A DNA stretch of 64,000 nucleotides from positions 122,955 through 186,954 of the forward strand of contig JAUICG010000004.1 of NCBI GenBank assembly GCA_030427485.1, in the 5' to 3' direction. Positions 1 to 64,000 of this stretch are shown here, one piece after another. Source of the stretch: Gammaproteobacteria bacterium. GTDB taxonomy: Bacteria > Pseudomonadota > Gammaproteobacteria > Pseudomonadales > Halieaceae. The notes below the pieces were generated by a model. That model made no database searches and was not told the origin of the DNA. It saw only the letters and a list, made by a program, of their open reading frames with translations. Made by a program: the position numbers and the translations under genes. Position 1 is the stretch's first letter. Each line of letters opens with the position of its first letter.

Positions 1-826
1 CTTCCGGCTCCCGTGCTTTACTCAACGAAACCTGCGTTTGTGTGGTTAGATTAGTAACTGGTGTACGTAGTTCATGGGCGATATCTGCGGAGAAGTTGGA
101 CAGTCGCTGGAACACATCGTCCATACGCCCCATCATGTCGTTGAACGACGTAACCAGGTTTAATAAGTCGGTAGGTACACCTTCTGGACTGAGTCTCAGA
201 TTCAGCTTTTCGCTGGTGATATTACTTATTTCTGCACTAATCCTGTTTAGAGGTTGGTGTGCGAACCGAACCGCAAGCCAGGCTGACAAAAGGATCACCA
301 CGCTTGAACAGCCCAAAATAGTCCATAACGTTCTGCGAAATTCTTCAATGAACTGCAGATGAAAGTCCATAGAGGCGGCAACGACAATGGTCATCGGGTC
401 AAGTGATGGAAAAATTTCATTTCGTGCCGCTAACACCACGCCGCGATACGTACTATCGTTCTCTGTCCAACGATACAAATTGTCAGCAGTAGCCTCTTTT
501 ACGAGTGCTGTTTTGGGTAGTAAGGCCGATAATTGTGGGCCAGGGGTGGAAAAGAGTGTGTTCCCATCGCTGTCGAATACAGCATAGTAAACCCCATGAT
601 GACCAGAAACTGCATTCTCCAGTCGTTGCTGCAATTCATCGCCGTCAGTTTTTTCAGGTGCGCCTCGCAGGGCGCGCTGAACAGACGCGGAAATAACACG
701 AAGTTCATCCGCATCCTGTTCAGCGAAATGTCCGCTGATAGAGCTCTGTACAATAAGCCCAAGCATCAGTACGCAAGACAAGAAAGTTGTGCCAACGAAG
801 ATAGTTACCCTGGCGCCAAGAGACAT
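1..826 (-). CDS. cusS: Heavy-metal sensor histidine kinase, N-terminal ~275 codons; gene runs off the left edge
   Basis: Absent from the ORF track because no stop lies in the window. The reverse complement from ATG 826-824 reads MSLGARVTIFVGTTFLSCVLMLGLIV (TM helix). Near the edge it reads ...DDVFQRLSNFSADIAHELRT, a HisKA H-box. It starts ~20 nt downstream of the response-regulator stop. Confidence 0.85.
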   Translation of the reverse strand, partial: MSLGARVTIFVGTTFLSCVLMLGLIVQSSISGHFAEQDADELRVISASVQRALRGAPEKTDGDELQQRLENAVSGHHGVYYAVFDSDGNTLFSTPGPQLSALLPKTALVKEATADNLYRWTENDSTYRGVVLAARNEIFPSLDPMTIVVAASMDFHLQFIEEFRRTLWTILGCSSVVILLSAWLAVRFAHQPLNRISAEISNITSEKLNLRLSPEGVPTDLLNLVTSFNDMMGRMDDVFQRLSNFSADIAHELRTPVTNLTTQTQVSLSKAREPE

Positions 827-845
827 TTGATGCCAGTTATACGAT

Positions 846-1529
846 CTACGTATCATTCATAATATCCAGTTGATAGCCCATCCCGCGAACTGTGTGTATT
901 AGTTTTAGCGAGTAGGGTTCGTCAATTTTGACTCGCAGGCGGCGGATCGCTACGTCAATGACATTGGTATCACTGTCGAAGTTCATATCCCACACCTGAG
1001 AAGCAATGAGCGAGCGAGGTAACACTTCGCCCTTTCGTCTCACCATGAGTTCCAGCAAAGAAAATTCGCGCGTGGTCAGGTTTATTCGAACCCCTGCGCG
1101 GGTGACGCGCCTGCGTGGGAGGTCAAGTACCAGGTCGGCTATCTCTAAATGTTCCGCCATGGCGGATGTTAGGCCCCGACGCAACAGAGTACGAACCCTG
1201 GCCAATAATTCTGCGAATGCGAATGGCTTGACCAGATAATCGTCCGCGCCCAGCTCAAGGCCTTTGACTCTGTCGTCAACGCTGTCACGCGCCGTCAGGA
1301 ACAGGACCGGGGTAGTATTGTCGGCTTCCCTCAAAGATTTGATTATCCGCCAGCCATCGACATCTGGGAGCATTACATCGAGAACAATCAGGTCAAAGGA
1401 CTCTGTCATGGCAAGATGATGCCCATCAAGACCATTACGCGCCAAATCGACGAGGAACCCAGCTTCTGTCAGCCCCGTCCGCAGGTAATCGCCCGTCTTT
1501 ACTTCATCTTCGACAACCAGAAGCCGCAT
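846..1529 (-). CDS. cusR: OmpR-family heavy-metal response regulator (CusR/CopR type)
   Basis: 227-aa ORF. The receiver domain reads MRLLVVEDE...[15 protein letters not shown]...[26 protein letters not shown]. The winged-helix tail reads [30 protein letters not shown]...TVRGMGY, close to E. coli CusR as I remember it. Confidence 0.95.
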
Positions 1530-1634
1530 TTAGATTCTCCTAACGGTGAAAATTCCCAGTTTAATAGTATGAGAGCACCCGAACTGGATTGAGCATGATG
1601 ATTCCTAGATTAGGCTTATGCGCCTGTCCAAAAG

Positions 1635-1661
1635 ATTACATGAAGATTACAGATTTGTAAT
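1635..1661. promoter_or_regulatory. Cop/cus-box-like operator in the cusR-copA divergent intergenic region
   Basis: ATTACAtgaagATTACAgattTGTAAT. Two direct ATTACA units lie 11 nt apart, and the second forms a perfect palindrome ATTACA-N4-TGTAAT (1646-1661). The same geometry recurs at 13586-13612. Confidence 0.55.
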
Positions 1662-1852
1662 TCATGTGTCATCAGCGGGAAAGCACCAGCAGCGTAGTTT
1701 AGACAGCCTATGGGTCAAGGTTGGTGCTCGACAAGTCCCTTTTGTCACAGGGCAGGACGGAAGCACTACTCGCCGCCATTGATGGCGGTCTTGCGTATCA
1801 TCAGGAACAACACTGAATGTTGTTCTAGTGTCCGAGGATAGAGGGAGAAAAC

Positions 1853-4153
1853 ATGAGCGAACCTACTACCGATCTGCACCTCTCGCAGGCCGCGGCCCAT
1901 GATCTCGAGAAGGGGTTCAAACGCGATACACAAGAACTCATCATAGAGGGCGCTGGATGTGCGAGTTGTGTCACCAAGATCGAGGGAGCGATTAAGCAAG
2001 TGCCTGGAGTGACCGGCGCGGAAATGAACTTTGCACAACGGACAGTTTCTGTGAGCGGTGATGCTGACCGGAAAGCATTGGTCAAGGCCATCGAAAAAGC
2101 TGGATACAACGCAAAGCCTATTGCGGCGGGTTCTGACAATGACGCGATGGAAGAGAAAGAGAAAGCTGAATGGGCTTACTACAAGCGTCTGATGCGGGAA
2201 ATGACCATTGCTCTTTTGCTTGGTGTGCCGCTCATGATTTACAGCATTGTCGGCGGGGAGATGACCGTTACCACAAACTCCGAGCGTCTTGTCTGGTTAA
2301 TTGTGGGTCTGTTGACGCTTGGCGTTATGGTGTTTTCCGGAAAACATTTCTATATCGGCGCATGGCAGTCGTTTAAAAATCACTCCGCTAATATGGATAC
2401 GCTAATTGCCCTGGGTACAGGAACCGCATGGTTATACTCCATGGTAGTAGTTTTTGCGCCGGATATAGTGCCGGAAATGGCGCGCCATGTGTATTTCGAA
2501 GCGACCGCCATGATCATAGGGTTGATTGATTTGGGCCTGGCACTGGAGCTCAAAGCCCGTGGCCGGACCTCTCAAGCGATAAAGCGTCTGATCGGCCTAC
2601 AGGCAAAAACTGCGCGTGTTGTTCGTGATGAAAAGGACGTGGACATTGCCATAGAGCAGGTACTGCTCAATGACATCGTACGCGCCAGGCCGGGTGAAAA
2701 GATACCAGTCGATGGTCTGGTGGTAGAAGGCCATACGGCTATAGATGAATCGATGCTTACCGGCGAGCCCATGCCCATAGAGAAGAAAGAGGGTGATGAA
2801 GTTGTTGCGGGAACCTTGAACAAAACCGGTTCTATTTTATTCAAGGCAACACGAGTGGGTAAAGACACCGCGCTGGCGCAGATCATTAATATGGTAAAGC
2901 GCGCGCAGAATTCCAAACCACCGATCGGCCGCCTCGCTGATGTGATCTCAGGGTATTTTGTTCCCGTAGTGATGATAGTTGCAGTGGTTAGTGCGTTGGT
3001 CTGGTTGAACTTCGGTCCTGATCCCGCTGTTGCATTTGCGATCGTCTCAGCAACAACCGTGTTGATAATTGCCTGTCCCTGCGCGCTGGGGCTGGCCACG
3101 CCCATGTCGGTAATGGTGGGTGTGGGGAAAGCCGCCGAGGCTGGAGTCCTCATTCGCAATGGAGAGGCTCTGCAGATGGCGTCCAAAATTACTGCCATGG
3201 TGCTCGACAAGACTGGCACCATTACGCTGGGCTCCCCCAAGGTCACCGATATCGTAATGAACTCGGCGGATAGCGAAGTGACTGTATTGCAGATGGTTGC
3301 GAGCCTGGAATCAGGATCTGAACACCCCTTGGCGCTGGCAATAGTGGAGTCCGCACAGGAACGGGGCTTACAACCGGGAAAGGTCGCCAACTTCAATGCG
3401 ATAGCCGGCCATGGCGTTGAGGCCGATTACGAGGGGAAACGCTTGTTGTTCGGCAACGAAAAACTGATGCGCGAACGGAATATCGAGTGTGAATCATTAG
3501 TGGAGACAGCCCAGGAGTTGGCTACCCAGGCAAAAACGCCTATGTATTTCGCGGTAGATGACCAATTGGAGGCCATCATTGCCGTGGCAGATCCCATAAA
3601 AGAAGACTCCATCGCTGCAATCAAGCGGCTTCAACACAATGGTATACGCGTCATCATGCTCACCGGAGACAACCGCGCGACGGCAAAGGCGGTTGCTGAA
3701 AAGGTTGGTATTACAGAGTATTTCGCGGAAGTATTGCCCCAGGACAAGACAGACAAGATCGTTGAGCTGCAAATGCAGGACGAAATTGTGGGAATGACAG
3801 GCGATGGCATCAACGATGCACCCGCTCTTGCTATGGCAAATGTTGGATTTGCGATTGGGACCGGCACAGACGTGGCCATCGAAAGCGCAGATATTACTTT
3901 GATGCGCGGTTCTCTCCATGGTCTGGCGGACGCAATCGCTGTCAGCAGGGCCACTCTCCGCAACATCAAGCAGAATCTCTTCGGCGCCTTTATTTACAAT
4001 GCCGCTGGGGTGCCTGTTGCGGCGGGTGTGCTGTATCCATTCTTCGGATTGTTGTTGAGCCCAGTCATAGCGGGTGCGGCGATGGCCTTTTCTTCATTGA
4101 CCGTGGTGACCAACGCAAATCGTTTGCGCATGTTCAAGGCGCAAGAGCACTAA
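1853..4153 (+). CDS. copA: Copper-translocating P1B-type ATPase
   Basis: 766 aa. N-terminal HMA domain with GAGCASC. TM CPC motif ([13 protein letters not shown]). DKTGT phosphorylation site. Also TGDN and [19 protein letters not shown] lies upstream. Confidence 0.97.
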
Positions 4154-4165
4154 GAGGGGGGTCGT

Positions 4166-4519
4166 ATGTTATTGGTCAATATCGCTGGTATTGCACTTAT
4201 CGCACTGATTGTATGGTGGTTTTGGTTATACGAGGCTACGGATGTTGTCTTGAATGACAATGATCTGGTGATTGTTGTTGAAAATGGAACCTATCAACCG
4301 GCGCAAGTAAGGTTGGCCGCCGATCAAGCGACGGAACTACATTTCCTCCGCAAGGATAGCTCCCCGTGTTCCGAAATGGTGTTGCTCCCGGATTTGGAAA
4401 TCAGTGAGAGTCTGCCGATAGATAGGCCCAAATCCATAGCGATACCGCCACTTAAAAAGGGCGAGTACGCCTTTCACTGCCAGATGCAGATGTATCGCGG
4501 CGTACTAAAAGTGGAGTGA
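4166..4519 (+). CDS. Membrane-anchored cupredoxin-like domain protein
   Basis: 117 aa. N-terminal TM helix, then a beta-rich domain ending ...PCSEMVLLPDL...GEYAFHCQMQMYRGVLKVE, a Cys/His/Met pattern typical of cupredoxin_1-type proteins encoded next to copA. Confidence 0.7.
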   Translation: MLLVNIAGIALIALIVWWFWLYEATDVVLNDNDLVIVVENGTYQPAQVRLAADQATELHFLRKDSSPCSEMVLLPDLEISESLPIDRPKSIAIPPLKKGEYAFHCQMQMYRGVLKVE

Positions 4520-4526
4520 GGTATCT

Positions 4527-4814
4527 GTGACTAGTAACAGGACATTCTGGCGTACCCCAAAAGGTTATTCAGCGTTGGTGTTGATTGCCGCGGTGACCTA
4601 CTTTCTATTGATGGAGCACCGCGCCCATCTTTTTTACGCGCTACCCTTTCTGATTCTCTTACTTTGTCCAATGATGCATATATTTATGCATGGAGGCCAT
4701 GGAGAGGCATCACATGGCCAATCAGACGCATCCGATAACGAAGCGTATCGCAAAGGTGTGGAAGATGGTCGTAGGCAGACTCTCGACCAAACGCCTTCCG
4801 AGACGGAGAGATAA
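4527..4814 (+). CDS. DUF2933-like small membrane protein
   Basis: 95 aa with a GTG start. Two TM helices, then LLLCPMMHIFMHGGHGEASHG, the His/Met-rich signature I associate with DUF2933 in metal islands. Confidence 0.65.
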   Translation: MTSNRTFWRTPKGYSALVLIAAVTYFLLMEHRAHLFYALPFLILLLCPMMHIFMHGGHGEASHGQSDASDNEAYRKGVEDGRRQTLDQTPSETER

Positions 4815-4817
4815 TCG

Positions 4818-5483
4818 ATGCACGATGATTCAGCTTATGGTCTGTGGGTACTGGTCGCTCTTAACTCGGCAATATTCATTTTCTTCGCCTTCAGCTTTGT
4901 AAAGCCGACCTCGAAGCAGGACTGGCGAAGCTTGGGCGCTTTCTCAGCGTTTATTGTGGCGCTGTTTACCGAAATGTACGGCTACCCACTCACAATCTAC
5001 TTCTTGTCGGGGTGGTTGGCCGAGCAGTATCCCGGAATTGATTTCCTCGCTCACGACAACGGCCATTTGTTGCACACGCTATTCGGATTTGAGGGCAATG
5101 CCCATTTTGATCCGCTGCACATTGCCAGTAACATTATTATTATTTTGGGTTTCTTCCTACTATCCGCAGCCTGGCGTGTGCTGCATGCGGCCCAAAAGAC
5201 GGGCTCGCTCGCTACCACTGGTTGGTATGCGCGGTGTAGGCACCCTCAGTATGTCGCCTTCATTTTGATTATGTTTGGATTCCTCCTGCAATGGCCTACG
5301 TTACCTACACTTGTGATGTTTCCCGTGCTGGTGGTGGTTTATGTACGCTTGGGTAAACGTGAAGAACAGATGGCTATTGACGAATTTGGAGATGAGTATC
5401 GACACTATATGGAAGCTACGCCGGCGTGGATACCCAAATATGGCCGCATCTCACCAGAAGAGAAAAACCAAAGGCCTAATTAG
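4818..5483 (+). CDS. Isoprenylcysteine carboxyl methyltransferase (ICMT/PEMT) family membrane protein
   Basis: 221 aa, polytopic. Contains the ...GWYARCRHPQYVAFILIMFGFLLQWPT... motif (RHPxY) typical of the ICMT family. It starts 4 nt after the preceding gene. Confidence 0.75.
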   Translation: MHDDSAYGLWVLVALNSAIFIFFAFSFVKPTSKQDWRSLGAFSAFIVALFTEMYGYPLTIYFLSGWLAEQYPGIDFLAHDNGHLLHTLFGFEGNAHFDPLHIASNIIIILGFFLLSAAWRVLHAAQKTGSLATTGWYARCRHPQYVAFILIMFGFLLQWPTLPTLVMFPVLVVVYVRLGKREEQMAIDEFGDEYRHYMEATPAWIPKYGRISPEEKNQRPN

Positions 5484-5522
5484 AAACTGCAATACTGAAC
5501 TCGCACGAAAATATTCAAGGAG

Positions 5523-5888
5523 GTGCAAAATGTGACTCAGACTGAGCATCGACCCGGTGTATCTGAAGTTAACCTTGTGATTCGCCATCTAAAGCTGCGA
5601 GAAGCGAGTGCCGATGCTGTTACAAGAGCTTTGGGCGAAATTGATAACATTCATGGGTTGGATCACGTTTCTTTTGACCACGAATCGCAGGTGTTGAATA
5701 TTGCTTATGATGCCACGAGAACCTGTATTGATTGCATCGAGGAAATACTGGACCGTTATCAGGTACAGGTTAATGATGACTGGTGGACGCGCTTCAAAGA
5801 GGGGTACTACCGATATGTTGACCAAAACGTAAAAGATAATGCAACCCATGAGCCATTTAGCTGCCATAAGGTCCCACCGCACAAATAG
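5523..5888 (+). CDS. Hypothetical protein, possibly an HMA-like ferredoxin fold without CxxC
   Basis: 121-aa ORF with a GTG start. VNLVIRHLKLREASADAVTRALGEIDNIHGLDHVSFDHESQVLNIAYD has the beta-alpha-beta-beta spacing of HMA domains but no metal-binding cysteines. The function call is weak. Confidence 0.45.
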   Translation: MQNVTQTEHRPGVSEVNLVIRHLKLREASADAVTRALGEIDNIHGLDHVSFDHESQVLNIAYDATRTCIDCIEEILDRYQVQVNDDWWTRFKEGYYRYVDQNVKDNATHEPFSCHKVPPHK

Positions 5889-6069
5889 TAACTTGTGCCT
5901 ACTTACGTGGTGCAAAGATCTCTGACACCAGATTATTGGCTGAAGATAGAAAAGCATTTTTGTTTTTGAAAGGGCCCGAGTCGGAAGCTCGATGATAGTG
6001 TGGGTTTTTTGGTCAGCTTTACTGAAAAGTGTGCTGAAAATTCCTGAATATTTGGACGAAGCGCCAGCC

Positions 6070-7383
6070 ATGAAAATACACCAATCAGTTAGAAAGTCAC
6101 GACACTCACTAGTGGGATTCTGCCTGGTACTGCTACTAGGTTCATTTTCAAGGGCAGCAGCCAGCGCCGAGCTGGAGTCTGTATTGACTCTGGCAGAAGC
6201 TCGATCAAATGCATTGTCCAGTAACCCGGGACTGGCAGAAATGCAGGAGCGCTATGAGGCGCTCACGCATATTGCGCCTCAGGTAAGTTCATTGCCAGAC
6301 CCGGTGGTCAGTCTTAACGCGATGAATCTGCCTTGGGATTCGTTTGATGTGAACCAGGAGCCGATGACGCAAATGCAAGTTGGCGTTAGTCAAATGTTCC
6401 CTTTTCCAGGAAAGCTTTCTCTGCGCGAGGATGTCGCAGTTTTTGAAGCCGATGCAGCCCTCCATTCGGTTGCCGAGATGAGACTCAATCTGGATATGAC
6501 TGTCTCTCTAACTTGGTGGGAAATATATTTCCTTGATCGATCACTCGAAACAGTGATCAAGAATAAGTCATTAATACGACAGTTTATAAAGATCGCGAGA
6601 ACCAAATACGAAGTCGGGAACGGATTACAGCAAGATGTGTTGCTAGCGCAGTTGGAATTGTCAAAGTTGCTCGACAGAGAGATTCAGCTTAAGTCTATGA
6701 GAGAGAATCGAGTCATCCGACTCAATGTCCTTATGGATCAGTTGCCCGATCTACCGATGCAACTTCCGACAGTAATGCCTCCATTTTCTGGAACAGTCGC
6801 CAGTGAATCGAACTTATATGAACGGGCGAGATTGGCGCGGCCTCTGCTTATGCAGGAGAAGGCTGTGATCAATGCCTCAGAGTCAAGACTCGCCCTGGCA
6901 GAGAAAGAATACTATCCGGATTTCATGGTGGGAATGGCTTACGGCAAACGAGATGAGGACACTTTTGGTCGCTCGCGAAAAGATTTTCTCTCCGTAATGT
7001 TGAGCATAAATATCCCGCTTTACGCTGGTTCAAAGCAGTCAGAGGCGGTCAAGCAGCGCGCCAGAGAACTCGCAAAGAATCGATATTCACTCGTCGATGC
7101 ACGCAATATGGTGATGTCATCGATTTCCAGCTCAGTGACAGACTATGAGCAGGCTAAAGAGCAGCTGGATCTTTACGGAAATGGAATTTTGCCTCAGGCA
7201 AGGCAAACGGTGGAATCGATGCTCGTGGGTTATCAGGTGAATGAGGTCGACTTCCTGAATTTGGTTGGCAGCCAGATCACCCTGTTGAACTATGAATTAT
7301 TGTACTGGAAAGCTTTCACGGAAATTAACCAGTCGGCGGCCCGGATCAGAGCGGCAGTTGGAGAGGAGAATATTTATGAGTAA
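6070..7383 (+). CDS. cusC: Outer-membrane efflux factor (TolC/CusC family)
   Basis: The ORF-track ORF starts at 5992. The in-frame ATG at 6070 gives MKIHQSVRKSRHSLVGFCLVLLLGSFSRAAAS, a signal peptide. The length and coiled-coil repeats fit OEP-family proteins, and the gene sits directly upstream of cusBA. Confidence 0.85.
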   Translation: MKIHQSVRKSRHSLVGFCLVLLLGSFSRAAASAELESVLTLAEARSNALSSNPGLAEMQERYEALTHIAPQVSSLPDPVVSLNAMNLPWDSFDVNQEPMTQMQVGVSQMFPFPGKLSLREDVAVFEADAALHSVAEMRLNLDMTVSLTWWEIYFLDRSLETVIKNKSLIRQFIKIARTKYEVGNGLQQDVLLAQLELSKLLDREIQLKSMRENRVIRLNVLMDQLPDLPMQLPTVMPPFSGTVASESNLYERARLARPLLMQEKAVINASESRLALAEKEYYPDFMVGMAYGKRDEDTFGRSRKDFLSVMLSINIPLYAGSKQSEAVKQRARELAKNRYSLVDARNMVMSSISSSVTDYEQAKEQLDLYGNGILPQARQTVESMLVGYQVNEVDFLNLVGSQITLLNYELLYWKAFTEINQSAARIRAAVGEENIYE

Positions 7384-8797
7384 GACCATGGCTTTTGTGG
7401 CAGTGGTGGTAAGCCTGTTGATCGGCCTGGGTCTTGGATACAAGTTCATTCCGGCTTTGGATGGTGCAGGTGAGGTCGATGCAACTCTGGAAAGAAAGCC
7501 CCTCTTTTACCGCAACCCAATGAATCCGGAAGTGACGTCACCCGTTCCTGCAAAGGATTCGATGGGTATGGACTACGTTCCGGTATATGCAGATGAAGAC
7601 CAGTCTAAAACAAAGGAAATATTGTTCTATAGAAACGCTATGAATCCGGATGTCACCTCTCCTGTACCTGCTAAGGATTCAATGGGAATGGACTATGTCC
7701 CGGTGTACGCCGAGGATAGCGGTGGAGATGTTGCGGGAACGGTGAAAATTAGCCCTGTTGTACAAAACAATATTGGGTTGCGTACGGCTATTGCCGAGGT
7801 TCGAAATATGTCGAGAACCATTCGCACAATGGGTCGGGTCGACTTCAATGAAGAAAAAGTGTTTCGATTGCATCCGAAGATCGATGGGTGGATTACAAAT
7901 ATACGCGTCGATAAGACTGGGCAGCCGGTCGCTAAGGACCAAACACTTCTAGATTTCTATTCCCCCAAATTGGTATCTACTCAGCAAGAGTACTTGCTCG
8001 CACTTGAAAGCAACGCGGCGTTACAAAGCAGTTCGTTTGAAGATATACGCAGCGGTGCCCAGGAATTGGTAGCCAGCTCCCGGGCGAGACTAAAGTTGTT
8101 GGATGTTCCAGAACATCAGATCAAGGAGCTCGAAGCAACACATATCGTCAAGGAGAGCATGCATCTAAATTCCCCCGCCAGTGGAACCGTAATACGTATC
8201 GGCGCGCGGGAAGGTCAGTATGTTACACCGGGAACCGAACTCTATCAGATTGTCGATTTGAGCACCGTCTGGGTCTATGCGGACGTCTACGAGTATGAGC
8301 TTCCATGGGTCAAAGTAGGCGACGAAGCAGAGATGACTATGAAGAGTTTGCCAGGAAAGGCCCTAAAGGGAACGGTTTCCTATATTTATCCTTACTCGGA
8401 AGCAAATACACGTACGACAAAGGTCCGGTTAGTTTTTCAAAACCCCGATTTGCTGTTGCGTCCTGATGTCTTTACTGAAGTGACGATTAAGGTACAGGAG
8501 AAGTCCGATATGGTTGTTGTTCCAGCGGAGGCTGTGGTCCGATCCGGTGATTACGACCAGATGTTTGTCATGATAGAAGAGGGCACGCTTGAGCCGCGGA
8601 AAGTAACGCTGGGGGTCGAATCTGGTGAGTATGTGGCCGTACTCGATGGTATACAGGCAGGGGAGCGTGTCGTGGTATCCGCCCAGTTCCTGATCGATTC
8701 AGAATCCAAGCTGCGCGAAGCGACATCCAAGATGATGAATCCTGATAAAGGAGAATCTGATTCGCAATCTGAACATGAAGGGGGGCTCACTAAATGA
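7376..8797 (+). CDS. cusB: RND efflux periplasmic adaptor (CusB family) with duplicated N-terminal module
   Basis: The in-frame ATG at 7376 (MSKTMAFVAVVVSLLIGLGL, membrane anchor) overlaps the cusC stop by 8 nt (ATGAGTAA). The barrel-sandwich/HlyD-like body follows. The 5' part of track ORF 7292 is the cusC 3' end read in another frame. Confidence 0.88.
   Translation: MSKTMAFVAVVVSLLIGLGLGYKFIPALDGAGEVDATLERKPLFYRNPMNPEVTSPVPAKDSMGMDYVPVYADEDQSKTKEILFYRNAMNPDVTSPVPAKDSMGMDYVPVYAEDSGGDVAGTVKISPVVQNNIGLRTAIAEVRNMSRTIRTMGRVDFNEEKVFRLHPKIDGWITNIRVDKTGQPVAKDQTLLDFYSPKLVSTQQEYLLALESNAALQSSSFEDIRSGAQELVASSRARLKLLDVPEHQIKELEATHIVKESMHLNSPASGTVIRIGAREGQYVTPGTELYQIVDLSTVWVYADVYEYELPWVKVGDEAEMTMKSLPGKALKGTVSYIYPYSEANTRTTKVRLVFQNPDLLLRPDVFTEVTIKVQEKSDMVVVPAEAVVRSGDYDQMFVMIEEGTLEPRKVTLGVESGEYVAVLDGIQAGERVVVSAQFLIDSESKLREATSKMMNPDKGESDSQSEHEGGLTK
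7502..7711 (+). repeat. Two 30-aa repeat units (7502-7591, 7622-7711; 120-nt period) inside cusB
   Basis: LFYRNPMNPEVTSPVPAKDSMGMDYVPVYA (7502-7591) and LFYRNAMNPDVTSPVPAKDSMGMDYVPVYA (7622-7711). The nucleotide copies have diverged at synonymous sites. Confidence 0.9.
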
Positions 8798-11700
8798 TCA
8801 ATCGCATCATTGATGCTTCCTTGAAGGATCGTGTAATGGTTCTTCTCGTAACGGCAATTGTAGCCGTCGTCGGATACTTCTCGTACGCCAATGCGCCGCT
8901 GGACGCTATCCCGGATCTATCGGATGTGCAAGTTATCATACTGACCAAGTATCCCGGGCAGGCGCCACAAGTCGTAGAGGATCAGGTTACGTACCCATTG
9001 ACGACAGCGATGCTGGCAGTACCGGATACGAAAGTGGTTCGCGGCTATTCATTTTTCGGTCTTTCATTTGTCTACATCATATTTGAGGATAACGTTGATA
9101 TGTATTGGGCGCGCTCGCGCGTGCTCGAATCAATCAACTATGTAAGTGGAAGCTTGCCCGACGGGATAAGCCCTACGCTTGGACCGGATGCAACGGGGGT
9201 GGGTTGGGTCTATGAATATGCCTTAGTAGACAGAACCGGCCAACACGACCTCTCTGAGCTTCGCTCCCTGCAGGACTGGTACCTGCGCTATCCACTACAA
9301 ACTGTAAAGGGTGTTTCCGAGGTTGCCTCCGTGGGTGGCTTTGTGAAGCAGTACCAGGTAGAGGTCGATCCTAATGCAATGGCTCGTTACAAGATCCCAT
9401 TGCATAAAGTAAGGATGGCTCTAAAAGAGTCAAATAAAGACGTGGGTGGCCGCTTGGTTGAGCTGGCTGAAACCGAATACATGGTAAGAGGCCGAGGCTA
9501 TATTCAGGGCGTGGATGATATCAAATCCATTCCTGTCGGTGTCGATGGCTCGGGCACGCCCATCCGTATACAAGATATTGCAAATGTACAAATAGGGCCC
9601 GAGCTACGACGTGGGCTGGTAGACCTGAATGGCGAAGGTGAGGTGGCAGGCGGGGTCGTGATAATGCGCTTTGGCGAGAACGCGCTGGCAACGATACAGG
9701 GTGTTCGCGCGAAACTGGAAGAGTTAAAGACCGGACTACCCGATGGTGTAGAAATAGTGCCCGTCTATGATCGCGGAGACTTGATTGAGCGCGCGGTGGA
9801 GAGCCTTAATAGTTCTTTGCTCCAGGAACTGGTCATCGTCAGTTTGGTTGTCATTCTATTCCTGCTGCATGTACGTTCCGCATTCGTTGCAATAATTACC
9901 CTGCCACTTGGGATACTTATGGCTTTTATCGTGATGCGATTTCAGGGACTCAACGCGAACATTATGTCTTTGGGCGGTATTGCGATCACTATCGGTACGA
10001 TGGTTGACGGCGCTATTGTGATGGTAGAGAACGCCCACAAACACCTTGCTGAGGCGGGTAAAGAAAAGGGTGATGTATTGACTAGTGAAGAACGATGGGA
10101 GGTTATTGGTCAGTCAAGTCGCGAAGTGGGACCAGCACTATTCTTCTCGCTGTTGATCATAACAGTTTCCTTTCTGCCAATATTTACCATGCAAGCGCAG
10201 GAAGGCAGGCTATTTAGCCCGCTGGCGTTTACCGCGACCTATGCGATGGCTGCCGCGGCCATTCTTTCGGTGACGCTGGTTCCCGTCATGATGGGATACT
10301 TCCTGGGTGGCAAGATTATTTCTGAAAAAGCTAACCCGGTGAATCGATTGATGCATGCGTTACACACACCGGCTCTATCGTTTCTCATGAAACACAGGGG
10401 TATCACCCTCTTATGCGCGATCATCATTCTTGGAATCACTGCTTACCCCTATAGCAAGCTCGGTAGCGAATTTATGCCGCCACTGGATGAAGGCGACATA
10501 CTATACATGCCGACAACTTTCCCAGGAATCTCAATCACCAAGGCAAAAGAGCTATTGCAACAGACTGATCGTATTCTGGCGACGTTTCCCGAGGTTCATC
10601 ATGTTTTCGGTAAAGTAGGTCGAGCGCAATCGGCCACTGATTCAGCGCCACTCTCCATGATAGAAACAACTATTCGACTCAAGCCCAAAGATGAGTGGCC
10701 AGATCCGAATAAGACAACTAAGGATTTGATGAATGAAATGGACAAGGCGATCAAATTCCCCGGGGTGGCCAATGCCTGGACAATGCCTATCAAGACTCGC
10801 ATCGATATGTTGTCTACCGGCATCAAGACACCGATAGGTATCAAGGTGTCGGGCCCTGACCTGGGTATATTGCAGGACATTTCAAAAAGTATTGAGCAAG
10901 CCATGAAGACAATCCCGGATACGCTTTCAGCATTCGGTGACAGGGCAGTGGGCGGGTATTACCTGGATTTTGATATTAACAGGGAGTCTGCCGCGCGCTA
11001 TGGTTTGACGGTCGGGCAGGTTCAAGACGTCATTACGAGCGCGATTGGCGGAATGAACGTGACAGAAACCATTGAGGGTCTTGAGCGTTACCCTGTCAAT
11101 GTACGCTACCCACGGGCGTTAAGGGGGGATATGGAAGCGCTGCAGCGTGTGCTTATCCCAACGCCGACAGGCGCACAAATTCCGTTGGCAATGGTGGTGG
11201 ATATTGCCTATAACCGCGGACCGCCTGTGATCAAATCGGAGGACGCTAGACCTAATGCATGGATCTATGTGGATATATCTACTTCTGACATCGGCGGCTT
11301 TGTCCGTCAGGCCAAACAAGTTGTTGCCGACCAGGTTGAAATTCCTGCGGGCTATACTATAAGTTGGTCCGGCCAATTTGAGTACATGGAGCGAGCGGAG
11401 GCCCGACTAAAAATCGTTGCTCCAGCGACACTGCTAATTATTTTTATACTGTTGTATTTGAACTTCAGAAATGTGTTTGAGCCCATTGTAGTGATGATCT
11501 CGATCCCATTTGGGCTGGTCGGCGGTATTTGGTTAATCTACATCAATGACTACAATATTTCGGTTGCAGTAGCTGTGGGGTTTATTGCCCTCGCAGGGAT
11601 GGCTGCTGAGATTGGTGTATTGGTCCTTACCTTTATTGATGAGGAGATTGCCGTCGCTCGAAAAGAGTTAGAAGGAACACTGAGTGTAGAGGCAATAAAG

Positions 11701-11955
11701 ACAGCAGCACTATCGGCGACTTCAAAACGAGTCAGACCCGTGGTGATGACGGCGGTTTCGACGATGGCCGGTTTGATCCCGATTATGTTGAGCTCCGGCA
11801 CCGGATCTGATGTCACCCACAGGATCGCAGCACCGATGCTCGGCGGAATGGTAACCGTTCTAGTACTAAACCTGCTGGTATTGCCAATTATCTATAGCTT
11901 TGTCTTGCAATGGAGGGAGAGTGGAACCACAGAAACCACGGCAAGTTATGAGTAA
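8794..11955 (+). CDS. cusA: Heavy-metal efflux RND permease (CusA/CzcA family)
   Basis: 1053 aa with 12-TM RND architecture. The ATGA overlap with the cusB stop suggests coupling. N-terminus MINRIIDASLKDRVMVLLVTA is typical of the CusA family. Confidence 0.95.
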   Translation: MINRIIDASLKDRVMVLLVTAIVAVVGYFSYANAPLDAIPDLSDVQVIILTKYPGQAPQVVEDQVTYPLTTAMLAVPDTKVVRGYSFFGLSFVYIIFEDNVDMYWARSRVLESINYVSGSLPDGISPTLGPDATGVGWVYEYALVDRTGQHDLSELRSLQDWYLRYPLQTVKGVSEVASVGGFVKQYQVEVDPNAMARYKIPLHKVRMALKESNKDVGGRLVELAETEYMVRGRGYIQGVDDIKSIPVGVDGSGTPIRIQDIANVQIGPELRRGLVDLNGEGEVAGGVVIMRFGENALATIQGVRAKLEELKTGLPDGVEIVPVYDRGDLIERAVESLNSSLLQELVIVSLVVILFLLHVRSAFVAIITLPLGILMAFIVMRFQGLNANIMSLGGIAITIGTMVDGAIVMVENAHKHLAEAGKEKGDVLTSEERWEVIGQSSREVGPALFFSLLIITVSFLPIFTMQAQEGRLFSPLAFTATYAMAAAAILSVTLVPVMMGYFLGGKIISEKANPVNRLMHALHTPALSFLMKHRGITLLCAIIILGITAYPYSKLGSEFMPPLDEGDILYMPTTFPGISITKAKELLQQTDRILATFPEVHHVFGKVGRAQSATDSAPLSMIETTIRLKPKDEWPDPNKTTKDLMNEMDKAIKFPGVANAWTMPIKTRIDMLSTGIKTPIGIKVSGPDLGILQDISKSIEQAMKTIPDTLSAFGDRAVGGYYLDFDINRESAARYGLTVGQVQDVITSAIGGMNVTETIEGLERYPVNVRYPRALRGDMEALQRVLIPTPTGAQIPLAMVVDIAYNRGPPVIKSEDARPNAWIYVDISTSDIGGFVRQAKQVVADQVEIPAGYTISWSGQFEYMERAEARLKIVAPATLLIIFILLYLNFRNVFEPIVVMISIPFGLVGGIWLIYINDYNISVAVAVGFIALAGMAAEIGVLVLTFIDEEIAVARKELEGTLSVEAIKTAALSATSKRVRPVVMTAVSTMAGLIPIMLSSGTGSDVTHRIAAPMLGGMVTVLVLNLLVLPIIYSFVLQWRESGTTETTASYE

Positions 11956-12091
11956 CGTACCTGCTACATCAGGAAAACATTATGAATAGACTATCGGCTG
12001 CAGAAACCCGAGAGTGCAGTCGACACACGCGAGACCTTGTTTCATATTCAGAGGGGTGCAAACTCAGAAGGGTAATTAGTACGGGTGGATT

Positions 12092-12541
12092 ATGGCCATA
12101 GCAATTACCCTCGCGTTTTGTCTTGTCGCCGCAACATTTTTCTTTCACTACCGGTGTTTACTCTGGCTTGGTGAAAGCGTTCCCAGACTGAGCTCACAGT
12201 CGCAAGCGGGAGTATTGATGATTATTCTGGCCCTCTTTTGTGCGCACATTGTGGAGATTGCACTGTACGCGCTGGGCTACGCAGGGCTGGTCGAGTTTCT
12301 CGAGCTTGGCAGCTTTAATGGCGGCTCAATTGATGAGCCGTTGGACTACCTGTACTACTCTGGAGTAATGTTCACTTCTCTGGGCATTGGGGATATATAT
12401 CCCGATGGCCATATTCGATTTGTAACCTTTATTGAAGCGCTTAATGGTCTCATGCTGGTAACCTGGTCGGCATCATTTACGTTTCTGGCAATGGGTCGTC
12501 TGTGGCCTGACGCTTGTTGCAGTACTGACAGAGGTTCGTGA
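12092..12541 (+). CDS. Small two-TM ion-channel (Ion_trans_2/K+-channel-like pore) protein
   Basis: 149 aa. Pore-loop-like sequence YYSGVMFTSLGIGDIYP (TxGxGD-type filter) flanked by hydrophobic helices. Confidence 0.65.
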   Translation: MAIAITLAFCLVAATFFFHYRCLLWLGESVPRLSSQSQAGVLMIILALFCAHIVEIALYALGYAGLVEFLELGSFNGGSIDEPLDYLYYSGVMFTSLGIGDIYPDGHIRFVTFIEALNGLMLVTWSASFTFLAMGRLWPDACCSTDRGS

Positions 12542-12674
12542 ACCCTGACTTACCATCGTTGCTAAATCAGTCTTGCTAGCACAGCGAATGTGATTGCAAA
12601 GCATGTCAGGGATAACTGATCAAATAGACCATATATTAGTGACGCGGCGCGCCACGCACAAGTGTGATGAGGAA

Positions 12675-13124
12675 TTACCGCGGAGCGTAATAGGGAGAAA
12701 GTTCCTCAACAATATCATCCACCTTTACTACGGATTTTGAAACAACTGGCCACGGCCCACCCGTCTTTTTGTCAGAATATCGCTTAAGTTCAGGCATCAT
12801 ACTCATTAGCGTTTCGAAGATTGGCTGCGTTTCCATCTTGCTTTTACCATCTTCGAGCGCTTGAGATAAGTCATTAGCGACACTCACGAAGTGGCGGACA
12901 TGATACCGAAATTCCAAATGACCGCTGGAACTCGCGTCGTCGTATTTGGGTGGTGACATACGACATTCGATGCTTAATTGTCGTGCCGCCGCAAATAGAT
13001 CGTCCGATAATTGCAACACAGCTGAGGCGTTCCAAGGTTTCATCTCAGCGCGAACCAGAGGTGCTACTCCTAGAGCCATGATAATGATAATAAGGTAGAT
13101 AGTGCGATTTCTTACGCTATTCAT
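12675..13124 (-). CDS. Secreted hypothetical protein
   Basis: 149 aa. Signal peptide MNSVRNRTIYLIIIIMALGVAPLVRA/EM. No recognisable domain. Confidence 0.55.
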   Translation of the reverse strand: MNSVRNRTIYLIIIIMALGVAPLVRAEMKPWNASAVLQLSDDLFAAARQLSIECRMSPPKYDDASSSGHLEFRYHVRHFVSVANDLSQALEDGKSKMETQPIFETLMSMMPELKRYSDKKTGGPWPVVSKSVVKVDDIVEELSPYYAPR

Positions 13125-13160
13125 GGTAACCCCCTGAAGAACTAAGTCAACGTATATAGC

Positions 13161-13439
13161 TTACTGTAGGTTTTTCATCTTGCGATGGTCATGACGCTTA
13201 GTGGTTGATTTGGCTGGTTCGCATTTCGCTTTCGAATCGGTAGCAGTGTCTTTGTCGGTGGCCTTTTTTCCGCTTGGTTTGCAATCTTCACGGGCCTTAT
13301 CGTCCTTGGGTACTGAGCTGATCCCACTACCCTTTGTCATTTGATGGTCGTGTGTCGCGGGTTCTGCTGCTTGGGCTACTATCGGGCCGAAAATCATCGT
13401 AAGAATAAACAAGATGGAAACGACTTTCTTAGTGTGCAT
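13161..13439 (-). CDS. Small secreted, highly charged His/Asp/Lys-rich protein
   Basis: 92 aa. Signal peptide ...ILTMIFGPIVAQA/AE. The mature part is low-complexity with HDHQM and KRHDHRKM. A cop-box-like operator lies ~150 nt upstream. Confidence 0.55.
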   Translation of the reverse strand: MHTKKVVSILFILTMIFGPIVAQAAEPATHDHQMTKGSGISSVPKDDKAREDCKPSGKKATDKDTATDSKAKCEPAKSTTKRHDHRKMKNLQ

Positions 13440-13585
13440 TTGAATTACCTCTAATCAATGTTTACGTTAGGGCCATTGTTGGTCATTGAGACGATGAGAA
13501 ATTTCACGGGCTCAACCTGCCCGTCGGATTCCGGCATGTCTGATCGGCACGACTTGTAGGATAGCAATTGATATCTGACGCGAGG

Positions 13586-13612
13586 ATTACCTTGAAATTA
13601 CAGTTGTGTAAG
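13586..13612. promoter_or_regulatory. Second cop/cus-box-like operator
   Basis: ATTACCttgaaATTACAgttgTGTAAG. It has the same 11-nt direct-repeat spacing and the same N4-spaced palindrome as 1635-1661. It lies upstream of the minus-strand gene 13161-13439. Confidence 0.45.
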
Positions 13613-14006
13613 CTTCTCGACATGTGGTTGGCCTACCGGCAAGTTGCCAAAGCCGATCACTAGCGCTTGTTCATTGGCAAGGAGTATAAAACTGTAGCGG
13701 TCGCCCTCTTGACCGATACTGGCCATACGAAATTAGAAGCGGTGTGTTGGTAACATCCCATAACGATCAAACTGCTTTTCCCATTATAAAAGAGAGGATC
13801 GAAAGCGCAGTTGTCGATGAAACTTTCGGTTACGGTTGTTATATGGCATCACCAACATATTGAGCGCCGATGCAACTGCGTCATGGAAGGCAATATGCCC
13901 AATACCGATTGAGCTGTCCTGGTGCTTATCGTTAGTTGTCGTAGCGAAATCAACACCGCGGGCGGCCATGGGTGAGTAGCTTTGGAGAGCGGTGTGTTCG
14001 GGTTCA

Positions 14007-14129
14007 ATGAAGCAGGCTCAGAGATTCGTCACGGCCCATGCCGCAGTTCAGAATCTTTTCAACCTTGGCAGGCTATTGGTCAGCGCTCAGCACTATCGGA
14101 ATCTCAGGGTAAGTGCGTTCGTTGAGTGA
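14007..14129 (+). mobile_element. IS6-family transposase C-terminal remnant
   Basis: The 40-codon frame MKQAQRFVTAHAAVQNLFNLGRLLVSAQHYRNLRVSAFVE* resembles the (GFKS)...AQRF..HAAV.N.FN..RH tail of IS6-family transposases as I remember it. There is no catalytic domain and no IRs. Confidence 0.4.
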
Positions 14130-14209
14130 TTAGGACAGGCGTCTGAGATCCGGGGCTAGATTTCTGCAGCCTGGAAAAGTTAACTTGCCGATACCCCCTC
14201 GAGTCATTA

Positions 14210-14693
14210 ATCAAGCGTTCCGAGGCCAACGCCGATCAGGATTTCGGCATGAAGGCGCATATCTCCGTCGACAGCAAAACCCGACTCATTTCACTCGGTG
14301 GTGGCGACCGCGGCCAACGTGCACGATTCCCAGGTATTGCCTGACTTGCTTCACAGCGAAGAAACGCGGGTTTGGGGCGACTGGGTCTATGCCGGCCAAA
14401 ACAGACTATTACGCGCCCCGCGCTCAAGACTTCACTCAGGCCAAAGGCAGCCGGAATCGAAAGCTGGCCGGAGAGGAGCGCGCCAAAAACCGGAACAAAT
14501 CGCGCGTTCGCGCACGTTTGGAACATCAGTTCGGTATTATCAAACGGCAGTTTGGCTTCAACTAAGTCCGCTACCGTGGGCTGGCCAAAAATGGTCATCG
14601 CCTGTTCGTCGCGTGTGCCCTGAGCAACCTTGCTGTTGCCAAGAAGGCGCTGCTGGGTAGAAACCGAATGGAAATGCAGGGAAGTTGCGCCTA
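14210..14693 (+). pseudogene. IS5-family transposase, C-terminal part, frameshifted
   Basis: Three frames together read ...FGMKAHISVDSKTRLI / VATAANVHDSQVLPDLLHSEETRVWGD.VYAGQ / APRAQDFTQAKGSRNRKLAGEERAKNRNKSRVRARLEHQFGIIKRQFGFN / VRYRGLAKNGHRLFVACALSNLAVAKKALL. This is the classic IS5 DDE C-terminal half, interrupted by frameshifts. Confidence 0.8.
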
Positions 14694-14954
14694 ATACGCA
14701 GCAAATTGGGGCCCTGTTGCCCCGAAGGACGGAATAGGCCGGAGATTCCCTACGACGTTTCCTCGGAACCGCCACAGGAATGATGAAAAGTTGAAGGTAT
14801 TGGATTTGTCCGATGTACATCGGTAATTAATCAGATGACTCCTAGTAGAGTCGCGCAGGGTTTCGAACTGCCCAGCGAGGAACAGGTAGATCGCGAGTGA
14901 CGACAGCAGATAGGCGATGAGCAGCGTGAGCGGCTGTTGTGGCGTACATCCGAC

Positions 14955-15911
14955 CTACCGACCGAGCCCCGGGCCTACACGGTATGAAAAGATTTCCACC
15001 AACGGCTTCTCCGCGAACACTTTTAGTGAGAGAAGCTCGTGGTCTGGAGTTCTCTCAAAAAAATGGTCCGTGCACTGGGTACCTAGGTTCCAAGCTTGGG
15101 CGCGATCAATCGCGGGATCAGCTATGTTCAGTCTGAATGCTCCTGACATCACCATACCGTCGCTGATATATTCGATCGAGGCCCTTATGCTGGTGCCTAC
15201 CGCGATTTTCTCTTCTGGATCATCGAACGAGCGGCCCAAGGCTGCGGTGAAGACTTCGATCTTTCTATCTTCCGACAGACAGACCAGGCTTCGCAGTCCC
15301 ATCAACCCAATAGCGGACCTGGTCGCATTAATAACGTTGGAAAACGCGGCCACCGCCGTCCGAATGTCAGGCACGCTGGTTGGAAATGTCACCCGCATCG
15401 CATCAATGCGGTGCCCATCGTAAGGGAGTCTATGAATCAATAGCGCGAGACTGAAATTGTTCTTGTGCGCCTGCGCCACGAAGGCCTGCATCACTTCGGG
15501 TTGATAAGTCCGCAAAAACAGCTCTTCGAGCAGGATATAACCGCACACCGCGCCAAGGAAGCGAGCCTCCAGCTCGTACCTCTTGACATTGTTCGGATCC
15601 CATCGACGGGGACTGTTTAGCGAGTGATGGCGTAGCTCACCGCGCAAGAGGATAATTTCTTCAACAAGCTTCGAGACATCGCTCTCATCGCAGTCTTCGA
15701 CTGGGAGCCGACTGCTCTTTACCGCGAACTCAGCCTTGAAACTCCCCACAGCCGACTTGAGTTTGTCGACGAATACAGTCTCGCCCAGCAAACGCCTGAC
15801 CTGCTCCCTCTGCTTCGTCTTGCCGTCGCAGTAGCGTGTTTCAAGAAACAAGAAATAGCCATTGTAGGCGTCCACGTTCCGGCCCGCGGATTTCGCGATA
15901 GTGCGCAACAT
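14955..15911 (-). CDS. Hypothetical protein (downstream half of a possibly split gene)
   Basis: 318-aa ORF with ordinary amino-acid composition. It overlaps the upstream ORF by 71 nt in another frame. Contains ...EEIILLRGELRHHSLN (an Rx4H string; very weak HEPN-like hint). Confidence 0.5.
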   Translation of the reverse strand: MLRTIAKSAGRNVDAYNGYFLFLETRYCDGKTKQREQVRRLLGETVFVDKLKSAVGSFKAEFAVKSSRLPVEDCDESDVSKLVEEIILLRGELRHHSLNSPRRWDPNNVKRYELEARFLGAVCGYILLEELFLRTYQPEVMQAFVAQAHKNNFSLALLIHRLPYDGHRIDAMRVTFPTSVPDIRTAVAAFSNVINATRSAIGLMGLRSLVCLSEDRKIEVFTAALGRSFDDPEEKIAVGTSIRASIEYISDGMVMSGAFRLNIADPAIDRAQAWNLGTQCTDHFFERTPDHELLSLKVFAEKPLVEIFSYRVGPGLGR

Positions 15912-16380
15912 CTTCCAGTCTGGCCGAAGCTTCTTCCTTCATCAAAAATGCACGGGCGATGTGCTCGAACTCTATAGGATTTAGGTCCTTCTCGCCCGCG
16001 GCGTGATGAAACGAGGTCACTTGAATCGCGGAACGCTCGGATTCGTTCTCAGGCGTGAACGTTGAGCTGACATCGTCAAAGTCGATATCGATAACCAGGT
16101 ACGAAGCCAGGACAGCCTGCCATTCACGGAGTTCGCGCTCTGCTAAAACCTTATAGAAACCGCTCTCGAGAGAGAGCGTGTGTTTAGCGCCATTGTCAGT
16201 AGACGATGTTTGTGTGAATTTGGGAGCGTGTTTGACATCGATACCCCTGCGCACGATACCCGCCGAAGTTAGAAGTCCATTGTCTGTCTGCAGGAAGAGT
16301 GTGCTTTCCTTCGTTTCGACGGGAAAATGCGGTGCAATTCTGACTCTGTTCCTTATTTTGAAAGATATCGTAACTATCAA
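15841..16380 (-). CDS. Hypothetical protein (upstream half of a possibly split gene)
   Basis: 179-aa ORF. Its last 24 codons and the first 24 codons of ORF 14955-15911 read the same 71 nt (15841-15911) in two frames. This is consistent with a frameshifted ~490-aa gene or two overlapping genes. Confidence 0.45.
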   Translation of the reverse strand: MIVTISFKIRNRVRIAPHFPVETKESTLFLQTDNGLLTSAGIVRRGIDVKHAPKFTQTSSTDNGAKHTLSLESGFYKVLAERELREWQAVLASYLVIDIDFDDVSSTFTPENESERSAIQVTSFHHAAGEKDLNPIEFEHIARAFLMKEEASARLEDVAHYREIRGPERGRLQWLFLVS

Positions 16381-16437
16381 TGTCTACTCTCGTGTCCAAG
16401 TTTTTACTGATCCTGCCCACCAACAGTGGACACGTAC

Positions 16438-17160
16438 CTAAGCGACGTCTTCTGCCTCCAACGCTGCCGGGCAAATAAAGCCGTTGGCGTTGTGTCGGCG
16501 GTTTCAATTGTAGTCCACTTCGATGTACTCGAACACGGTCTGCCGCATCTCCTCTCTCTCGGAGAATCTGTCCCCATGAATGGCCTCTACCTTGAACGAG
16601 TGGAGGAAGCTATCGGCACAGGCATTGTCGTAACAGTTGCCCATGGCGCTCATACTGCATAACAGATCGTGCTCCCGGATTAACTGCTGGTAGGCGCCCG
16701 AACATTACTGGCTGTCGCGATCCGAATGCACAATGACTCCGGTGGGCATGTGGCGCCGCCACAGGGCCATCTGTAGCTCGTCACAAACCAGTTGCGCGGT
16801 CATTCGCTCGGACATGGCCCAGCCGACGACTAGACTCGAATACAGTTCGATAACCACCGGCAGATACAACCAGCCCTCCTCAGTCCAAAGATAGGTGATG
16901 TCACCCACGTATTTCTGGTTACGCCCGGTGGCCGAGAAGTCCTGCTGCAACAGGTTCGGTGCCACGGGCAAATTGTGCCGGGAATTCGTGGTCGCCTTGA
17001 ATTTCTCCGTGGCCTTGGCCCGCAAGCCCTGCCGCCGCAGGCTCTCCGCGAAGGTCTTTCGGTCATGCCGGTATCCAGCCTCTTCCATATCCCGCACCAG
17101 CCAGGGTGCCCCCGAGCGGCCTTTGCGAGCGTAAGCTTCCCCATATCGAAGACAGGACAT
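16438..17160 (-). pseudogene. IS3-family transposase OrfB (rve integrase core) with two in-frame nonsense codons
   Basis: A single frame reads ...[36 protein letters not shown]...[58 protein letters not shown]...[17 protein letters not shown]... The in-frame stops are TAA at 16707-16705 and a TGA further on. OrfA and the IRs are not recognisable upstream. Confidence 0.85.
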
Positions 17161-17566
17161 ATTTAGAGCACTTTTGGCAGCACTCCCGGAGCAGTACGTG
17201 TTCGAGGCGGGATGTCAGGTAGGCCTCGATATCCCGGTGAACATGGTCAGGCAGGCATTGCCCCGTTGGGTCAGTTGGCTCACCAAGGCAGGGTAATGCG
17301 CTTTGACGAGTCAGTGGAGCTGTGTCTGCTCGGGTTGATGGCGCTCGTAGGTGGTGTGGCCAGGGCTGTGGAATCCCTGTGGTAAAAGTAAATCTGGGAC
17401 CATCTTCCCACCCTTTCGCGCCACCTAATGCCCATCGCAATGTATTATGTCTCTGATACTGAAGGCATTAGCGGGCATTCGCAGGCGTTAGATTTGACCC
17501 CTGAAATTTCGATTCCCTCGGCTCCAGGGTGTTTAGTGAGGGACAGAGAAAATATTTTTAAGAAAA

Positions 17567-17673
17567 TTTTGAGCATGGTATTTTTCATGGTATTACCAAT
17601 TATCATGAAAGTAAGGCTATGATAATAAAAGAGAAAAAAGTCTTATTTATAATCGAGTGGGAGTGACCGGAAT
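17567..17673 (+). repeat. Island repeat element, copy A
   Basis: ttttGAGCATGGTATTTTTCATGGTATT - AT-rich ~55 nt - aagtcTTATTTATAATCGAGTGGGAGTGACCGG. It lies 283 nt upstream of the 1792-aa gene and just right of the IS3 remnant. Confidence 0.9.
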
Positions 17674-17955
17674 TGATGAATTTTGGTTGTTATTGATTTG
17701 CATTACTCGAATTTCAGGCTCTCAGCTCCCATCTAAATACTGCGCGTGGAAGCCCCAAGCCAAGGTACAGATTAGCGTTGTGTATCGTCTCGACAAGCGC
17801 ATTACGTTTTTGTCCACGCCGGTGTTTGGCCTATGCGAATATGAGCTGGTTCAAGAACCTTTCTGGGGCTACAGATTGGTGGTGACTTTGTGGGAGAATT
17901 GGTGAGTCAGTCAAACGGGCGCTAGTCGCTATCTACAGCATCTTGGAAATTAACG

Positions 17956-20900
17956 ATGACTTCGCCTGAACTTACCGGAGGCACCGGTTTTACCTACGAA
18001 GATGCTGTTGTGGCATACTACTTGGTGGCTCTCGTATCGGGGACAACTGCGGCAGGTCTTTCCTCTCGTGTGGTCGAGCGTGTTGCCCAGCAGCAAGCCG
18101 ACTTTGGTGAGCCGCTCGACGACGTCATCGTTGATGCAACCGGGCTAGCCGACGACTCGACAATGAGATTGTCACTACAAGTCAAACGTTCGCTCACGAT
18201 TTCCGATGCGGCTAGCAACACTGACTTCCGTGATGTTATGCAGCGGAGTTGGCAAACGTTACAGAAGTCGGACTTTCGCGAAAACCTTGATAGAGTGGGC
18301 GGGGTCGTGGGCACAGTCTCAGATGAGGCTTTTCGCAATTTCACGACCGTGTGTGAGTGGGCTCGCTCGTCCCAAACTACATCCTCTTTCCTCCAGCGCT
18401 TTGGTGATGGCGGCAACGCTTCTGCTGCTCACCGTGACGTGATTAACGCAGTGCGTAGTATTGCTCAAGAGTCAGCGGCGGGGCCTCTCTCCGATGGAAA
18501 CCTGCATCGGCTGTTTAGTCATCTAATCCTCGTGAAGTTGGATTTTCTGCATGAAGGGTCGACCGGCGAAGCAGACGTTCTGGCCGGGTTGCAGCGCGCA
18601 TTAGTGTCCAGTCAGTCAGGGCATGCGGCAGCGCTGTGGCAACAATTACGCCAGCTAGGGCGGGACGGTGCAGGACGCAGCGCGGAATTCACTCGCGCAT
18701 CGGTTCTCAGACAACTGACTGGCGGCATGAAGTTCGTCGGTACTCCGGCCCTTGCTGGTGACCTGCTGGTGTTGGCAGAGGGGGCCAGGCACTGGTTAGC
18801 GCAACAAGCCAATGACATCGGCGAAACCCATCTCGATCGAGCCGACTTGCGTACTAAGTTGGCCGCCGAGATGGCGGGTCATCGGCTGACCCTCATAAAG
18901 GGCCTGCCCGGGACCGGCAAGTCAGTTCTTCTGCGTGATCTACTTGCGGAGTACAACGCCGATGGATCCACATTGCTTCTGACTGCGAATAGACTCTCAG
19001 GTCGCAGTTGGGCTGAATATGCTAAAGCGATCGGACTGTCAACTGTGGCGATTGAGCCGCTCTTGGTCGAGATCGCCGCGACCGGTCACGCCTTGCTGTT
19101 GATTGACGGCTTGGATCGGATTCCTCCTGAGCAGCGACCAGTTGTTACTGACTTGCTAGGGCAGATTCTGTCGAATCCAGCGTTGGCCAATTGGCGAATC
19201 ATCGCAACCGCGCGCGACGCTGGGATTGAGCCGTTGCGGAACTGGGTGTCGCCAGTGCTTCTTTCGGGTGTGGGTGTCGGGTACGTAGATGTCAAAAACC
19301 TGACGGACGAGGAAGCGTCAACGCTCGCTGAGATGCTTCCGGCGCTGCGCGGTCTCCTGACAGAGGGCGACGATCGTGTTCGCGCTATTGCTCGACGGCC
19401 CTTTTTTGCAGCTGTCTTGGCTCGTGGGTTTGCCAAATCTACGTATTCAGCTGCGTTCGCGCCGCGATCCGAAGTGGATCTCATGGATGCTTGGTGGATG
19501 CGCGGAGGCCATGACGCACAGGATTCCCAGACACTGGCCCGGCAGCGTGCACTGATCGAGTTAGCGCAGCATGGCGCACCTGAACTTGGCCGTAATATAC
19601 GCATCCGTGATCTAACGTCAGCTACGCAGGGCGTTCTTCCGGCACTGGAGGAAGACGGGCTGGTACAGCAGGTTCGGCAGGGTCACACAGCGCAGTTCAG
19701 TCATGACATTTTCTTCGAGTGGTCGTACTACCATCTGCTGCTGGACCAAGGAGACGCGTGGATCAAAGCGTTGACGGACGCGGGTGAGCCGCCGGCGTTA
19801 GCGCGGGTCGTGGAGCTGTTGTCCCAAGCCACGTATGTCGACTCTGATGAATGGGTACATAGCGTGAAGACGCTGCAGGATGCAACGGTACGCCCGCAGT
19901 GGTTGAGAGCTTGGTTGATTGCGCCGATCTTTAGCCCGGACTTTAACGAGCGAGCTGAGATTTACGCATCGACATTGTCTGAGGACAACCACAGGTTGTT
20001 CGGCAAGCTCCTGGTTTGGATACAGGCCGAGAAGACAACACCCAATCCGGCGGTCTTGTCGGGCCAACTGGGGGGAACCAATGATATGCAGGCCGCCGCG
20101 CGCATTCGCCTTGCGGATGCGCTGGGTTGGCCTTCCGACTTTGCTGCGTGGCGCCGGTTGCTCCATTGGGCGCTGGATCATCTAGCAGCAGTCCCCGATC
20201 AATACTTGCCGGATCTCGTGACGCTGTTTGAGACGTGGCAGGTGGCTGTTGCGGACATCGCGAATCCAGTTTCTGAGAGGATTGTTCAGCAGTGCGCCAC
20301 GTGGCTGCACGCCATAGAAGATGAGAAGCAGTCTCGCCGATGGCGGCATAGCATAGACGATGTCGCTGCAGAGGAGCGGGAGCGCGTTCCCACCAATCTG
20401 GAAACTGAGCTACGCAGCTTGGTACTCAGGGCAGCGCGCGCCTACCCTGACGTGGTTAGCACCTACCTTACCAAGATTGAGACCATCGAACGACTGTCAG
20501 AGTCGGCTTTCCGTGAGGTGATGGGCTACGCACCCTTGCTGGCACAGACACATGCGGAGCTCCTAACACTGGTGGCCCGTCGCACTCTGATGAAAGAGCT
20601 ACCGGATGACATAGTGGTGCGCTGGCGCGACGAAGACCGGGAGGAGGGTCGCCATCGTGCGGAGGCCAGGGCGCTTCCCGAGGATCAGCGGACGCCTTTG
20701 GATGAGCTGATGCTAGCCAGCCCAATGTTTCCAAATTCGTTGTCGGACCACGATAGGCGCCGCTTATCGATCGGTGGCGACCATCAAGGCTATTTTCCAC
20801 CATCACCACTGCGTGAGCCATTTCACTCGCTGCTGATTCACGAGCCCGAGGTTGGACTAGTTCTCATACGCGACATGGCGAACCACGCTACGACGGCTTG

Positions 20901-23334
20901 GCATCAGTTTCATCACCATATGCAAGGCGAGGGTAGCCCCTTACCACTATCACTGGAGTTTCCGTGGGGCTGTCAGGACTTTTGGGGCACTGCACTTCAG
21001 TATCAATGGTTCCGCGGACATGGTGGGCCGCAAGCGCTAGAGTGCGCCTTGATGGCGCTTGAGCGCTGGGCGCTCAATCAACTGGATGAAGGGCGTTCAA
21101 CAGCCGAAGTTTTACAGCAGTTATTGGAAGGACATTCTAGTGTTGCCATTCTGGGCATCGCCGTGCATGTGGCCCTGCGGACTCAGGAAGTATCCGCAGT
21201 AACGTTGGCGCTGCTTGGCAGTCAGAGACTTTGGCGCTATGACCTCCAGCGGTGTGTACAAGAGTCGCAATTTCGAAGTGCAGGGCTTATTGGGTTTAAT
21301 CAAGATAATACCGAGATCACGCATCGTGAGGCCGTCATCAATGCCGGCGCTTTGGAGTCTCGTGGCTGGGAGTTGCGTTCTTTGGTTCCTCTATTTGTAC
21401 TTAGGGGTAACGAGCATTTGCGCGCTGCCTGCCGTAGTGCGCTCGAGCGATTTCCAGCAGAGTTACAGTTTGATTACGAAGAGGAGGAACAGGACGAAAA
21501 CCACGTAGCCGAACTGCGGCGGACGGCCGAGTTGTGGGCCGAGTGGGGCCGTGCCGAGAATTACGAAACTTCGGCGGTGCCAGGACGAGACGACGTGGTC
21601 GCGATTGAGCTCCGCAATCCGCGACATTCCTCTCCCGAGGTACAGGAGGCGCTACAGCGCCACGATCAGGTTTCTCAAGAAATAGAGCTTTGGCTCTGGG
21701 TTGTAAAGTGCTTCGAGTCACGCGAGTGGGCACCGGGATTTTCGCCGAGTGAAGCCGTTGAGCGAGCAAGTTCGATGTTTCTGGCTGTGGGGCAAGCAGA
21801 GTCATTGCTGCCTGATAGTGCCATCGCGCATGGCGCAATCGCCGGAACTGCGGCCGCGATTTACTGTTTCTCAGATGCGGAAGACCATAAAGCCTGGGCC
21901 GACGCTACCATAATAGCGTACATGGAAGAGTCGGATGAAGATGCGGGCGATGTGTTCTCGGGGTCGATAGTCTCGTGGCATCCCAAGATTTTTGTGGCTC
22001 ATGCCTTGGCCGCTCGCGTTCGAAGCGGCGGCGCCAGCTCGAGCGACCGTCAGGATCTCTACCAGCTTGTAACCCATCCGCTTGAAGTAGTTTCCTTTGC
22101 TGCCATCGAGGGGATCGCGAAATGCTGGAGACAGGATCAGCGTTTCGCTTGGTGTGGCTTTAACTTGGGTCTGCGTTTGGCGCAGTATAGGCATACGCAA
22201 GATGCGCACACTCTGAGCGCGACGGCCCGCCGAGAGGCGGAGGAATTACGTAGAAACGACGCTCTCACTGAAGCATGTCGAGAGTATGAATCCGAGGGGG
22301 ATCTTCCAACCTGGGTGCGGCCGCATCCGTCTTGGACACAGGATTCCTCCACCCGCAGGCACTACAGGGCCGATGAGGACGACGGTTGGCATCGCTGCGA
22401 TGATACCTGGCTCAGCGATTATGCAGCGAAAGTTTTGCATCTGGTTCCAGTGGTCGATGTCATGGGTAGTGCAGCAAGAAGCCAGTATGTCGGTGCGCTG
22501 GAGGCATTTGTTGCGTGGACGCTAGACACGCTCAACCCGGCGTGGCGAACGGAGCGTCGACGTGGTCGCGAACGTGATGGCGCCGGTTTGTATGAGTGGC
22601 AGGATGAGCTGGGGCGATTGATCGCACGAGTTGCGCCGCACCTACCTGCGGCAGAGGTGCGGGAGAAGTTGTTAGACCCCATTCTGGATCAGCCTGACGA
22701 GATTGCGATGCAACTACTACGTCCCTTTACCATAGCCATCACTTGCTCGGAAATCTTGGACTCGCCGGTGATCACGGATGACACGTTGGAGTTACTTCAG
22801 GCTGTGTTGGATCGTACGCTGCAACACCGTGACTTGTACCGATCGAGCTACAACAATGGGAGGATCAGTGGCTTCGACCTGCCTGACTTGATTAAGTCTT
22901 TGTTGTTTGTATTTGTGGAGCGTGCGGATATGGCGGCGCGATTCGCGAATGGAAACTGGAGCGACCTCCCACGGGTGTTGCCGCTAGTGGACAAAATGGT
23001 CCGGCAAGCTGGCTGGATCCCCTACATTGCGAGACAGTTTGTCACTCTCTGCGAAAGAGCAGGAGCCGACTATCCTGCGGACGTTCTCTCGGAACAGATC
23101 CTGGCACAGATTGAAGATGGAAACTTACCTTCGGGGTGGAAGGGAACGGGCATACCAGCATCGATTGCCGGAATTGTCCAAACGCATGCCGACCGACTAC
23201 ATCCTTTACCAGTTGAGTTGGCTCAAAAACTGTTACATATCTTAGATGCTCTTGTTGACCTCGGGGACCGTCGCAGCGCCGCACTTCAGTCAAGCGAATC
23301 ATTTCGTGGCGTGCGTCTACCGAGCGGCGCCTAG
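17956..23334 (+). CDS. Giant (1792 aa) NLR/STAND-like protein: Cap4/DUF4297-like PD-(D/E)xK nuclease N-domain + NACHT-like P-loop NTPase + ~1300-aa helical C-terminal region
   Basis: The N-terminus TGGTGFTYEDAVVAYYLVALV...PLDDVIVD...MRLSLQVKRS matches the GF.YQ...D...QxK pattern of Cap4-type nucleases. Walker A is LIKGLPGTGKSVLL (~18901-18924). Walker B is ALLLIDGLDRI (~19093-19116), as in NACHT modules. The rest is all-helical with no further recognisable motif. Confidence 0.75.
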   Translation: MTSPELTGGTGFTYEDAVVAYYLVALVSGTTAAGLSSRVVERVAQQQADFGEPLDDVIVDATGLADDSTMRLSLQVKRSLTISDAASNTDFRDVMQRSWQTLQKSDFRENLDRVGGVVGTVSDEAFRNFTTVCEWARSSQTTSSFLQRFGDGGNASAAHRDVINAVRSIAQESAAGPLSDGNLHRLFSHLILVKLDFLHEGSTGEADVLAGLQRALVSSQSGHAAALWQQLRQLGRDGAGRSAEFTRASVLRQLTGGMKFVGTPALAGDLLVLAEGARHWLAQQANDIGETHLDRADLRTKLAAEMAGHRLTLIKGLPGTGKSVLLRDLLAEYNADGSTLLLTANRLSGRSWAEYAKAIGLSTVAIEPLLVEIAATGHALLLIDGLDRIPPEQRPVVTDLLGQILSNPALANWRIIATARDAGIEPLRNWVSPVLLSGVGVGYVDVKNLTDEEASTLAEMLPALRGLLTEGDDRVRAIARRPFFAAVLARGFAKSTYSAAFAPRSEVDLMDAWWMRGGHDAQDSQTLARQRALIELAQHGAPELGRNIRIRDLTSATQGVLPALEEDGLVQQVRQGHTAQFSHDIFFEWSYYHLLLDQGDAWIKALTDAGEPPALARVVELLSQATYVDSDEWVHSVKTLQDATVRPQWLRAWLIAPIFSPDFNERAEIYASTLSEDNHRLFGKLLVWIQAEKTTPNPAVLSGQLGGTNDMQAAARIRLADALGWPSDFAAWRRLLHWALDHLAAVPDQYLPDLVTLFETWQVAVADIANPVSERIVQQCATWLHAIEDEKQSRRWRHSIDDVAAEERERVPTNLETELRSLVLRAARAYPDVVSTYLTKIETIERLSESAFREVMGYAPLLAQTHAELLTLVARRTLMKELPDDIVVRWRDEDREEGRHRAEARALPEDQRTPLDELMLASPMFPNSLSDHDRRRLSIGGDHQGYFPPSPLREPFHSLLIHEPEVGLVLIRDMANHATTAWHQFHHHMQGEGSPLPLSLEFPWGCQDFWGTALQYQWFRGHGGPQALECALMALERWALNQLDEGRSTAEVLQQLLEGHSSVAILGIAVHVALRTQEVSAVTLALLGSQRLWRYDLQRCVQESQFRSAGLIGFNQDNTEITHREAVINAGALESRGWELRSLVPLFVLRGNEHLRAACRSALERFPAELQFDYEEEEQDENHVAELRRTAELWAEWGRAENYETSAVPGRDDVVAIELRNPRHSSPEVQEALQRHDQVSQEIELWLWVVKCFESREWAPGFSPSEAVERASSMFLAVGQAESLLPDSAIAHGAIAGTAAAIYCFSDAEDHKAWADATIIAYMEESDEDAGDVFSGSIVSWHPKIFVAHALAARVRSGGASSSDRQDLYQLVTHPLEVVSFAAIEGIAKCWRQDQRFAWCGFNLGLRLAQYRHTQDAHTLSATARREAEELRRNDALTEACREYESEGDLPTWVRPHPSWTQDSSTRRHYRADEDDGWHRCDDTWLSDYAAKVLHLVPVVDVMGSAARSQYVGALEAFVAWTLDTLNPAWRTERRRGRERDGAGLYEWQDELGRLIARVAPHLPAAEVREKLLDPILDQPDEIAMQLLRPFTIAITCSEILDSPVITDDTLELLQAVLDRTLQHRDLYRSSYNNGRISGFDLPDLIKSLLFVFVERADMAARFANGNWSDLPRVLPLVDKMVRQAGWIPYIARQFVTLCERAGADYPADVLSEQILAQIEDGNLPSGWKGTGIPASIAGIVQTHADRLHPLPVELAQKLLHILDALVDLGDRRSAALQSSESFRGVRLPSGA

Positions 23335-23456
23335 AAGGTTGAAAACTTGTAGGGTAACTTGATTGGCCTTAAAGCGGCCGGGGTGCCTAGATTCAGACAG
23401 GGAATAATTAAGGTGTCGGAAATATGTATATATAATTCGGACTTTTGGCTTGCTGA

Positions 23457-23488
23457 ATGTCCGAAATAATGGTACAAATTTCGGACAT
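23457..23488. promoter_or_regulatory. Inverted-repeat operator candidate abutting the abiEi start
   Basis: ATGTCCGAAAT-aatggtacaa-ATTTCGGACAT (11-bp perfect arms). Related TCGGA half-sites occur at 23415-23419 and 23437-23441. The right arm ends in the probable abiEi ATG (23487). Confidence 0.5.
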
Positions 23489-24140
23489 GAGAGACACTAC
23501 ATCAGACTTGAAGACTGCGATCTTGGCGCGTATCGAAAACGGTGTGCAGCAAGGGGTCTGGACGCCACGAGATTTCCTCGATCTTGGCGCGCGCGATGCC
23601 GTTGACAAAACACTGCAGAGGCTGACACGCTCTGGAATTTTGCGGCGAGTCGATCGTGGTCTTTACGACAAGCCCTTACTCAATAGCCTGACACAACAGA
23701 GCAGTCCCCCCGATCCAAGACATGTCATTGATGCGATTGCTCGGCGAGATCAGGTTCGTGTACTTGTCGATGGCATGACCGCGGCAAATGATCTTGGGCT
23801 GACGAATGCGGTTCCTGCGAAGGTTGTTGTGCATACCGATGCGCGGCTCAAACCAATCTCGCTCGGCCAAATGGAAATCATCTTCAAGCCAACGGCTGCA
23901 AGCAAGTTATATTGGGCCGGGAGGCCGGCAATGCGCATCGTTCAGGCGCTGCATTGGTTGCGAGATACCATGGGCCAGGGAGATGAAGACGAGATATTGA
24001 TCCGTCGCCTGAACGCAATTCTTCATGATCAGGATGATGGCCGAATGCTTCGAGCGGATTTGTCTGAGGGCCTGCCGACACTGCCGAGCTGGATGCAGAG
24101 TTTGCTGAACCCGATGCTAAAAGAGCAGGTTAGCTCATGA
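23487..24140 (+). CDS. abiEi: AbiEi-type (DUF6088-like) type IV TA antitoxin / transcriptional regulator
   Basis: The track ORF starts at 23457, and I prefer the in-frame ATG at 23487 (MRDTTSDLKTAILARIENG...). ...WTPRDFLDLGARDAVDKTLQRLTRSGILRRVDRGLYDKP... is the wHTH signature of AbiEi-like antitoxins. The stop overlaps the abiEii start (ATGA). Confidence 0.75.
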   Translation: MRDTTSDLKTAILARIENGVQQGVWTPRDFLDLGARDAVDKTLQRLTRSGILRRVDRGLYDKPLLNSLTQQSSPPDPRHVIDAIARRDQVRVLVDGMTAANDLGLTNAVPAKVVVHTDARLKPISLGQMEIIFKPTAASKLYWAGRPAMRIVQALHWLRDTMGQGDEDEILIRRLNAILHDQDDGRMLRADLSEGLPTLPSWMQSLLNPMLKEQVSS

Positions 24141-25233
24141 TGAATCCTGAATTCGATCAGATTATGTCAGCGGACCACGAGACGCGGTTGGGTCTTTTTA
24201 CGACAACGGCTCAGCGTTTGGGAACCACTGCCCAGAATGTCGAAAAGGACTTCTGGGTTTGCTGGACTCTCGATGCGCTTTTCAATGGATTGCAAGACAG
24301 ACCCCGGCTGCTGTTCAAGGGTGGCACATCGCTCTCCAAAGGATATGGACTGATAAAACGATTCTCAGAAGATATCGACGTTACGGTATTCCGTGACGCT
24401 CTGGGAGAAGCGGCTTCAATTGAAGAGCTAAAAGCACTCAGCGGTAAGAAACGTGGCAAGGCTCTGGATGACATCAAGGCAGCCTGCGAGACTTACATCA
24501 ACGGACCGTGCTTAGCTGGACTTTCAGCGATCGTTAGCGAAGTAGCGAAGTAGCGAATCGCAATGGATTCAACAAAAGCCAATTTTTCGTCGAGCCAGAT
24601 CCTGAAGACAATCAGGCTCTATATCTGCGCTACCCGACCGCGACGCCTGTCGACACCTATATCACCAAGACGGTAAAAATAGAGTCGGGCGCCAAATCGG
24701 CCCTCGATCCCAACTCCAAACGCATCATCCGACCATATCTAGAAGACGATGTCCCTGGTATCGATCTGTCTGTCGGCAATGTTACAACAGTCGATGCGCA
24801 ACGAACCTTCTGGGACAAGGTTGTGATCCTGCATGGGCTTCGGCGCTGGTTCGATATCCGCGGTGAGCTCAAAGGGGATGGCCAGCCCGTATCGCGCCAC
24901 TATTATGATGCTTGCCAGCTATTGGCATCGCCGGTCGGGCAAAAGGCGCTGCAGGATCGCGAACTGGGCGCCGACTGCGTCGCACATGCCCGCATGTTCT
25001 TCAACCGTCCTGCCTTCGATCTCGCGACAGCAGTGGCGCCCACATTTGCCATTCGTCCGGAAGGAAAGGTGCTCGACGACCTTCGGCGCGACTATCGCGC
25101 CATGTCGGGCATGATCTTCGGCAAAGCTCCCGCGTTCGAAGCGATTATCGAGGACATAGCCGTGCTTGAGACAGCGCTGAACGCACAACCGACAGAGGGC
25201 GCTTCAGAGGCTGGCGGCCAGGGGCATGGCTAA
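24137..25233 (+). pseudogene. abiEii: AbiEii/AbiGii-family nucleotidyltransferase toxin (DUF1814), disrupted by an 8-bp tandem repeat expansion
   Basis: The N-terminal part (24137-24553) contains FKGGTSLSKGYGLIKRFSEDIDVTVF, the NTase GS...DxD motif. The frame stops at TAG 24551-24553. The rest continues stop-free in the frame of track ORF 24823-25233 from 24559 (RNGFNKSQFFVEPDPEDNQALYLRYP...). Deleting one 8-nt unit restores a 362-aa ORF. Confidence 0.8.
24535..24558 (+). repeat. 8-bp tandem repeat x3 inside abiEii
   Basis: TAGCGAAG TAGCGAAG TAGCGAAT. The third unit supplies the premature TAG. Confidence 0.95.
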
Positions 25234-28200
25234 AAAAACAAAAGCCAGAAAGCGGCGTCGCGATTCGAAGCAAGCTCCACATTTAGCCAAGGCAGCATCG
25301 AGAGCCGGATCGAATGCTGGGCGAGGGTTCAGGTATCAGGACGCAGTCTCGGTTTGGTTGGCGATAGAGATATGGACCGGTCGCCGGGCGCCGGCTATCT
25401 TGATCCCGGAAGGTGGTGATGATGTCGAATTACGTGGCGAAGAAACCACGTATATCCAAGTCAAAAGCCGACGCGAACATCTCGGTGATTATTCGGAAGG
25501 CGTGGCAGCAGGTTATATAAAAGAGCTGTGGGGCCGATCGCTTAGTTCCTCCCCGCAGCCGGAACGACTGGAGCTCGTTCTCGAACGGAACGTCGTCGGC
25601 TTTACCCCTCTCGGAGTGCAGCCAGCAAGTCGCGCTATCGAGGGACCAATCGCTACGAAGCTTTTTGAGTTCAGCCCATCTGACGAACTTCTCCCGAAAA
25701 CATCGATACAAATTTCCACCTCGCCCCAAGAGTGGTCAATCAGCATGATTGTCGACCAATTGAATTGTTCTCCGATCGCGGCCCAGATGTGTTTCGCAGA
25801 ACTGCTAGTTCGCGTGGGTGCTTTAGCCGATGCCAACGGCCGACTTTCGCCGGGAAACTATCGTGGACTTTCGGTCAGTGATATCGAGACATCAATTCGC
25901 GATGTAATGGCCGCTGTCGATGTTGCCTCAATCGAGGGCGCTATCCAGGAAGGTATCTGCGAACCGGTCGACTTTCTGACACCCCTCAATGATCCGAACT
26001 TCTATCTCGGGGTCGATGTGCAGCCAGGCCACATCGCCGCAGGGCTGGTTTCGGAACGCCCCAAGGGTCGGTTTGCTTTGGTTCAGGGCCTTGAAGAACG
26101 TCGCGCCGCCCTGATCATAGGTCCGTCCGGAGCGGGGAAATCTGCGTTGATGTGGGAGGCAGCCAACGCGTTGCGCCATACGGTGCGATGGTTCCAGATC
26201 CGTCGGCTCGAGATGACAGATATTCCCGCCATACGACAACTGATTCGGACGTTCCGCGCTTCCCAAGGAAGTCCCGTGGGTTTCGTAATGGACGATGTCG
26301 GGCGAAACAGTCCGGAGAGTTGGGGAGCACTGCTCAAAGAATCGATGTCGATTCCCGGTGTCATCATGCTCGGTTCGGCCCGGGAAGAAGATGTAACGTT
26401 GATCGCGGAGCGCGCTCGTGCAGTCGAAGTACGCGCGGACCCTGACGGTGAATTGGCGGAGCGACTCTGGAAGGAATTGCGCGAAGCTGGAAAGACGGAC
26501 TGGGCGGGTTGGCGAGAGCCATGGAAACTGAGTGATGGTCTCCTTCTTGAATATGTCCATATTCTTACGCGCGGCCGGAGGATGCAGGAAGTATTGGCCG
26601 ATCAGGTCGCGGCTAGAATCTCGGACCCAGCGCGTTCGCTTGAGCTCGATATTTTGCGATCCGCCTCATGGGCTGGTGCGGCAAATGCTGAAATCGATGC
26701 CTCGCGATTGGTCCGCACGCTCTCTGTAAGTGAAGCTGATCTATCCTCAGCGCTGCAGCGGCTAATCCACGAGCATTTGGTTCGGTCGCCTGTGCCTGGT
26801 ACTCTTGCTGGTCTGCACCAACTTCGATCTAAAGAGTTACTGCGTGTGACCCATCAGACAATGTTGCCGACTCTGCAAACGAGTTTCGAACGGACAGTCG
26901 CGAGCGTGCATGCTGTCAATCTCGAACCCTTGGTCGCCGACGCCTTATTTGCGCGGCGCCTGCCGGTCTTGGCAGTGCTCAATAGTTTGATCGTCCGGTT
27001 GGAGAATGAACCAGATGCACGGGCTCTCGCATCAGGACTTCGAGGCTTGGGCTCCGGACGCATTTCTGCTGGAGTGGATGAGTGGCTGGAAACTTCCGAG
27101 GCCCGCGCCCTCCCGCGAACGCAGGTCGGGACCGCTGCAATGTTCGGAATCGCCGGTATCGATCTTGGCAGTCTCGACATTATCCCGGAAGTTCAAGCTG
27201 CAGCCGATCGGCTCTCCCGGATCAAAGGTTCGCCGGAAGATGACCCTCGTCGCTTGCTGATGGAGCGTATGGCCTCGTCCACCTTGTCTGTTCTGATAGA
27301 GGAGGCGGATCTGACGAGCCTTGATGAGATTCTTGGAGCTCTACTCGGTGTGCCTTTATCAGTGGCAGTGCGGTCCGCACTCAGGCGGATTCCATCAAAC
27401 TTACTGAATGCTGATTTGCACCTCGTAGGCTCAGTTATGGGAACGTTGACCGCGCTCGACCGCGAGATCGCGATCCAGTGGGCCACTGAGGTCGGACAAG
27501 AGGTGCTCTTTGCAAAGATTCAGGCAGAGACCGCTTGGGCCGGACCTGTATCTATTGAAAAAGGGGATGACGGAGTGATCGTTCACTGCGACCTCTGGTA
27601 TGTGGCTGGGTCCGTTCAAGGAAATCCGCATGACACAGTTGTGAGTCTATGCGAGTTGATCTTGGCTCTGTGCCCGTCGGCTGACATCGCGATGTCGAGT
27701 GCAATCACTGTGAGCGGTGAGTTGGCAGGTCTTGCTGAGCTGCCGCTTGTAACCAAACGTATACCGCGAGGGAATCTCCCGCCACCATCTCTTCCGCAAT
27801 GGAACAGGCGCTGGGGCGATCTGGTTTCCCGTCGCATCGCCGCTCCAAGTTATAGCGACTATCTTGCAAGAGGTGTGGCTATCCTCGAAGTCCTTGTGCC
27901 CACGTTGGCGAAGATCTTCGATGCACATTTTCGCGGAAAGGAGGCGCCTAGCGGCCTTTTCGAGACGCTCAATTCGCTCAATGCAGAGACCGAGGCGCTG
28001 ACACCTCCAGCTATTTCGTCATTTGTCGCGTCAGGCGCAGGGAGTGAAGACGCAAGCACCGCAGTCACCAAGTTCCAGAATCTGCTTCACAGCTCAAGTG
28101 TGAATCTGATTAAAGGGTTCGCGAAGCTACCTGAACAAGCAGGCGCGTATATCGCTTGGTTGAATGATCTCATCACTGATGTGGATGTTGAGATTGCTGA

Positions 28201-29116
28201 GGAGCCATGGCAGCTTATTGCCGATTGCTCCCCATCAGCGCTAGCGCGACTGAAGGCCCTTTTGGAAACACTGCGGTTGCTTGCCGGTGAAGCCCATGAG
28301 CGACAGGAGCCTCCGGCAGCAACTTGGGCGGGCCGTGGCAAGGGGGCGCGCGTGGGTAACGCCTTACGGCGGGTGTCGCTTTCAGCTGAGGCTGCAGGAG
28401 AAAAGCGATTGGTTCAGCTTAAGGCAGAAATTGAACGGTCGACGAAAGAGGCGGGGATCAAGGCGGTTTTCCATCTCCGGGTCAACCCAAACGGTATTCT
28501 GCCGTGGCCTCCGGTGGATGTTCTCGCGCTGCTTCCGTCTAGTGACGTTGCAGGTGCAGTGATTGCGCTCAATCAGCAAACGGATCTGTTGCGATCGTTT
28601 GTAGATTCCGCGATGCATCTGACAGTCCTGCCCTTTATCAATGGTGTTGCGTTCCCAGCGCTCGCGAAGTCTGGAATTCGGACTTTTTTACCAGATATTG
28701 AGGGCGCCACAGCTTGGACCAAAAATCTCAATTTGGCGTGCGCGTCATCAGAGACGTCTGGTCTGTTTGGCGAAGTGCTGAGCGTGGCGGCTGAACTCCG
28801 AGCAATGGATCGTCTGGAGCTTGGTGTCGAATCTCGGCCTGAAGCCGAAGTGATCGCACGCCGAAGCCTGGAGGTCTCTTTCGGTGAGAAGAGAGAACAG
28901 CTGGTCCAACAACTGGGCAACTTTGACCGGGATGCTCAAACAGATTTTTTCGAGTTGATCGAGCGTCTGCGAACCGGGGAAATAGATTTTATTGCGGAAG
29001 CGCAGGCAGCGATTGGCGGGGTCTCAACAGAGATTATGGAAACTACAGGTTATTTGACCCTGCTTGTGATCGAATATGAGTGGCAGGCCGAAGTGGTCAA
29101 AAGGGAATCGAAATAG
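25226..29116 (+). CDS. Giant (1296 aa) Cap4/DUF4297-like nuclease + P-loop NTPase + helical C-terminal protein
   Basis: Basic tail MAKKTKARKRRRDSKQ. Then GRGFRYQDAVSVWLAIEIW...IPEGGDDVELRGEETTYIQVKSRRE, which is GF.YQ / E..DD / QxK. Walker A is ALIIGPSGAGKSALMWE (~26120-26143). The Walker-B-like motif is VGFVMDDVG. The start ATG overlaps the abiEii stop (ATGGCTAA). Confidence 0.8.
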   Translation: MAKKTKARKRRRDSKQAPHLAKAASRAGSNAGRGFRYQDAVSVWLAIEIWTGRRAPAILIPEGGDDVELRGEETTYIQVKSRREHLGDYSEGVAAGYIKELWGRSLSSSPQPERLELVLERNVVGFTPLGVQPASRAIEGPIATKLFEFSPSDELLPKTSIQISTSPQEWSISMIVDQLNCSPIAAQMCFAELLVRVGALADANGRLSPGNYRGLSVSDIETSIRDVMAAVDVASIEGAIQEGICEPVDFLTPLNDPNFYLGVDVQPGHIAAGLVSERPKGRFALVQGLEERRAALIIGPSGAGKSALMWEAANALRHTVRWFQIRRLEMTDIPAIRQLIRTFRASQGSPVGFVMDDVGRNSPESWGALLKESMSIPGVIMLGSAREEDVTLIAERARAVEVRADPDGELAERLWKELREAGKTDWAGWREPWKLSDGLLLEYVHILTRGRRMQEVLADQVAARISDPARSLELDILRSASWAGAANAEIDASRLVRTLSVSEADLSSALQRLIHEHLVRSPVPGTLAGLHQLRSKELLRVTHQTMLPTLQTSFERTVASVHAVNLEPLVADALFARRLPVLAVLNSLIVRLENEPDARALASGLRGLGSGRISAGVDEWLETSEARALPRTQVGTAAMFGIAGIDLGSLDIIPEVQAAADRLSRIKGSPEDDPRRLLMERMASSTLSVLIEEADLTSLDEILGALLGVPLSVAVRSALRRIPSNLLNADLHLVGSVMGTLTALDREIAIQWATEVGQEVLFAKIQAETAWAGPVSIEKGDDGVIVHCDLWYVAGSVQGNPHDTVVSLCELILALCPSADIAMSSAITVSGELAGLAELPLVTKRIPRGNLPPPSLPQWNRRWGDLVSRRIAAPSYSDYLARGVAILEVLVPTLAKIFDAHFRGKEAPSGLFETLNSLNAETEALTPPAISSFVASGAGSEDASTAVTKFQNLLHSSSVNLIKGFAKLPEQAGAYIAWLNDLITDVDVEIAEEPWQLIADCSPSALARLKALLETLRLLAGEAHERQEPPAATWAGRGKGARVGNALRRVSLSAEAAGEKRLVQLKAEIERSTKEAGIKAVFHLRVNPNGILPWPPVDVLALLPSSDVAGAVIALNQQTDLLRSFVDSAMHLTVLPFINGVAFPALAKSGIRTFLPDIEGATAWTKNLNLACASSETSGLFGEVLSVAAELRAMDRLELGVESRPEAEVIARRSLEVSFGEKREQLVQQLGNFDRDAQTDFFELIERLRTGEIDFIAEAQAAIGGVSTEIMETTGYLTLLVIEYEWQAEVVKRESK

Positions 29117-29123
29117 GCTAGAT

Positions 29124-29230
29124 TTTTTGATCATGGTATTTTTCATGGTATTTCGTTTTTGGTAAAATGTAACTAATTGAAAAATAAGTAATATAAATGG
29201 CTATTTACAATCGAGTGGGAGTGACCGGAA
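29124..29230 (+). repeat. Island repeat element, copy B
   Basis: ttttttGATCATGGTATTTTTCATGGTATT - AT-rich - aatggCTATTTACAATCGAGTGGGAGTGACCGGAA. It starts 8 nt after the 1296-aa gene stop and ends 130 nt upstream of 29360. Confidence 0.9.
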
Positions 29231-29359
29231 CTGACAGGCAATGTCTGGGACTGGCAGGCGTGGCCGGTTGAAAGTTGGGTAATAATGCTACAATTGTAGG
29301 CTTGCGCAGAGCGCTTGATACTTTGACAAAGCAGCCACCGGACATTTCGGACAAACAGA

Positions 29360-30820
29360 ATGATTGATGATTTCCCGCAACTCGTTGAACAGCTGAGTGC
29401 AAGTGGTTTCACCGTAGATCCGCCTCACCTCCATGGCCTGCTGACCGGTTTCGCCACCACGCCGGACCCGGATATGAGCAAGCTGTGGAAATCGATGGGG
29501 GGCGATCAGCCGCTCGCGGTCGCGATTAAAGAAGCGGTTACCGATCTCCTCGATTCCCTGTCTGAAGCTCTTTCTGTAAATGAGTTCCGGGCCGAGTTCA
29601 GAGAAGACCGAGACGACCCGCCGCGGTGGCTAAAAGGTTATTTTCGGGCTATTGAACTCCATGAGGAGCAGTGGCTGGAGGAGAACGAGAACCACCCAAA
29701 AGCTGCAATGGCCCTCATGCTGCTTCAGTCGTTGCTTAATGAGGAGCTGCGAAAGGATCTCCAAATCGAGCAGCCCGGACACGAAGAACTGAGGGATAAT
29801 CCACACATCGTTTCCGAACTCGTGGTGGCGATCTACCAACGTATATATGGGGACCTGGACGAAGAGTTCGACTTCGCACAAGACCAGTCTCTCTGCACTC
29901 CCAGTTTCTCCCGAGACATGCTGATGGCGATGGATGAAGATGCGCTTTTCTCAATCGTTACGGGTTACAACGACCGACTGCCCCTTGAAGTCGTAAAGGA
30001 GTGCGCGAATCGGGGAGACGCCATGGTGCCGATTTTACGGCGGCATTTGGAGTATGAAGCCAGCTGGGGTATTGATGCAGACTCCGGCGATTGGTGGGCG
30101 TTACTACATGCCGTTTTCATCCTTGGTCTTATACCAGGTGATGCATCAGCCCAGGCACTGCTGGAGGGTTTTCGCCGCATCACCTTCGATGCAGACGGCA
30201 ACAATTTGGCCGACTGGATTTCTGGTTACTGGCCTGCTCTGTGCCACAATAAATCGGACTATACGAATGAGCCGTTGCGAAGGATCGCAGAAGATAGGAC
30301 GCTGGACTGGTATCCCCGCAGCCATGCCGTAGAATGTGTGCTCGCCGAGGCCTCTGAGCAATGCCCCAACAGTTTGGAAGCCGCACTGGACTGGCTCGCT
30401 GCTCTCTGTGCCGATGAGTCGAATCCCCCAGATTTCCGCGTTCTGGCCGCAAATCACCTGCTTAGCTTCCCCAGACAGCGGCATCGGCTATTGATGAATG
30501 AGCTGATAGCACTACAGAAGTCGGGCTCCTGGTACAGCAATTCCTTTGGCCATAGCGATATCGAAAGTTCCTTCGCCAGGGGCGACGATCCTGATTGGGT
30601 TCGCTTCGACAATCCCTGGCGGTTCTACGAGCCGAATGAAATTGAACGGCGACAGCGCCGCTGGATTCGGGAAGACAGGGAGCGGGAAGAGAGAGAATGC
30701 ATCGATCACTGCATCCATGAGCCGGTGGAAACCTACGTCAGAGATCAGTCCAAGGTCGGTCGAAACGATTCCTGCCCTTGTGGCAGCGGTAGAAAGTACA
30801 AAAAGTGCTGCTTGCAATGA
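29360..30820 (+). CDS. UPF0149 (YgfB/YecA-like N-domain) / DUF1186-like / SEC-C motif protein
   Basis: 486 aa. The N-terminus ...FTVDPPHLHGLLTGFATTP... resembles UPF0149. The C-terminus GRNDSCPCGSGRKYKKCC is a canonical SEC-C zinc motif. Confidence 0.75.
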   Translation: MIDDFPQLVEQLSASGFTVDPPHLHGLLTGFATTPDPDMSKLWKSMGGDQPLAVAIKEAVTDLLDSLSEALSVNEFRAEFREDRDDPPRWLKGYFRAIELHEEQWLEENENHPKAAMALMLLQSLLNEELRKDLQIEQPGHEELRDNPHIVSELVVAIYQRIYGDLDEEFDFAQDQSLCTPSFSRDMLMAMDEDALFSIVTGYNDRLPLEVVKECANRGDAMVPILRRHLEYEASWGIDADSGDWWALLHAVFILGLIPGDASAQALLEGFRRITFDADGNNLADWISGYWPALCHNKSDYTNEPLRRIAEDRTLDWYPRSHAVECVLAEASEQCPNSLEAALDWLAALCADESNPPDFRVLAANHLLSFPRQRHRLLMNELIALQKSGSWYSNSFGHSDIESSFARGDDPDWVRFDNPWRFYEPNEIERRQRRWIREDREREERECIDHCIHEPVETYVRDQSKVGRNDSCPCGSGRKYKKCCLQ

Positions 30821-30872
30821 TCGGATCGATCCTCCTTGAAGAGACGGAGCAAAATACTTCGCATAGTCATGG

Positions 30873-30904
30873 GGCGCAGCCTTGCGCCTTACGTATCATT
30901 TTTT
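30873..30904 (+). terminator. Weak intrinsic-terminator candidate after the SEC-C gene
   Basis: GGCGCA-gcct-TGCGCC hairpin (30873-30888), followed 10 nt later by T6 (30899-30904). The stem is short and the T-tract is displaced. Confidence 0.3.
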
Positions 30905-30956
30905 GAACGAGTGTGGCGTGATTTAGAACCACAAACACGCCAACTAAGTCTTTTTA

Positions 30957-30987
30957 ATGGCGTGATTAAACGCTAAAATCCCGCCAT
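30957..30987. promoter_or_regulatory. Palindrome upstream of fic paralog 1
   Basis: ATGGCGTGA-N13-TCCCGCCAT. It has the same geometry as 42903-42933. A further TGGCGTG...CACGCCA pair lies at 30914-30952. Confidence 0.4.
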
Positions 30988-31059
30988 GACAAAGTGGCAG
31001 GACAGACAGTTTGCACGGCTGAAAGCCGCCCGCCAAGGTGCGGCACAGGGATGTGCCGC

Positions 31060-32205
31060 ATGAAATGGATATGGCAGCAACCCGACTGGCCAGATTTTCG
31101 CTATGACAATCGCGCGCTCAATGATCGGGAACTTGAGTTTCGTCTGAACTCAGAGCGCTTGGCGGGTAGCTTTGATGCACTTCCCATGGCATCTAAACAG
31201 GATGCCACGATCGATTTGATGCTTTCCGAGGCCATCAAAACTAGCGCCATTGAAGGCGAGAATCTGGACAGGGAATCAGTCAGGTCATCGCTACTCTCTT
31301 TGATAACATCGGATACGTTGCGGGACAACTCAGACGTGAAAGCGGCGGGGGCTGCTGCGCTGCTGGTGGACGTTCGCAAGAACTGGCGTTCATCCCTGAC
31401 ACATGACCTGCTGGGCAAGTGGCAATCCATGGCTGTACCGGAACAGCGCTATACGCCTATTTTGCGAGGCGCATATCGCAACGACCCTTCGCCAATGCAA
31501 ATCGTGAGCGGGCCTTATGGCCGGGAAAAGGTTCATTATGAAGCTCCGCCAGCGATCCGGGTGCCTGATGAAATGGCGAGATTTCTCGGCTGGTACAACA
31601 AGACCAGTCCTTCAAGAGATCACAACACGAAATCAGGGATTGCCCGAGCCGGTATTGCCCATCTGTGGTTTGAAATTATTCATCCCTTTGACGATGGTAA
31701 TGGGCGAGTCGGTAGGGCGATCGCTGACCACGCTCTTTCGCAGTTTCTCGGTTATCCGACAACCGCCTGCCTTGCCACTGCGATAGAGGCGGATAAGAAA
31801 ACTTATTACCTGCAACTGGAGAAAGCGAGTCGTACAAGTCTGGACGTTAACACCTGGCTCGATTACTTTGCCGATAGGGTCATCATGGCACAGGAAATTG
31901 CCCGGGAAGAGGTACACTTTGTATTGAGCAAGACACGTTTTTATGAGGTCTATGGTAATCAGTTGAATGACCGGCAGGCCCGGATGGTGTCGCGGGTATT
32001 CGCTGAAGGCCGGAAGGGCTTTGAAGGTGGAATAACGACCAGGAAATATGAAGCGATCACCAAGTGCCCAAACCGAACGGCTAGCCGCGATTTGTCAGAC
32101 CTGGTTGCCAAAGGAATCATCATCCCGCTACCGGGTGGAGGCAGGACGACCCGATATGAGTTGAGCATTGACGAACCGGTCGGTTTTGGTTTCGGGGAGA
32201 GATAA
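31060..32205 (+). CDS. Fic/DOC family protein with DUF4172-like N-terminus and C-terminal wHTH (paralog 1, intact)
   Basis: The start is chosen by alignment with paralog 2 (MKWIWQQPDWPDFRY vs MRWIWQQSDWPGFRY); the track ORF begins at 30994. Fic motif HPFDDGNGRVGRA. N-terminal inhibitory-helix-like TSAIEG, matching (S/T)xxxE(G/N). Confidence 0.9.
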   Translation: MKWIWQQPDWPDFRYDNRALNDRELEFRLNSERLAGSFDALPMASKQDATIDLMLSEAIKTSAIEGENLDRESVRSSLLSLITSDTLRDNSDVKAAGAAALLVDVRKNWRSSLTHDLLGKWQSMAVPEQRYTPILRGAYRNDPSPMQIVSGPYGREKVHYEAPPAIRVPDEMARFLGWYNKTSPSRDHNTKSGIARAGIAHLWFEIIHPFDDGNGRVGRAIADHALSQFLGYPTTACLATAIEADKKTYYLQLEKASRTSLDVNTWLDYFADRVIMAQEIAREEVHFVLSKTRFYEVYGNQLNDRQARMVSRVFAEGRKGFEGGITTRKYEAITKCPNRTASRDLSDLVAKGIIIPLPGGGRTTRYELSIDEPVGFGFGER

Positions 32206-32250
32206 TTTATGGTGTTTACGGGTGACTTTTGTATTGATTAGCCGGACTTT

Positions 32251-32347
32251 CCAAGTATGGTATTTTTCATGGTATTCACCTGTGGCAAGAAATTAAGCTA
32301 TTGGATATAGAAGAGAATAAAGTCTTATTGATAATCGAGTGGAAGTA
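32251..32347 (+). repeat. Island repeat element, copy C
   Basis: ccaagTATGGTATTTTTCATGGTATT - AT-rich - aagtcTTATTGATAATCGAGTGGAAGTA. It lies 46 nt after the fic-1 stop and 380 nt upstream of the RelE-like gene. Confidence 0.85.
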
Positions 32348-32700
32348 GCGCAGATCTGGCACTGGCTTGCACTCGCAGGTATCAAGACGCAGGAAGCTCG
32401 CAAAACCAATCACGTATCCTCATTGCTGTCTGGCAACATCTGGTACTGGCAGGCATCGGCAAGCAGTTAGCACCACTTTTCCATGGTATAGATCATCGTA
32501 CCGCCACACCCACTATCAGCGTCGCTCAGCTATACCATGTCACGCGCGTCGCCCCGTTATGGTATTAGTGGCCAAGTGCTAGCTATACTGACTCGAGTGC
32601 TCCCATGGCCATGAACTCACCCAGATCACTTTCCTCTCTCTGGGCGGCGGAGTTGTTTGCTCTAAAATTTCTAGCTTTCATGTTCAAAGGCTTGTAAAGC

Positions 32701-32716
32701 GTACCAAATATGGTAC
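32701..32716. promoter_or_regulatory. Palindromic operator candidate of the RelE/XRE pair
   Basis: GTACCA-aata-TGGTAC, 10 nt upstream of ATG 32727. The half-site overlaps the ATGGTA motif of the island repeat. Confidence 0.4.
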
Positions 32717-32726
32717 GCTTTTTCGC

Positions 32727-33071
32727 ATGGATGTCGATATGCCTCTTGAAGTGGCTTTTTACCGAACGGAATCGGGAAATGAACCGGTTCGCGCGTGGTT
32801 GCGGGAGCTGAGCAAACAGGACAAAAGGGTAATCGGTGGCGATATTAAAACCGTTCAATATGGCTGGCCTACCGGGATGCCAGTGGTTCGAAAAATGGAG
32901 TCCGGGCTATGGGAAGTCAGATGTCGGCTTGATCAACGTATTGCTCGAATTCTGTTTACAGTAAAGGGTGAAAAGATGATTTTGCTGCATGGCTTCATCA
33001 AGAAATCCCAGAAGACACCACAAACCGATTTGCAGTTGGCTAAAGACCGGAAAGCCAACCTGGAGAAGTGA
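32727..33071 (+). CDS. RelE/ParE-superfamily toxin (Gp49/HigB-like, DUF891-type)
   Basis: 114 aa. FYRTESGNEPVRAWLRELSKQDKRVIGGDIKTVQYGWPTGMPVVRKMESGLWEVRCRL..RIARILFTVKGEKMILLHGFIKKSQKTP is a typical phage Gp49-like toxin sequence. Confidence 0.85.
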   Translation: MDVDMPLEVAFYRTESGNEPVRAWLRELSKQDKRVIGGDIKTVQYGWPTGMPVVRKMESGLWEVRCRLDQRIARILFTVKGEKMILLHGFIKKSQKTPQTDLQLAKDRKANLEK

Positions 33072-33072
33072 C

Positions 33073-33354
33073 ATGAGCAAACACATTGGTAGTAACTTCG
33101 ATGACTTTCTGGAAGAGGAAGGTGTGCTTGCGGAAGCGGAAGCTATCGCAGTTAAGCGTGTGCTTGCCTTTCAACTCGAGGAATTGATGAAAGCGCATAA
33201 ACTCAACAAGACACAACTGGCCAGGCGGATGAATACCAGCCGTTCCGCATTGGAGCGGTTGCTGGATCCCGAGAATCCTTCGGTGACGCTGCTGACCCTG
33301 GAGCGCGCGGCCAGAGCGCTGGGCAAGAACATAAGGATTGAGCTCGCAGTTTGA
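33073..33354 (+). CDS. XRE-family HTH antitoxin
   Basis: The in-frame ATG at 33073 lies 2 nt after the toxin stop. The product MSKHIGSNFDDFLEEEG...LNKTQLARRMNTSRSALERLLDPENPSVTLLTLERAARALGKNIRIEL contains an HTH_XRE. Confidence 0.85.
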   Translation: MSKHIGSNFDDFLEEEGVLAEAEAIAVKRVLAFQLEELMKAHKLNKTQLARRMNTSRSALERLLDPENPSVTLLTLERAARALGKNIRIELAV

Positions 33355-33445
33355 GGTATGAGGCACCTGTTTGTCTGATGTTCAGTATAGAGGCGAACGC
33401 CAGTGAACGTTGTGAACTGTTCAATGCACTGTTTATGAGGGTCTG

Positions 33446-34906
33446 GTGAATTTTTCCGGCTGGCAGGCCAGGTTTCGCCGTTTACAGGATGAACACGCGA
33501 CCTGGAAGTTGTTGCGCGCGGACAACGCCCCCATCATTCTCGCCTTCATTGCCGATCTGTTCGCGGAGGAGAATGAAGTACCCTTCGCGCGGGCACGCAT
33601 CGCTCTGGATGCGGAACTGGAACGCGGCCGGGAATTGGGTTACTGGCAAAGCGAAAGCGGGGCAGGCATCTACCTGAACCAGTGGATACGCGCGGGCTGG
33701 CTGCGAGAAATGGACGACATGCTGAGTAAAACTGACGCCAGTGAAACCGCGTTACGATTTTGCCGGACACTCGACGAACCGACTGCCGGTACCTCCGCCT
33801 CCCATCTTCGAATCGTACAGGAAGCGGTGCGAGATTTTGCTGTTGCGGTCAACCCGGATCTTGACGAGCGGGTCGCCCAGCTTGAGCAACGCCAGCAGGA
33901 AATCCAGCACAGCATAGACGATCTGCGTGCGGGCGCGAGCGTGGAGCTCAGTGAAACCGAACAACGTGAACGCATACGCGAGATTTACCAGTTGGCGTCG
34001 GTGCTGACCGGTGATTTTCGCCGTGTGGAGGATGAGATTCGACGCATTGACAAGGATTTAAGAATCCAGATCATCGAAGGTGATTCCACCCGCGGGAACG
34101 TGTTGCTCGAACTGATGGAGAAGGAGATTCTGCTAGCGAATACTGATGCGGGCAGTGCATTCGAAGGATTTTTTCAGCTGTTGTGTGACCAGAACCGCTC
34201 GACCGAATTCAGCGATCAGTTACGTGGTATCCTCAGCCTGCCGGTGGCCCATCACCTCAATCCCGCCCAGCGCCAGTTCCTTGTCCGGTTGATGCGCGAA
34301 TTGTCACGCGAGAGCGAGCGCGTGTTCCGCATCCGTCGGCGTACCGAAGAGGGCTTGCGCGGGTATATCGAAAGTGGCGTGGCTCAGGAAAACCGCGCGG
34401 TGACGCGCCTGTTGTCCGAGCTGGAACGCAGCGCCATCGCCCTACGCGAAAACGGCTGTGATTTGAAGACACGAACCCGGCTGGAACTGCAGGTTGGCGT
34501 ACCCGAAATTCGATCTCCCGAAAGCATGAATCTGCGACTGCCAGACGAAAACCTGGATACCTCTGGCGTCGAGGAGCAGGCCAATCGCCGCGAGCCGAGT
34601 AAGGAAATGCTCGACAGCCTGGAGGCGGTACAGATCCGCCGAGTCGCCGAGCGTACCCTGGCGGCCCTGCGCCGATATGGTCCCATGACGATTTCCGCGT
34701 TATCCCGATACCAACCGCTACAGGCGGGGCTGGAAGAACTGGTTGCCTGTATGAGGGTGGCCCGTGCCGTTCACGCGACGGACCTCAATACCACCGAACT
34801 GGTCGAAGTCCACGATAAACAGGGTTCGCGGATTATGGCCTCGATTCCCGGGCTCCTGATGAGCGCCGAATTGTTTCCCGCCAACATCGACGAGCTGACG
34901 CTGTAG
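33446..34906 (+). CDS. jetA: Wadjet JetA (DUF3375 / MksB-like kleisin)
   Basis: 486 aa with a GTG start. It is the first of four tightly packed genes. The N-terminus ...WKLLRADNAPIILAFIADLF... and the length fit DUF3375. Confidence 0.8.
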   Translation: MNFSGWQARFRRLQDEHATWKLLRADNAPIILAFIADLFAEENEVPFARARIALDAELERGRELGYWQSESGAGIYLNQWIRAGWLREMDDMLSKTDASETALRFCRTLDEPTAGTSASHLRIVQEAVRDFAVAVNPDLDERVAQLEQRQQEIQHSIDDLRAGASVELSETEQRERIREIYQLASVLTGDFRRVEDEIRRIDKDLRIQIIEGDSTRGNVLLELMEKEILLANTDAGSAFEGFFQLLCDQNRSTEFSDQLRGILSLPVAHHLNPAQRQFLVRLMRELSRESERVFRIRRRTEEGLRGYIESGVAQENRAVTRLLSELERSAIALRENGCDLKTRTRLELQVGVPEIRSPESMNLRLPDENLDTSGVEEQANRREPSKEMLDSLEAVQIRRVAERTLAALRRYGPMTISALSRYQPLQAGLEELVACMRVARAVHATDLNTTELVEVHDKQGSRIMASIPGLLMSAELFPANIDELTL

Positions 34907-34909
34907 CCT

Positions 34910-35677
34910 ATGAGCGAAAAGGACTTCTTCGACGATCTGATCAAGGCGCAGTCGACTGTATCGGTCGAGGCTGATCCACTAAACATGGATGAGGACAACG
35001 GTATTGAGCAGTCGTCAGCGGATGCACCGTCCTCCGCGCCAGCGATCGATGATCAGCCGGCACCCTTGACACACGAAGCCCGCCGCGCGCTGGTGTATCT
35101 GTTGCGCCAGGGTTCGGCGCTGGCACGGCAAAAAAGCGAGATATTCGAACTGACTTGCCGATACCAGGATGCCTTGCGCAACCACCTCGAGAATATGTAC
35201 CTGCGACTGGTCATCGATGAGCGCTACGGCGTCGCGTTTATCGCCAACGCGCAAAACCCCAATGACGGGGACGACGATGGCGAGAGCGTCAGGCTGATCA
35301 GTCGTCGAACGCTGACCCTTTACGATACACTGCTGACCCTGGTGTTGCGCAAGTATTTTCAGGACCGTGAAACTCAGGGTGAGCAGAAGATTAATATCGA
35401 TATCGAAACGGTAGAAGCAGGCCTGAGCCCGTTTTTGCCTTTGACCAACAGCACTCGCTCGGACCGCAAACAACTGGTCACTTCGCTGAAACGCATGATC
35501 GAAAAGCGCATCCTGGTAGTTGTTCGCGGCAGTGAAGAACGCTTTGAGATTTCGCCACTGATTCGTCACGTGGTATCTGCCGAATTTCTTCAGCATATGT
35601 TAAATGAGTATCAACGCCTGGCTGACGAACAATCGGGTGAAGAACAGATACGAGACGATCCACAGGACGATGACTGA
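34910..35677 (+). CDS. jetB: Wadjet JetB (DUF4194 / MksE-like)
   Basis: 255 aa with an acidic N- and C-terminus. The core ...ARRALVYLLRQGSALARQKSEIFELTCRYQDALRNHLENMYLRLVIDERYGVAFI fits DUF4194. It starts 4 nt after jetA. Confidence 0.8.
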   Translation: MSEKDFFDDLIKAQSTVSVEADPLNMDEDNGIEQSSADAPSSAPAIDDQPAPLTHEARRALVYLLRQGSALARQKSEIFELTCRYQDALRNHLENMYLRLVIDERYGVAFIANAQNPNDGDDDGESVRLISRRTLTLYDTLLTLVLRKYFQDRETQGEQKINIDIETVEAGLSPFLPLTNSTRSDRKQLVTSLKRMIEKRILVVVRGSEERFEISPLIRHVVSAEFLQHMLNEYQRLADEQSGEEQIRDDPQDDD

Positions 35678-38600
35678 ATCGACGAACTACAGCCGCGATT
35701 TTTTTGCCATAGGGCAGATTCGTCTCAGCGAGTTGTCCGTGTACAACTGGGGGTCGTTTCACGGTCTGCACAGCGCCCGCATCGACCCGGAGGGCACCTT
35801 GGTCACCGGCGATAACGGTTCTGGAAAATCGACCTATATCGACGCCCTGATGGCGCTGTTACTGCCCGCGGGCAAGGCGAGCTTCAATGTCGCGGCCGCG
35901 CAAGGCGACAAGGCGGATCGCTCTTTGCTGTCGTACATGCGCGGCAGTTTCGGTTCCGCGCACGATGGCGCTGCCACGCGCGTCAAGAGCAAGCGCGAGG
36001 GCGCAGTGGTCACCGCGCTGAGGGCCGCTTACCGCGCCGATGACGGCAGCGAGCTGACACTGCTGGCGATGTTCTGGACCACCCAGGCGAGCAATGCGCT
36101 GGCGGACGTCAAACGTGTGTACGCGGTGGCGCGTAGGAATGTCGGCTTGAAGTCCGTTCTCGATGCCTTCGGCGAGGGTAATGCGCGGGCGCTCAAACAA
36201 TGGCTGCGCGCCGATCAGGCGATTACCTGCTGCGACGAGAATTTTGCCGAATACCAGGAGTTGTATCGCAAGCTGCTGATGATGGAGAACCGCAACGCGC
36301 CGGCCTTGCTGTCACGTGCCCTCGGCTTGAAAAAGATCGATGACCTGACCGCGCTGATCCGCGAACTGGTGCTGGAGCCCAGTGGCGTCCGGGACGATGC
36401 ACGTAAGGTGGTTGCCGAGTTCGCCGACCTGGTGGCGATACATGCGCAGTTACTCGACGCTCGGCAGCAGCAGGCACACCTCGCCAGATTGCCGGAGTTG
36501 AAAGACGTGATCGACAAAGCGGAAACCGAAATCCGGTTGTTGAGCGAGGAAAAGCAGGGCCTGCCGGTGTATTTCGGCGAGTTGCTGGTCGCTTTGTTGT
36601 CCGAGCGGATCGCAGGGTTGGACGCGCAGCGGCAGGATCTGAAACTCGACATCAAACAGCGGGAACAGGCAAGGGAGGATGCGAACCGATTGGTTGAACG
36701 TCGGCACGAAGTGTATCTGCAGCTCGGCGGCGATCGGGTCGAATCGCTCAACAAGGAGCTGGAGCACACCCGGGAACGACTGAAGTTCGTCACTACTGAG
36801 TCATCCCGCTATCAACGAGCTGCCCGTGAACTGGAATGGTCCGATGCCCTGGAAGCGTCAGTGTTCCAGCAAAGTCAGGCATCGGCGGAGCAGGGCTTGG
36901 TATCCATCGAGAACGATACCAAGGCAAGTCAGGACCGCTTCGCTGAAGTCAGCGCGCAGTTGAGCGCAACGCAAGCGGAGATCAGGACAACCACCGATGA
37001 GATCGCCGAAATCACCGCACGGCCCGGTTCGAATATTCATATCGCCTATCAGCGCTTGCGTGACGAGCTGGTCGACTCGCTCGGCCTGCCTGCCGGGGAC
37101 TGCCTGTTCATCGGCGAATTACTCGATGTCAGGGACGAAGAGCGGTCGTGGCAGGGGGCCATCGAACGCGCCCTGGGTGGTTTGCGTACCACACTTGCAG
37201 TGCCTGAACAAAGTTTCTCGATGGTCACCAAATGGCTGAATGCGCGGCATACCGGCCTGCATGTTCGGGTTCAGGTGGTGCGGGAATCGAAGGTCAAAGC
37301 GCCGATGCCCGAGTTTCGCCCCGATGGTTTTCTGCGCAAGCTGGAGTGGCGGCAGCATCGTTATCGGGAGTGGCTGAAACAGCATTTGCAGCGCTTTGAC
37401 CTGTCCTGCGTTGCGGATACCGCGACGTTGGATGCCACACCCTTTTCCATGACGCGAGAAGGCCTGATCCACAAGGAAAAAGGGCGTTTCGAGAAAAAGG
37501 ATCTGGCGCGCATCGACGATCGTAACGAATGGCAACTTGGATTTTCCAATGCGTCGCGTTTGAAACTGTTGAACGAGCACCTGGCGAAACTGAATACACG
37601 TCTGACTGTGGAAAATGGCCAGGTGGACCAGGCGCGTGCGGACTGGGATCGATTTGGCAAACGCAAAAACCTGTTGCAACGGATCAGGGAAACAGAGTGG
37701 GAGAGTATCGACGCGCCTTACTGGAACGGCCGGCTGGCGCAATTGGACGACGAACTGAAGCGACTGCAATCCTCCAGTGGCGACCTGGAGGAGGCTCGCA
37801 AGGGGTGGGAGGCTGCCAAACAGGCGTTGCAGGATATATCGGATGCGATCATCGAACTGGCCCGTCAGCGCGGCGCCATCGAAAGTGAGCTGGCCGCTGC
37901 CCGAGCCCGCAAAAGCGAGGCGGTGGCAGAAGCGGAAAAAGGGCTTTCCGATACCTGCCGTGCAGCGCTCGTCGGGCGGGTCAGAACGATTTTAATCGAG
38001 GATCTCGAACGGGTATCCGCGATCATGTTCGACATCGAACGCGACCTGGACGGATTGCTGGCCCGGGCGCGTAACGACCAGAGTCAGGCGGAAAACTCCG
38101 CAATCGGTGTCATGTCCTCGTTTCGAGGTAAGGATCGCTGGCAGTCGTTGACCGCGGACTGGCCCGCGGGTCTGGCCGGTCTGACGGATTTCCTCGATCA
38201 CCTCGAGCGACTGGTCAGCGAGGGCTTGCCAGCGCTGGTAGAGCAATTCGTCGAACGGCTCAACAGACATGCCACACAGTCACTGGCACGGATCAAATCA
38301 CGCCTGGACAGCGAGCGCGAAGACATACTCGAGCGCATCGATGTCATCAACCAGGTCCTGGCGCGTACCGAGTTCAGACAGGGCTCTTACCTGAAGCTGG
38401 GATCGCGCCGGGAAAAATACCCGCATGTGCAGGATTTCGAGAAGCAGTTGAATCTGGTGCTGAGCCAGGTTACCAGCGATGATCATGAGGGACGTTTCCA
38501 GCAACTTGAAACGGTGGTGGCGATACTGGAAAAGGCCAGCACAGTCGGCACGGCCAGCACGCTCGAAAGCCTGCGTCTGCTCGATCCCCGCTATCAACTT

Positions 38601-39083
38601 TCGTTCTTTGCCGAGGAAGTCGGCTTCGAAGACGGCGAAACGCGTGACGTGCTGGATTCCTCCAGTGGAAAATCCGGCGGCGAAAAGGAATCCTTCGCCG
38701 GCACCATCGTCGCCGCGAGCCTGGCTTACGTGCTGACCCCCGAGGGACATGACCGGCCGGTATATTGTACCGTGTTCCTCGACGAGGCTTTTTCCAACAC
38801 CGCCGAGGCGGTCAGTCGCCGGGTATTGAAGGTCTTCAAGGCCCTGCATATCCATGTGAACCTGATTACCCCGTACAAGAACCTGAATCTGGCGCGGGAT
38901 TCGGCCCGTGCCTTATTGATTGCAGAACGCGATGCGGAGCGGCACGAAAGCCATCTGTGCGAAATCACCTGGGAGGAGGTGGACCGGCGTCTGGGTGAGC
39001 AGCGGGAGGTGAAACTGGCAGATGATCTGCTGCGGCTGGATATCGAAATTGAAAACCGTCCCGGAATGACCAGCGATGTCTGA
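35670..39083 (+). CDS. jetC: Wadjet JetC (SMC/MksF-like ABC ATPase)
   Basis: The ATG at 35670 overlaps the jetB stop (ATGACTGA); the track ORF starts at 35604. Walker A is VTGDNGSGKSTYIDAL. A long coiled-coil middle follows. The C-terminal signature/Walker B region is SSGKSGGEKESFAG...YCTVFLDEAFS. Confidence 0.9.
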   Translation: MTESTNYSRDFFAIGQIRLSELSVYNWGSFHGLHSARIDPEGTLVTGDNGSGKSTYIDALMALLLPAGKASFNVAAAQGDKADRSLLSYMRGSFGSAHDGAATRVKSKREGAVVTALRAAYRADDGSELTLLAMFWTTQASNALADVKRVYAVARRNVGLKSVLDAFGEGNARALKQWLRADQAITCCDENFAEYQELYRKLLMMENRNAPALLSRALGLKKIDDLTALIRELVLEPSGVRDDARKVVAEFADLVAIHAQLLDARQQQAHLARLPELKDVIDKAETEIRLLSEEKQGLPVYFGELLVALLSERIAGLDAQRQDLKLDIKQREQAREDANRLVERRHEVYLQLGGDRVESLNKELEHTRERLKFVTTESSRYQRAARELEWSDALEASVFQQSQASAEQGLVSIENDTKASQDRFAEVSAQLSATQAEIRTTTDEIAEITARPGSNIHIAYQRLRDELVDSLGLPAGDCLFIGELLDVRDEERSWQGAIERALGGLRTTLAVPEQSFSMVTKWLNARHTGLHVRVQVVRESKVKAPMPEFRPDGFLRKLEWRQHRYREWLKQHLQRFDLSCVADTATLDATPFSMTREGLIHKEKGRFEKKDLARIDDRNEWQLGFSNASRLKLLNEHLAKLNTRLTVENGQVDQARADWDRFGKRKNLLQRIRETEWESIDAPYWNGRLAQLDDELKRLQSSSGDLEEARKGWEAAKQALQDISDAIIELARQRGAIESELAAARARKSEAVAEAEKGLSDTCRAALVGRVRTILIEDLERVSAIMFDIERDLDGLLARARNDQSQAENSAIGVMSSFRGKDRWQSLTADWPAGLAGLTDFLDHLERLVSEGLPALVEQFVERLNRHATQSLARIKSRLDSEREDILERIDVINQVLARTEFRQGSYLKLGSRREKYPHVQDFEKQLNLVLSQVTSDDHEGRFQQLETVVAILEKASTVGTASTLESLRLLDPRYQLSFFAEEVGFEDGETRDVLDSSSGKSGGEKESFAGTIVAASLAYVLTPEGHDRPVYCTVFLDEAFSNTAEAVSRRVLKVFKALHIHVNLITPYKNLNLARDSARALLIAERDAERHESHLCEITWEEVDRRLGEQREVKLADDLLRLDIEIENRPGMTSDV

Positions 39084-40290
39084 GCCGGAAGCTGCCACGT
39101 GGGGCATCATGCCGGAACAGGCCGCGGCTCAGGCACGCAAAAGGTACTGGGACAATCGCCCGGTTTTGAAAGCCTTGATGACCGGTGAGCGCGGTTTCCC
39201 GCTACATATCCCGCTGAAGCCGCCCAACGCCAGACAACCCTTGGAGAATCTGGCTCATCTGCGGGATTGGATCGAAGTCTGGAAAAAGTTCACCATGCCG
39301 GACCTTCTGCACTGGAAAACGGTCAGTTTTCGCCAATTGGGCCAACAGCGACTGCCCGCGCGAATCACCATCGGCAACTTCCAGCAGCTCACGCAACTCT
39401 GCGGTCCGTCCGCGAACGCGCAATCCGCGCGATGGCAGGCGAATATGCTCCCGCTGCTACGGCAGTATCCACATGAGCGGGTCTATCCTGTTCTAGTCAG
39501 GCACATCGAGGCCGTTGAAAGTCTTGGTAGGAATGATGCTGAATTACTCACCCATGTATTGCCGCAGTTGCATCGAGGGCTCGGCGCGGGTGGTTACCTG
39601 CGTGCGCTACCATTGCAGGGTGCCGATACCAAGTTTGTCGAAACATGTTCGGGCCTGATCGAAGCACTACTGGATGCGGTGCATGATGGAGAGATCACAG
39701 CGTCCGGCGGCCTGTATTCCTGGCTGGATTGCATCCACCTCCCCAGAGGGCTTGCCCAGGGCGTACCGGTGGTACGTCCTCTGAGTGCGGATACGCGGCA
39801 TGCTTATCAGGGTTTGTCGCTGTTTCAGTTGAGCGCGGAATTGCTGCGGCAACATGCACTGCCGGCTGCCAACATCCTGGTGGTGGAGAATCTTCAATCG
39901 GGTCTGGCCTTGCCCGATCTTGACGATACCATTGCCGTGATCGGCGGGGGGCGGAACGTTAGCTGGATGAATGCGTCCTGGTTGACGGCGAAACGTGTCG
40001 GTTACTGGGGCGATATCGACAGCTGGGGGCTATCCATATTGAGTGATGCTCGCACCAGTCTGGCCTCAGTGGAGCCATTGATGATGGATGTTACTACGCT
40101 AAATGCGCACGAAGAGCGGATGGTGCAGGAACCCGAACCGTTGAACACGCTACCCGCACAGTTGACCGGTCAGGAACAGCAATTGTTCCTTGATCTCGCA
40201 GCCGGCCGGTTCCTTTCTACCCGTTTGGAACAGGAAAGGATTTCATCCGATTTTATCAGCGCTGCACTCGAAACCTGGTTAGTATCCTAG
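39076..40290 (+). CDS. jetD: Wadjet JetD (DUF3322 + DUF2220 Toprim-like nuclease subunit)
   Basis: 404 aa. It overlaps the jetC stop by 8 nt. The C-terminal NILVVENLQSGLALP...IGGGRNVSW...VGYWGDIDSWGLSILSDAR is the Toprim/DUF2220 signature. Confidence 0.88.
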   Translation: MSEPEAATWGIMPEQAAAQARKRYWDNRPVLKALMTGERGFPLHIPLKPPNARQPLENLAHLRDWIEVWKKFTMPDLLHWKTVSFRQLGQQRLPARITIGNFQQLTQLCGPSANAQSARWQANMLPLLRQYPHERVYPVLVRHIEAVESLGRNDAELLTHVLPQLHRGLGAGGYLRALPLQGADTKFVETCSGLIEALLDAVHDGEITASGGLYSWLDCIHLPRGLAQGVPVVRPLSADTRHAYQGLSLFQLSAELLRQHALPAANILVVENLQSGLALPDLDDTIAVIGGGRNVSWMNASWLTAKRVGYWGDIDSWGLSILSDARTSLASVEPLMMDVTTLNAHEERMVQEPEPLNTLPAQLTGQEQQLFLDLAAGRFLSTRLEQERISSDFISAALETWLVS

Positions 40291-40317
40291 CGCAGCATCG
40301 AAACCTGAGAAAAAAAT

Positions 40318-41961
40318 TCAATCCTGCCGGTGATCCGATACCAGAAGGAGTTGGAAGGGATTCTGATGGCCGTCTTGTCTCTCAGGGGTAGCTGTAAGGC
40401 CGAGAACGTATCGTGCTCGAACTTCGTTCAGTACCATCTCAACGCGCGGCGCGGATACGTGGTGGCATTCGTCAACGATTACATGGCCGTATTCCTGAAT
40501 AATCTGAGAAACAGTGTTTTCTTTCTTGTTTATCAAACTTTGATATGTCGCTATATCAATGTTGCCGGTGGGCTTTTTCTTTCCCCCGCGGATGACGCCA
40601 ATCTCCGCTTCTGGTAAAAACGAATGCAGTCTAGCCTGCCATTGAGCAAGTAATTGGCGACTGTGTACAAGAATGAGCGTGTTTACTTTGCGCTTGGTGA
40701 TCATTCCGATAGCCGTCACTGTTTTCCCGAACGCTGTAGGTGCATGCAGGATTCCTGCATCGTACTTGCTCATTTCCTTTATGGCGGCTTGTTGATTTTT
40801 CCTCAAAGCTAATAACGGCTTCATACTTGAAAGTTTTATGCCCAACTCACGCTTGTCATCGATTTGAACGTCTATATTGTTCTCTTTCAATAGCGCGAGC
40901 GCATCATCCAAACACCCTCTGGGCAATGCCAGGTAGCCACGTTCAATGCGAGCACAGGAAATGAATCGAGGAATGCCGTGGGTCAAAAAGCGAAGCGCCT
41001 GTGTCTTAAAGAAAACCGGATTTGAAAAGCTGGCTAAACGCCTTAATCTCGCTAAAAGAGCACTTGGTAGTGCCTTTGCCTCAAAGTAGATGTGGTTGGC
41101 CAGCGTTATCGTAATCTGTTGTGGCGGGCTGTCCAGAATCAGAGGTTTGGGTTTGGCTGTCACCTCCCAGGGCGGCAGGATATCGGTAACGTCCTGCTTT
41201 GAAATCAGGCTTTCATTGGGGGAAATCTTTGAAAGAAGTTGATTTAGCTCCTGTCTGGAAAGTTTCTTTATCTGTGAGAGGTGTTGCCATTGATCCTTAA
41301 TGACATTCAAATCTGCATCGACAGAAAAGCTATTGCCCGTGTGTCTGGCTTCGCGCTGTAGTGGTAATGCAATCAAATTGCCAAATCCTCCTTCAGGCAG
41401 AATATCCTGATTAGGAAATAATCTGTCATAGGAGTTGAAAGACAGGTTCGGATAAATCTACATCGCTTTTACTTCGTCTTGCCAGCTTCCTTTATCAAAA
41501 TCGGCGGCCAACAAATAGCATGTGTTGTTGTGGAGCAATGGATACAGGCCCACAACCTGTTGTCCCGCCAGGTGGCGATAGATGATTTGATCGGTTGATT
41601 CGCTGAACTGGCGGTGTGTGCAGTCAAGACATTTGATCCTCGGTTTGTTGCAGACACCCTGAACCCACTCATTGTCACAGGCTACGGAATAGCCACTTCG
41701 TCCTCGCTGGTTTTCCCAGCGATTGGCAAAAATATCAGTGCGCCCACGAAACAGATTTCTGAAAACTGCTATCTTTTGTTCCGGAGAAAAGGAATCTGAA
41801 ATGGGCGGTGCTGGCCTCGATTCTTGCAGTTCTGCTCTGAGCGTGATGAGCTGCTACTTTTCTCGTTCAAGCTCAACCAGCCTCGAATCGATAACGGAGA
41901 GATCAGGAAATTTATCTCCGCTGCCGCGTAGCTTCTCTTCGGTTGGAGAGCGATCAGGCAT
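40318..41961 (-). pseudogene. Degraded archaeo-eukaryotic-primase (AEP) + SF2 DEAD/DEAH helicase fusion gene (TOTE-conflict-system-like)
   Basis: One frame of 548 codons carries two internal TAG stops (41856-41854 and 41460-41458). The N-terminal part reads ...EQKIAVFRNLFRGRTDIFANRWENQRGRSGYSVACDNEWVQGVCNKPRIKCLDCTHRQF...GLYPLLHNNTCYLLAADFDKGSW, then SYDRLFPNQDILPEGGFGNLIALPLQ. Helicase motifs are HAPTAFGKTV and VIVDECHH...LTATPERQDG. The frame then ends, so helicase motifs IV-VI are absent. Confidence 0.75.
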
Positions 41962-42322
41962 GAACCTGAGGTGGTTTGATCAGCGACTCAGCCGGAATAC
42001 CCAAACCTTCGTGGAGCTTCCAGATCATCTTTAAAGTCAGCGAGCGCTTGTGATTTAGGATCTCGTAAACGCGATTACTTTTGCCGATCATCGGCTCCAG
42101 GTCTTTTACGGTTAAGCCCTTGCGTTCCATCTCGAACTTGATTGCCTCAACAGGATCGGGCAAATCCATCGGGAAATGCTTGGCTTCATAAGCCTCAATA
42201 AGCGTGACCATGACATCCAGCTTTTCGCCTTCTGGAGTGTCTGGTTCAGCCATCATCAGGCTTTCAACTTCATTTAATGCCGCGCGGTAGTCGGCATCAG
42301 TTTTAATGGGTTTGATGTCCAT
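41954..42322 (-). CDS. higA: HigA-type HTH antitoxin
   Basis: 122 aa. ...DADYRAALNEVESLM...EAIKFEMERKGLTVKDLEPMIGKSNRVYEILNHKRSLTLKMIWKLHEGLGIPAESLI contains an XRE HTH. Its stop overlaps the pseudogene ATG (ATGCCTGA). Confidence 0.85.
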   Translation of the reverse strand: MDIKPIKTDADYRAALNEVESLMMAEPDTPEGEKLDVMVTLIEAYEAKHFPMDLPDPVEAIKFEMERKGLTVKDLEPMIGKSNRVYEILNHKRSLTLKMIWKLHEGLGIPAESLIKPPQVHA

Positions 42323-42339
42323 GATTGATCCTCCGGCAG

Positions 42340-42642
42340 TTAAATGGTTTGTACATCAATCTTGTCGTACTGCATATGGGTGCCAATAAAGCGGATGTAG
42401 ACAACTCGGTAGGCATAGTTGATCCACACGACAAGTCGATACTTGTTCCCCGCGATATTGAAAACCACTCGGCCATCTTTAAGGATGCTGGCATTTCCAA
42501 AGTCCTGCTTTACCTCGGCAGGCGAACTCCAGTCGGCTTGCAAGGCATGACGGTACCAGGCCAAAGTTGGCTCCTTTGCATCCTGATATTCCGGGTTCTC
42601 TTCCCAGAAGGCTTTCAGGGTCGACAGTGCGATGATTCTCAT
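42340..42642 (-). CDS. higB: HigB-type mRNA-interferase toxin
   Basis: The in-frame ATG at 42642 gives MRIIALSTLKAFWEENPEYQDAKEPTLAWYRHALQADWSSPAEVKQDFGNASILKDGRVVFNIAGNKYRLVVWINYAYRVVYIRFIGTHMQYDKIDV, the classic HigB_toxin family sequence. Confidence 0.88.
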   Translation of the reverse strand: MRIIALSTLKAFWEENPEYQDAKEPTLAWYRHALQADWSSPAEVKQDFGNASILKDGRVVFNIAGNKYRLVVWINYAYRVVYIRFIGTHMQYDKIDVQTI

Positions 42643-42805
42643 GTGTCCGATATAATAGTCCCAAAATGGGACTATAGCAACAGCTTTTTTGGTCAAGCGC
42701 AGATTTGGATAACACCATCAACCTGTATATCCTCTTGAAATAGCGTTCGAATGAGACATCGAGTGCTTACGAATTTGTGGAAAAAATGAGCTCATTTCAA
42801 GAAAC

Positions 42806-42826
42806 TTCTGAGCATGGTATTTTTCA
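42806..42826 (+). repeat. Island repeat element, copy E (21-nt stub)
   Basis: TTCTGAGCATGGTATTTTTCA is identical to the first 21 nt of copy D (44121-44141). Similarity ends exactly between the two ATGGTAT units. Confidence 0.8.
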
Positions 42827-42902
42827 AACGACGTTCAGATGCCAGTATTTTATCCAGGCTGGCGTTATTGCCGGCCATAATCGCGCCATATATATGTATT
42901 AT

Positions 42903-42933
42903 ATGGCGTGAATAAGTACTAGAATCACGCCAT
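42903..42933. promoter_or_regulatory. Palindrome overlapping the fic paralog 2 start
   Basis: ATGGCGTGA-N13-TCACGCCAT with 9-bp perfect arms. The right arm ends in ATG 42932. Confidence 0.4.
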
Positions 42934-44076
42934 GAGATGGATATGGCAACAATCTGATTGGCCTGGTTTCCGCTACGACGAGCTTCCTCTCGAACACAGG
43001 GAACTTGAGTTTCGCCTGAACTCAGAGCGTCTGGCGGGTAGCTTTGATGCACTTCCTCAAGCGTCCCAGGCGGAGGCCATGATCGATTTGATGCTTTCCG
43101 AGGCCATCAAAACCAGCGCCATTGAGGGCGAGAATCTGGACAGAGAGTCGGTCAGGTCATCGCTGCTCTCATTAATTACCTCGGATACGCTGCCGGATAA
43201 CTCAGACCAGAAAGCGGCGGGAGCTGCATCGTTGCTGGTGGACGTTCGCAAGAACTGGCAAACATCCCTGTCGCATGACCTGCTGGGCAAGTGGCAGTCC
43301 ATGGCTATCCCGGAACAGCGCTACACGCCTGTTGTGAGAGGTGCATACCGCAATGATCCTTCACCAATGCAAATCGTGAGCGGGCCTTACGGAAGCGAAA
43401 AGGTTCACTATGAGGCCCCACCAGCGGCCCGGGTGCCTGATGAAATGGTGAAGTTTATCGAATGGTACAACCAATCCAGTCCCTTGAATGGGGATAAGAC
43501 AATACCCGGGATTGCCCGAGCAGGTATTGCTCATCTCTGGTTCGAAGTGATTCACCCCTTCGATGATGGTAATGGTCGGGTTGGCAGGGCGATCGCTGAC
43601 CATGCACTTTCGCAGTCGCTCGGCTATCCAACCACGGCTTGTCTGGCTACAGCAATAGAGGGGGAAAAAAATCCTATTATCTGCAACTGGAGAAAGCGAG
43701 TCGTGGAAGCCAGGATATTAACGCCTGGCTGGATTATTTCGCAGACACAATCATCAAGGCACAGGAAATTGCCAGAGATGAAGTGAATTTTGTACTGGCT
43801 AAGACACGTTTCTACGAAGCTTACGGCGATCATCTGAATGAACGGCAGGCGAAGATGGTATCTCGGGTGTTCGCTGAAGGACGAACAGGCTTTGAAGGCG
43901 GAATAACGACCAGAAAATATGAAGTCATCACCAGGTGCCCCAATCGAACAGCCAGCCGTGATCTTTCTGATCTGGTTGCCAAAGGTATAATCATACCGTT
44001 ACCAGGTGGTGGTAGAACAACGCGATATGAGTTGACGATTGTTAAACCGGTTCGGTCTGGTCCGACGAAGAAGTAA
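42932..44076 (+). pseudogene. Fic/DOC family protein paralog 2, frameshifted in a G5A7 tract
   Basis: Track ORFs 42932-43786 and 43639-44076 are the two halves. Most residues are identical to paralog 1 by eye, including HPFDDGNGRVGRA. At 43660-43671 (GGGGGAAAAAAA), adding one A restores ...IEGEKKSYYLQLEKA..., colinear with ...IEADKKTYYLQLEKA... in paralog 1. Confidence 0.85.
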
Positions 44077-44118
44077 GTTACCCTGTGGGTCGTTGATTTT
44101 TTGTGTCGATTAGCAGGA

Positions 44119-44226
44119 TTTTCTGAGCATGGTATTTTTCATGGTATTACGATTTAGCAGAGTAATAAGCCACTGTATCTAAGAGACAAAAATGGCCTAT
44201 TTACAATCGAGCGGGAGCGAGCGGCA
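44119..44226 (+). repeat. Island repeat element, copy D
   Basis: ttTTCTGAGCATGGTATTTTTCATGGTATT - AT-rich - aatggCCTATTTACAATCGAGCGGGAGCGAGCGG. It lies 43 nt after the fic-2 stop and 146 nt upstream of the TPR-Fic gene. Confidence 0.9.
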
Positions 44227-44371
44227 CACAGTATCGTGTTCGAGTGCCGCCACGCCGGGACACCGTTGCCGACTCAGCCAGCGGATGCACGTATAACACA
44301 ATTGTTTCCGTCATTGCCTGCAGGCGGCAGCCGAGTCTGCAGGAAGCCGGATTTGCACAGGGGGGCAGGAG

Positions 44372-45811
44372 ATGAACGCACCGGCTCAGAACGAGCAGAA
44401 GTGGCTGCGCTGTATGAGTTCCGGCAGGAAGAGCTTCGAGGGACGGAAGCTCGACAAGGCCCTCAATTCGTTCCGCAAAGCGGTCAGGATTCTCCCGCAG
44501 CGGAAGGAGGGCTGGGTCAACCTGGGTTCCACGCTGCTGGAGGCGAAGCGTTACCAGGAGGCCGCCCGCGCGCTGGAGAGGGCGATATCCATCGACAACC
44601 GGTTGATGCTCGCCCACCTGCTGCTGGGTGACTGCCTGCGCATGTCGGGTAAGCGGCCGGAAGCCAGTGCCTGCTACCGCAACGCCCTGGCCCTGCAACG
44701 CTCACCCTTATCCCTTAACAGGATGGCCTGTGCGTTGCGGGAGGACAAAAAACTCGATCTGGCGGAGGGGCTCTATCGGGAAGCGCTTTCCATGGATTCC
44801 GGTTTCACGCTGGCCAGGGTCAACCTGGCCACTCTGGAGGTAGAGAGGTGTAACACCGACAGGGCCAGGGAGCATTTGAACGCACTGGCGGGTGCCATGC
44901 TCGCGCCCGCGGAGCAGCAGGAAGTCGATTCCGCCAACTGGGCACTGACAGAATTCCAGCGGCTGGATACGCCCATCAACACCCTGGTACAGGAGGGCGA
45001 CAGCTCACTACTGGAGCACGCCCTGCGGGCGAGCCCCGCGATGGGAGTCGACCAGGAACTGCTTGCTGCTATTCAGCGCTATGCGCGGTCGGCGCGCCGC
45101 CTGTCCCATGGAGAAGCGATCTCCGGGGGTGTCGTGCTGGATGACTGGCCGGAGATCGAGGCAGCCTTCCTTATTCCCCTTGTGAGCGAGTTCGAGGAAT
45201 ACCGCCTGCTTCGGAGTCACCGGGAGGCGGGCAGGCTTCCCGGCGAGGACCGGCAAAAACTGGAGCAGTGGGTACAGACGATAACGACCGCAAGGGCCTG
45301 CCGGGATGACATGCTCGATCCGCTCAAGGCGGAACTGCAGCTCAGGTACTGGCATGCCCTGGCCTGCAAAGACAGCAGCGAGTTGCAGCCCGGGCACTTC
45401 AAGTACGTCGTGAACTGGATTCCCACGAATCCGAACCAGCGCCGGGTTTCGCCGGCGCAGGCGTCCGGAACCTTCCGTCACTTTATCGAGGCGATATACG
45501 GCAAGCTGGAACCTGGCTACGGACGCGCCGCCACGGTGTACATGGCGCTTGTCGACCTGCACCTGTTCTCCGACGGCAACGGACGCATTGCGCGGAACTG
45601 GCTGAACCGGGAACTGGAATGGGCGGGGCTGGTACCCTGCCTGTTCCGCAAGGGGCAAAAAACAAGCGATGGCTTCAAGCAGGCGATATTCGCGGTGCGC
45701 GGCGCCGGTGGAGACCTGTCCCCACTGATTGAGTTCATAAAAGCGTGCCAGCGGGAAGCCCTGGCATGCTGCGAGGCGCTCCGGCAGGACTCCGGGCCGC
45801 AGTCTCGTTGA
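44372..45811 (+). CDS. TPR-repeat / Fic-domain fusion protein
   Basis: 479 aa. N-terminal TPRs (...ALNSFRKAVRILPQRKEGWVNLGSTLLEAKRYQEAARALERAISIDN...). C-terminal Fic motif DLHLFSDGNGRIARNWLN, matching HxFxxGNGRxxR. Confidence 0.8.
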   Translation: MNAPAQNEQKWLRCMSSGRKSFEGRKLDKALNSFRKAVRILPQRKEGWVNLGSTLLEAKRYQEAARALERAISIDNRLMLAHLLLGDCLRMSGKRPEASACYRNALALQRSPLSLNRMACALREDKKLDLAEGLYREALSMDSGFTLARVNLATLEVERCNTDRAREHLNALAGAMLAPAEQQEVDSANWALTEFQRLDTPINTLVQEGDSSLLEHALRASPAMGVDQELLAAIQRYARSARRLSHGEAISGGVVLDDWPEIEAAFLIPLVSEFEEYRLLRSHREAGRLPGEDRQKLEQWVQTITTARACRDDMLDPLKAELQLRYWHALACKDSSELQPGHFKYVVNWIPTNPNQRRVSPAQASGTFRHFIEAIYGKLEPGYGRAATVYMALVDLHLFSDGNGRIARNWLNRELEWAGLVPCLFRKGQKTSDGFKQAIFAVRGAGGDLSPLIEFIKACQREALACCEALRQDSGPQSR

Positions 45812-45839
45812 TGCCCGGTAGCGCCGCGCCAACGGGTAA

Positions 45840-46880
45840 TTACACTGTGGCGGTCACGTGCAGTCCGGCCTCCCGATCCCGCGCCACTTGCGTACGCAGG
45901 TAGTCGCGCAGCAATGCACGCCGTTCGTCCGCTGCGACCGGCGGTGGCTTCCTGTCGAGGCGCCCCTGCGCCAGCGCCCGGCGGTATTCCCCGACGAAAG
46001 CCTTGTCGTAGCGGGATATCTCCGGGTAGTTATCGATGGCGAAGTCGCGGAACCAGCCCCGGGCCAGGGTCGTGCAGATTCTTCGCAAGGCGTGCTGGAA
46101 GCCGTCATTTTCAGCGTAGTCGATGCCGAGGTCCTGCGCAGGAATCAGGACACGCTCCAGCGCCAGCGCGTAGCACTCCTCCCGGACGAGGCGTATCCGC
46201 TCATCGTGGGACAGCCGTTCGAAACTGGCGGCGGGTACATAGGCGAGATCGGCGTTTTCCTTCATTTGCTGGTACATGGGCACACTGCCATAGCAGGTTA
46301 CCCGGTGCAGATCGTCATGTTCATGCACGCGCAGCCAGGGGTACTTGAAGTCCTGGAAGAACGCCTCGTTGCTGACCCGCATGGTAAAGTCGCTGTCCGA
46401 GACCGCATCCAGGCGACCGGTCACCTCCGAGCGCAGGCCCGCGAAGGCCGCCCGTTCCGCGGCCGTGGGATTCAGGGGCCCCACTTGCTCAAGCAGGGCA
46501 TGGTACAGACTTATCGCCCGGTGCCAGCCGCGGGCCTCATACAGGTAAGCCCGCTTTATCAACAGCACACTGGCGGGAGACGCTATGCGGATTTCAACGC
46601 TGCCGCCAACGGGCAGCCTGGTGCTATCGCGGTTGGCGGCAATGAAGGGGATGCGGGCATCGCCATCCCGCAGCATTCTCACCGGGATGCGGTGATCCGC
46701 AACCCGCAGGTAGCCGCGGTGGCCGGACTCGTCGGTGTGGTCCCGGGAAAGCAGGGCGCCCTCAAGCGCCGGAGCATCTTCCGCCGAAGCCCACAATTCC
46801 CAGTCGTTTTCATCGATGTCTGTGCACAATGCCGGCCCGGACAACGCCAGGGCCCGATATGCGGTCAGTAACATTGCCAC
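45840..46880 (-). CDS. Hypothetical protein
   Basis: 346-aa ORF convergent with the TPR-Fic gene. Composition is ordinary and no motif is recognisable. The overlapping + strand ORF 45858-46871 is R/G/P-rich and looks like a shadow. Confidence 0.55.
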   Translation of the reverse strand: MAMLLTAYRALALSGPALCTDIDENDWELWASAEDAPALEGALLSRDHTDESGHRGYLRVADHRIPVRMLRDGDARIPFIAANRDSTRLPVGGSVEIRIASPASVLLIKRAYLYEARGWHRAISLYHALLEQVGPLNPTAAERAAFAGLRSEVTGRLDAVSDSDFTMRVSNEAFFQDFKYPWLRVHEHDDLHRVTCYGSVPMYQQMKENADLAYVPAASFERLSHDERIRLVREECYALALERVLIPAQDLGIDYAENDGFQHALRRICTTLARGWFRDFAIDNYPEISRYDKAFVGEYRRALAQGRLDRKPPPVAADERRALLRDYLRTQVARDREAGLHVTATV

Positions 46881-47136
46881 CCCGATACCTGAATTCTGTG
46901 GCGGATACGCGCTGCAGTCGCCATGCTGTTATTATCGCCCCGGGCAGTTGAACCGTACAAGCGAAGCGCCGTGCGCTGGATCAAGCTAGCTCGATTTCCT
47001 AGGTATATTCTTCGTCGCTGTATGCACGTTCGTTTTGCCGCTTGACTGATTTCACCGGCAACGGACAGTTGGGAAGCGGGGTCGATTCCGGTTGCATCGG
47101 ACCGAAAACTCCAGCATCCTTATCAGCACAAAAGCC

Positions 47137-47149
47137 AATGATTCTCATT
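47137..47149. promoter_or_regulatory. Fur-box-like palindrome
   Basis: AATGATTCTCATT (AATGA-N3-TCATT core of the Fur consensus), ~100 nt upstream of the small membrane-protein/PepSY operon. Confidence 0.4.
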
Positions 47150-47252
47150 GCTTTCTGAAACGCGCTACTGCGCCCGAGGCGAGGTTTACACCAGGCCCGA
47201 GTGACGGCAGCTGAAAAATGGTGCCTTTATCAACACGATCTTCACAAGCCTG

Positions 47253-47519
47253 TTGCTGGCGACCGCTTCCGGGGGACTCAGCCATTTGGCGGTGCGCTAT
47301 ACATGTGGCGCAGGCCGGCTTTCGTTGCTGGCTCTCGCGCTGGCGCTGCTGGCCTGGTCATTCATTCCAGGACGCGCCCTGGGTGGATTCTGGCCGGGAG
47401 TCTATGCGCTGTTATCCGCCTTCTTCCTGGCCTGCATGGCGATGCCTCTTCTGGATCTCCTGGTCCGCCGCGCACTGCGTGTGGCCTCCAGTGAACGAGA
47501 AGACGCTGATGCTGGCTAG
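47253..47519 (+). CDS. Small membrane protein
   Basis: 88 aa. ...GRLSLLALALALLAWSFIPGRALGGFWPGVYALLSAFFLACMAMPLLDLLV forms two clear TM helices. I prefer it over the N-terminal half of track ORF 47218-47772, which is W/C/R-rich. Confidence 0.5.
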   Translation: MLATASGGLSHLAVRYTCGAGRLSLLALALALLAWSFIPGRALGGFWPGVYALLSAFFLACMAMPLLDLLVRRALRVASSEREDADAG

Positions 47520-47772
47520 ATCACTGGTCGCCTTGTTGCTCTCGATGCCTGCGACTGTCGCACTGCTCGGCTCGTTCTTGGCGATACTGCCGTCCACCAG
47601 CCAGTTTACCCTGCCCGCGCTGTTGATGGTCTTTCCGGTCTGGGTCGGGATGGCCTGCGCCAGCTACCTGATGCCGACGGCACGCGGCGCTGCGGCGGTC
47701 CTGTGCGGCCTTACAGCGTTGGGTTTCGGGCTGATCGCCGCACTAAAATTCCTCGGGATCTCCGGAGTATGA
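47509..47772 (+). CDS. Small membrane protein (DUF3649-like position upstream of PepSY gene)
   Basis: In-frame ATG at 47509 within track ORF 47218-47772. The product MLARSLVALLLSMPATVALLGSFLAILP...VFPVWVGMACASYLMP...LTALGFGLIAALKFLGISGV has three TM helices. Its stop overlaps the next start (ATGA). Confidence 0.5.
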   Translation: MLARSLVALLLSMPATVALLGSFLAILPSTSQFTLPALLMVFPVWVGMACASYLMPTARGAAAVLCGLTALGFGLIAALKFLGISGV

Positions 47773-49394
47773 AGACCTCGACATTGAAAACGTTTCTCGA
47801 CGTACACACCTGGACAGGCCTGGGTTCCGGCCTTGCCCTGTTCATTGCGTTTTACACCGGCGCGCTGACTGTTTTCTGGACGGAACTGGACATATGGGAT
47901 CACTACCGGGACCAGCCCGCACAACACCAGGACTTCCAACAGGCCCAGCAGTTACTCGATCAGGCACTCATCGAGCAACCTGGCGCCGCGGACGCCGTGC
48001 GGCTGGACCTGTCGGCGCCGGACAAGCCCGGCCACCTGGTCCGCTGGTTCGAGCGCCTCGAAGACGACTCCTTTGAGCGGCACGAGTTTCGGCTACAGGC
48101 GGCAGGTACGCTCGACACGGAAGCCGACGACGCCAGCCTCGCGAACTTTATCTACCGGCTCCACTACACTGCGGGCCTGCCGGAAAGTTTCGGCCTCTAC
48201 GTGCTGGGCATCGTCTGCGTGATTTACGGGGTGGCCCTGGTCACGGGCCTGCTTGTGTTCCTGCCCAATTTCGTGCGCGACCTGTTCATCGTGCGGCCGG
48301 GACGCAACAAGAAACGGTTCTGGCTCGATACGCACAATGTAGTCGGCGTCTTATCGCTGCCCTGGCATATCGTGTTCGCGTGGAGCAGTGCCTTGCTGGC
48401 CATCGGGTTGTTCGTGCTGGCACCGTTCCAGTACCTGGTATTCAAAGAGGACCTGCAGGTCCTGCTCGGTAAGGAACTTGGCGCCATCGAACACCTGGAG
48501 CCGACAGGAGAATCTGCGCCGGTTCTCCCTGTAGCAAGCATCGTGGAAGTTGCCCAGCGCGCATTGCCCGGTATTGAACCTAGCCAGCTCCGCTATGACC
48601 ACGTCGGCGATGCGAATGCGACCGTCGCCGTGCGCGGCAGGGTCGAATCCGGCACGCTCTACCCGTTCGCTACTGTTTTTATGAATGCGAGCAGTGGAGA
48701 TGTGTTCCATATTCATGACCCCGCCCAGGCATCGATGGGCTCCACCTTCTACAACGGGCTGGTATCCCTGCACTTTGCCACATTTGGCGGCTACGTCACC
48801 CGCTGGCTATATTTCGTCCTCGGCCTCGCCGGGGCGTTTTTATTCTATTCGGGGAACCTGCTGTGGATCGAATCCCGGCGCAAGCGGCGCAGCAGCGAGC
48901 AGACGCGCGGCGCAGTGTTCCTGGCACGGCTGAATAGCGGCGTGTGCATAGGCTGTATCGCCGGCGTGTCTGCGGCCTTCCTCGCAAGCCGCGGTTTTGC
49001 CGGCATCGCCGGCCGCGCTGCACTGACTGAATCTGCCTATTTCGCCGTTTTCTTCCTGTCGATAGCCTGGTGTTACCTGCGCCCCGTAGCGGCCGGCAGC
49101 CGCGATCTGCTCTACCTAGCCGCCGTGCTCACCGCCGCTATTCCGCTGGTGGACCTGGCACTGGTCGATACCCCGCCTTGGCCGGAAGTGCTGGGGAGCC
49201 ACTGGGCCCTGCTGATGATTGATGCGTTGGCGATCTTCTCGGCACTGGCGCTGTGGCGAATGGGTGCGGCGGTACAGCGGCGCTCGCAACGCGGTGAATC
49301 CAATAGTGTCTGGTCAGCCGACAGGGTCAGCGCGCACCCCGGTGAACCGCGAATCCGACTGGAAACTTCCTTGCACTCGGAATCGGCCGGATAA
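47769..49394 (+). CDS. PepSY-associated TM-helix (PiuB-like) membrane protein
   Basis: The in-frame ATG at 47769 gives MKTSTLKTFLDVHTWTGLGSGLALFIAFYTGALTVF, the usual PepSY_TM N-terminus. The protein is polytopic and lies next to a TonB-dependent receptor. Confidence 0.8.
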   Translation: MKTSTLKTFLDVHTWTGLGSGLALFIAFYTGALTVFWTELDIWDHYRDQPAQHQDFQQAQQLLDQALIEQPGAADAVRLDLSAPDKPGHLVRWFERLEDDSFERHEFRLQAAGTLDTEADDASLANFIYRLHYTAGLPESFGLYVLGIVCVIYGVALVTGLLVFLPNFVRDLFIVRPGRNKKRFWLDTHNVVGVLSLPWHIVFAWSSALLAIGLFVLAPFQYLVFKEDLQVLLGKELGAIEHLEPTGESAPVLPVASIVEVAQRALPGIEPSQLRYDHVGDANATVAVRGRVESGTLYPFATVFMNASSGDVFHIHDPAQASMGSTFYNGLVSLHFATFGGYVTRWLYFVLGLAGAFLFYSGNLLWIESRRKRRSSEQTRGAVFLARLNSGVCIGCIAGVSAAFLASRGFAGIAGRAALTESAYFAVFFLSIAWCYLRPVAAGSRDLLYLAAVLTAAIPLVDLALVDTPPWPEVLGSHWALLMIDALAIFSALALWRMGAAVQRRSQRGESNSVWSADRVSAHPGEPRIRLETSLHSESAG

Positions 49395-49472
49395 ATTGAA
49401 GCGCTGCTGCTGGTGCACGGTATAGCCCGGAGAGGGGCTGGCGTGCTGCAGTCCTGCCCCCGCAATTATATT

Positions 49473-49491
49473 AATGATAATTATTATCATT
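49473..49491. promoter_or_regulatory. Fur box
   Basis: AATGATAATTATTATCATT is a near-perfect match to the 19-bp Fur consensus (GATAATGATAATCATTATC). It lies 40 nt upstream of the receptor gene start. Confidence 0.75.
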
Positions 49492-49530
49492 TAGTTTAAA
49501 ATTCCGATTTTTGAAGGCTCGGAGACCCCG

Positions 49531-51702
49531 ATGTGTTTTTGTCGTAACGCCGTCATCACCCTCGTCCTGGCGGCGTTCTGCCCCTGGTTGACCGCAGAGG
49601 AACTACCCGAGGAGAAAATGAAAATGGAGGAATTGTTGGTGACCGGCAAGCTCACCCGCACCTCGGCCACGAAATCCGATACGCCGATCATGGAAACGTC
49701 GCGTTCCGTCGACATCATCCCTGAGCATCTGCTGATCGACCGCGGCGCCCTTCACCTCGACAACGCGCTCACATACAATGCCGGCGTCGTGGGCATGCCC
49801 TACGGTTTCGCAACCCGCGGTGATTTCGCATTCATCCGCGGTCTCGAGGGCCCTTTATACCAGGACAGCCTTCAGTCGCTGTTCGGAAACTATAACAACC
49901 CGCGGCCGGACATCTACAACATCGAACAGGTGGAAATACTCAAGGGTCCGGCGGGCGCGCTGTATGGCAAAGGCTCTCCCGGTGGCCTGATCAATATCGT
50001 GAGCAAACGCCCGCAGGAAGCGGCCCGCCGGGAGTTGATGGGTGCGTTCGGGAATTTCAACTACGGCGAAGCGGCAATCGACTTTACCGGCCCGCTCGAC
50101 GACCAGGGGCAGTGGCTGTATCGCCTGGTCGCGGTCTATCGCGAGACTGATACCCAGGTGAATCACGTGGACGACAATCGTCGCGTGCTGGCGCCCTCGC
50201 TGACCTGGCGCCCGACGGACCGGACCGATATCACACTGCTGGCGGCATTAAACCGTACTCGGGCAGACACTGCCGCTCAGTTCCTCAATCTCTCTGGCAC
50301 CCTGTACCCGGCCGCCAACGGGCAGCGCATCGATTACGATGCGTACATGGGGGATACAAGCTTCAACAAGTACAACCCGGAGAGCAAGTCTGTGACGGTG
50401 CTGGTCAACCAGGAGTTAAACGACGTCTGGAGCATGGAGGTGAACAGCCGCTATACCGATGCGAAAGCGGATTACCAGCAGACGTGGGCCACGTTCGGGT
50501 TCGCACCCCCGATTCCGCGGTACTCTCCGGCGTACATCAATAATGACCGCTACCTGTACAATGCCGATGGCACGCTTTACCAGAACGGCCTGGTTCCGCG
50601 CACGTGGTCCCGCGCCGACTCGACCTCTGAGCAGTACGCGATCGACACCCGCTTTCGCGCGGATTTCACCACTGGAGCAGTCGGCCACGAGGTCCTGATG
50701 GGTGCTCAGTACCAAGATGTTTCGACCAGTACCTCCGGGTACAATGCCTACGCGCTGGGCTACGGCGTGATCTCGGGCGGACTCAACAGCCCGTTTGGTG
50801 ACGCTTACTGGATCGACGTGTTCAACCCGTCGAGCGCGGTCGGGCCCTCGGAGCAGGTGCTGGCAGACCTGTACTACACGGAGCAGCCTAACGTCGACTC
50901 CACCGATATGGGCGTTTACATCAGCGACCAGATGACAATAGGTCGCTGGATACCCACGCTGGGCGTACGCTTCGACCAGACCGAAACCGATGATGTGGAC
51001 AGCACGCAGAGTGACTCCAAGGTCAGCACCAGCGTCGGGCTGCTGTACCAGCTCGACAACGGATTGGCGCCTTACGTTAGCTACGCCGACACGTTCGAGC
51101 CTGAAATCGGGGATAACGGCCGGGGTGAGGCGCTGGATCCGAGGGAAGGAAGGCAGTACGAAGCGGGAATCAAGTATGAACCAGACGCATATCCCGGCCT
51201 GATTACGCTCGCCGCGTTCGACATCCACCAGACCAATCTTCCCGACCCCCTCGCCAGGCCGGGGTTCTACGAACAGCAGTCCGGCAAGGCGAAGATCCGC
51301 GGCGTTGAGTTGGAGAGCCAGGTGGCGCTGGGTGCCTTTTTCTGGCAGTTCAGTTTCAGCCAACTCGACACGCAGAATCCCGAGGGTTACCGGCTCGCCA
51401 GCGTACCGGACACCCAGGCTTCCACCTGGCTGAGCTACCGGCCGCAGGGCGCCTGGTCGGGCTTCAAGAGCGGTGTGGGAATACGTTACGTTGGTGACTC
51501 CCGGGACGGAGCGGACCGCAACAGGACGTCATCCTACACGCTGGGGGACCTGATGATCGGGTACGAACAGCTCAATTGGGATATCGCGCTGAACGTGAAC
51601 AATGTCACCGACAAGGAGTTCCTCGCCACCTGCCTGGCGCGTAGCGACTGTTTTCCCGGCGCACGGCGCACGGTGGTCGGCACTGTCCGTTACATCTTCT
51701 GA
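49531..51702 (+). CDS. TonB-dependent siderophore receptor
   Basis: 723 aa. Signal peptide. TonB-box-like EELLVTG. Plug motifs (...IEQVEILKGPAGALYGKGSPGGLINIVSKRP). The C-terminal beta-barrel ends in ...GTVRYIF. Confidence 0.92.
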   Translation: MCFCRNAVITLVLAAFCPWLTAEELPEEKMKMEELLVTGKLTRTSATKSDTPIMETSRSVDIIPEHLLIDRGALHLDNALTYNAGVVGMPYGFATRGDFAFIRGLEGPLYQDSLQSLFGNYNNPRPDIYNIEQVEILKGPAGALYGKGSPGGLINIVSKRPQEAARRELMGAFGNFNYGEAAIDFTGPLDDQGQWLYRLVAVYRETDTQVNHVDDNRRVLAPSLTWRPTDRTDITLLAALNRTRADTAAQFLNLSGTLYPAANGQRIDYDAYMGDTSFNKYNPESKSVTVLVNQELNDVWSMEVNSRYTDAKADYQQTWATFGFAPPIPRYSPAYINNDRYLYNADGTLYQNGLVPRTWSRADSTSEQYAIDTRFRADFTTGAVGHEVLMGAQYQDVSTSTSGYNAYALGYGVISGGLNSPFGDAYWIDVFNPSSAVGPSEQVLADLYYTEQPNVDSTDMGVYISDQMTIGRWIPTLGVRFDQTETDDVDSTQSDSKVSTSVGLLYQLDNGLAPYVSYADTFEPEIGDNGRGEALDPREGRQYEAGIKYEPDAYPGLITLAAFDIHQTNLPDPLARPGFYEQQSGKAKIRGVELESQVALGAFFWQFSFSQLDTQNPEGYRLASVPDTQASTWLSYRPQGAWSGFKSGVGIRYVGDSRDGADRNRTSSYTLGDLMIGYEQLNWDIALNVNNVTDKEFLATCLARSDCFPGARRTVVGTVRYIF

Positions 51703-51752
51703 CGGCACGTGGGACATCACTTATTCCGCCACCATCCCAACAGGATTGTGTT

Positions 51753-52910
51753 ATGAGCAACTATGCCACATCGCGCTGGTTTCGCGTCAACCTCTGGCTT
51801 CATCGCTGGAGCAGTCTGGTCGCGACGATTCCCTTTCTGATCCTGTGTCTCACCGGTACCGTGCTGATTTTCCATGAAGAGATAGACCACGCCCTGGGCC
51901 ACGAGCCGGAGTTACACGAGACTCTGCCGGAACAGCAGCGACCACTGGCTGTGGCGATCGACAAGGTGCATGCGCAGTTCCCGGGCGAGCGCGTGCTCTC
52001 CACCAGCTTTGATCCCGAGGGCCACCCGGGCATGCAACTGCTGGTAACCGCCCCCAGGGATAACACCGGCTTTGACAATGCGAGGCTGCGCTTCGCCGAT
52101 CTCGCCACCGGTGAACTGGTGGCGGAATCCGACCCGGCCAGGACGCTGACCGGTTTTCTGCTCGAACTGCACGCGCAGTGGTTCCTGGGGCCTGTGGGTG
52201 AGTTGATCGGTGCGCTGATTGCCCTGCTGGTTCTGATTTCGCTGGTCTCCGGCATGGTGGTGTACGCACCCTACGTGAAGCGGGTTGCGTTCGGTGTGCT
52301 GCGACGCAGTCGCGGGCCGCGCCTGCTTCAACTGGACCTGCACAACTTCATTGGCGCCCTGGTATTGGGCTGGGCACTGGTTGTCACTGTGACCGGTCTT
52401 GCGTTGGGTTTCGGCACCCTGGCGCTCGGTATCTGGCAAATGACAGAGCTGGGGCCTATGCGCGAACAGGTCGCGGCCATGCAGCCGGTGGACAGCCGGT
52501 CCCCGCCGGCTGACGCAGACGCGGCATTTGCCGCCGCGCAAGCCGGTGCGGGGGAAGGCTGGAACGTGGTCACGCTAATTCTACCGGACACCGAGTTTTC
52601 CACGCCACGCCACTACACCGCCTTGCTCGTAGGCAGTGAGGGTGTGGAAGAACGCTTGTTTCGCGTCGTCGTCATCGACGCCAGGACCGGGGAGTTGACT
52701 CTGGTGCCGCAGGTACCCTGGTACATCATGGCTATCTCACTGTCCGAACCGCTGCACTTCGGCGATTATGGCGGCCTGCCGCTAAAGCTTCTGTGGACCG
52801 CGTGCACCTGGCTCACGCTGTTCATCACTGCCAACGGCGCATGGCTGTGGTGGGATCGGCGCCGCCGGCGCACATCGAAGGCTGTGGCGGCTGAAGGCGT
52901 GTCGGCATGA
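51753..52910 (+). CDS. PepSY domain-containing membrane protein
   Basis: 385 aa. The N-terminus ...RWFRVNLWLHRWSSLVATIPFLILCLTGTVLIFHEEID and C-terminus ...EPLHFGDYGGLPLKLLWTACTWLTLFITANGAWLWW are typical of the PepSY_TM family. Confidence 0.85.
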   Translation: MSNYATSRWFRVNLWLHRWSSLVATIPFLILCLTGTVLIFHEEIDHALGHEPELHETLPEQQRPLAVAIDKVHAQFPGERVLSTSFDPEGHPGMQLLVTAPRDNTGFDNARLRFADLATGELVAESDPARTLTGFLLELHAQWFLGPVGELIGALIALLVLISLVSGMVVYAPYVKRVAFGVLRRSRGPRLLQLDLHNFIGALVLGWALVVTVTGLALGFGTLALGIWQMTELGPMREQVAAMQPVDSRSPPADADAAFAAAQAGAGEGWNVVTLILPDTEFSTPRHYTALLVGSEGVEERLFRVVVIDARTGELTLVPQVPWYIMAISLSEPLHFGDYGGLPLKLLWTACTWLTLFITANGAWLWWDRRRRRTSKAVAAEGVSA

Positions 52911-53083
52911 AAGGGCGTCGCACGATGCGACTGGTACTCACCCTCGCACTGCTCAGTGTGGGTGGGCTGATCGGCATGCTGGTCGCCACTAACGATTGGG
53001 ATCTTGCGTACTTCCTGCTGTCCGCCCTGCCGATAGTGGTCGGCGGCTGGTGCGCCTGGCTGATGCGCGGCAAAACCAGGTAG
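52907..53083 (+). CDS. Small (58 aa) two-TM membrane protein
   Basis: Below the ORF-track size cut-off. Its ATG overlaps the PepSY stop (ATGA). The product is MKGRRTMRLVLTLALLSVGGLIGMLVATNDWDLAYFLLSALPIVVGGWCAWLMRGKTR. Confidence 0.45.
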   Translation: MKGRRTMRLVLTLALLSVGGLIGMLVATNDWDLAYFLLSALPIVVGGWCAWLMRGKTR

Positions 53084-53197
53084 TGCCACGCCCCGGGTCG
53101 ATTCCCCGTGGCCTTGCGCGCGGATGACGGCGACAGGCTGGCGCGTGACAAGACTGCGCTGCGGTTCAGTGAAACTGTTGGTCGGGCGGGTTCATTC

Positions 53198-55423
53198 TCA
53201 ATACTCGTAAGCGAGGGAGAACACATAATTACGCGGCGTGGACGTGCCCACCCGCACCGCGGCGAATGCATCCGACGTCGTCAAGGCCTGGCTGAGCTGG
53301 TACTCCTCGTCGGTCACGTTGCCTGCGTTGAACTGTATTTTCCACGGCCCCTGTTTGTAGTAAGCGGCGAGGTCGATTTGCGTCCATTCGTCGTAGGTGC
53401 CGTTGTTCTCGGTGCTGATGTACACCTCGTCCTGGTAGAACAGGCCGCCGCCCAAGCCACCGAAGCCAGGGCCGAGTGGGAACTCATAGAATGTGAACAC
53501 GTTGAAGTTGTTGTCCGCAATGCCCGGCAGCGAATTGCCCTCGGGGAAGTTGTCGTTAAATTGACCGGTACCGCCATCGGCGATGTTGCTGTCGATGTAT
53601 GCATAGCCGGCCTGTATGCGCCAGCGGTCGGTGATGTAACCCACGGCTTCCAGTTCCACGCCGGAACTCTCGATCGCGCCGATGTTGCCAAAGAACCGGT
53701 CTTCCGGCGGTGCGTCGGGGTTCTGTATATAGGCCACGTCTTCCTTCCTGATATCGTACAGTGTCGCCGTCAGCAGCAACTGCTCGTGCGGTTCCCACTT
53801 GGCGCCGAGTTCCCACGCCTCCGAGGTTTCCGGTTCTATCGGCTCTTCGAACTCGTCCAGCCGGCCGGCGGTGTTCGTGTAGCCTTGCGAGTAGCTGACG
53901 TAGACGGACATGTCTTCGCGCAGGTTATACACCACGCCCGTCCTCAGGCTGAAGTTGTCATCGTCGTAGTCCTCAAGGTTGTCCTCATACCACGAGTAGC
54001 GCCCACCGATCAGCCACGCCCAGTGTTCGTTGAAGTCAATGTAGTCGAGCAGGTTGACGCCGTACTCGTCATAATCCTGGTTGGTCGTGTTACCGCGATC
54101 ACTGAGCCCGAAGAAAACGCCATCTTCGATGCGGATTTCTTCGTCCGTTGTAGCGACGGGCCGCCTATCGCGTATTGAATAGTCGCGGCTCTGCACGTTG
54201 AAATACACAGGCCTGTCACTGCGGTAACTGGTGGATTCGGTGGAGAAGTCCTCGTACGTGAAGGACACCAGGGCCTGGTGTGAGAAATCCAGGCCATCGG
54301 TAAATCTAAACGTGTTCTTCAGGTCGTAGCGGCTGGTATCGCCGTCGCCATCGGACTTGCGCGGGTCGATCACGACCATGTTTTCGTCCGCTGTGCCCGG
54401 AGCACCCACGACGGCGGCGTTTGCACCGATATATAGCGGCGACGAGTCGAAGTTGGTCTTGTCGTTCTTCGTGTAGTTGAAGTCGAAGTCCAGTGTCCAG
54501 ATTGCGTTGATCTCGCGCGACGCGAACAGGTATGTGCGCGAGGATTCCGCCTTCGTCCTACGGTTCCAGTCCGGTATGCCGAAGAACAGGGTGGCGTCGA
54601 GCAGGTCGCCGTAAAAATACCCGTCCACGCTGTTGCCCTGCAGTACCTGGCCGCGGTCCTGGGTGTACTCGTCGTCGATGTACTCGTAGCCGAGCGTCAC
54701 GCGAGTGCGGTCATCCGGCAGCCAGGTCACGCTGGGATTCAGCAGCAGGCGCTTGCGTTCGACCTCGTCGCGGTAGCTCTCGGAATCCTCGTAAGCGCCG
54801 ACCAGGCGGCCGGCGAACTGCTCGCTGTCGGTCAGTGCGCCGGTCGCGTCGAACTCGCCTTTCCTGAACGAATCGCTGCCGTACAGCGCCTCGACGCTCG
54901 CTCCGCGCTCCAGTTCCGGACGCTTGGTGTAATAGTTGATGATACCGCCTGGTTCGCCCTGGCCGTACAACAGGGCCGAAGGCCCCTTCAACACTTCGAT
55001 GCGATCGATGTTCGCCGTTTCCGTCGACGGGATATTGGAGGCGTTCAACGGGTTGTTGATGCGCGCGCCGTCCTTGTAGATCGATTGCGAGGCATCGAAA
55101 CCGCGGATCGAGAACTTCTCCTCGCCGCCGTTGCCGGTCTTGAACTTGGTCACGCCGGCGACGTTGCGCAGGGCATCGTCCACGTTGTTGACCTGCTGGT
55201 CTTTCAGCAGGTCCTCAGTGATCACACTCACTGCGGCCGGCGTTTCCAGCAGCTTCAGGTCGAGTCCGATGGCGGAGTCCGCGCTGTCGATGCGATAGTC
55301 GCGGTAGTGGGCGGTGACGATCACCTCTTCCAGCGCGGACTCCTGCGCGGCCGCAAGCGGCGACGAGTCGGCGAGGGCGCAGGCCAATAGTCCGCAGGGT
55401 AACAAGTTTTTGATGTCGGGCAC
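53198..55423 (-). CDS. TonB-dependent receptor
   Basis: 741 aa. Signal peptide ...LLACALADSSPLAAA. TonB box EEVIVTA. Plug motif IEVLKGPSALLYGQGEPGGIINYYTKRP. C-terminal ...NYVFSLAYEY. Confidence 0.92.
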   Translation of the reverse strand: MPDIKNLLPCGLLACALADSSPLAAAQESALEEVIVTAHYRDYRIDSADSAIGLDLKLLETPAAVSVITEDLLKDQQVNNVDDALRNVAGVTKFKTGNGGEEKFSIRGFDASQSIYKDGARINNPLNASNIPSTETANIDRIEVLKGPSALLYGQGEPGGIINYYTKRPELERGASVEALYGSDSFRKGEFDATGALTDSEQFAGRLVGAYEDSESYRDEVERKRLLLNPSVTWLPDDRTRVTLGYEYIDDEYTQDRGQVLQGNSVDGYFYGDLLDATLFFGIPDWNRRTKAESSRTYLFASREINAIWTLDFDFNYTKNDKTNFDSSPLYIGANAAVVGAPGTADENMVVIDPRKSDGDGDTSRYDLKNTFRFTDGLDFSHQALVSFTYEDFSTESTSYRSDRPVYFNVQSRDYSIRDRRPVATTDEEIRIEDGVFFGLSDRGNTTNQDYDEYGVNLLDYIDFNEHWAWLIGGRYSWYEDNLEDYDDDNFSLRTGVVYNLREDMSVYVSYSQGYTNTAGRLDEFEEPIEPETSEAWELGAKWEPHEQLLLTATLYDIRKEDVAYIQNPDAPPEDRFFGNIGAIESSGVELEAVGYITDRWRIQAGYAYIDSNIADGGTGQFNDNFPEGNSLPGIADNNFNVFTFYEFPLGPGFGGLGGGLFYQDEVYISTENNGTYDEWTQIDLAAYYKQGPWKIQFNAGNVTDEEYQLSQALTTSDAFAAVRVGTSTPRNYVFSLAYEY

Positions 55424-55467
55424 GGTTCGCGGGCATGGTGATGGAAGGTGGGCGCGAGTATAACTAA

Positions 55468-55490
55468 ATGAGAATGATTATTGTAATTAT
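55468..55490. promoter_or_regulatory. Fur-box-like site upstream of the minus-strand receptor
   Basis: AATGAGAATGATTATTGTAATTAT, 45 nt upstream of ATG 55423. It contains GAGAATGATTATT, which resembles the Fur consensus. Confidence 0.55.
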
Positions 55491-55558
55491 TTCGCGTTGG
55501 CATTTTGCCAGGTTGGTGACGACTCGGGGAGCGACCGGGAAAAAGGTGCCTGGCAGGA

Positions 55559-55678
55559 CTACTTGATTTTCCTGCCTTTGCAGACCTTGTCCCTGTTCTT
55601 GACGACAGCACCGCATTTCCTGCACTCATAGTGGTTGGTTTTGCGCTTGTGCGTCGACTTGCCCTTCCTGCATCCCAT
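55559..55678 (-). CDS. Small (39 aa) very basic zinc-ribbon-like protein
   Basis: Below the ORF-track cut-off. The product is MGCRKGKSTHKRKTNHYECRKCGAVVKNRDKVCKGRKIK, with CxxC plus a distal C. An AGGAGA RBS lies 7-8 nt upstream of the ATG. The gene sits inside shadow ORF 55321-55629. Confidence 0.45.
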   Translation of the reverse strand: MGCRKGKSTHKRKTNHYECRKCGAVVKNRDKVCKGRKIK

Positions 55679-55886
55679 AATTGTCAGTCTCCTGTTATTG
55701 GGCAATACGATGCCCTAAGTAGGAGCGGGAATCCACTCGCCGCGCTGTCGAGATTGTCGAAACCCCTTTTGTTGCACGAAACGCCGGGACGTGCCCCGGT
55801 TATCGCTGGTCAACATTGGGGAGCGGGTGAGCAGCTAACGATAATCGGGGACAGCGGTACTCCGCCGTATCTGTCGGCGCCGCTTT

Positions 55887-56747
55887 TCACAGGCTTCCGA
55901 ATGTACCGCGTTGCAGGTCCTCGAAGGCCTGCAGAATTTCCTGCCGGGTGTTCATCACGAAGGGGCCATGGCCCACGACAGGCTCATTAATCGGCTCGCC
56001 ACTGAGCAGCAGGACCAGGCTGTTTTGCGCGGCCTGCAGCCTGACCCCGGTGTCCCGGCGGCTGAGTAACGCCATATTGCCGTCACCGACAGGGTCCGAG
56101 CCATTCACACTGACTTCGCCTTCCAGGATTACCACGGCCGTGGTCCAGCCTTCCGGCAGGTCAAACCGGGCTTGCCCGCCGGCGTTGAGTTTCAAGTCCC
56201 AAATCTGCATCGGGCTGAACGTATTGGCCGGGCCCGGTTGGCCGTCAAAACTGCCGGCGATCGGGCGCAGGGTTCCGGCGTTGTTATCCAGCACCACTTC
56301 GGGGATGTCCGCGCTGGTGATGGCCTGGTATCCCGGCCTGGTCATCTTGTCCTGCCTGGGCAGATTGACCCAGAGCTGGACCATTTGCAAATCGCCGCCG
56401 CTGCGGCTGAACGCACTGGAGTGGAATTCCTCGTGCAGAATACCGGCGCCGGCGGTCATCCACTGCACATCGCCGGGGCCGATAACCCCGCCCTGGCCGG
56501 TCGAGTCACGATGCTCCACCTCGCCCTGATAGACGATGGTGACCGTCTCGAAACCACGGTGCGGGTGTTCGCCCACGCCACGTTTCATCCCGTCGGCCGG
56601 AAAGCGCATCGGGCCGGCGTGATCCAGCAGCAGGAAGGGGCTCATCCGGGCGGCCTGATCGTGATAGGAAAACAGTGAACGGACCGGGAAGCCGTTGCCC
56701 ACCCAGTGGGGCGTGGGCGCCTTGATAATGCCGGATAGGGTTTTCAT
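55887..56747 (-). CDS. Pirin family protein
   Basis: The in-frame ATG at 56747 has an AGGAGAAT RBS. The product reads MKTLSGIIKAPTPHWVGNGFPVRSLF...GVGEHPHRGFETVTIVYQGEVEHRDSTG...VQWMTAGAGILHEE, a cupin with metal-binding His residues. The upstream 305 codons of the track ORF are antisense to the LysR gene. Confidence 0.9.
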   Translation of the reverse strand: MKTLSGIIKAPTPHWVGNGFPVRSLFSYHDQAARMSPFLLLDHAGPMRFPADGMKRGVGEHPHRGFETVTIVYQGEVEHRDSTGQGGVIGPGDVQWMTAGAGILHEEFHSSAFSRSGGDLQMVQLWVNLPRQDKMTRPGYQAITSADIPEVVLDNNAGTLRPIAGSFDGQPGPANTFSPMQIWDLKLNAGGQARFDLPEGWTTAVVILEGEVSVNGSDPVGDGNMALLSRRDTGVRLQAAQNSLVLLLSGEPINEPVVGHGPFVMNTRQEILQAFEDLQRGTFGSL

Positions 56748-56843
56748 AAAATTCTCCTGAGATTTCACTTGTTGTGATGATATACGCGGTACAGCGATTG
56801 GGTAGACTGCTAAAATGAGCCTCACTGTTGCACTGGTGGAACG

Positions 56844-57755
56844 ATGGTCATGCAGGATCTCAACGATCTCTATTATTTTGTGAAGGCGGTGGAATACGGC
56901 GGCTTTGCTCCGGCCGGTCGGGCGCTCTGTATTCCCAAGTCTACGCTGAGCCGCAGGATCGCAGCGCTGGAAAAACGGCTGGACACCCAACTGATCTACC
57001 GTTCCACCCGCAGCTTTCATCTGACAGAAGTGGGGCAGACCTATTTCCAACACTGCAAGGCTATGCTGGAGGAGGCCGAATCGGCGCAGGAAGCCATCGA
57101 TTCGTTGAAATCCGAGCCCAGAGGCACCGTGCGCCTGGCCTGTCCCATCGCGCTGTTGCATGCCCATATTGGCTGCATGCTGGCCGAATTCATGGTGCGT
57201 TATCCCCAGGTGAGCATCCAGCTGGAAGCCACTAATCGTCGCGTGGACCTGGTCGCCGAAGGCGTGGACGTGGCGATTCGGGTGCGTCCGCCGCCGCTGG
57301 AGGACAGCGACCTCATTCTGCGGGAGTTTTCGAAGCGCAGATTGAGCCTGGTGGCCAGCCCGGGCCTGGTAGACGCCCACGGCCATCCCAACCATCTGCG
57401 AGACCTGTGTGGCTGGCCCAGCCTGGGACTGGGCCAGCCTCAATACCAGTTTACCTGGCGCTGGAACTCGCCGGACAACGAAAGCGTCGAGGCGCCGTTC
57501 AAGCCGCGTTTTGTGACCACCGATATGGTGGCCTTGCGCAATGCGGCCCTGGCCGGGGTGGGGGTGGTGCAACTGCCGACCCTGATGGTCACCGAGCAGA
57601 TCAGGGACGGCAGTTTGATCCGGCTGCTCGACGGCTGGCATGCGCCGCCGGATATCATCCACGCGGTATTTCCGTCCCGCCGGGGCTTATTGCCTTCGGT
57701 CAGGGCGCTGATTGACTTCCTGGCCGAGCGTTATGCCAGCTTCGATGAGGAGTAG
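56844..57755 (+). CDS. LysR-family transcriptional regulator
   Basis: 303 aa. N-terminal HTH LNDLYYFVKAVEYGGFAPAGRALCIPKSTLSRRIAALE. Divergent from the pirin gene. Confidence 0.92.
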   Translation: MVMQDLNDLYYFVKAVEYGGFAPAGRALCIPKSTLSRRIAALEKRLDTQLIYRSTRSFHLTEVGQTYFQHCKAMLEEAESAQEAIDSLKSEPRGTVRLACPIALLHAHIGCMLAEFMVRYPQVSIQLEATNRRVDLVAEGVDVAIRVRPPPLEDSDLILREFSKRRLSLVASPGLVDAHGHPNHLRDLCGWPSLGLGQPQYQFTWRWNSPDNESVEAPFKPRFVTTDMVALRNAALAGVGVVQLPTLMVTEQIRDGSLIRLLDGWHAPPDIIHAVFPSRRGLLPSVRALIDFLAERYASFDEE

Positions 57756-57766
57756 TTCAATTCCCC

Positions 57767-59677
57767 TCAACCAATTTCTTTCGTATAGTCTTTCGGCGGC
57801 GGCGTCCAGCCGCGTTCGGCGCCGCTGTGCCTGTCATCCGGACTCTGCTGCATCATCGCCGTGAGCTGCTCCTGGAATTTGATAAACAGTTGGCGATACT
57901 GGTGATCGAAGCCGACGTTTTCACCTTCATTGCGCCAGCTGTGGAACAGCTCTTCAAAAAAACTGTGTTCGGCGCGGGTGAAGTGCTGCTTCAATTGCTC
58001 GGCCTGAAACGGGTGTATACCCAAACGCTGTAACACCTCGCCGCCCATCTGCAGCGCGGAGTTATACACCTCGCTGATCACATAATCGGCGCCGGCATCG
58101 TTGAGTTCGTAGTGGTGACCGCGATCATAGGCGCGTACCAGCACCTCGACATGGGGATGGGCGTGTTTGACGTGTTTAACCATTTCCACTGCCCTGGTTC
58201 TGTCGTCGATGGCGATGACCAGCAGGCGAGCGTCGTCGATGCCGGCGGTATGCAGTAGCTCGGAACGGCCGGCATCGCCGTAGTAACTCTTGATATTGAT
58301 TTTGCGCAGGGTATCCACCTGGCTGGCCTTGTAGTCCAGCACCACGGTGGGAATCTGGTTGGCAATCAACAGGCGATTGACGACCTGGCCAAAACGACCG
58401 ATGCCGGCGATGATCACCGGGCCCAGCTCGTCCACCGTACTGGTTTGTGGGCCTGATTCCTGTTGTCGATAGCGCGGCTGTATAATTTTTTCGAACAGGA
58501 TGAACAACGCCGGGGTCAGAAACATGGACAGCGCCACCACCATGGACAGCAGTTGCGCCAGCGCATTGTCCAGCACGTGTTGGCCGACGGCATACGTCAA
58601 CAATACAAAACCGAATTCACCCGCCTGGGCCAGGCTCAATGTAAACAGCCAGCGGTCACTGGCGTGCACGCCGAACAGGATCGCCAGGCCGAAGAGCAGG
58701 AGCGCCTTCAATATCATCAGGCCCACCGCCAGGCCGACGACAGTTGTGAGGTTTGCGCTGAGAATGTCGAAGTTGATGCCCGCACCAACGGTGATAAAAA
58801 ACAGCCCGAGCAGGAGCCCCTTGAAGGGTTCGATATCGGCTTCCAGTTCGTGCCGAAATTCACTGTTGGCCAGTACCACTCCGGCCAGGAACGTACCGAG
58901 CGCGGGGGACAGGCCGACCAGGCTCATCAGGGCTGCAATCCCGATCACCAGCATCAATGCCGCCGCGGTAAACGCTTCGCGCAGGCCCGACTCGGCTACA
59001 TAGCGAAACAGCGGTCGACTGAGAAAATGCCCGGCGATCACCAGGCCTGTGATTGAGAGCAGCACTACCAGCGCTGCCGCCCAGTTGGGCAGCCCGGCGA
59101 CCAGGCTGATGGTCTGCTGGTGGTCGGGGCCGTGAGCGGCGTCACCGGCGCCGGCCTGTAACGCGGGCAGGGCCAGCAGGGGCAGTAACGCGAGCATGGG
59201 AATGACGGCGATATCCTGGAACAGCAAGACCGAGAACGCACTGCGGCCGCCCTCGGTTTTACTCAACCCCTTTTCGTTGAAGGTCTGCAATACGATTGCG
59301 GTAGACGAGAGTGAGAACATCAGGCCAATGGCGACAGCGGTGCGCCACTGTTGACCCAGTGCCAGCGCAATGGCGGAGATCACCAGCGCGGTCAAAAGCA
59401 CCTGCAGGCCGCCAAGGCCAAACAGGCGATTGCGCATCTCCCAGAGGGTGGCCGGTTGCAGTTCCAGCCCCACCAGAAACAGCATCATCACCACACCGAA
59501 CTCCGCAAAGTGCTGAATGGTGGTGGTTTCCTGTCCGACCAGGCCTGTCAGTGGGCCGATAATGACGCCGGCAATCAGGTAGCCCAGCACTGACCCCAGG
59601 CCGAGGCGTTTGGCCAGAGGCACCATCACGACGGCGGCGCATAAATAGATAAAAGCCTGGATAAAAATTGCGGTCAT
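57767..59677 (-). CDS. Glutathione-regulated K+-efflux antiporter, KefB/KefC type (CPA2 + RCK/KTN)
   Basis: 636 aa. 12-13 TM Na_H_Exchanger domain, then the Rossmann motif VIIAGIGRFGQVV (GxGxxG). Confidence 0.9.
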   Translation of the reverse strand: MTAIFIQAFIYLCAAVVMVPLAKRLGLGSVLGYLIAGVIIGPLTGLVGQETTTIQHFAEFGVVMMLFLVGLELQPATLWEMRNRLFGLGGLQVLLTALVISAIALALGQQWRTAVAIGLMFSLSSTAIVLQTFNEKGLSKTEGGRSAFSVLLFQDIAVIPMLALLPLLALPALQAGAGDAAHGPDHQQTISLVAGLPNWAAALVVLLSITGLVIAGHFLSRPLFRYVAESGLREAFTAAALMLVIGIAALMSLVGLSPALGTFLAGVVLANSEFRHELEADIEPFKGLLLGLFFITVGAGINFDILSANLTTVVGLAVGLMILKALLLFGLAILFGVHASDRWLFTLSLAQAGEFGFVLLTYAVGQHVLDNALAQLLSMVVALSMFLTPALFILFEKIIQPRYRQQESGPQTSTVDELGPVIIAGIGRFGQVVNRLLIANQIPTVVLDYKASQVDTLRKINIKSYYGDAGRSELLHTAGIDDARLLVIAIDDRTRAVEMVKHVKHAHPHVEVLVRAYDRGHHYELNDAGADYVISEVYNSALQMGGEVLQRLGIHPFQAEQLKQHFTRAEHSFFEELFHSWRNEGENVGFDHQYRQLFIKFQEQLTAMMQQSPDDRHSGAERGWTPPPKDYTKEIG

Positions 59678-60294
59678 GCCCGTTTCTCCAGAAGGCTATC
59701 GACATAGGGATTAATCGTGAGCGCGTCGTCCGGCAAATCAGCAGCGAGGTTGCCTTCGGTGAGCGCATCCAGTAAACGTCGCCAGCGGGCAACATGATCG
59801 CCCACGCGGCCTTCCTCGGCCGCGGTGCGTGCACCGAAGAGGGCAAACGGCGGTAGATACCTCATGCCTGTCAGGGAAGCTGTTTGCTCCAGCGGTTGTA
59901 ACAATTCGCGAATGGTGAAGTGGTTGTAGCCATCGGCGTGATAGGCCTTTTCAGCGCCGCCCGCGCTAAGCACGCACAAGAATGCTTTGCCATGGAGCGC
60001 CGTGCCGTCCTGGCCGTAAGCAAAACCGTATTCCAGCACCAGGTCCTGCCATTCTTTCAATATAGAGGGCGTGGAATACCAGTAAAGCGGAAACATGAAC
60101 ACGATGACGTCGTGGTCGCGCAAGCGCTGCTGTTCCCGCTCGATATCAATCAGGTAGGTCGGGTATTCACGGTAAAGATCTACCAGGGTGACATTGTCGC
60201 GATGTCTGGAGGCTTCAAGCAGTTGTCGGTTCACCTCGGAACGATGCAGCGAGGGGTGGGCAAAGAGGATCAATACCCGTTGCTGTGTAGGCAT
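59674..60294 (-). CDS. KefF/KefG-type flavodoxin-like NAD(P)H oxidoreductase (Kef ancillary subunit)
   Basis: 206 aa. VLILFAHPSLHRSEVNRQLL...VIVFMFPLYWYSTPSILKEWQDLVL resembles E. coli KefG/KefF as I remember it. ATGA overlap with the antiporter gene. Confidence 0.85.
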   Translation of the reverse strand: MPTQQRVLILFAHPSLHRSEVNRQLLEASRHRDNVTLVDLYREYPTYLIDIEREQQRLRDHDVIVFMFPLYWYSTPSILKEWQDLVLEYGFAYGQDGTALHGKAFLCVLSAGGAEKAYHADGYNHFTIRELLQPLEQTASLTGMRYLPPFALFGARTAAEEGRVGDHVARWRRLLDALTEGNLAADLPDDALTINPYVDSLLEKRA

Positions 60295-60761
60295 TACTGG
60301 CTCCCGGAAATTGTTGCCTGGCGGCGTACTCCCTGTTGCGTGGGTTATGCAATGTGGGAATTTCCGCCAGTTTATAGTGTCTATAACAATTACTTAATGG
60401 CTGCCGGCGAGAATTGCCGAATTCAGGTCACGCTCGGTGTCGGCGGGCGGGCCCGCTGCCCGTACGTCAAAGTCGTAAAAAGTTGCGTGTTCGGAAACCT
60501 GTGGATTTTTTCCCTTTTTTCCCCGCGTTTGTGAGGACTAGTATGGGTCGGGCAGGTAGCAGCCAGGTCTGTGTCAGAGCCTGCGGTGGAGCGGTGTATG
60601 AAACGCATAAGAGAAAACAAACCCGTCAGTGCCAGGCATGATCAGCCGCGGGAGACGATCACGATGCTGGCAATTCTTGCGCTCTCCACGCGGCAGATCG
60701 AGGAAGGCAGGATGCAGGCTGCTAGGGATGTCCTGCAGCGAACCAGGGTGCGCAGCAAGCC

Positions 60762-60792
60762 TCGCTGAGTCACGACCGTCGTGACTCAGCGA
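60762..60792. other. Perfect 14-bp-stem hairpin in a 640-nt intergenic region
   Basis: TCGCTGAGTCACGA-ccg-TCGTGACTCAGCGA. No T-tract follows, so it is not a canonical intrinsic terminator. Confidence 0.6.
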
Positions 60793-60935
60793 CTGTGACA
60801 GGGTGGGAAGCCGCTGGCGGAAGTCGCGGGGCAGCTCGCCCGAATCCGAAGACTGCCACAATAAACGTTGACGATGACTGTATAACCTGAACAAACTGCG
60901 AGTCAGGAGTTTCAGCGAAAACGGCAGCGCACTCG

Positions 60936-61583
60936 ATGACAACAGACCGTGACTTACTGACGACCCGGCCCGCGGCGGATGCTGGCGGCGCCAGCAACAT
61001 TCCCACGGGCGAGGCTATTGCCGGCCTCCACCGGTCGTTTCTCAATGCAGACGATTGGCCGGGCGATCTAGCCACGCGGTCCGGCGCAGACATCTGGACC
61101 CTGATAGCGAACAACCACCGCTGCAACAGTTTGCTGTGGTTGGAGGAGAGCAACGTCCGGCGCCCCGGCGCCTCGGATGCGCGCATCGCGGCCGGCCAAC
61201 GGGCCATTAACCGGTACAATCAGCAGCGCAATGAGACGGTCGAACAGATCGATGAGCTGATACTGTCCTTGCTGGCGCCGGTAGTGCCGGCATCTGATGC
61301 CTGGCTGAACAGCGAAACTGCCGGCTCAATCATCGATAGATTGTCTATCCTCACGCTGAAGATTCACCATTGGCATCAGCAGTGCGCGTTTGAGGACCAG
61401 GCGCCCGCTCATCAGCGGCGCGCCGCGGACACGCTGGACCAGTTGCGCGACCAGCACGCCGATCTCGTGCACTGTTTCCAGCATCTCATGGACAATTGCG
61501 TGAAAGGTTCTGCCAGGTTCAGGCGCTACCGTCAGCACCGGCTTTACAACGCTGCCCGAAACCCCGAATCCGGCGCGGACTGA
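60936..61583 (+). CDS. DUF4254 domain protein
   Basis: 215 aa. ...NHRCNSLLWLEESNVRR...INRYNQQRNETVEQIDELIL...IIDRLSILTLKIHH matches my memory of DUF4254, which often sits next to GT9 genes. Confidence 0.6.
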   Translation: MTTDRDLLTTRPAADAGGASNIPTGEAIAGLHRSFLNADDWPGDLATRSGADIWTLIANNHRCNSLLWLEESNVRRPGASDARIAAGQRAINRYNQQRNETVEQIDELILSLLAPVVPASDAWLNSETAGSIIDRLSILTLKIHHWHQQCAFEDQAPAHQRRAADTLDQLRDQHADLVHCFQHLMDNCVKGSARFRRYRQHRLYNAARNPESGAD

Positions 61584-61595
61584 GGCGGCTCCTGT

Positions 61596-62954
61596 ATGCC
61601 CGGCCCATTCAGCCCCTTTCCCGCCATGCGCTCGCGTACTTCCGGCAGATCCGCGCGTTCCCTCCGCGCGCTGCAGCGGACACTGGAAAGCCAGGGCGGC
61701 GGCGCGGCGCAATGGCACAGCCTGGGTGAAATGCTGTTGCAGGAGCACCGCTTCGAGGACGGCCTCGGCGCCATGCGGATGGCGGTGCAACTGGCACCCG
61801 GCAACACGCGTTTTTGCTGTGGCCTGGCAACGGCGCTCAGCTGGAACCGGCGATACGAGGAGGCCATAGACTTGCGCCGGTCGCTGCAACAGCTGAATGG
61901 CCGGGAGCTTGCCGCGCTGGCCGATGACCTGAAGTACACGCACGATTTCGACGGCGCCATCGAGGCTGTGGATGCCGCCGAGCGCGAAGGCAGGGCGATT
62001 CCGGCGGCGAAGGTGGTGCGCGGTATCGCGCGGCTCTTCCTGGGGCGTTACCGGGACGGATTTGCCGACATGGAGTATCGCTTTGACGGCGGCCTGGCGA
62101 AGCTGCCCGGCAATATACCGCTGCGCCGCTGGAATGGTGAGCAGCGCTACGGATTGCGCTTGCTGGTGTGTCCCGACCAGGGCCTGGGCGACGACATCAT
62201 GATGACGCGCTTCCTGCCTGCGCTCACGGCGGCCGGCGTGCGAGTCACTTTTCTCGCCCGTGCGCCGCTGGAGGCCCTGATGAAGGACTCGCCCATCGGC
62301 GCGACGGTGCAGAGCGTGGTGCGTGATTTTTCACAGTTTGACGCCTGGTGCCCGGTGGGCAGCCTGCCGCATTTTCTGGGTTGCGCCACAGTCCCGCCGC
62401 CGACCGTGTTATCGCCGACCGCAGCCGCGCTGCGCTACGGCCGATCCGTTACCGCCGGTCATGCCGGCACCTTCAAGATAGGCGTGTGCTGGACTGGCAA
62501 CCCGAACTACCCGCGCAATGCGATGCGCTCCGCGTCTCCGCGGTTGTTCGAGACGCTGGCGCGCCGTGACGGGGTGACGCTGTTCAGCCTGTGCCACGGT
62601 GCGGATGTCGATGCGCTCGCCGGCGCCGGTATGCGATCGGCGGTGGTCGACGCCTGTTCAGACGCCGATTTCGCGGATACCGCCGGTGTTATCGCACAGC
62701 TGGACCTGGTGGTTTCCACCGACACCGCAGTGGTGCACCTGGCTGCAAGCCTTGGCAAGCCGGTCTGGAACCTGCTCCCGGAAGAGGGGTTCTGGCAGTA
62801 CGGCGCCGCTGGCGATACCACGCCGTGGTATCCGTCGATGCGCCTGTTCAGGCAGGCCGGGCGCGGTGACTGGGACGGCGTGATCACGCGGGTGCAAGGC
62901 GCGCTGGCGGAGCAGATTCAGGCAAGTGCGGGTACTGCAAACAGGTCGTCGTGA
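61596..62954 (+). CDS. TPR + glycosyltransferase family 9 (heptosyltransferase-like) protein
   Basis: 452 aa. N-terminal TPRs. C-terminal ...IAQLDLVVSTDTAVVHLAASLGKPVWNLLP, typical of the GT9 donor-binding region. Confidence 0.75.
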   Translation: MPGPFSPFPAMRSRTSGRSARSLRALQRTLESQGGGAAQWHSLGEMLLQEHRFEDGLGAMRMAVQLAPGNTRFCCGLATALSWNRRYEEAIDLRRSLQQLNGRELAALADDLKYTHDFDGAIEAVDAAEREGRAIPAAKVVRGIARLFLGRYRDGFADMEYRFDGGLAKLPGNIPLRRWNGEQRYGLRLLVCPDQGLGDDIMMTRFLPALTAAGVRVTFLARAPLEALMKDSPIGATVQSVVRDFSQFDAWCPVGSLPHFLGCATVPPPTVLSPTAAALRYGRSVTAGHAGTFKIGVCWTGNPNYPRNAMRSASPRLFETLARRDGVTLFSLCHGADVDALAGAGMRSAVVDACSDADFADTAGVIAQLDLVVSTDTAVVHLAASLGKPVWNLLPEEGFWQYGAAGDTTPWYPSMRLFRQAGRGDWDGVITRVQGALAEQIQASAGTANRSS

Positions 62955-63706
62955 CCGATGCGGTCGATCCATTCGTAGCCCTGCGCCCGCATGATGTCCA
63001 GCACCGGCTCGCGACATCCGGCGGTTTCTATGCACCAGCAATCAACGCTAATCGCATCGAAAGGGAAGCTTTCCAGTACCGGCGTTTCCGCACCCTCGAT
63101 ATCCACACACAACAGGTCAATTCGCGTGATATCCTGCGCCAGCAGGATATCACCCAGGCGCTGTGTTTCGCGGGTATCGACGCGCAGGCTGGTGCTGGCC
63201 TGCTCATCCACCCAGGCGCGCCGCGTCGCATCGTAACTCGCAACCAGGCCGCTCATCTGTACCGGCCCGGCGTCGATGGTGAGGAATTCCGCCGGCCCGC
63301 CATCGCCGACCAGCGCCTGGACGCAGGCACAGCGGCGAAACGCGCTGGCGGCGTCGAAATGCTCGGGCACGGCCTCGATCATCAGGCCGGACCAGCCGCG
63401 GAAGATTTCAAAGAACAGGCAGTTGGAGCCGGTCACGCCGTCGAAGCCGCCCACCTCGACGAACACGCCGTCGCGCTTGCCACCGAAGATATGGTTGTCC
63501 AGGTAGGCATCCTGCCCGTACTGTGAAAAAAAGCGGTCGCGGCTCGCCTGTCCGGCCGCGCATTCCCACAGCAGTGCGTTGATTCTGCCGCGCAGGAGGG
63601 GGTCTTCTGTCGAGTCCGCCAGGTGGGCGAGGTCGTGGTAGGCGGCGGCAAGATCGCGCTTCGCCGAGTCGACGCTGGCGCTCGTGCGGAGTACGGCTGG
63701 ATCCAA
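62918..63706 (-). CDS. FkbM-family methyltransferase
   Basis: GVFVEVGGFDGVTGSNCLFFE...GWSGLMIEAVPEHF is an FkbM/SAM-MTase motif. The track ORF reaches 63898 but overlaps the PEP-CTERM gene. A TTG at 63706, 4 nt after that gene's stop, is my tentative start. Confidence 0.7.
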   Translation of the reverse strand: MDPAVLRTSASVDSAKRDLAAAYHDLAHLADSTEDPLLRGRINALLWECAAGQASRDRFFSQYGQDAYLDNHIFGGKRDGVFVEVGGFDGVTGSNCLFFEIFRGWSGLMIEAVPEHFDAASAFRRCACVQALVGDGGPAEFLTIDAGPVQMSGLVASYDATRRAWVDEQASTSLRVDTRETQRLGDILLAQDITRIDLLCVDIEGAETPVLESFPFDAISVDCWCIETAGCREPVLDIMRAQGYEWIDRIGHDDLFAVPALA

Positions 63707-63710
63707 GCGT

Positions 63711-64000
63711 TCAGTCTTCCCTGCGTCGGCGTCCGATTCTGTCTGCGGCGAGCAGCCCGACCAACCACGGCAGCACCAGCATCCCGGTGCCGGGGGCAGG
63801 TACCGCGGCAGGCTCGTAGGTGTAACTGTAGGCGATGACGCCGGTGGTATTCCCGGTGGGGAAGACTGAACCGTCGCCGAACAGGAGGTTGAAGTCAAAC
63901 GTGACCGTGTTCAGGTCGACGCCTATGTTGTTGATATCCAACTGGACGGTGGCCATTCCGTCCGCCAGGTCGCGCACAAGTGCCTCGGTCAGGTCCACGC
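63711..64000 (-). CDS. PEP-CTERM sorting-domain protein, C-terminal part (open to the right edge)
   Basis: It ends ...YEPAAVPAPGTGMLVLPWLVGLLAADRIGRRRRED, which is a VPAP/PEP motif, a TM helix and an Arg cluster. The frame is open to the window edge. Confidence 0.7.
   Translation of the reverse strand, partial: VDLTEALVRDLADGMATVQLDINNIGVDLNTVTFDFNLLFGDGSVFPTGNTTGVIAYSYTYEPAAVPAPGTGMLVLPWLVGLLAADRIGRRRRED

Follow-up and report, generated by a model that had tools for sequence, protein, structure and literature searches.

The locus described here raises the question of how a single fic gene came to be enclosed by two perfect direct repeats, and of whether these repeats are the ends of a mobile cassette. 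The window, by which we mean the whole stretch of 64,000 nucleotides analyzed, comes from a gammaproteobacterium of the Halieaceae and contains two fic paralogs, fic1 and fic2. The second is flanked by exact copies of the 21-mer TTCTGAGCATGGTATTTTTCA at 42806-42826 and 44121-44141, both on the + strand, with 0 matches expected in shuffled sequence. A sequence-only reading of this DNA took the two copies for the attL and attR sites of a fic cassette that had recombined into a pre-existing element, with the crossover inside a 12-nt spacer. Its observations hold up: the repeats are exact, ORF and Pfam analyses find in the 1.3-kb interval only a frameshifted fic paralog with a palindromic leader, and the similarity of the left copy to the full element ceases between two ATGGTAT units, the left copy continuing as ...TTTTTCA|AACGACG and the right one as ...TTTTTCA|TGGTATT. 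Its interpretation does not. The left 21-mer is very probably a deletion scar of fused units, a product of the ordinary decay of GIsul2-type islands rather than one half of a working attL/attR pair.

The interval between the repeats is made up as follows:

42827..42931, + strand: leader of fic2, with a GTTCAGATGCC box at 42833-42843 and palindromes at 42860-42888 and 42903-42933, conserved upstream of fic
42932..44076, + strand: fic2, with DUF4172 and Fic (HPFDDGNGR) domains, from Pfam, alignment to fic1 and to the Fic protein of L122, and frame analysis

The leader, a candidate operator, is kept upstream of fic in L009, L069, L103, L122 and others (L numbers designate loci and contigs outside the window). 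A loss of 1 nt in the A7 run at 43665-43671 splits fic2 into ORFs at 42932-43786 and 43639-44076, such that it is either a pseudogene or bears a homopolymer sequencing error in that run; the exact 284-aa fic2 ORF had no match in public contigs. At the DNA level the two paralogs share about 80% identity over a stretch that runs from the leader across the 3' flank and into the adjoining element, in keeping with the homology of their 3' flanks noted in the earlier reading.

The 21-mer is only the start of an element of about 100 nt, present in the window as four full copies, in which it begins at 17567, 29125, 32249 and 44121 (the first three with 1-3 mismatches), and one truncated copy. The full copies, termed E1-E4, are:

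17567..17668, + strand: E1, a P arm and the perfect core GAGTGGGA (17655-17662), reading ACAATCGAGTGGGAGTGA; 84% identical (86/102) to GIsul2 attR
29125..29226, + strand: E2, a P arm and a perfect core (29213-29220), after which the sequence resembles the CR2 left end (terIS), from alignment to GIsul2 attLR/CR2
32249..32350, + strand: E3, a P arm and the core GAGTGGAA (32337-32344), downstream of fic1
44077..44222, + strand: E4, the P arm and att site of the fic unit itself; 82% identical (84/102) to the GIsul2 attR arm and core

In each full copy two CATGGTATT units, repeated with a period of 12 bp, are followed by about 60 nt of variable, AT-rich sequence and then by CTATTTAyAATCGAGTGGGAGTGA. 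The segment ACAATCGAGTGGGAGTGA, which reads TIEWE-stop and mimics the 3' end of guaA, lies exactly 80 nt downstream in every one of them; the core is exact in E1 (17655) and E2 (29213) and has one mismatch each in E3 (32337) and E4 (44209). E4 comprises a 3' flank with a 'gattagc' signature, the right 21-mer (44121-44141) with CATGGTATT units at 44128-44136 and 44140-44148, and the degenerate core GAGCGGGA at 44209-44216, where the stop codon TGA has been changed to CGA. Each full element sits between gene modules of a defence island, which include NACHT/STAND NTPases with AbiE, a UPF0149/SEC-C protein with fic1, a Gp49/HTH toxin-antitoxin pair with Wadjet JetABCD, a TOTE helicase remnant, HigBA and then fic2. 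Past 44.2 kb the GC content climbs from about 0.5 to 0.6-0.65.

Matches in other genomes indicate what this element is. The 19-mer ATGGTATTTTTCATGGTAT occurs at no fewer than 153 sites in at least 119 loci, which among those listed belong mostly to Gamma-, Beta- and Alphaproteobacteria, including Pseudomonas, Stenotrophomonas, Vibrio and Escherichia. Among the matches listed at least 64 of the 153 sites carry the exact 21-mer, which is thus the family consensus; the identity of the two copies around fic2 is therefore a result of conservation rather than of a duplication upon insertion. One version of the 19-mer, the same in every base across many genera, precedes sul2 by about 215 bp and has as neighbors a resolvase, ars genes and a transposase of the IS91 family (ISCR2); there it is the right end of GIsul2; the flanks of these sul2-upstream copies diverge directly after ...AGAGTGGGA / ...ACAATAGAGTGGGA. 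The 19-mer is identical between the window and the GIsul2 attR flank, and the window elements as a whole are 74-84% identical to the GIsul2 attR arm and core (78-86 identical positions over 102-105 nt). The attL and attR sites of GIsul2 were first defined by Harmer et al. 2017, as cited in PMC9376610. GIsul2 Int was shown experimentally to recombine 19-bp att sites that share the core GAGTGGGA, namely attL, an attLR upstream of rcr2, an attR 304 bp upstream of sul2 and an attB at the guaA 3' end, and this integrase alone is enough for integration (PMC9376610). The codons ACA ATC GAG TGG GAG TGA of E1 and E2 encode TIEWE-stop, the C-terminus of GMP synthase, and a genuine guaA end (...KPPATIEWE-stop) precedes the same core at P' sites in at least 20 loci. 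The window elements accordingly share with the GIsul2 family the 19-bp site with its core, the mimicry of the guaA 3' end and the homology to the attR flank, which bears out the earlier suggestion that the repeats belong to a site-specific recombination system; the left copy of the 21-mer is without the core. Judged by these matches, the 21-mer is the predicted first 21 nt of the P arm of att sites used by tyrosine integrases of the GIsul2 family that target the guaA 3' end.

The window itself contains no guaA; a tblastn search of it with the Int protein of the E. coli guaA island gave no integrase homologue (best E 2.9), and its island ORFs have no Pfam match to Phage_integrase. Likewise, neither guaA nor an integrase was found in a leftward extension of about 10 kb, which has a response-regulator gene and is taken from a contig of another sample, possibly of another genome.

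The geometry of the 153 sites listed, from at least 119 loci of other genomes, reveals two kinds of arm. Ninety-four of the 153 are P-type, and in 89 of these 94 the core lies 80-81 nt downstream of the motif, as it does at 80 nt in all four window copies. A further 37 of the 153 are P'-type, in which the tandem motif is followed by an inverted ATACCAT and then by a fourth ATGGTAT; in 28 of the 37 a core lies upstream of the P' motif, at a distance of 81 nt in 23 of those 28. P' sites follow either guaA, being then attL (at least 20 loci), or a P site (about 10 loci), and the P-core-P' junctions between tandem units measure 161-164 bp. In E. coli, ATGGTAT motifs are found in the interval from the core to the int start codon of the int-alpA-repA island at guaA (L131), where one immediately precedes that codon, and they also flank a DUF262 cassette that has no integrase and is situated between guaA and yfgI. 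Within the window, P' arms are found in two states:

32351..32565, + strand: long-type P' arm of the next unit, a CTGGCA-containing spacer followed by three motifs (ATGGTAT at 32483-32489, inverted ATACCAT at 32532-32538, ATGGTAT at 32559-32565)
30862..32205, + strand: fic1 (31060-32205, intact, 381 aa) with a truncated P' arm, of which only a degenerate fourth motif, GTCATGGGG, is left (within 30862-30874)

The first of these matches in layout the core-to-int interval of L131, and the longer P' variant, with a CTGGCA-rich spacer that resembles the GIsul2 attLR/CR2 left end, follows the window cores at 29213 and 32337. A 25-codon uORF (30986-31063) lies ahead of fic1.

In phage lambda the core of attP lies between two arms, P and P', on which several short repeats are placed at fixed distances, and tandem integration gives a P-O-P' order. 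The layout of core and arms described above matches a lambda-type attP with putative arm-type sites, an analogy of arrangement, as the two have no sequence relation. From their position and conservation we infer that the CATGGTATT repeats are candidate arm-type binding sites of the integrase. A different role for the same repeats would be as operators, either for a regulator or an excisionase of the AlpA type (RDF), or as an outward promoter, with the 21-mer then representing a duplicated regulatory region. Each full copy does lie upstream of an operon, the motif that abuts the int start codon in L131 would suit such a function, and tandem direct repeats on one arm are typical of RDF sites too, that of lambda Xis being an example. 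Against this, the distance from motif to core is fixed on both arms and in both orientations whatever the cargo, sul2, the nearest gene in GIsul2, is transcribed away from the site, and promoter prediction gives no sigma-70-like site in either the scar or E4. We consider this regulatory role unlikely; it would in any case alter only what binds the repeats and leaves the reading of the left junction unaffected.

Several other candidates for the element were set aside. A sigma-70 promoter/operator cassette was rejected as no such site is predicted in the scar or in E4, and a sigma-54 one because GG-N10-GG is incompatible with the -12 GC of sigma-54 promoters. For an RNA element, Rfam gave no family at gathering score and tRNA scans gave none. 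Integron attC sites were dropped on the GIsul2 match and the guaA mimicry. The same two observations speak against a transposon target-site duplication, as do the lack of a transposase gene in 42827-44120 and the occurrence of the repeat as a motif at no fewer than 64 unrelated sites.

The history of fic2 is recorded at its left junction and in the unit to the left of it:

40361..42821, - strand: remnant of a TOTE-HigA-HigB unit (HigA 41954-42322, HigB 42340-42642), from Pfam and 97-98% identity to L126
42795..42826, + strand: junction scar containing the left 21-mer (42806-42826), from the end of homology to L126, MAFFT alignment and comparison with L122

TOTE-HigA-HigB is a separate core-to-core unit in L126 and L127, with a P arm after HigB; in L126 it is complete, with cores on both sides, and the gene that comes after the core beyond this P arm is an integrase. 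In the window the unit has neither a core nor a P' arm of its own, and TOTE is missing both its C-terminal part and 137 nt from its interior; a deletion directly after jetD has taken away the left end of the unit (core, P' arm and TOTE C-terminus). Homology of the HigAB unit to L126 ends at 42821, inside ATGGTATT, and homology to the P' arm of the fic unit starts at 42814, the core between them being gone. The scar thus joins the left flank of the TOTE-HigAB P arm to a single ATGGTAT (42814-42820) and the distal flank of the fourth P' motif of the fic unit. In MAFFT alignments over at least 10 genomes this ATGGTAT aligns with the fourth motif of the P' arms upstream of fic, and from 42814 onward the window is gap-free against that motif and its distal flank, GTTCAGATGCC followed by TGGCGT palindromes, in L009, L069, L103 and others. 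No core resembling GAGTGGGA occurs 80 nt downstream of the scar motif, nor anywhere within 100 nt of the left 21-mer. The 21/21 identity of the two repeats runs 4-6 nt past the ATGGTATT joint, which we put down to the T-rich sequence that flanks the fourth motif, L069 being a parallel case; alternatively, the joint may be positioned after TTTTTCA. An independent Logan assembly of the same sample reads through this junction on contig L124, which excludes a misassembly.

The locus L122, from another genome, provides a less reduced version of the same arrangement. It has the same HigA-HigB/fic order and an intact 381-aa Fic, and its junction consists of a P-left flank, the 19-mer and a P'-right flank with all four ATGGTAT motifs and no core. 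Compared to L122 the window is 75 bp shorter at the left junction, the missing sequence starting right after ...ATGGTATTTTTCA; conversely, the right site of L122 is 12 bp shorter than that of the window. One 12-bp repeat unit has been lost in L122, L126 and L127, which shows the arm repeats to be prone to deletion. As identity between the window and L122 is no more than about 83% in the fic part, whereas the HigA proteins of the two are identical, the two loci are mosaic and not a simple ancestor-descendant pair. Core-less hybrids of a P-left and a P'-right flank occur with different surroundings in at least 7 loci besides L122, and the reciprocal hybrid (P'-left, 19-mer, P-right) is found at none of the 153 sites listed.

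The fic gene is itself a recurrent discrete unit, as had been surmised from fic1 and fic2, extending over 1552-1553 bp (about 1.55 kb) from core to core in L103 (guaA, core, P', fic, P, core) and L049 (P, core, P', fic, P, core). In these relatives its P' arm has four ATGGTAT motifs. No integrase ORF was found beside the fic units of L062, L103 and L049, and complete P-core-P'-fic junctions are present in L049, L120 and L010. The predicted empty site exists as well, in that L126, L127 and L129 have just one intact element after HigB.

The recurrence of fic, these empty relatives and the bracketing of one gene by exact 21-bp direct repeats are what a circular fic cassette would be expected to leave had it integrated into an existing element by crossover in the 12-nt spacer, with 21 bp duplicated as attL and attR. 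The experimentally defined crossover of the family is nevertheless the GAGTGGGA core, 80 nt downstream (PMC9376610). Furthermore, L122 has the same arrangement with repeats of other extents, its left site being 75 bp longer, so that the edge of the 21-mer is specific to the window, while the 21-mer as such is the conserved end of a family consensus with many further occurrences, and full P-core-P'-fic intermediates exist. The known core, L122 and the mapping of the joint inside ATGGTATT contradict the assignment of the 21-mers as attL and attR: fic2 has no left core, and the left 21-mer ends on its right side at a deletion joint. We regard the spacer crossover as extremely improbable.

A further alternative is that a fic circle, produced by recombination between arm repeats, entered the HigAB P arm through a RecA-type crossover in ATGGTAT or the 19-mer. 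In formal terms this route could yield the P-left, joint, P'-right, fic, P, core structure that is seen, and 19-20 identical bp are common to both arms. It requires, however, an additional arm-to-arm excision step, and it predicts reciprocal hybrids, of which there are 0 among the 153 listed sites as against 7 core-less P-left/P'-right cases and L122. Had a normal excised circle entered by a simple crossover, an additional core and P' arm would be expected downstream of fic, and these are absent. This route, too, seems improbable to us, if somewhat less so than the preceding one.

Deletion within a tandem junction, the explanation we prefer, suggests the following history. A full site of this family would consist of two CATGGTATT units with a 12-bp period, about 60 AT-rich nt and the 19-bp att site with the core GAGTGGGA, a copy of the last guaA codons, while in the other arm (P') a set of four ATGGTAT motifs, including one in inverted orientation, would start at a distance of 81 nt from the core. 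Modules that carry such sites but no integrase probably pile up in tandem downstream of guaA-type sites, and would be excisable and integrable in trans, as demonstrated for the CR2-sul2 unit. The window between 17.5 and 44.2 kb would be such an array, with defence, toxin-antitoxin and Fic cargo. It is likely that fic2 was formerly a 1.55-kb unit of its own, integrated at the core that ended the TOTE-HigAB unit, and that the resulting P-core-P' junction then collapsed through deletion between short direct repeats of the two arms. The first deletion was probably from 19-mer to 19-mer, as in L122, and the second may have run from ATGGTAT to ATGGTAT; the two steps together would have removed the core and left a single ATGGTAT. 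The left 21-mer would then be the scar and the right one the intact P arm of the fic unit. With its left core deleted and the left 21-mer a scar, fic2 alone should no longer be excisable by integrase, and any movement would require an integrase supplied in trans and would take place at cores, not at 21-mers. The P' truncations of fic1 and fic2, together with the loss of the HigAB left end, identify 32337-44209 as a fusion of at least three former units, and the array as a whole looks like a decaying accretion of CIME-like units.

The closest known system is GIsul2 and its CR2-sul2 unit (PMC9376610), with the same 19-bp att site, the GAGTGGGA core mimicking the guaA 3' end and an arm identity of 74-84%. 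The CR2-sul2 unit, which lacks an integrase, is excised and integrated in trans by GIsul2 Int (PMC9376610); the window units are similarly att-bounded and integrase-less, and were presumably also moved in trans. Unlike GIsul2, the window has defence, toxin-antitoxin and Fic cargo instead of sul2 or ISCR2, it has neither integrase nor guaA, two of its four cores are mutated and its internal junctions have been deleted. The CIMEs of the ICESt1 family keep their att sites after loss of the integration genes and undergo tandem accretion and internal deletion (PMC5704250), their accretion having been described by Pavlovic et al. 2004, as reviewed in PMC5704250. The window resembles them in integration-gene loss, tandem att accretion and remodelling by internal deletion, but belongs to another phylum and involves another integrase family and target gene, and its type includes many units of very small size (1.5-4 kb), found repeatedly in more than 100 species. 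PIMEs are mobilizable elements integrated at guaA that carry immune systems (bioRxiv 10.64898/2026.01.12.698999); they and the window family have in common an attB next to guaA, the int-alpA family and defence cargo, and an E. coli island of PIME type has the ATGGTAT motifs between core and int described above. In contrast, PIMEs encode int, alpA, repA and oriT or a relaxase, none of which is present in the window array. Integrons, too, have arrays of cassettes, either promoter-less or self-contained, whose movement depends on a tyrosine recombinase encoded at another place, yet the window element, with double-stranded lambda-type arms and a gene-end mimic, is unlike an attC hairpin or the IntI system.

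Thus the att site, the core, the mobilization in trans of integrase-less units and the defence-carrying guaA islands are already published. The GIsul2 paper makes no mention of arm sites or arm repeats, and in the literature searched we found no description of the conserved arm repeats, no report of how widely small core-bounded units like the fic cassette are distributed, no occurrence of the 16-mer ATGGTATTTTTCATGG and only irrelevant matches to the core octamer. This raises the possibility, which we offer tentatively and think less likely to be right than wrong, of an unrecognized integron-like cassette platform downstream of guaA in more than 100 proteobacterial species, in which integrase-less units of 1.5-12 kb with a complete lambda-type attP are stacked and shuffled in trans by integrases of the GIsul2/PIME family. 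If so, platform units would have two ATGGTAT sites in the P arm and four in the P' arm, 80-81 nt from the GAGTGGGA core, the 1.55-kb fic unit would rank among the most frequent cassettes, and with successive arm-to-arm deletions more and more cassettes would become locked to one another.

The repeat pair around fic2 is in any event explained by known island biology, namely GIsul2-family att arms, tandem accretion and junction decay. The analysis also identifies the boundaries that an integrase might still use, only the cores at 17655 and 29213 being perfect. Sequences long discussed as ends of ISCR2/CR2 belong to a much wider family of att arms, which, as its distribution suggests, may also mobilize defence, toxin-antitoxin and Fic modules in environmental Proteobacteria and E. 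coli. In CATGGTATT this family offers a conserved and testable candidate for the arm-binding motif of the integrases that spread sul2 and other resistance genes.

The cargo of the array of att-type elements is a defence island whose genes span window positions 17956-40290, followed by a decayed primase/helicase gene and the frameshifted fic2.

Features of the window
1-12541: copper/silver resistance cluster (CopA-type P-type ATPase, cupredoxin, CusCBA-type RND pump, two-component response regulator)
16705-17440: IS (rve) fragments, between this cluster and E1, the first full element
17956-23334: NACHT-STAND gene, defence island
23457-24140: DUF6088/AbiEi, defence island
24137-24553 and 24823-25233: AbiEii, broken into two ORFs, defence island
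25226-29116: second STAND ATPase, defence island
30986-31063: uORF in the fic1 leader, 25 codons, MTKWQDRQFARLKAARQGAAQGCAA
32727-33354: Gp49/HTH toxin-antitoxin pair, defence island
33446-40290: Wadjet jetABCD, complete, defence island
40361-41950, minus strand: TOTE-type AEP primase/helicase pseudogene
42860-42933: palindrome pair of the fic2 leader, upstream of fic, TGGCGTTATT/AATCGCGCCA and ATGGCGTGAAT/AATCACGCCAT
44372-45811: TPR + Fic domain gene, the first past the last att core, in GC-rich DNA

The GC content of the copper/silver cluster is about 0.5, as against 0.6-0.65 after 44.2 kb, and the cluster is possibly another acquired island. The TPR + Fic gene is the third Fic-domain gene of the window, with an architecture unrelated to that of fic1 and fic2. 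Relative to the 809-aa gene of locus L126, with which it was compared, the TOTE pseudogene is missing the C-terminal ~227 codons and 137 nt internally. Linked to it is a HigBA pair, which recurs in identical form in at least eight different contexts.

Both palindromes of the fic leader, the second of which overlaps the fic start codon, are kept across many genomes (L009, L010, L069, L103, L110, L120 and L122) and constitute a candidate autoregulatory operator. Leaders of the fic1 type additionally carry a 74-nt insert encoding the 25-codon uORF, the stop of which overlaps the fic ATG (ATGA); this insert, absent from fic2-type leaders, is also found in the fic leaders of L010, L078, L110 and L120.

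A public Logan contig with the downstream TPR-Fic gene (L001) starts exactly at the right copy of the 21-mer (window 44121). Short-read assemblies are broken by this repeat family, so that caution is needed wherever a draft genome is used to tell how many of these units there are and in what order they lie.

An annotated instance in Escherichia coli of the unit type found in the window is the following:

L130 9040-13050: integrase-less 3.9-kb cassette with two DUF262 genes, E. coli TB06052, between guaA and yfgI

A P' arm with four motifs and a P arm with two, with GAGTGGGA cores, form the boundaries of this cassette. In other guaA-site elements (L126 1-440, reverse strand; L003; L015; L117) the P' regions after GIsul2-type cores carry different repeats, of the CTATCG and CTGGCA types; after these regions come integrases of the DUF4102 type, which share 54-57% identity with the E. 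coli island integrase. This suggests that several integrase subfamilies share one core yet use different arm motifs.
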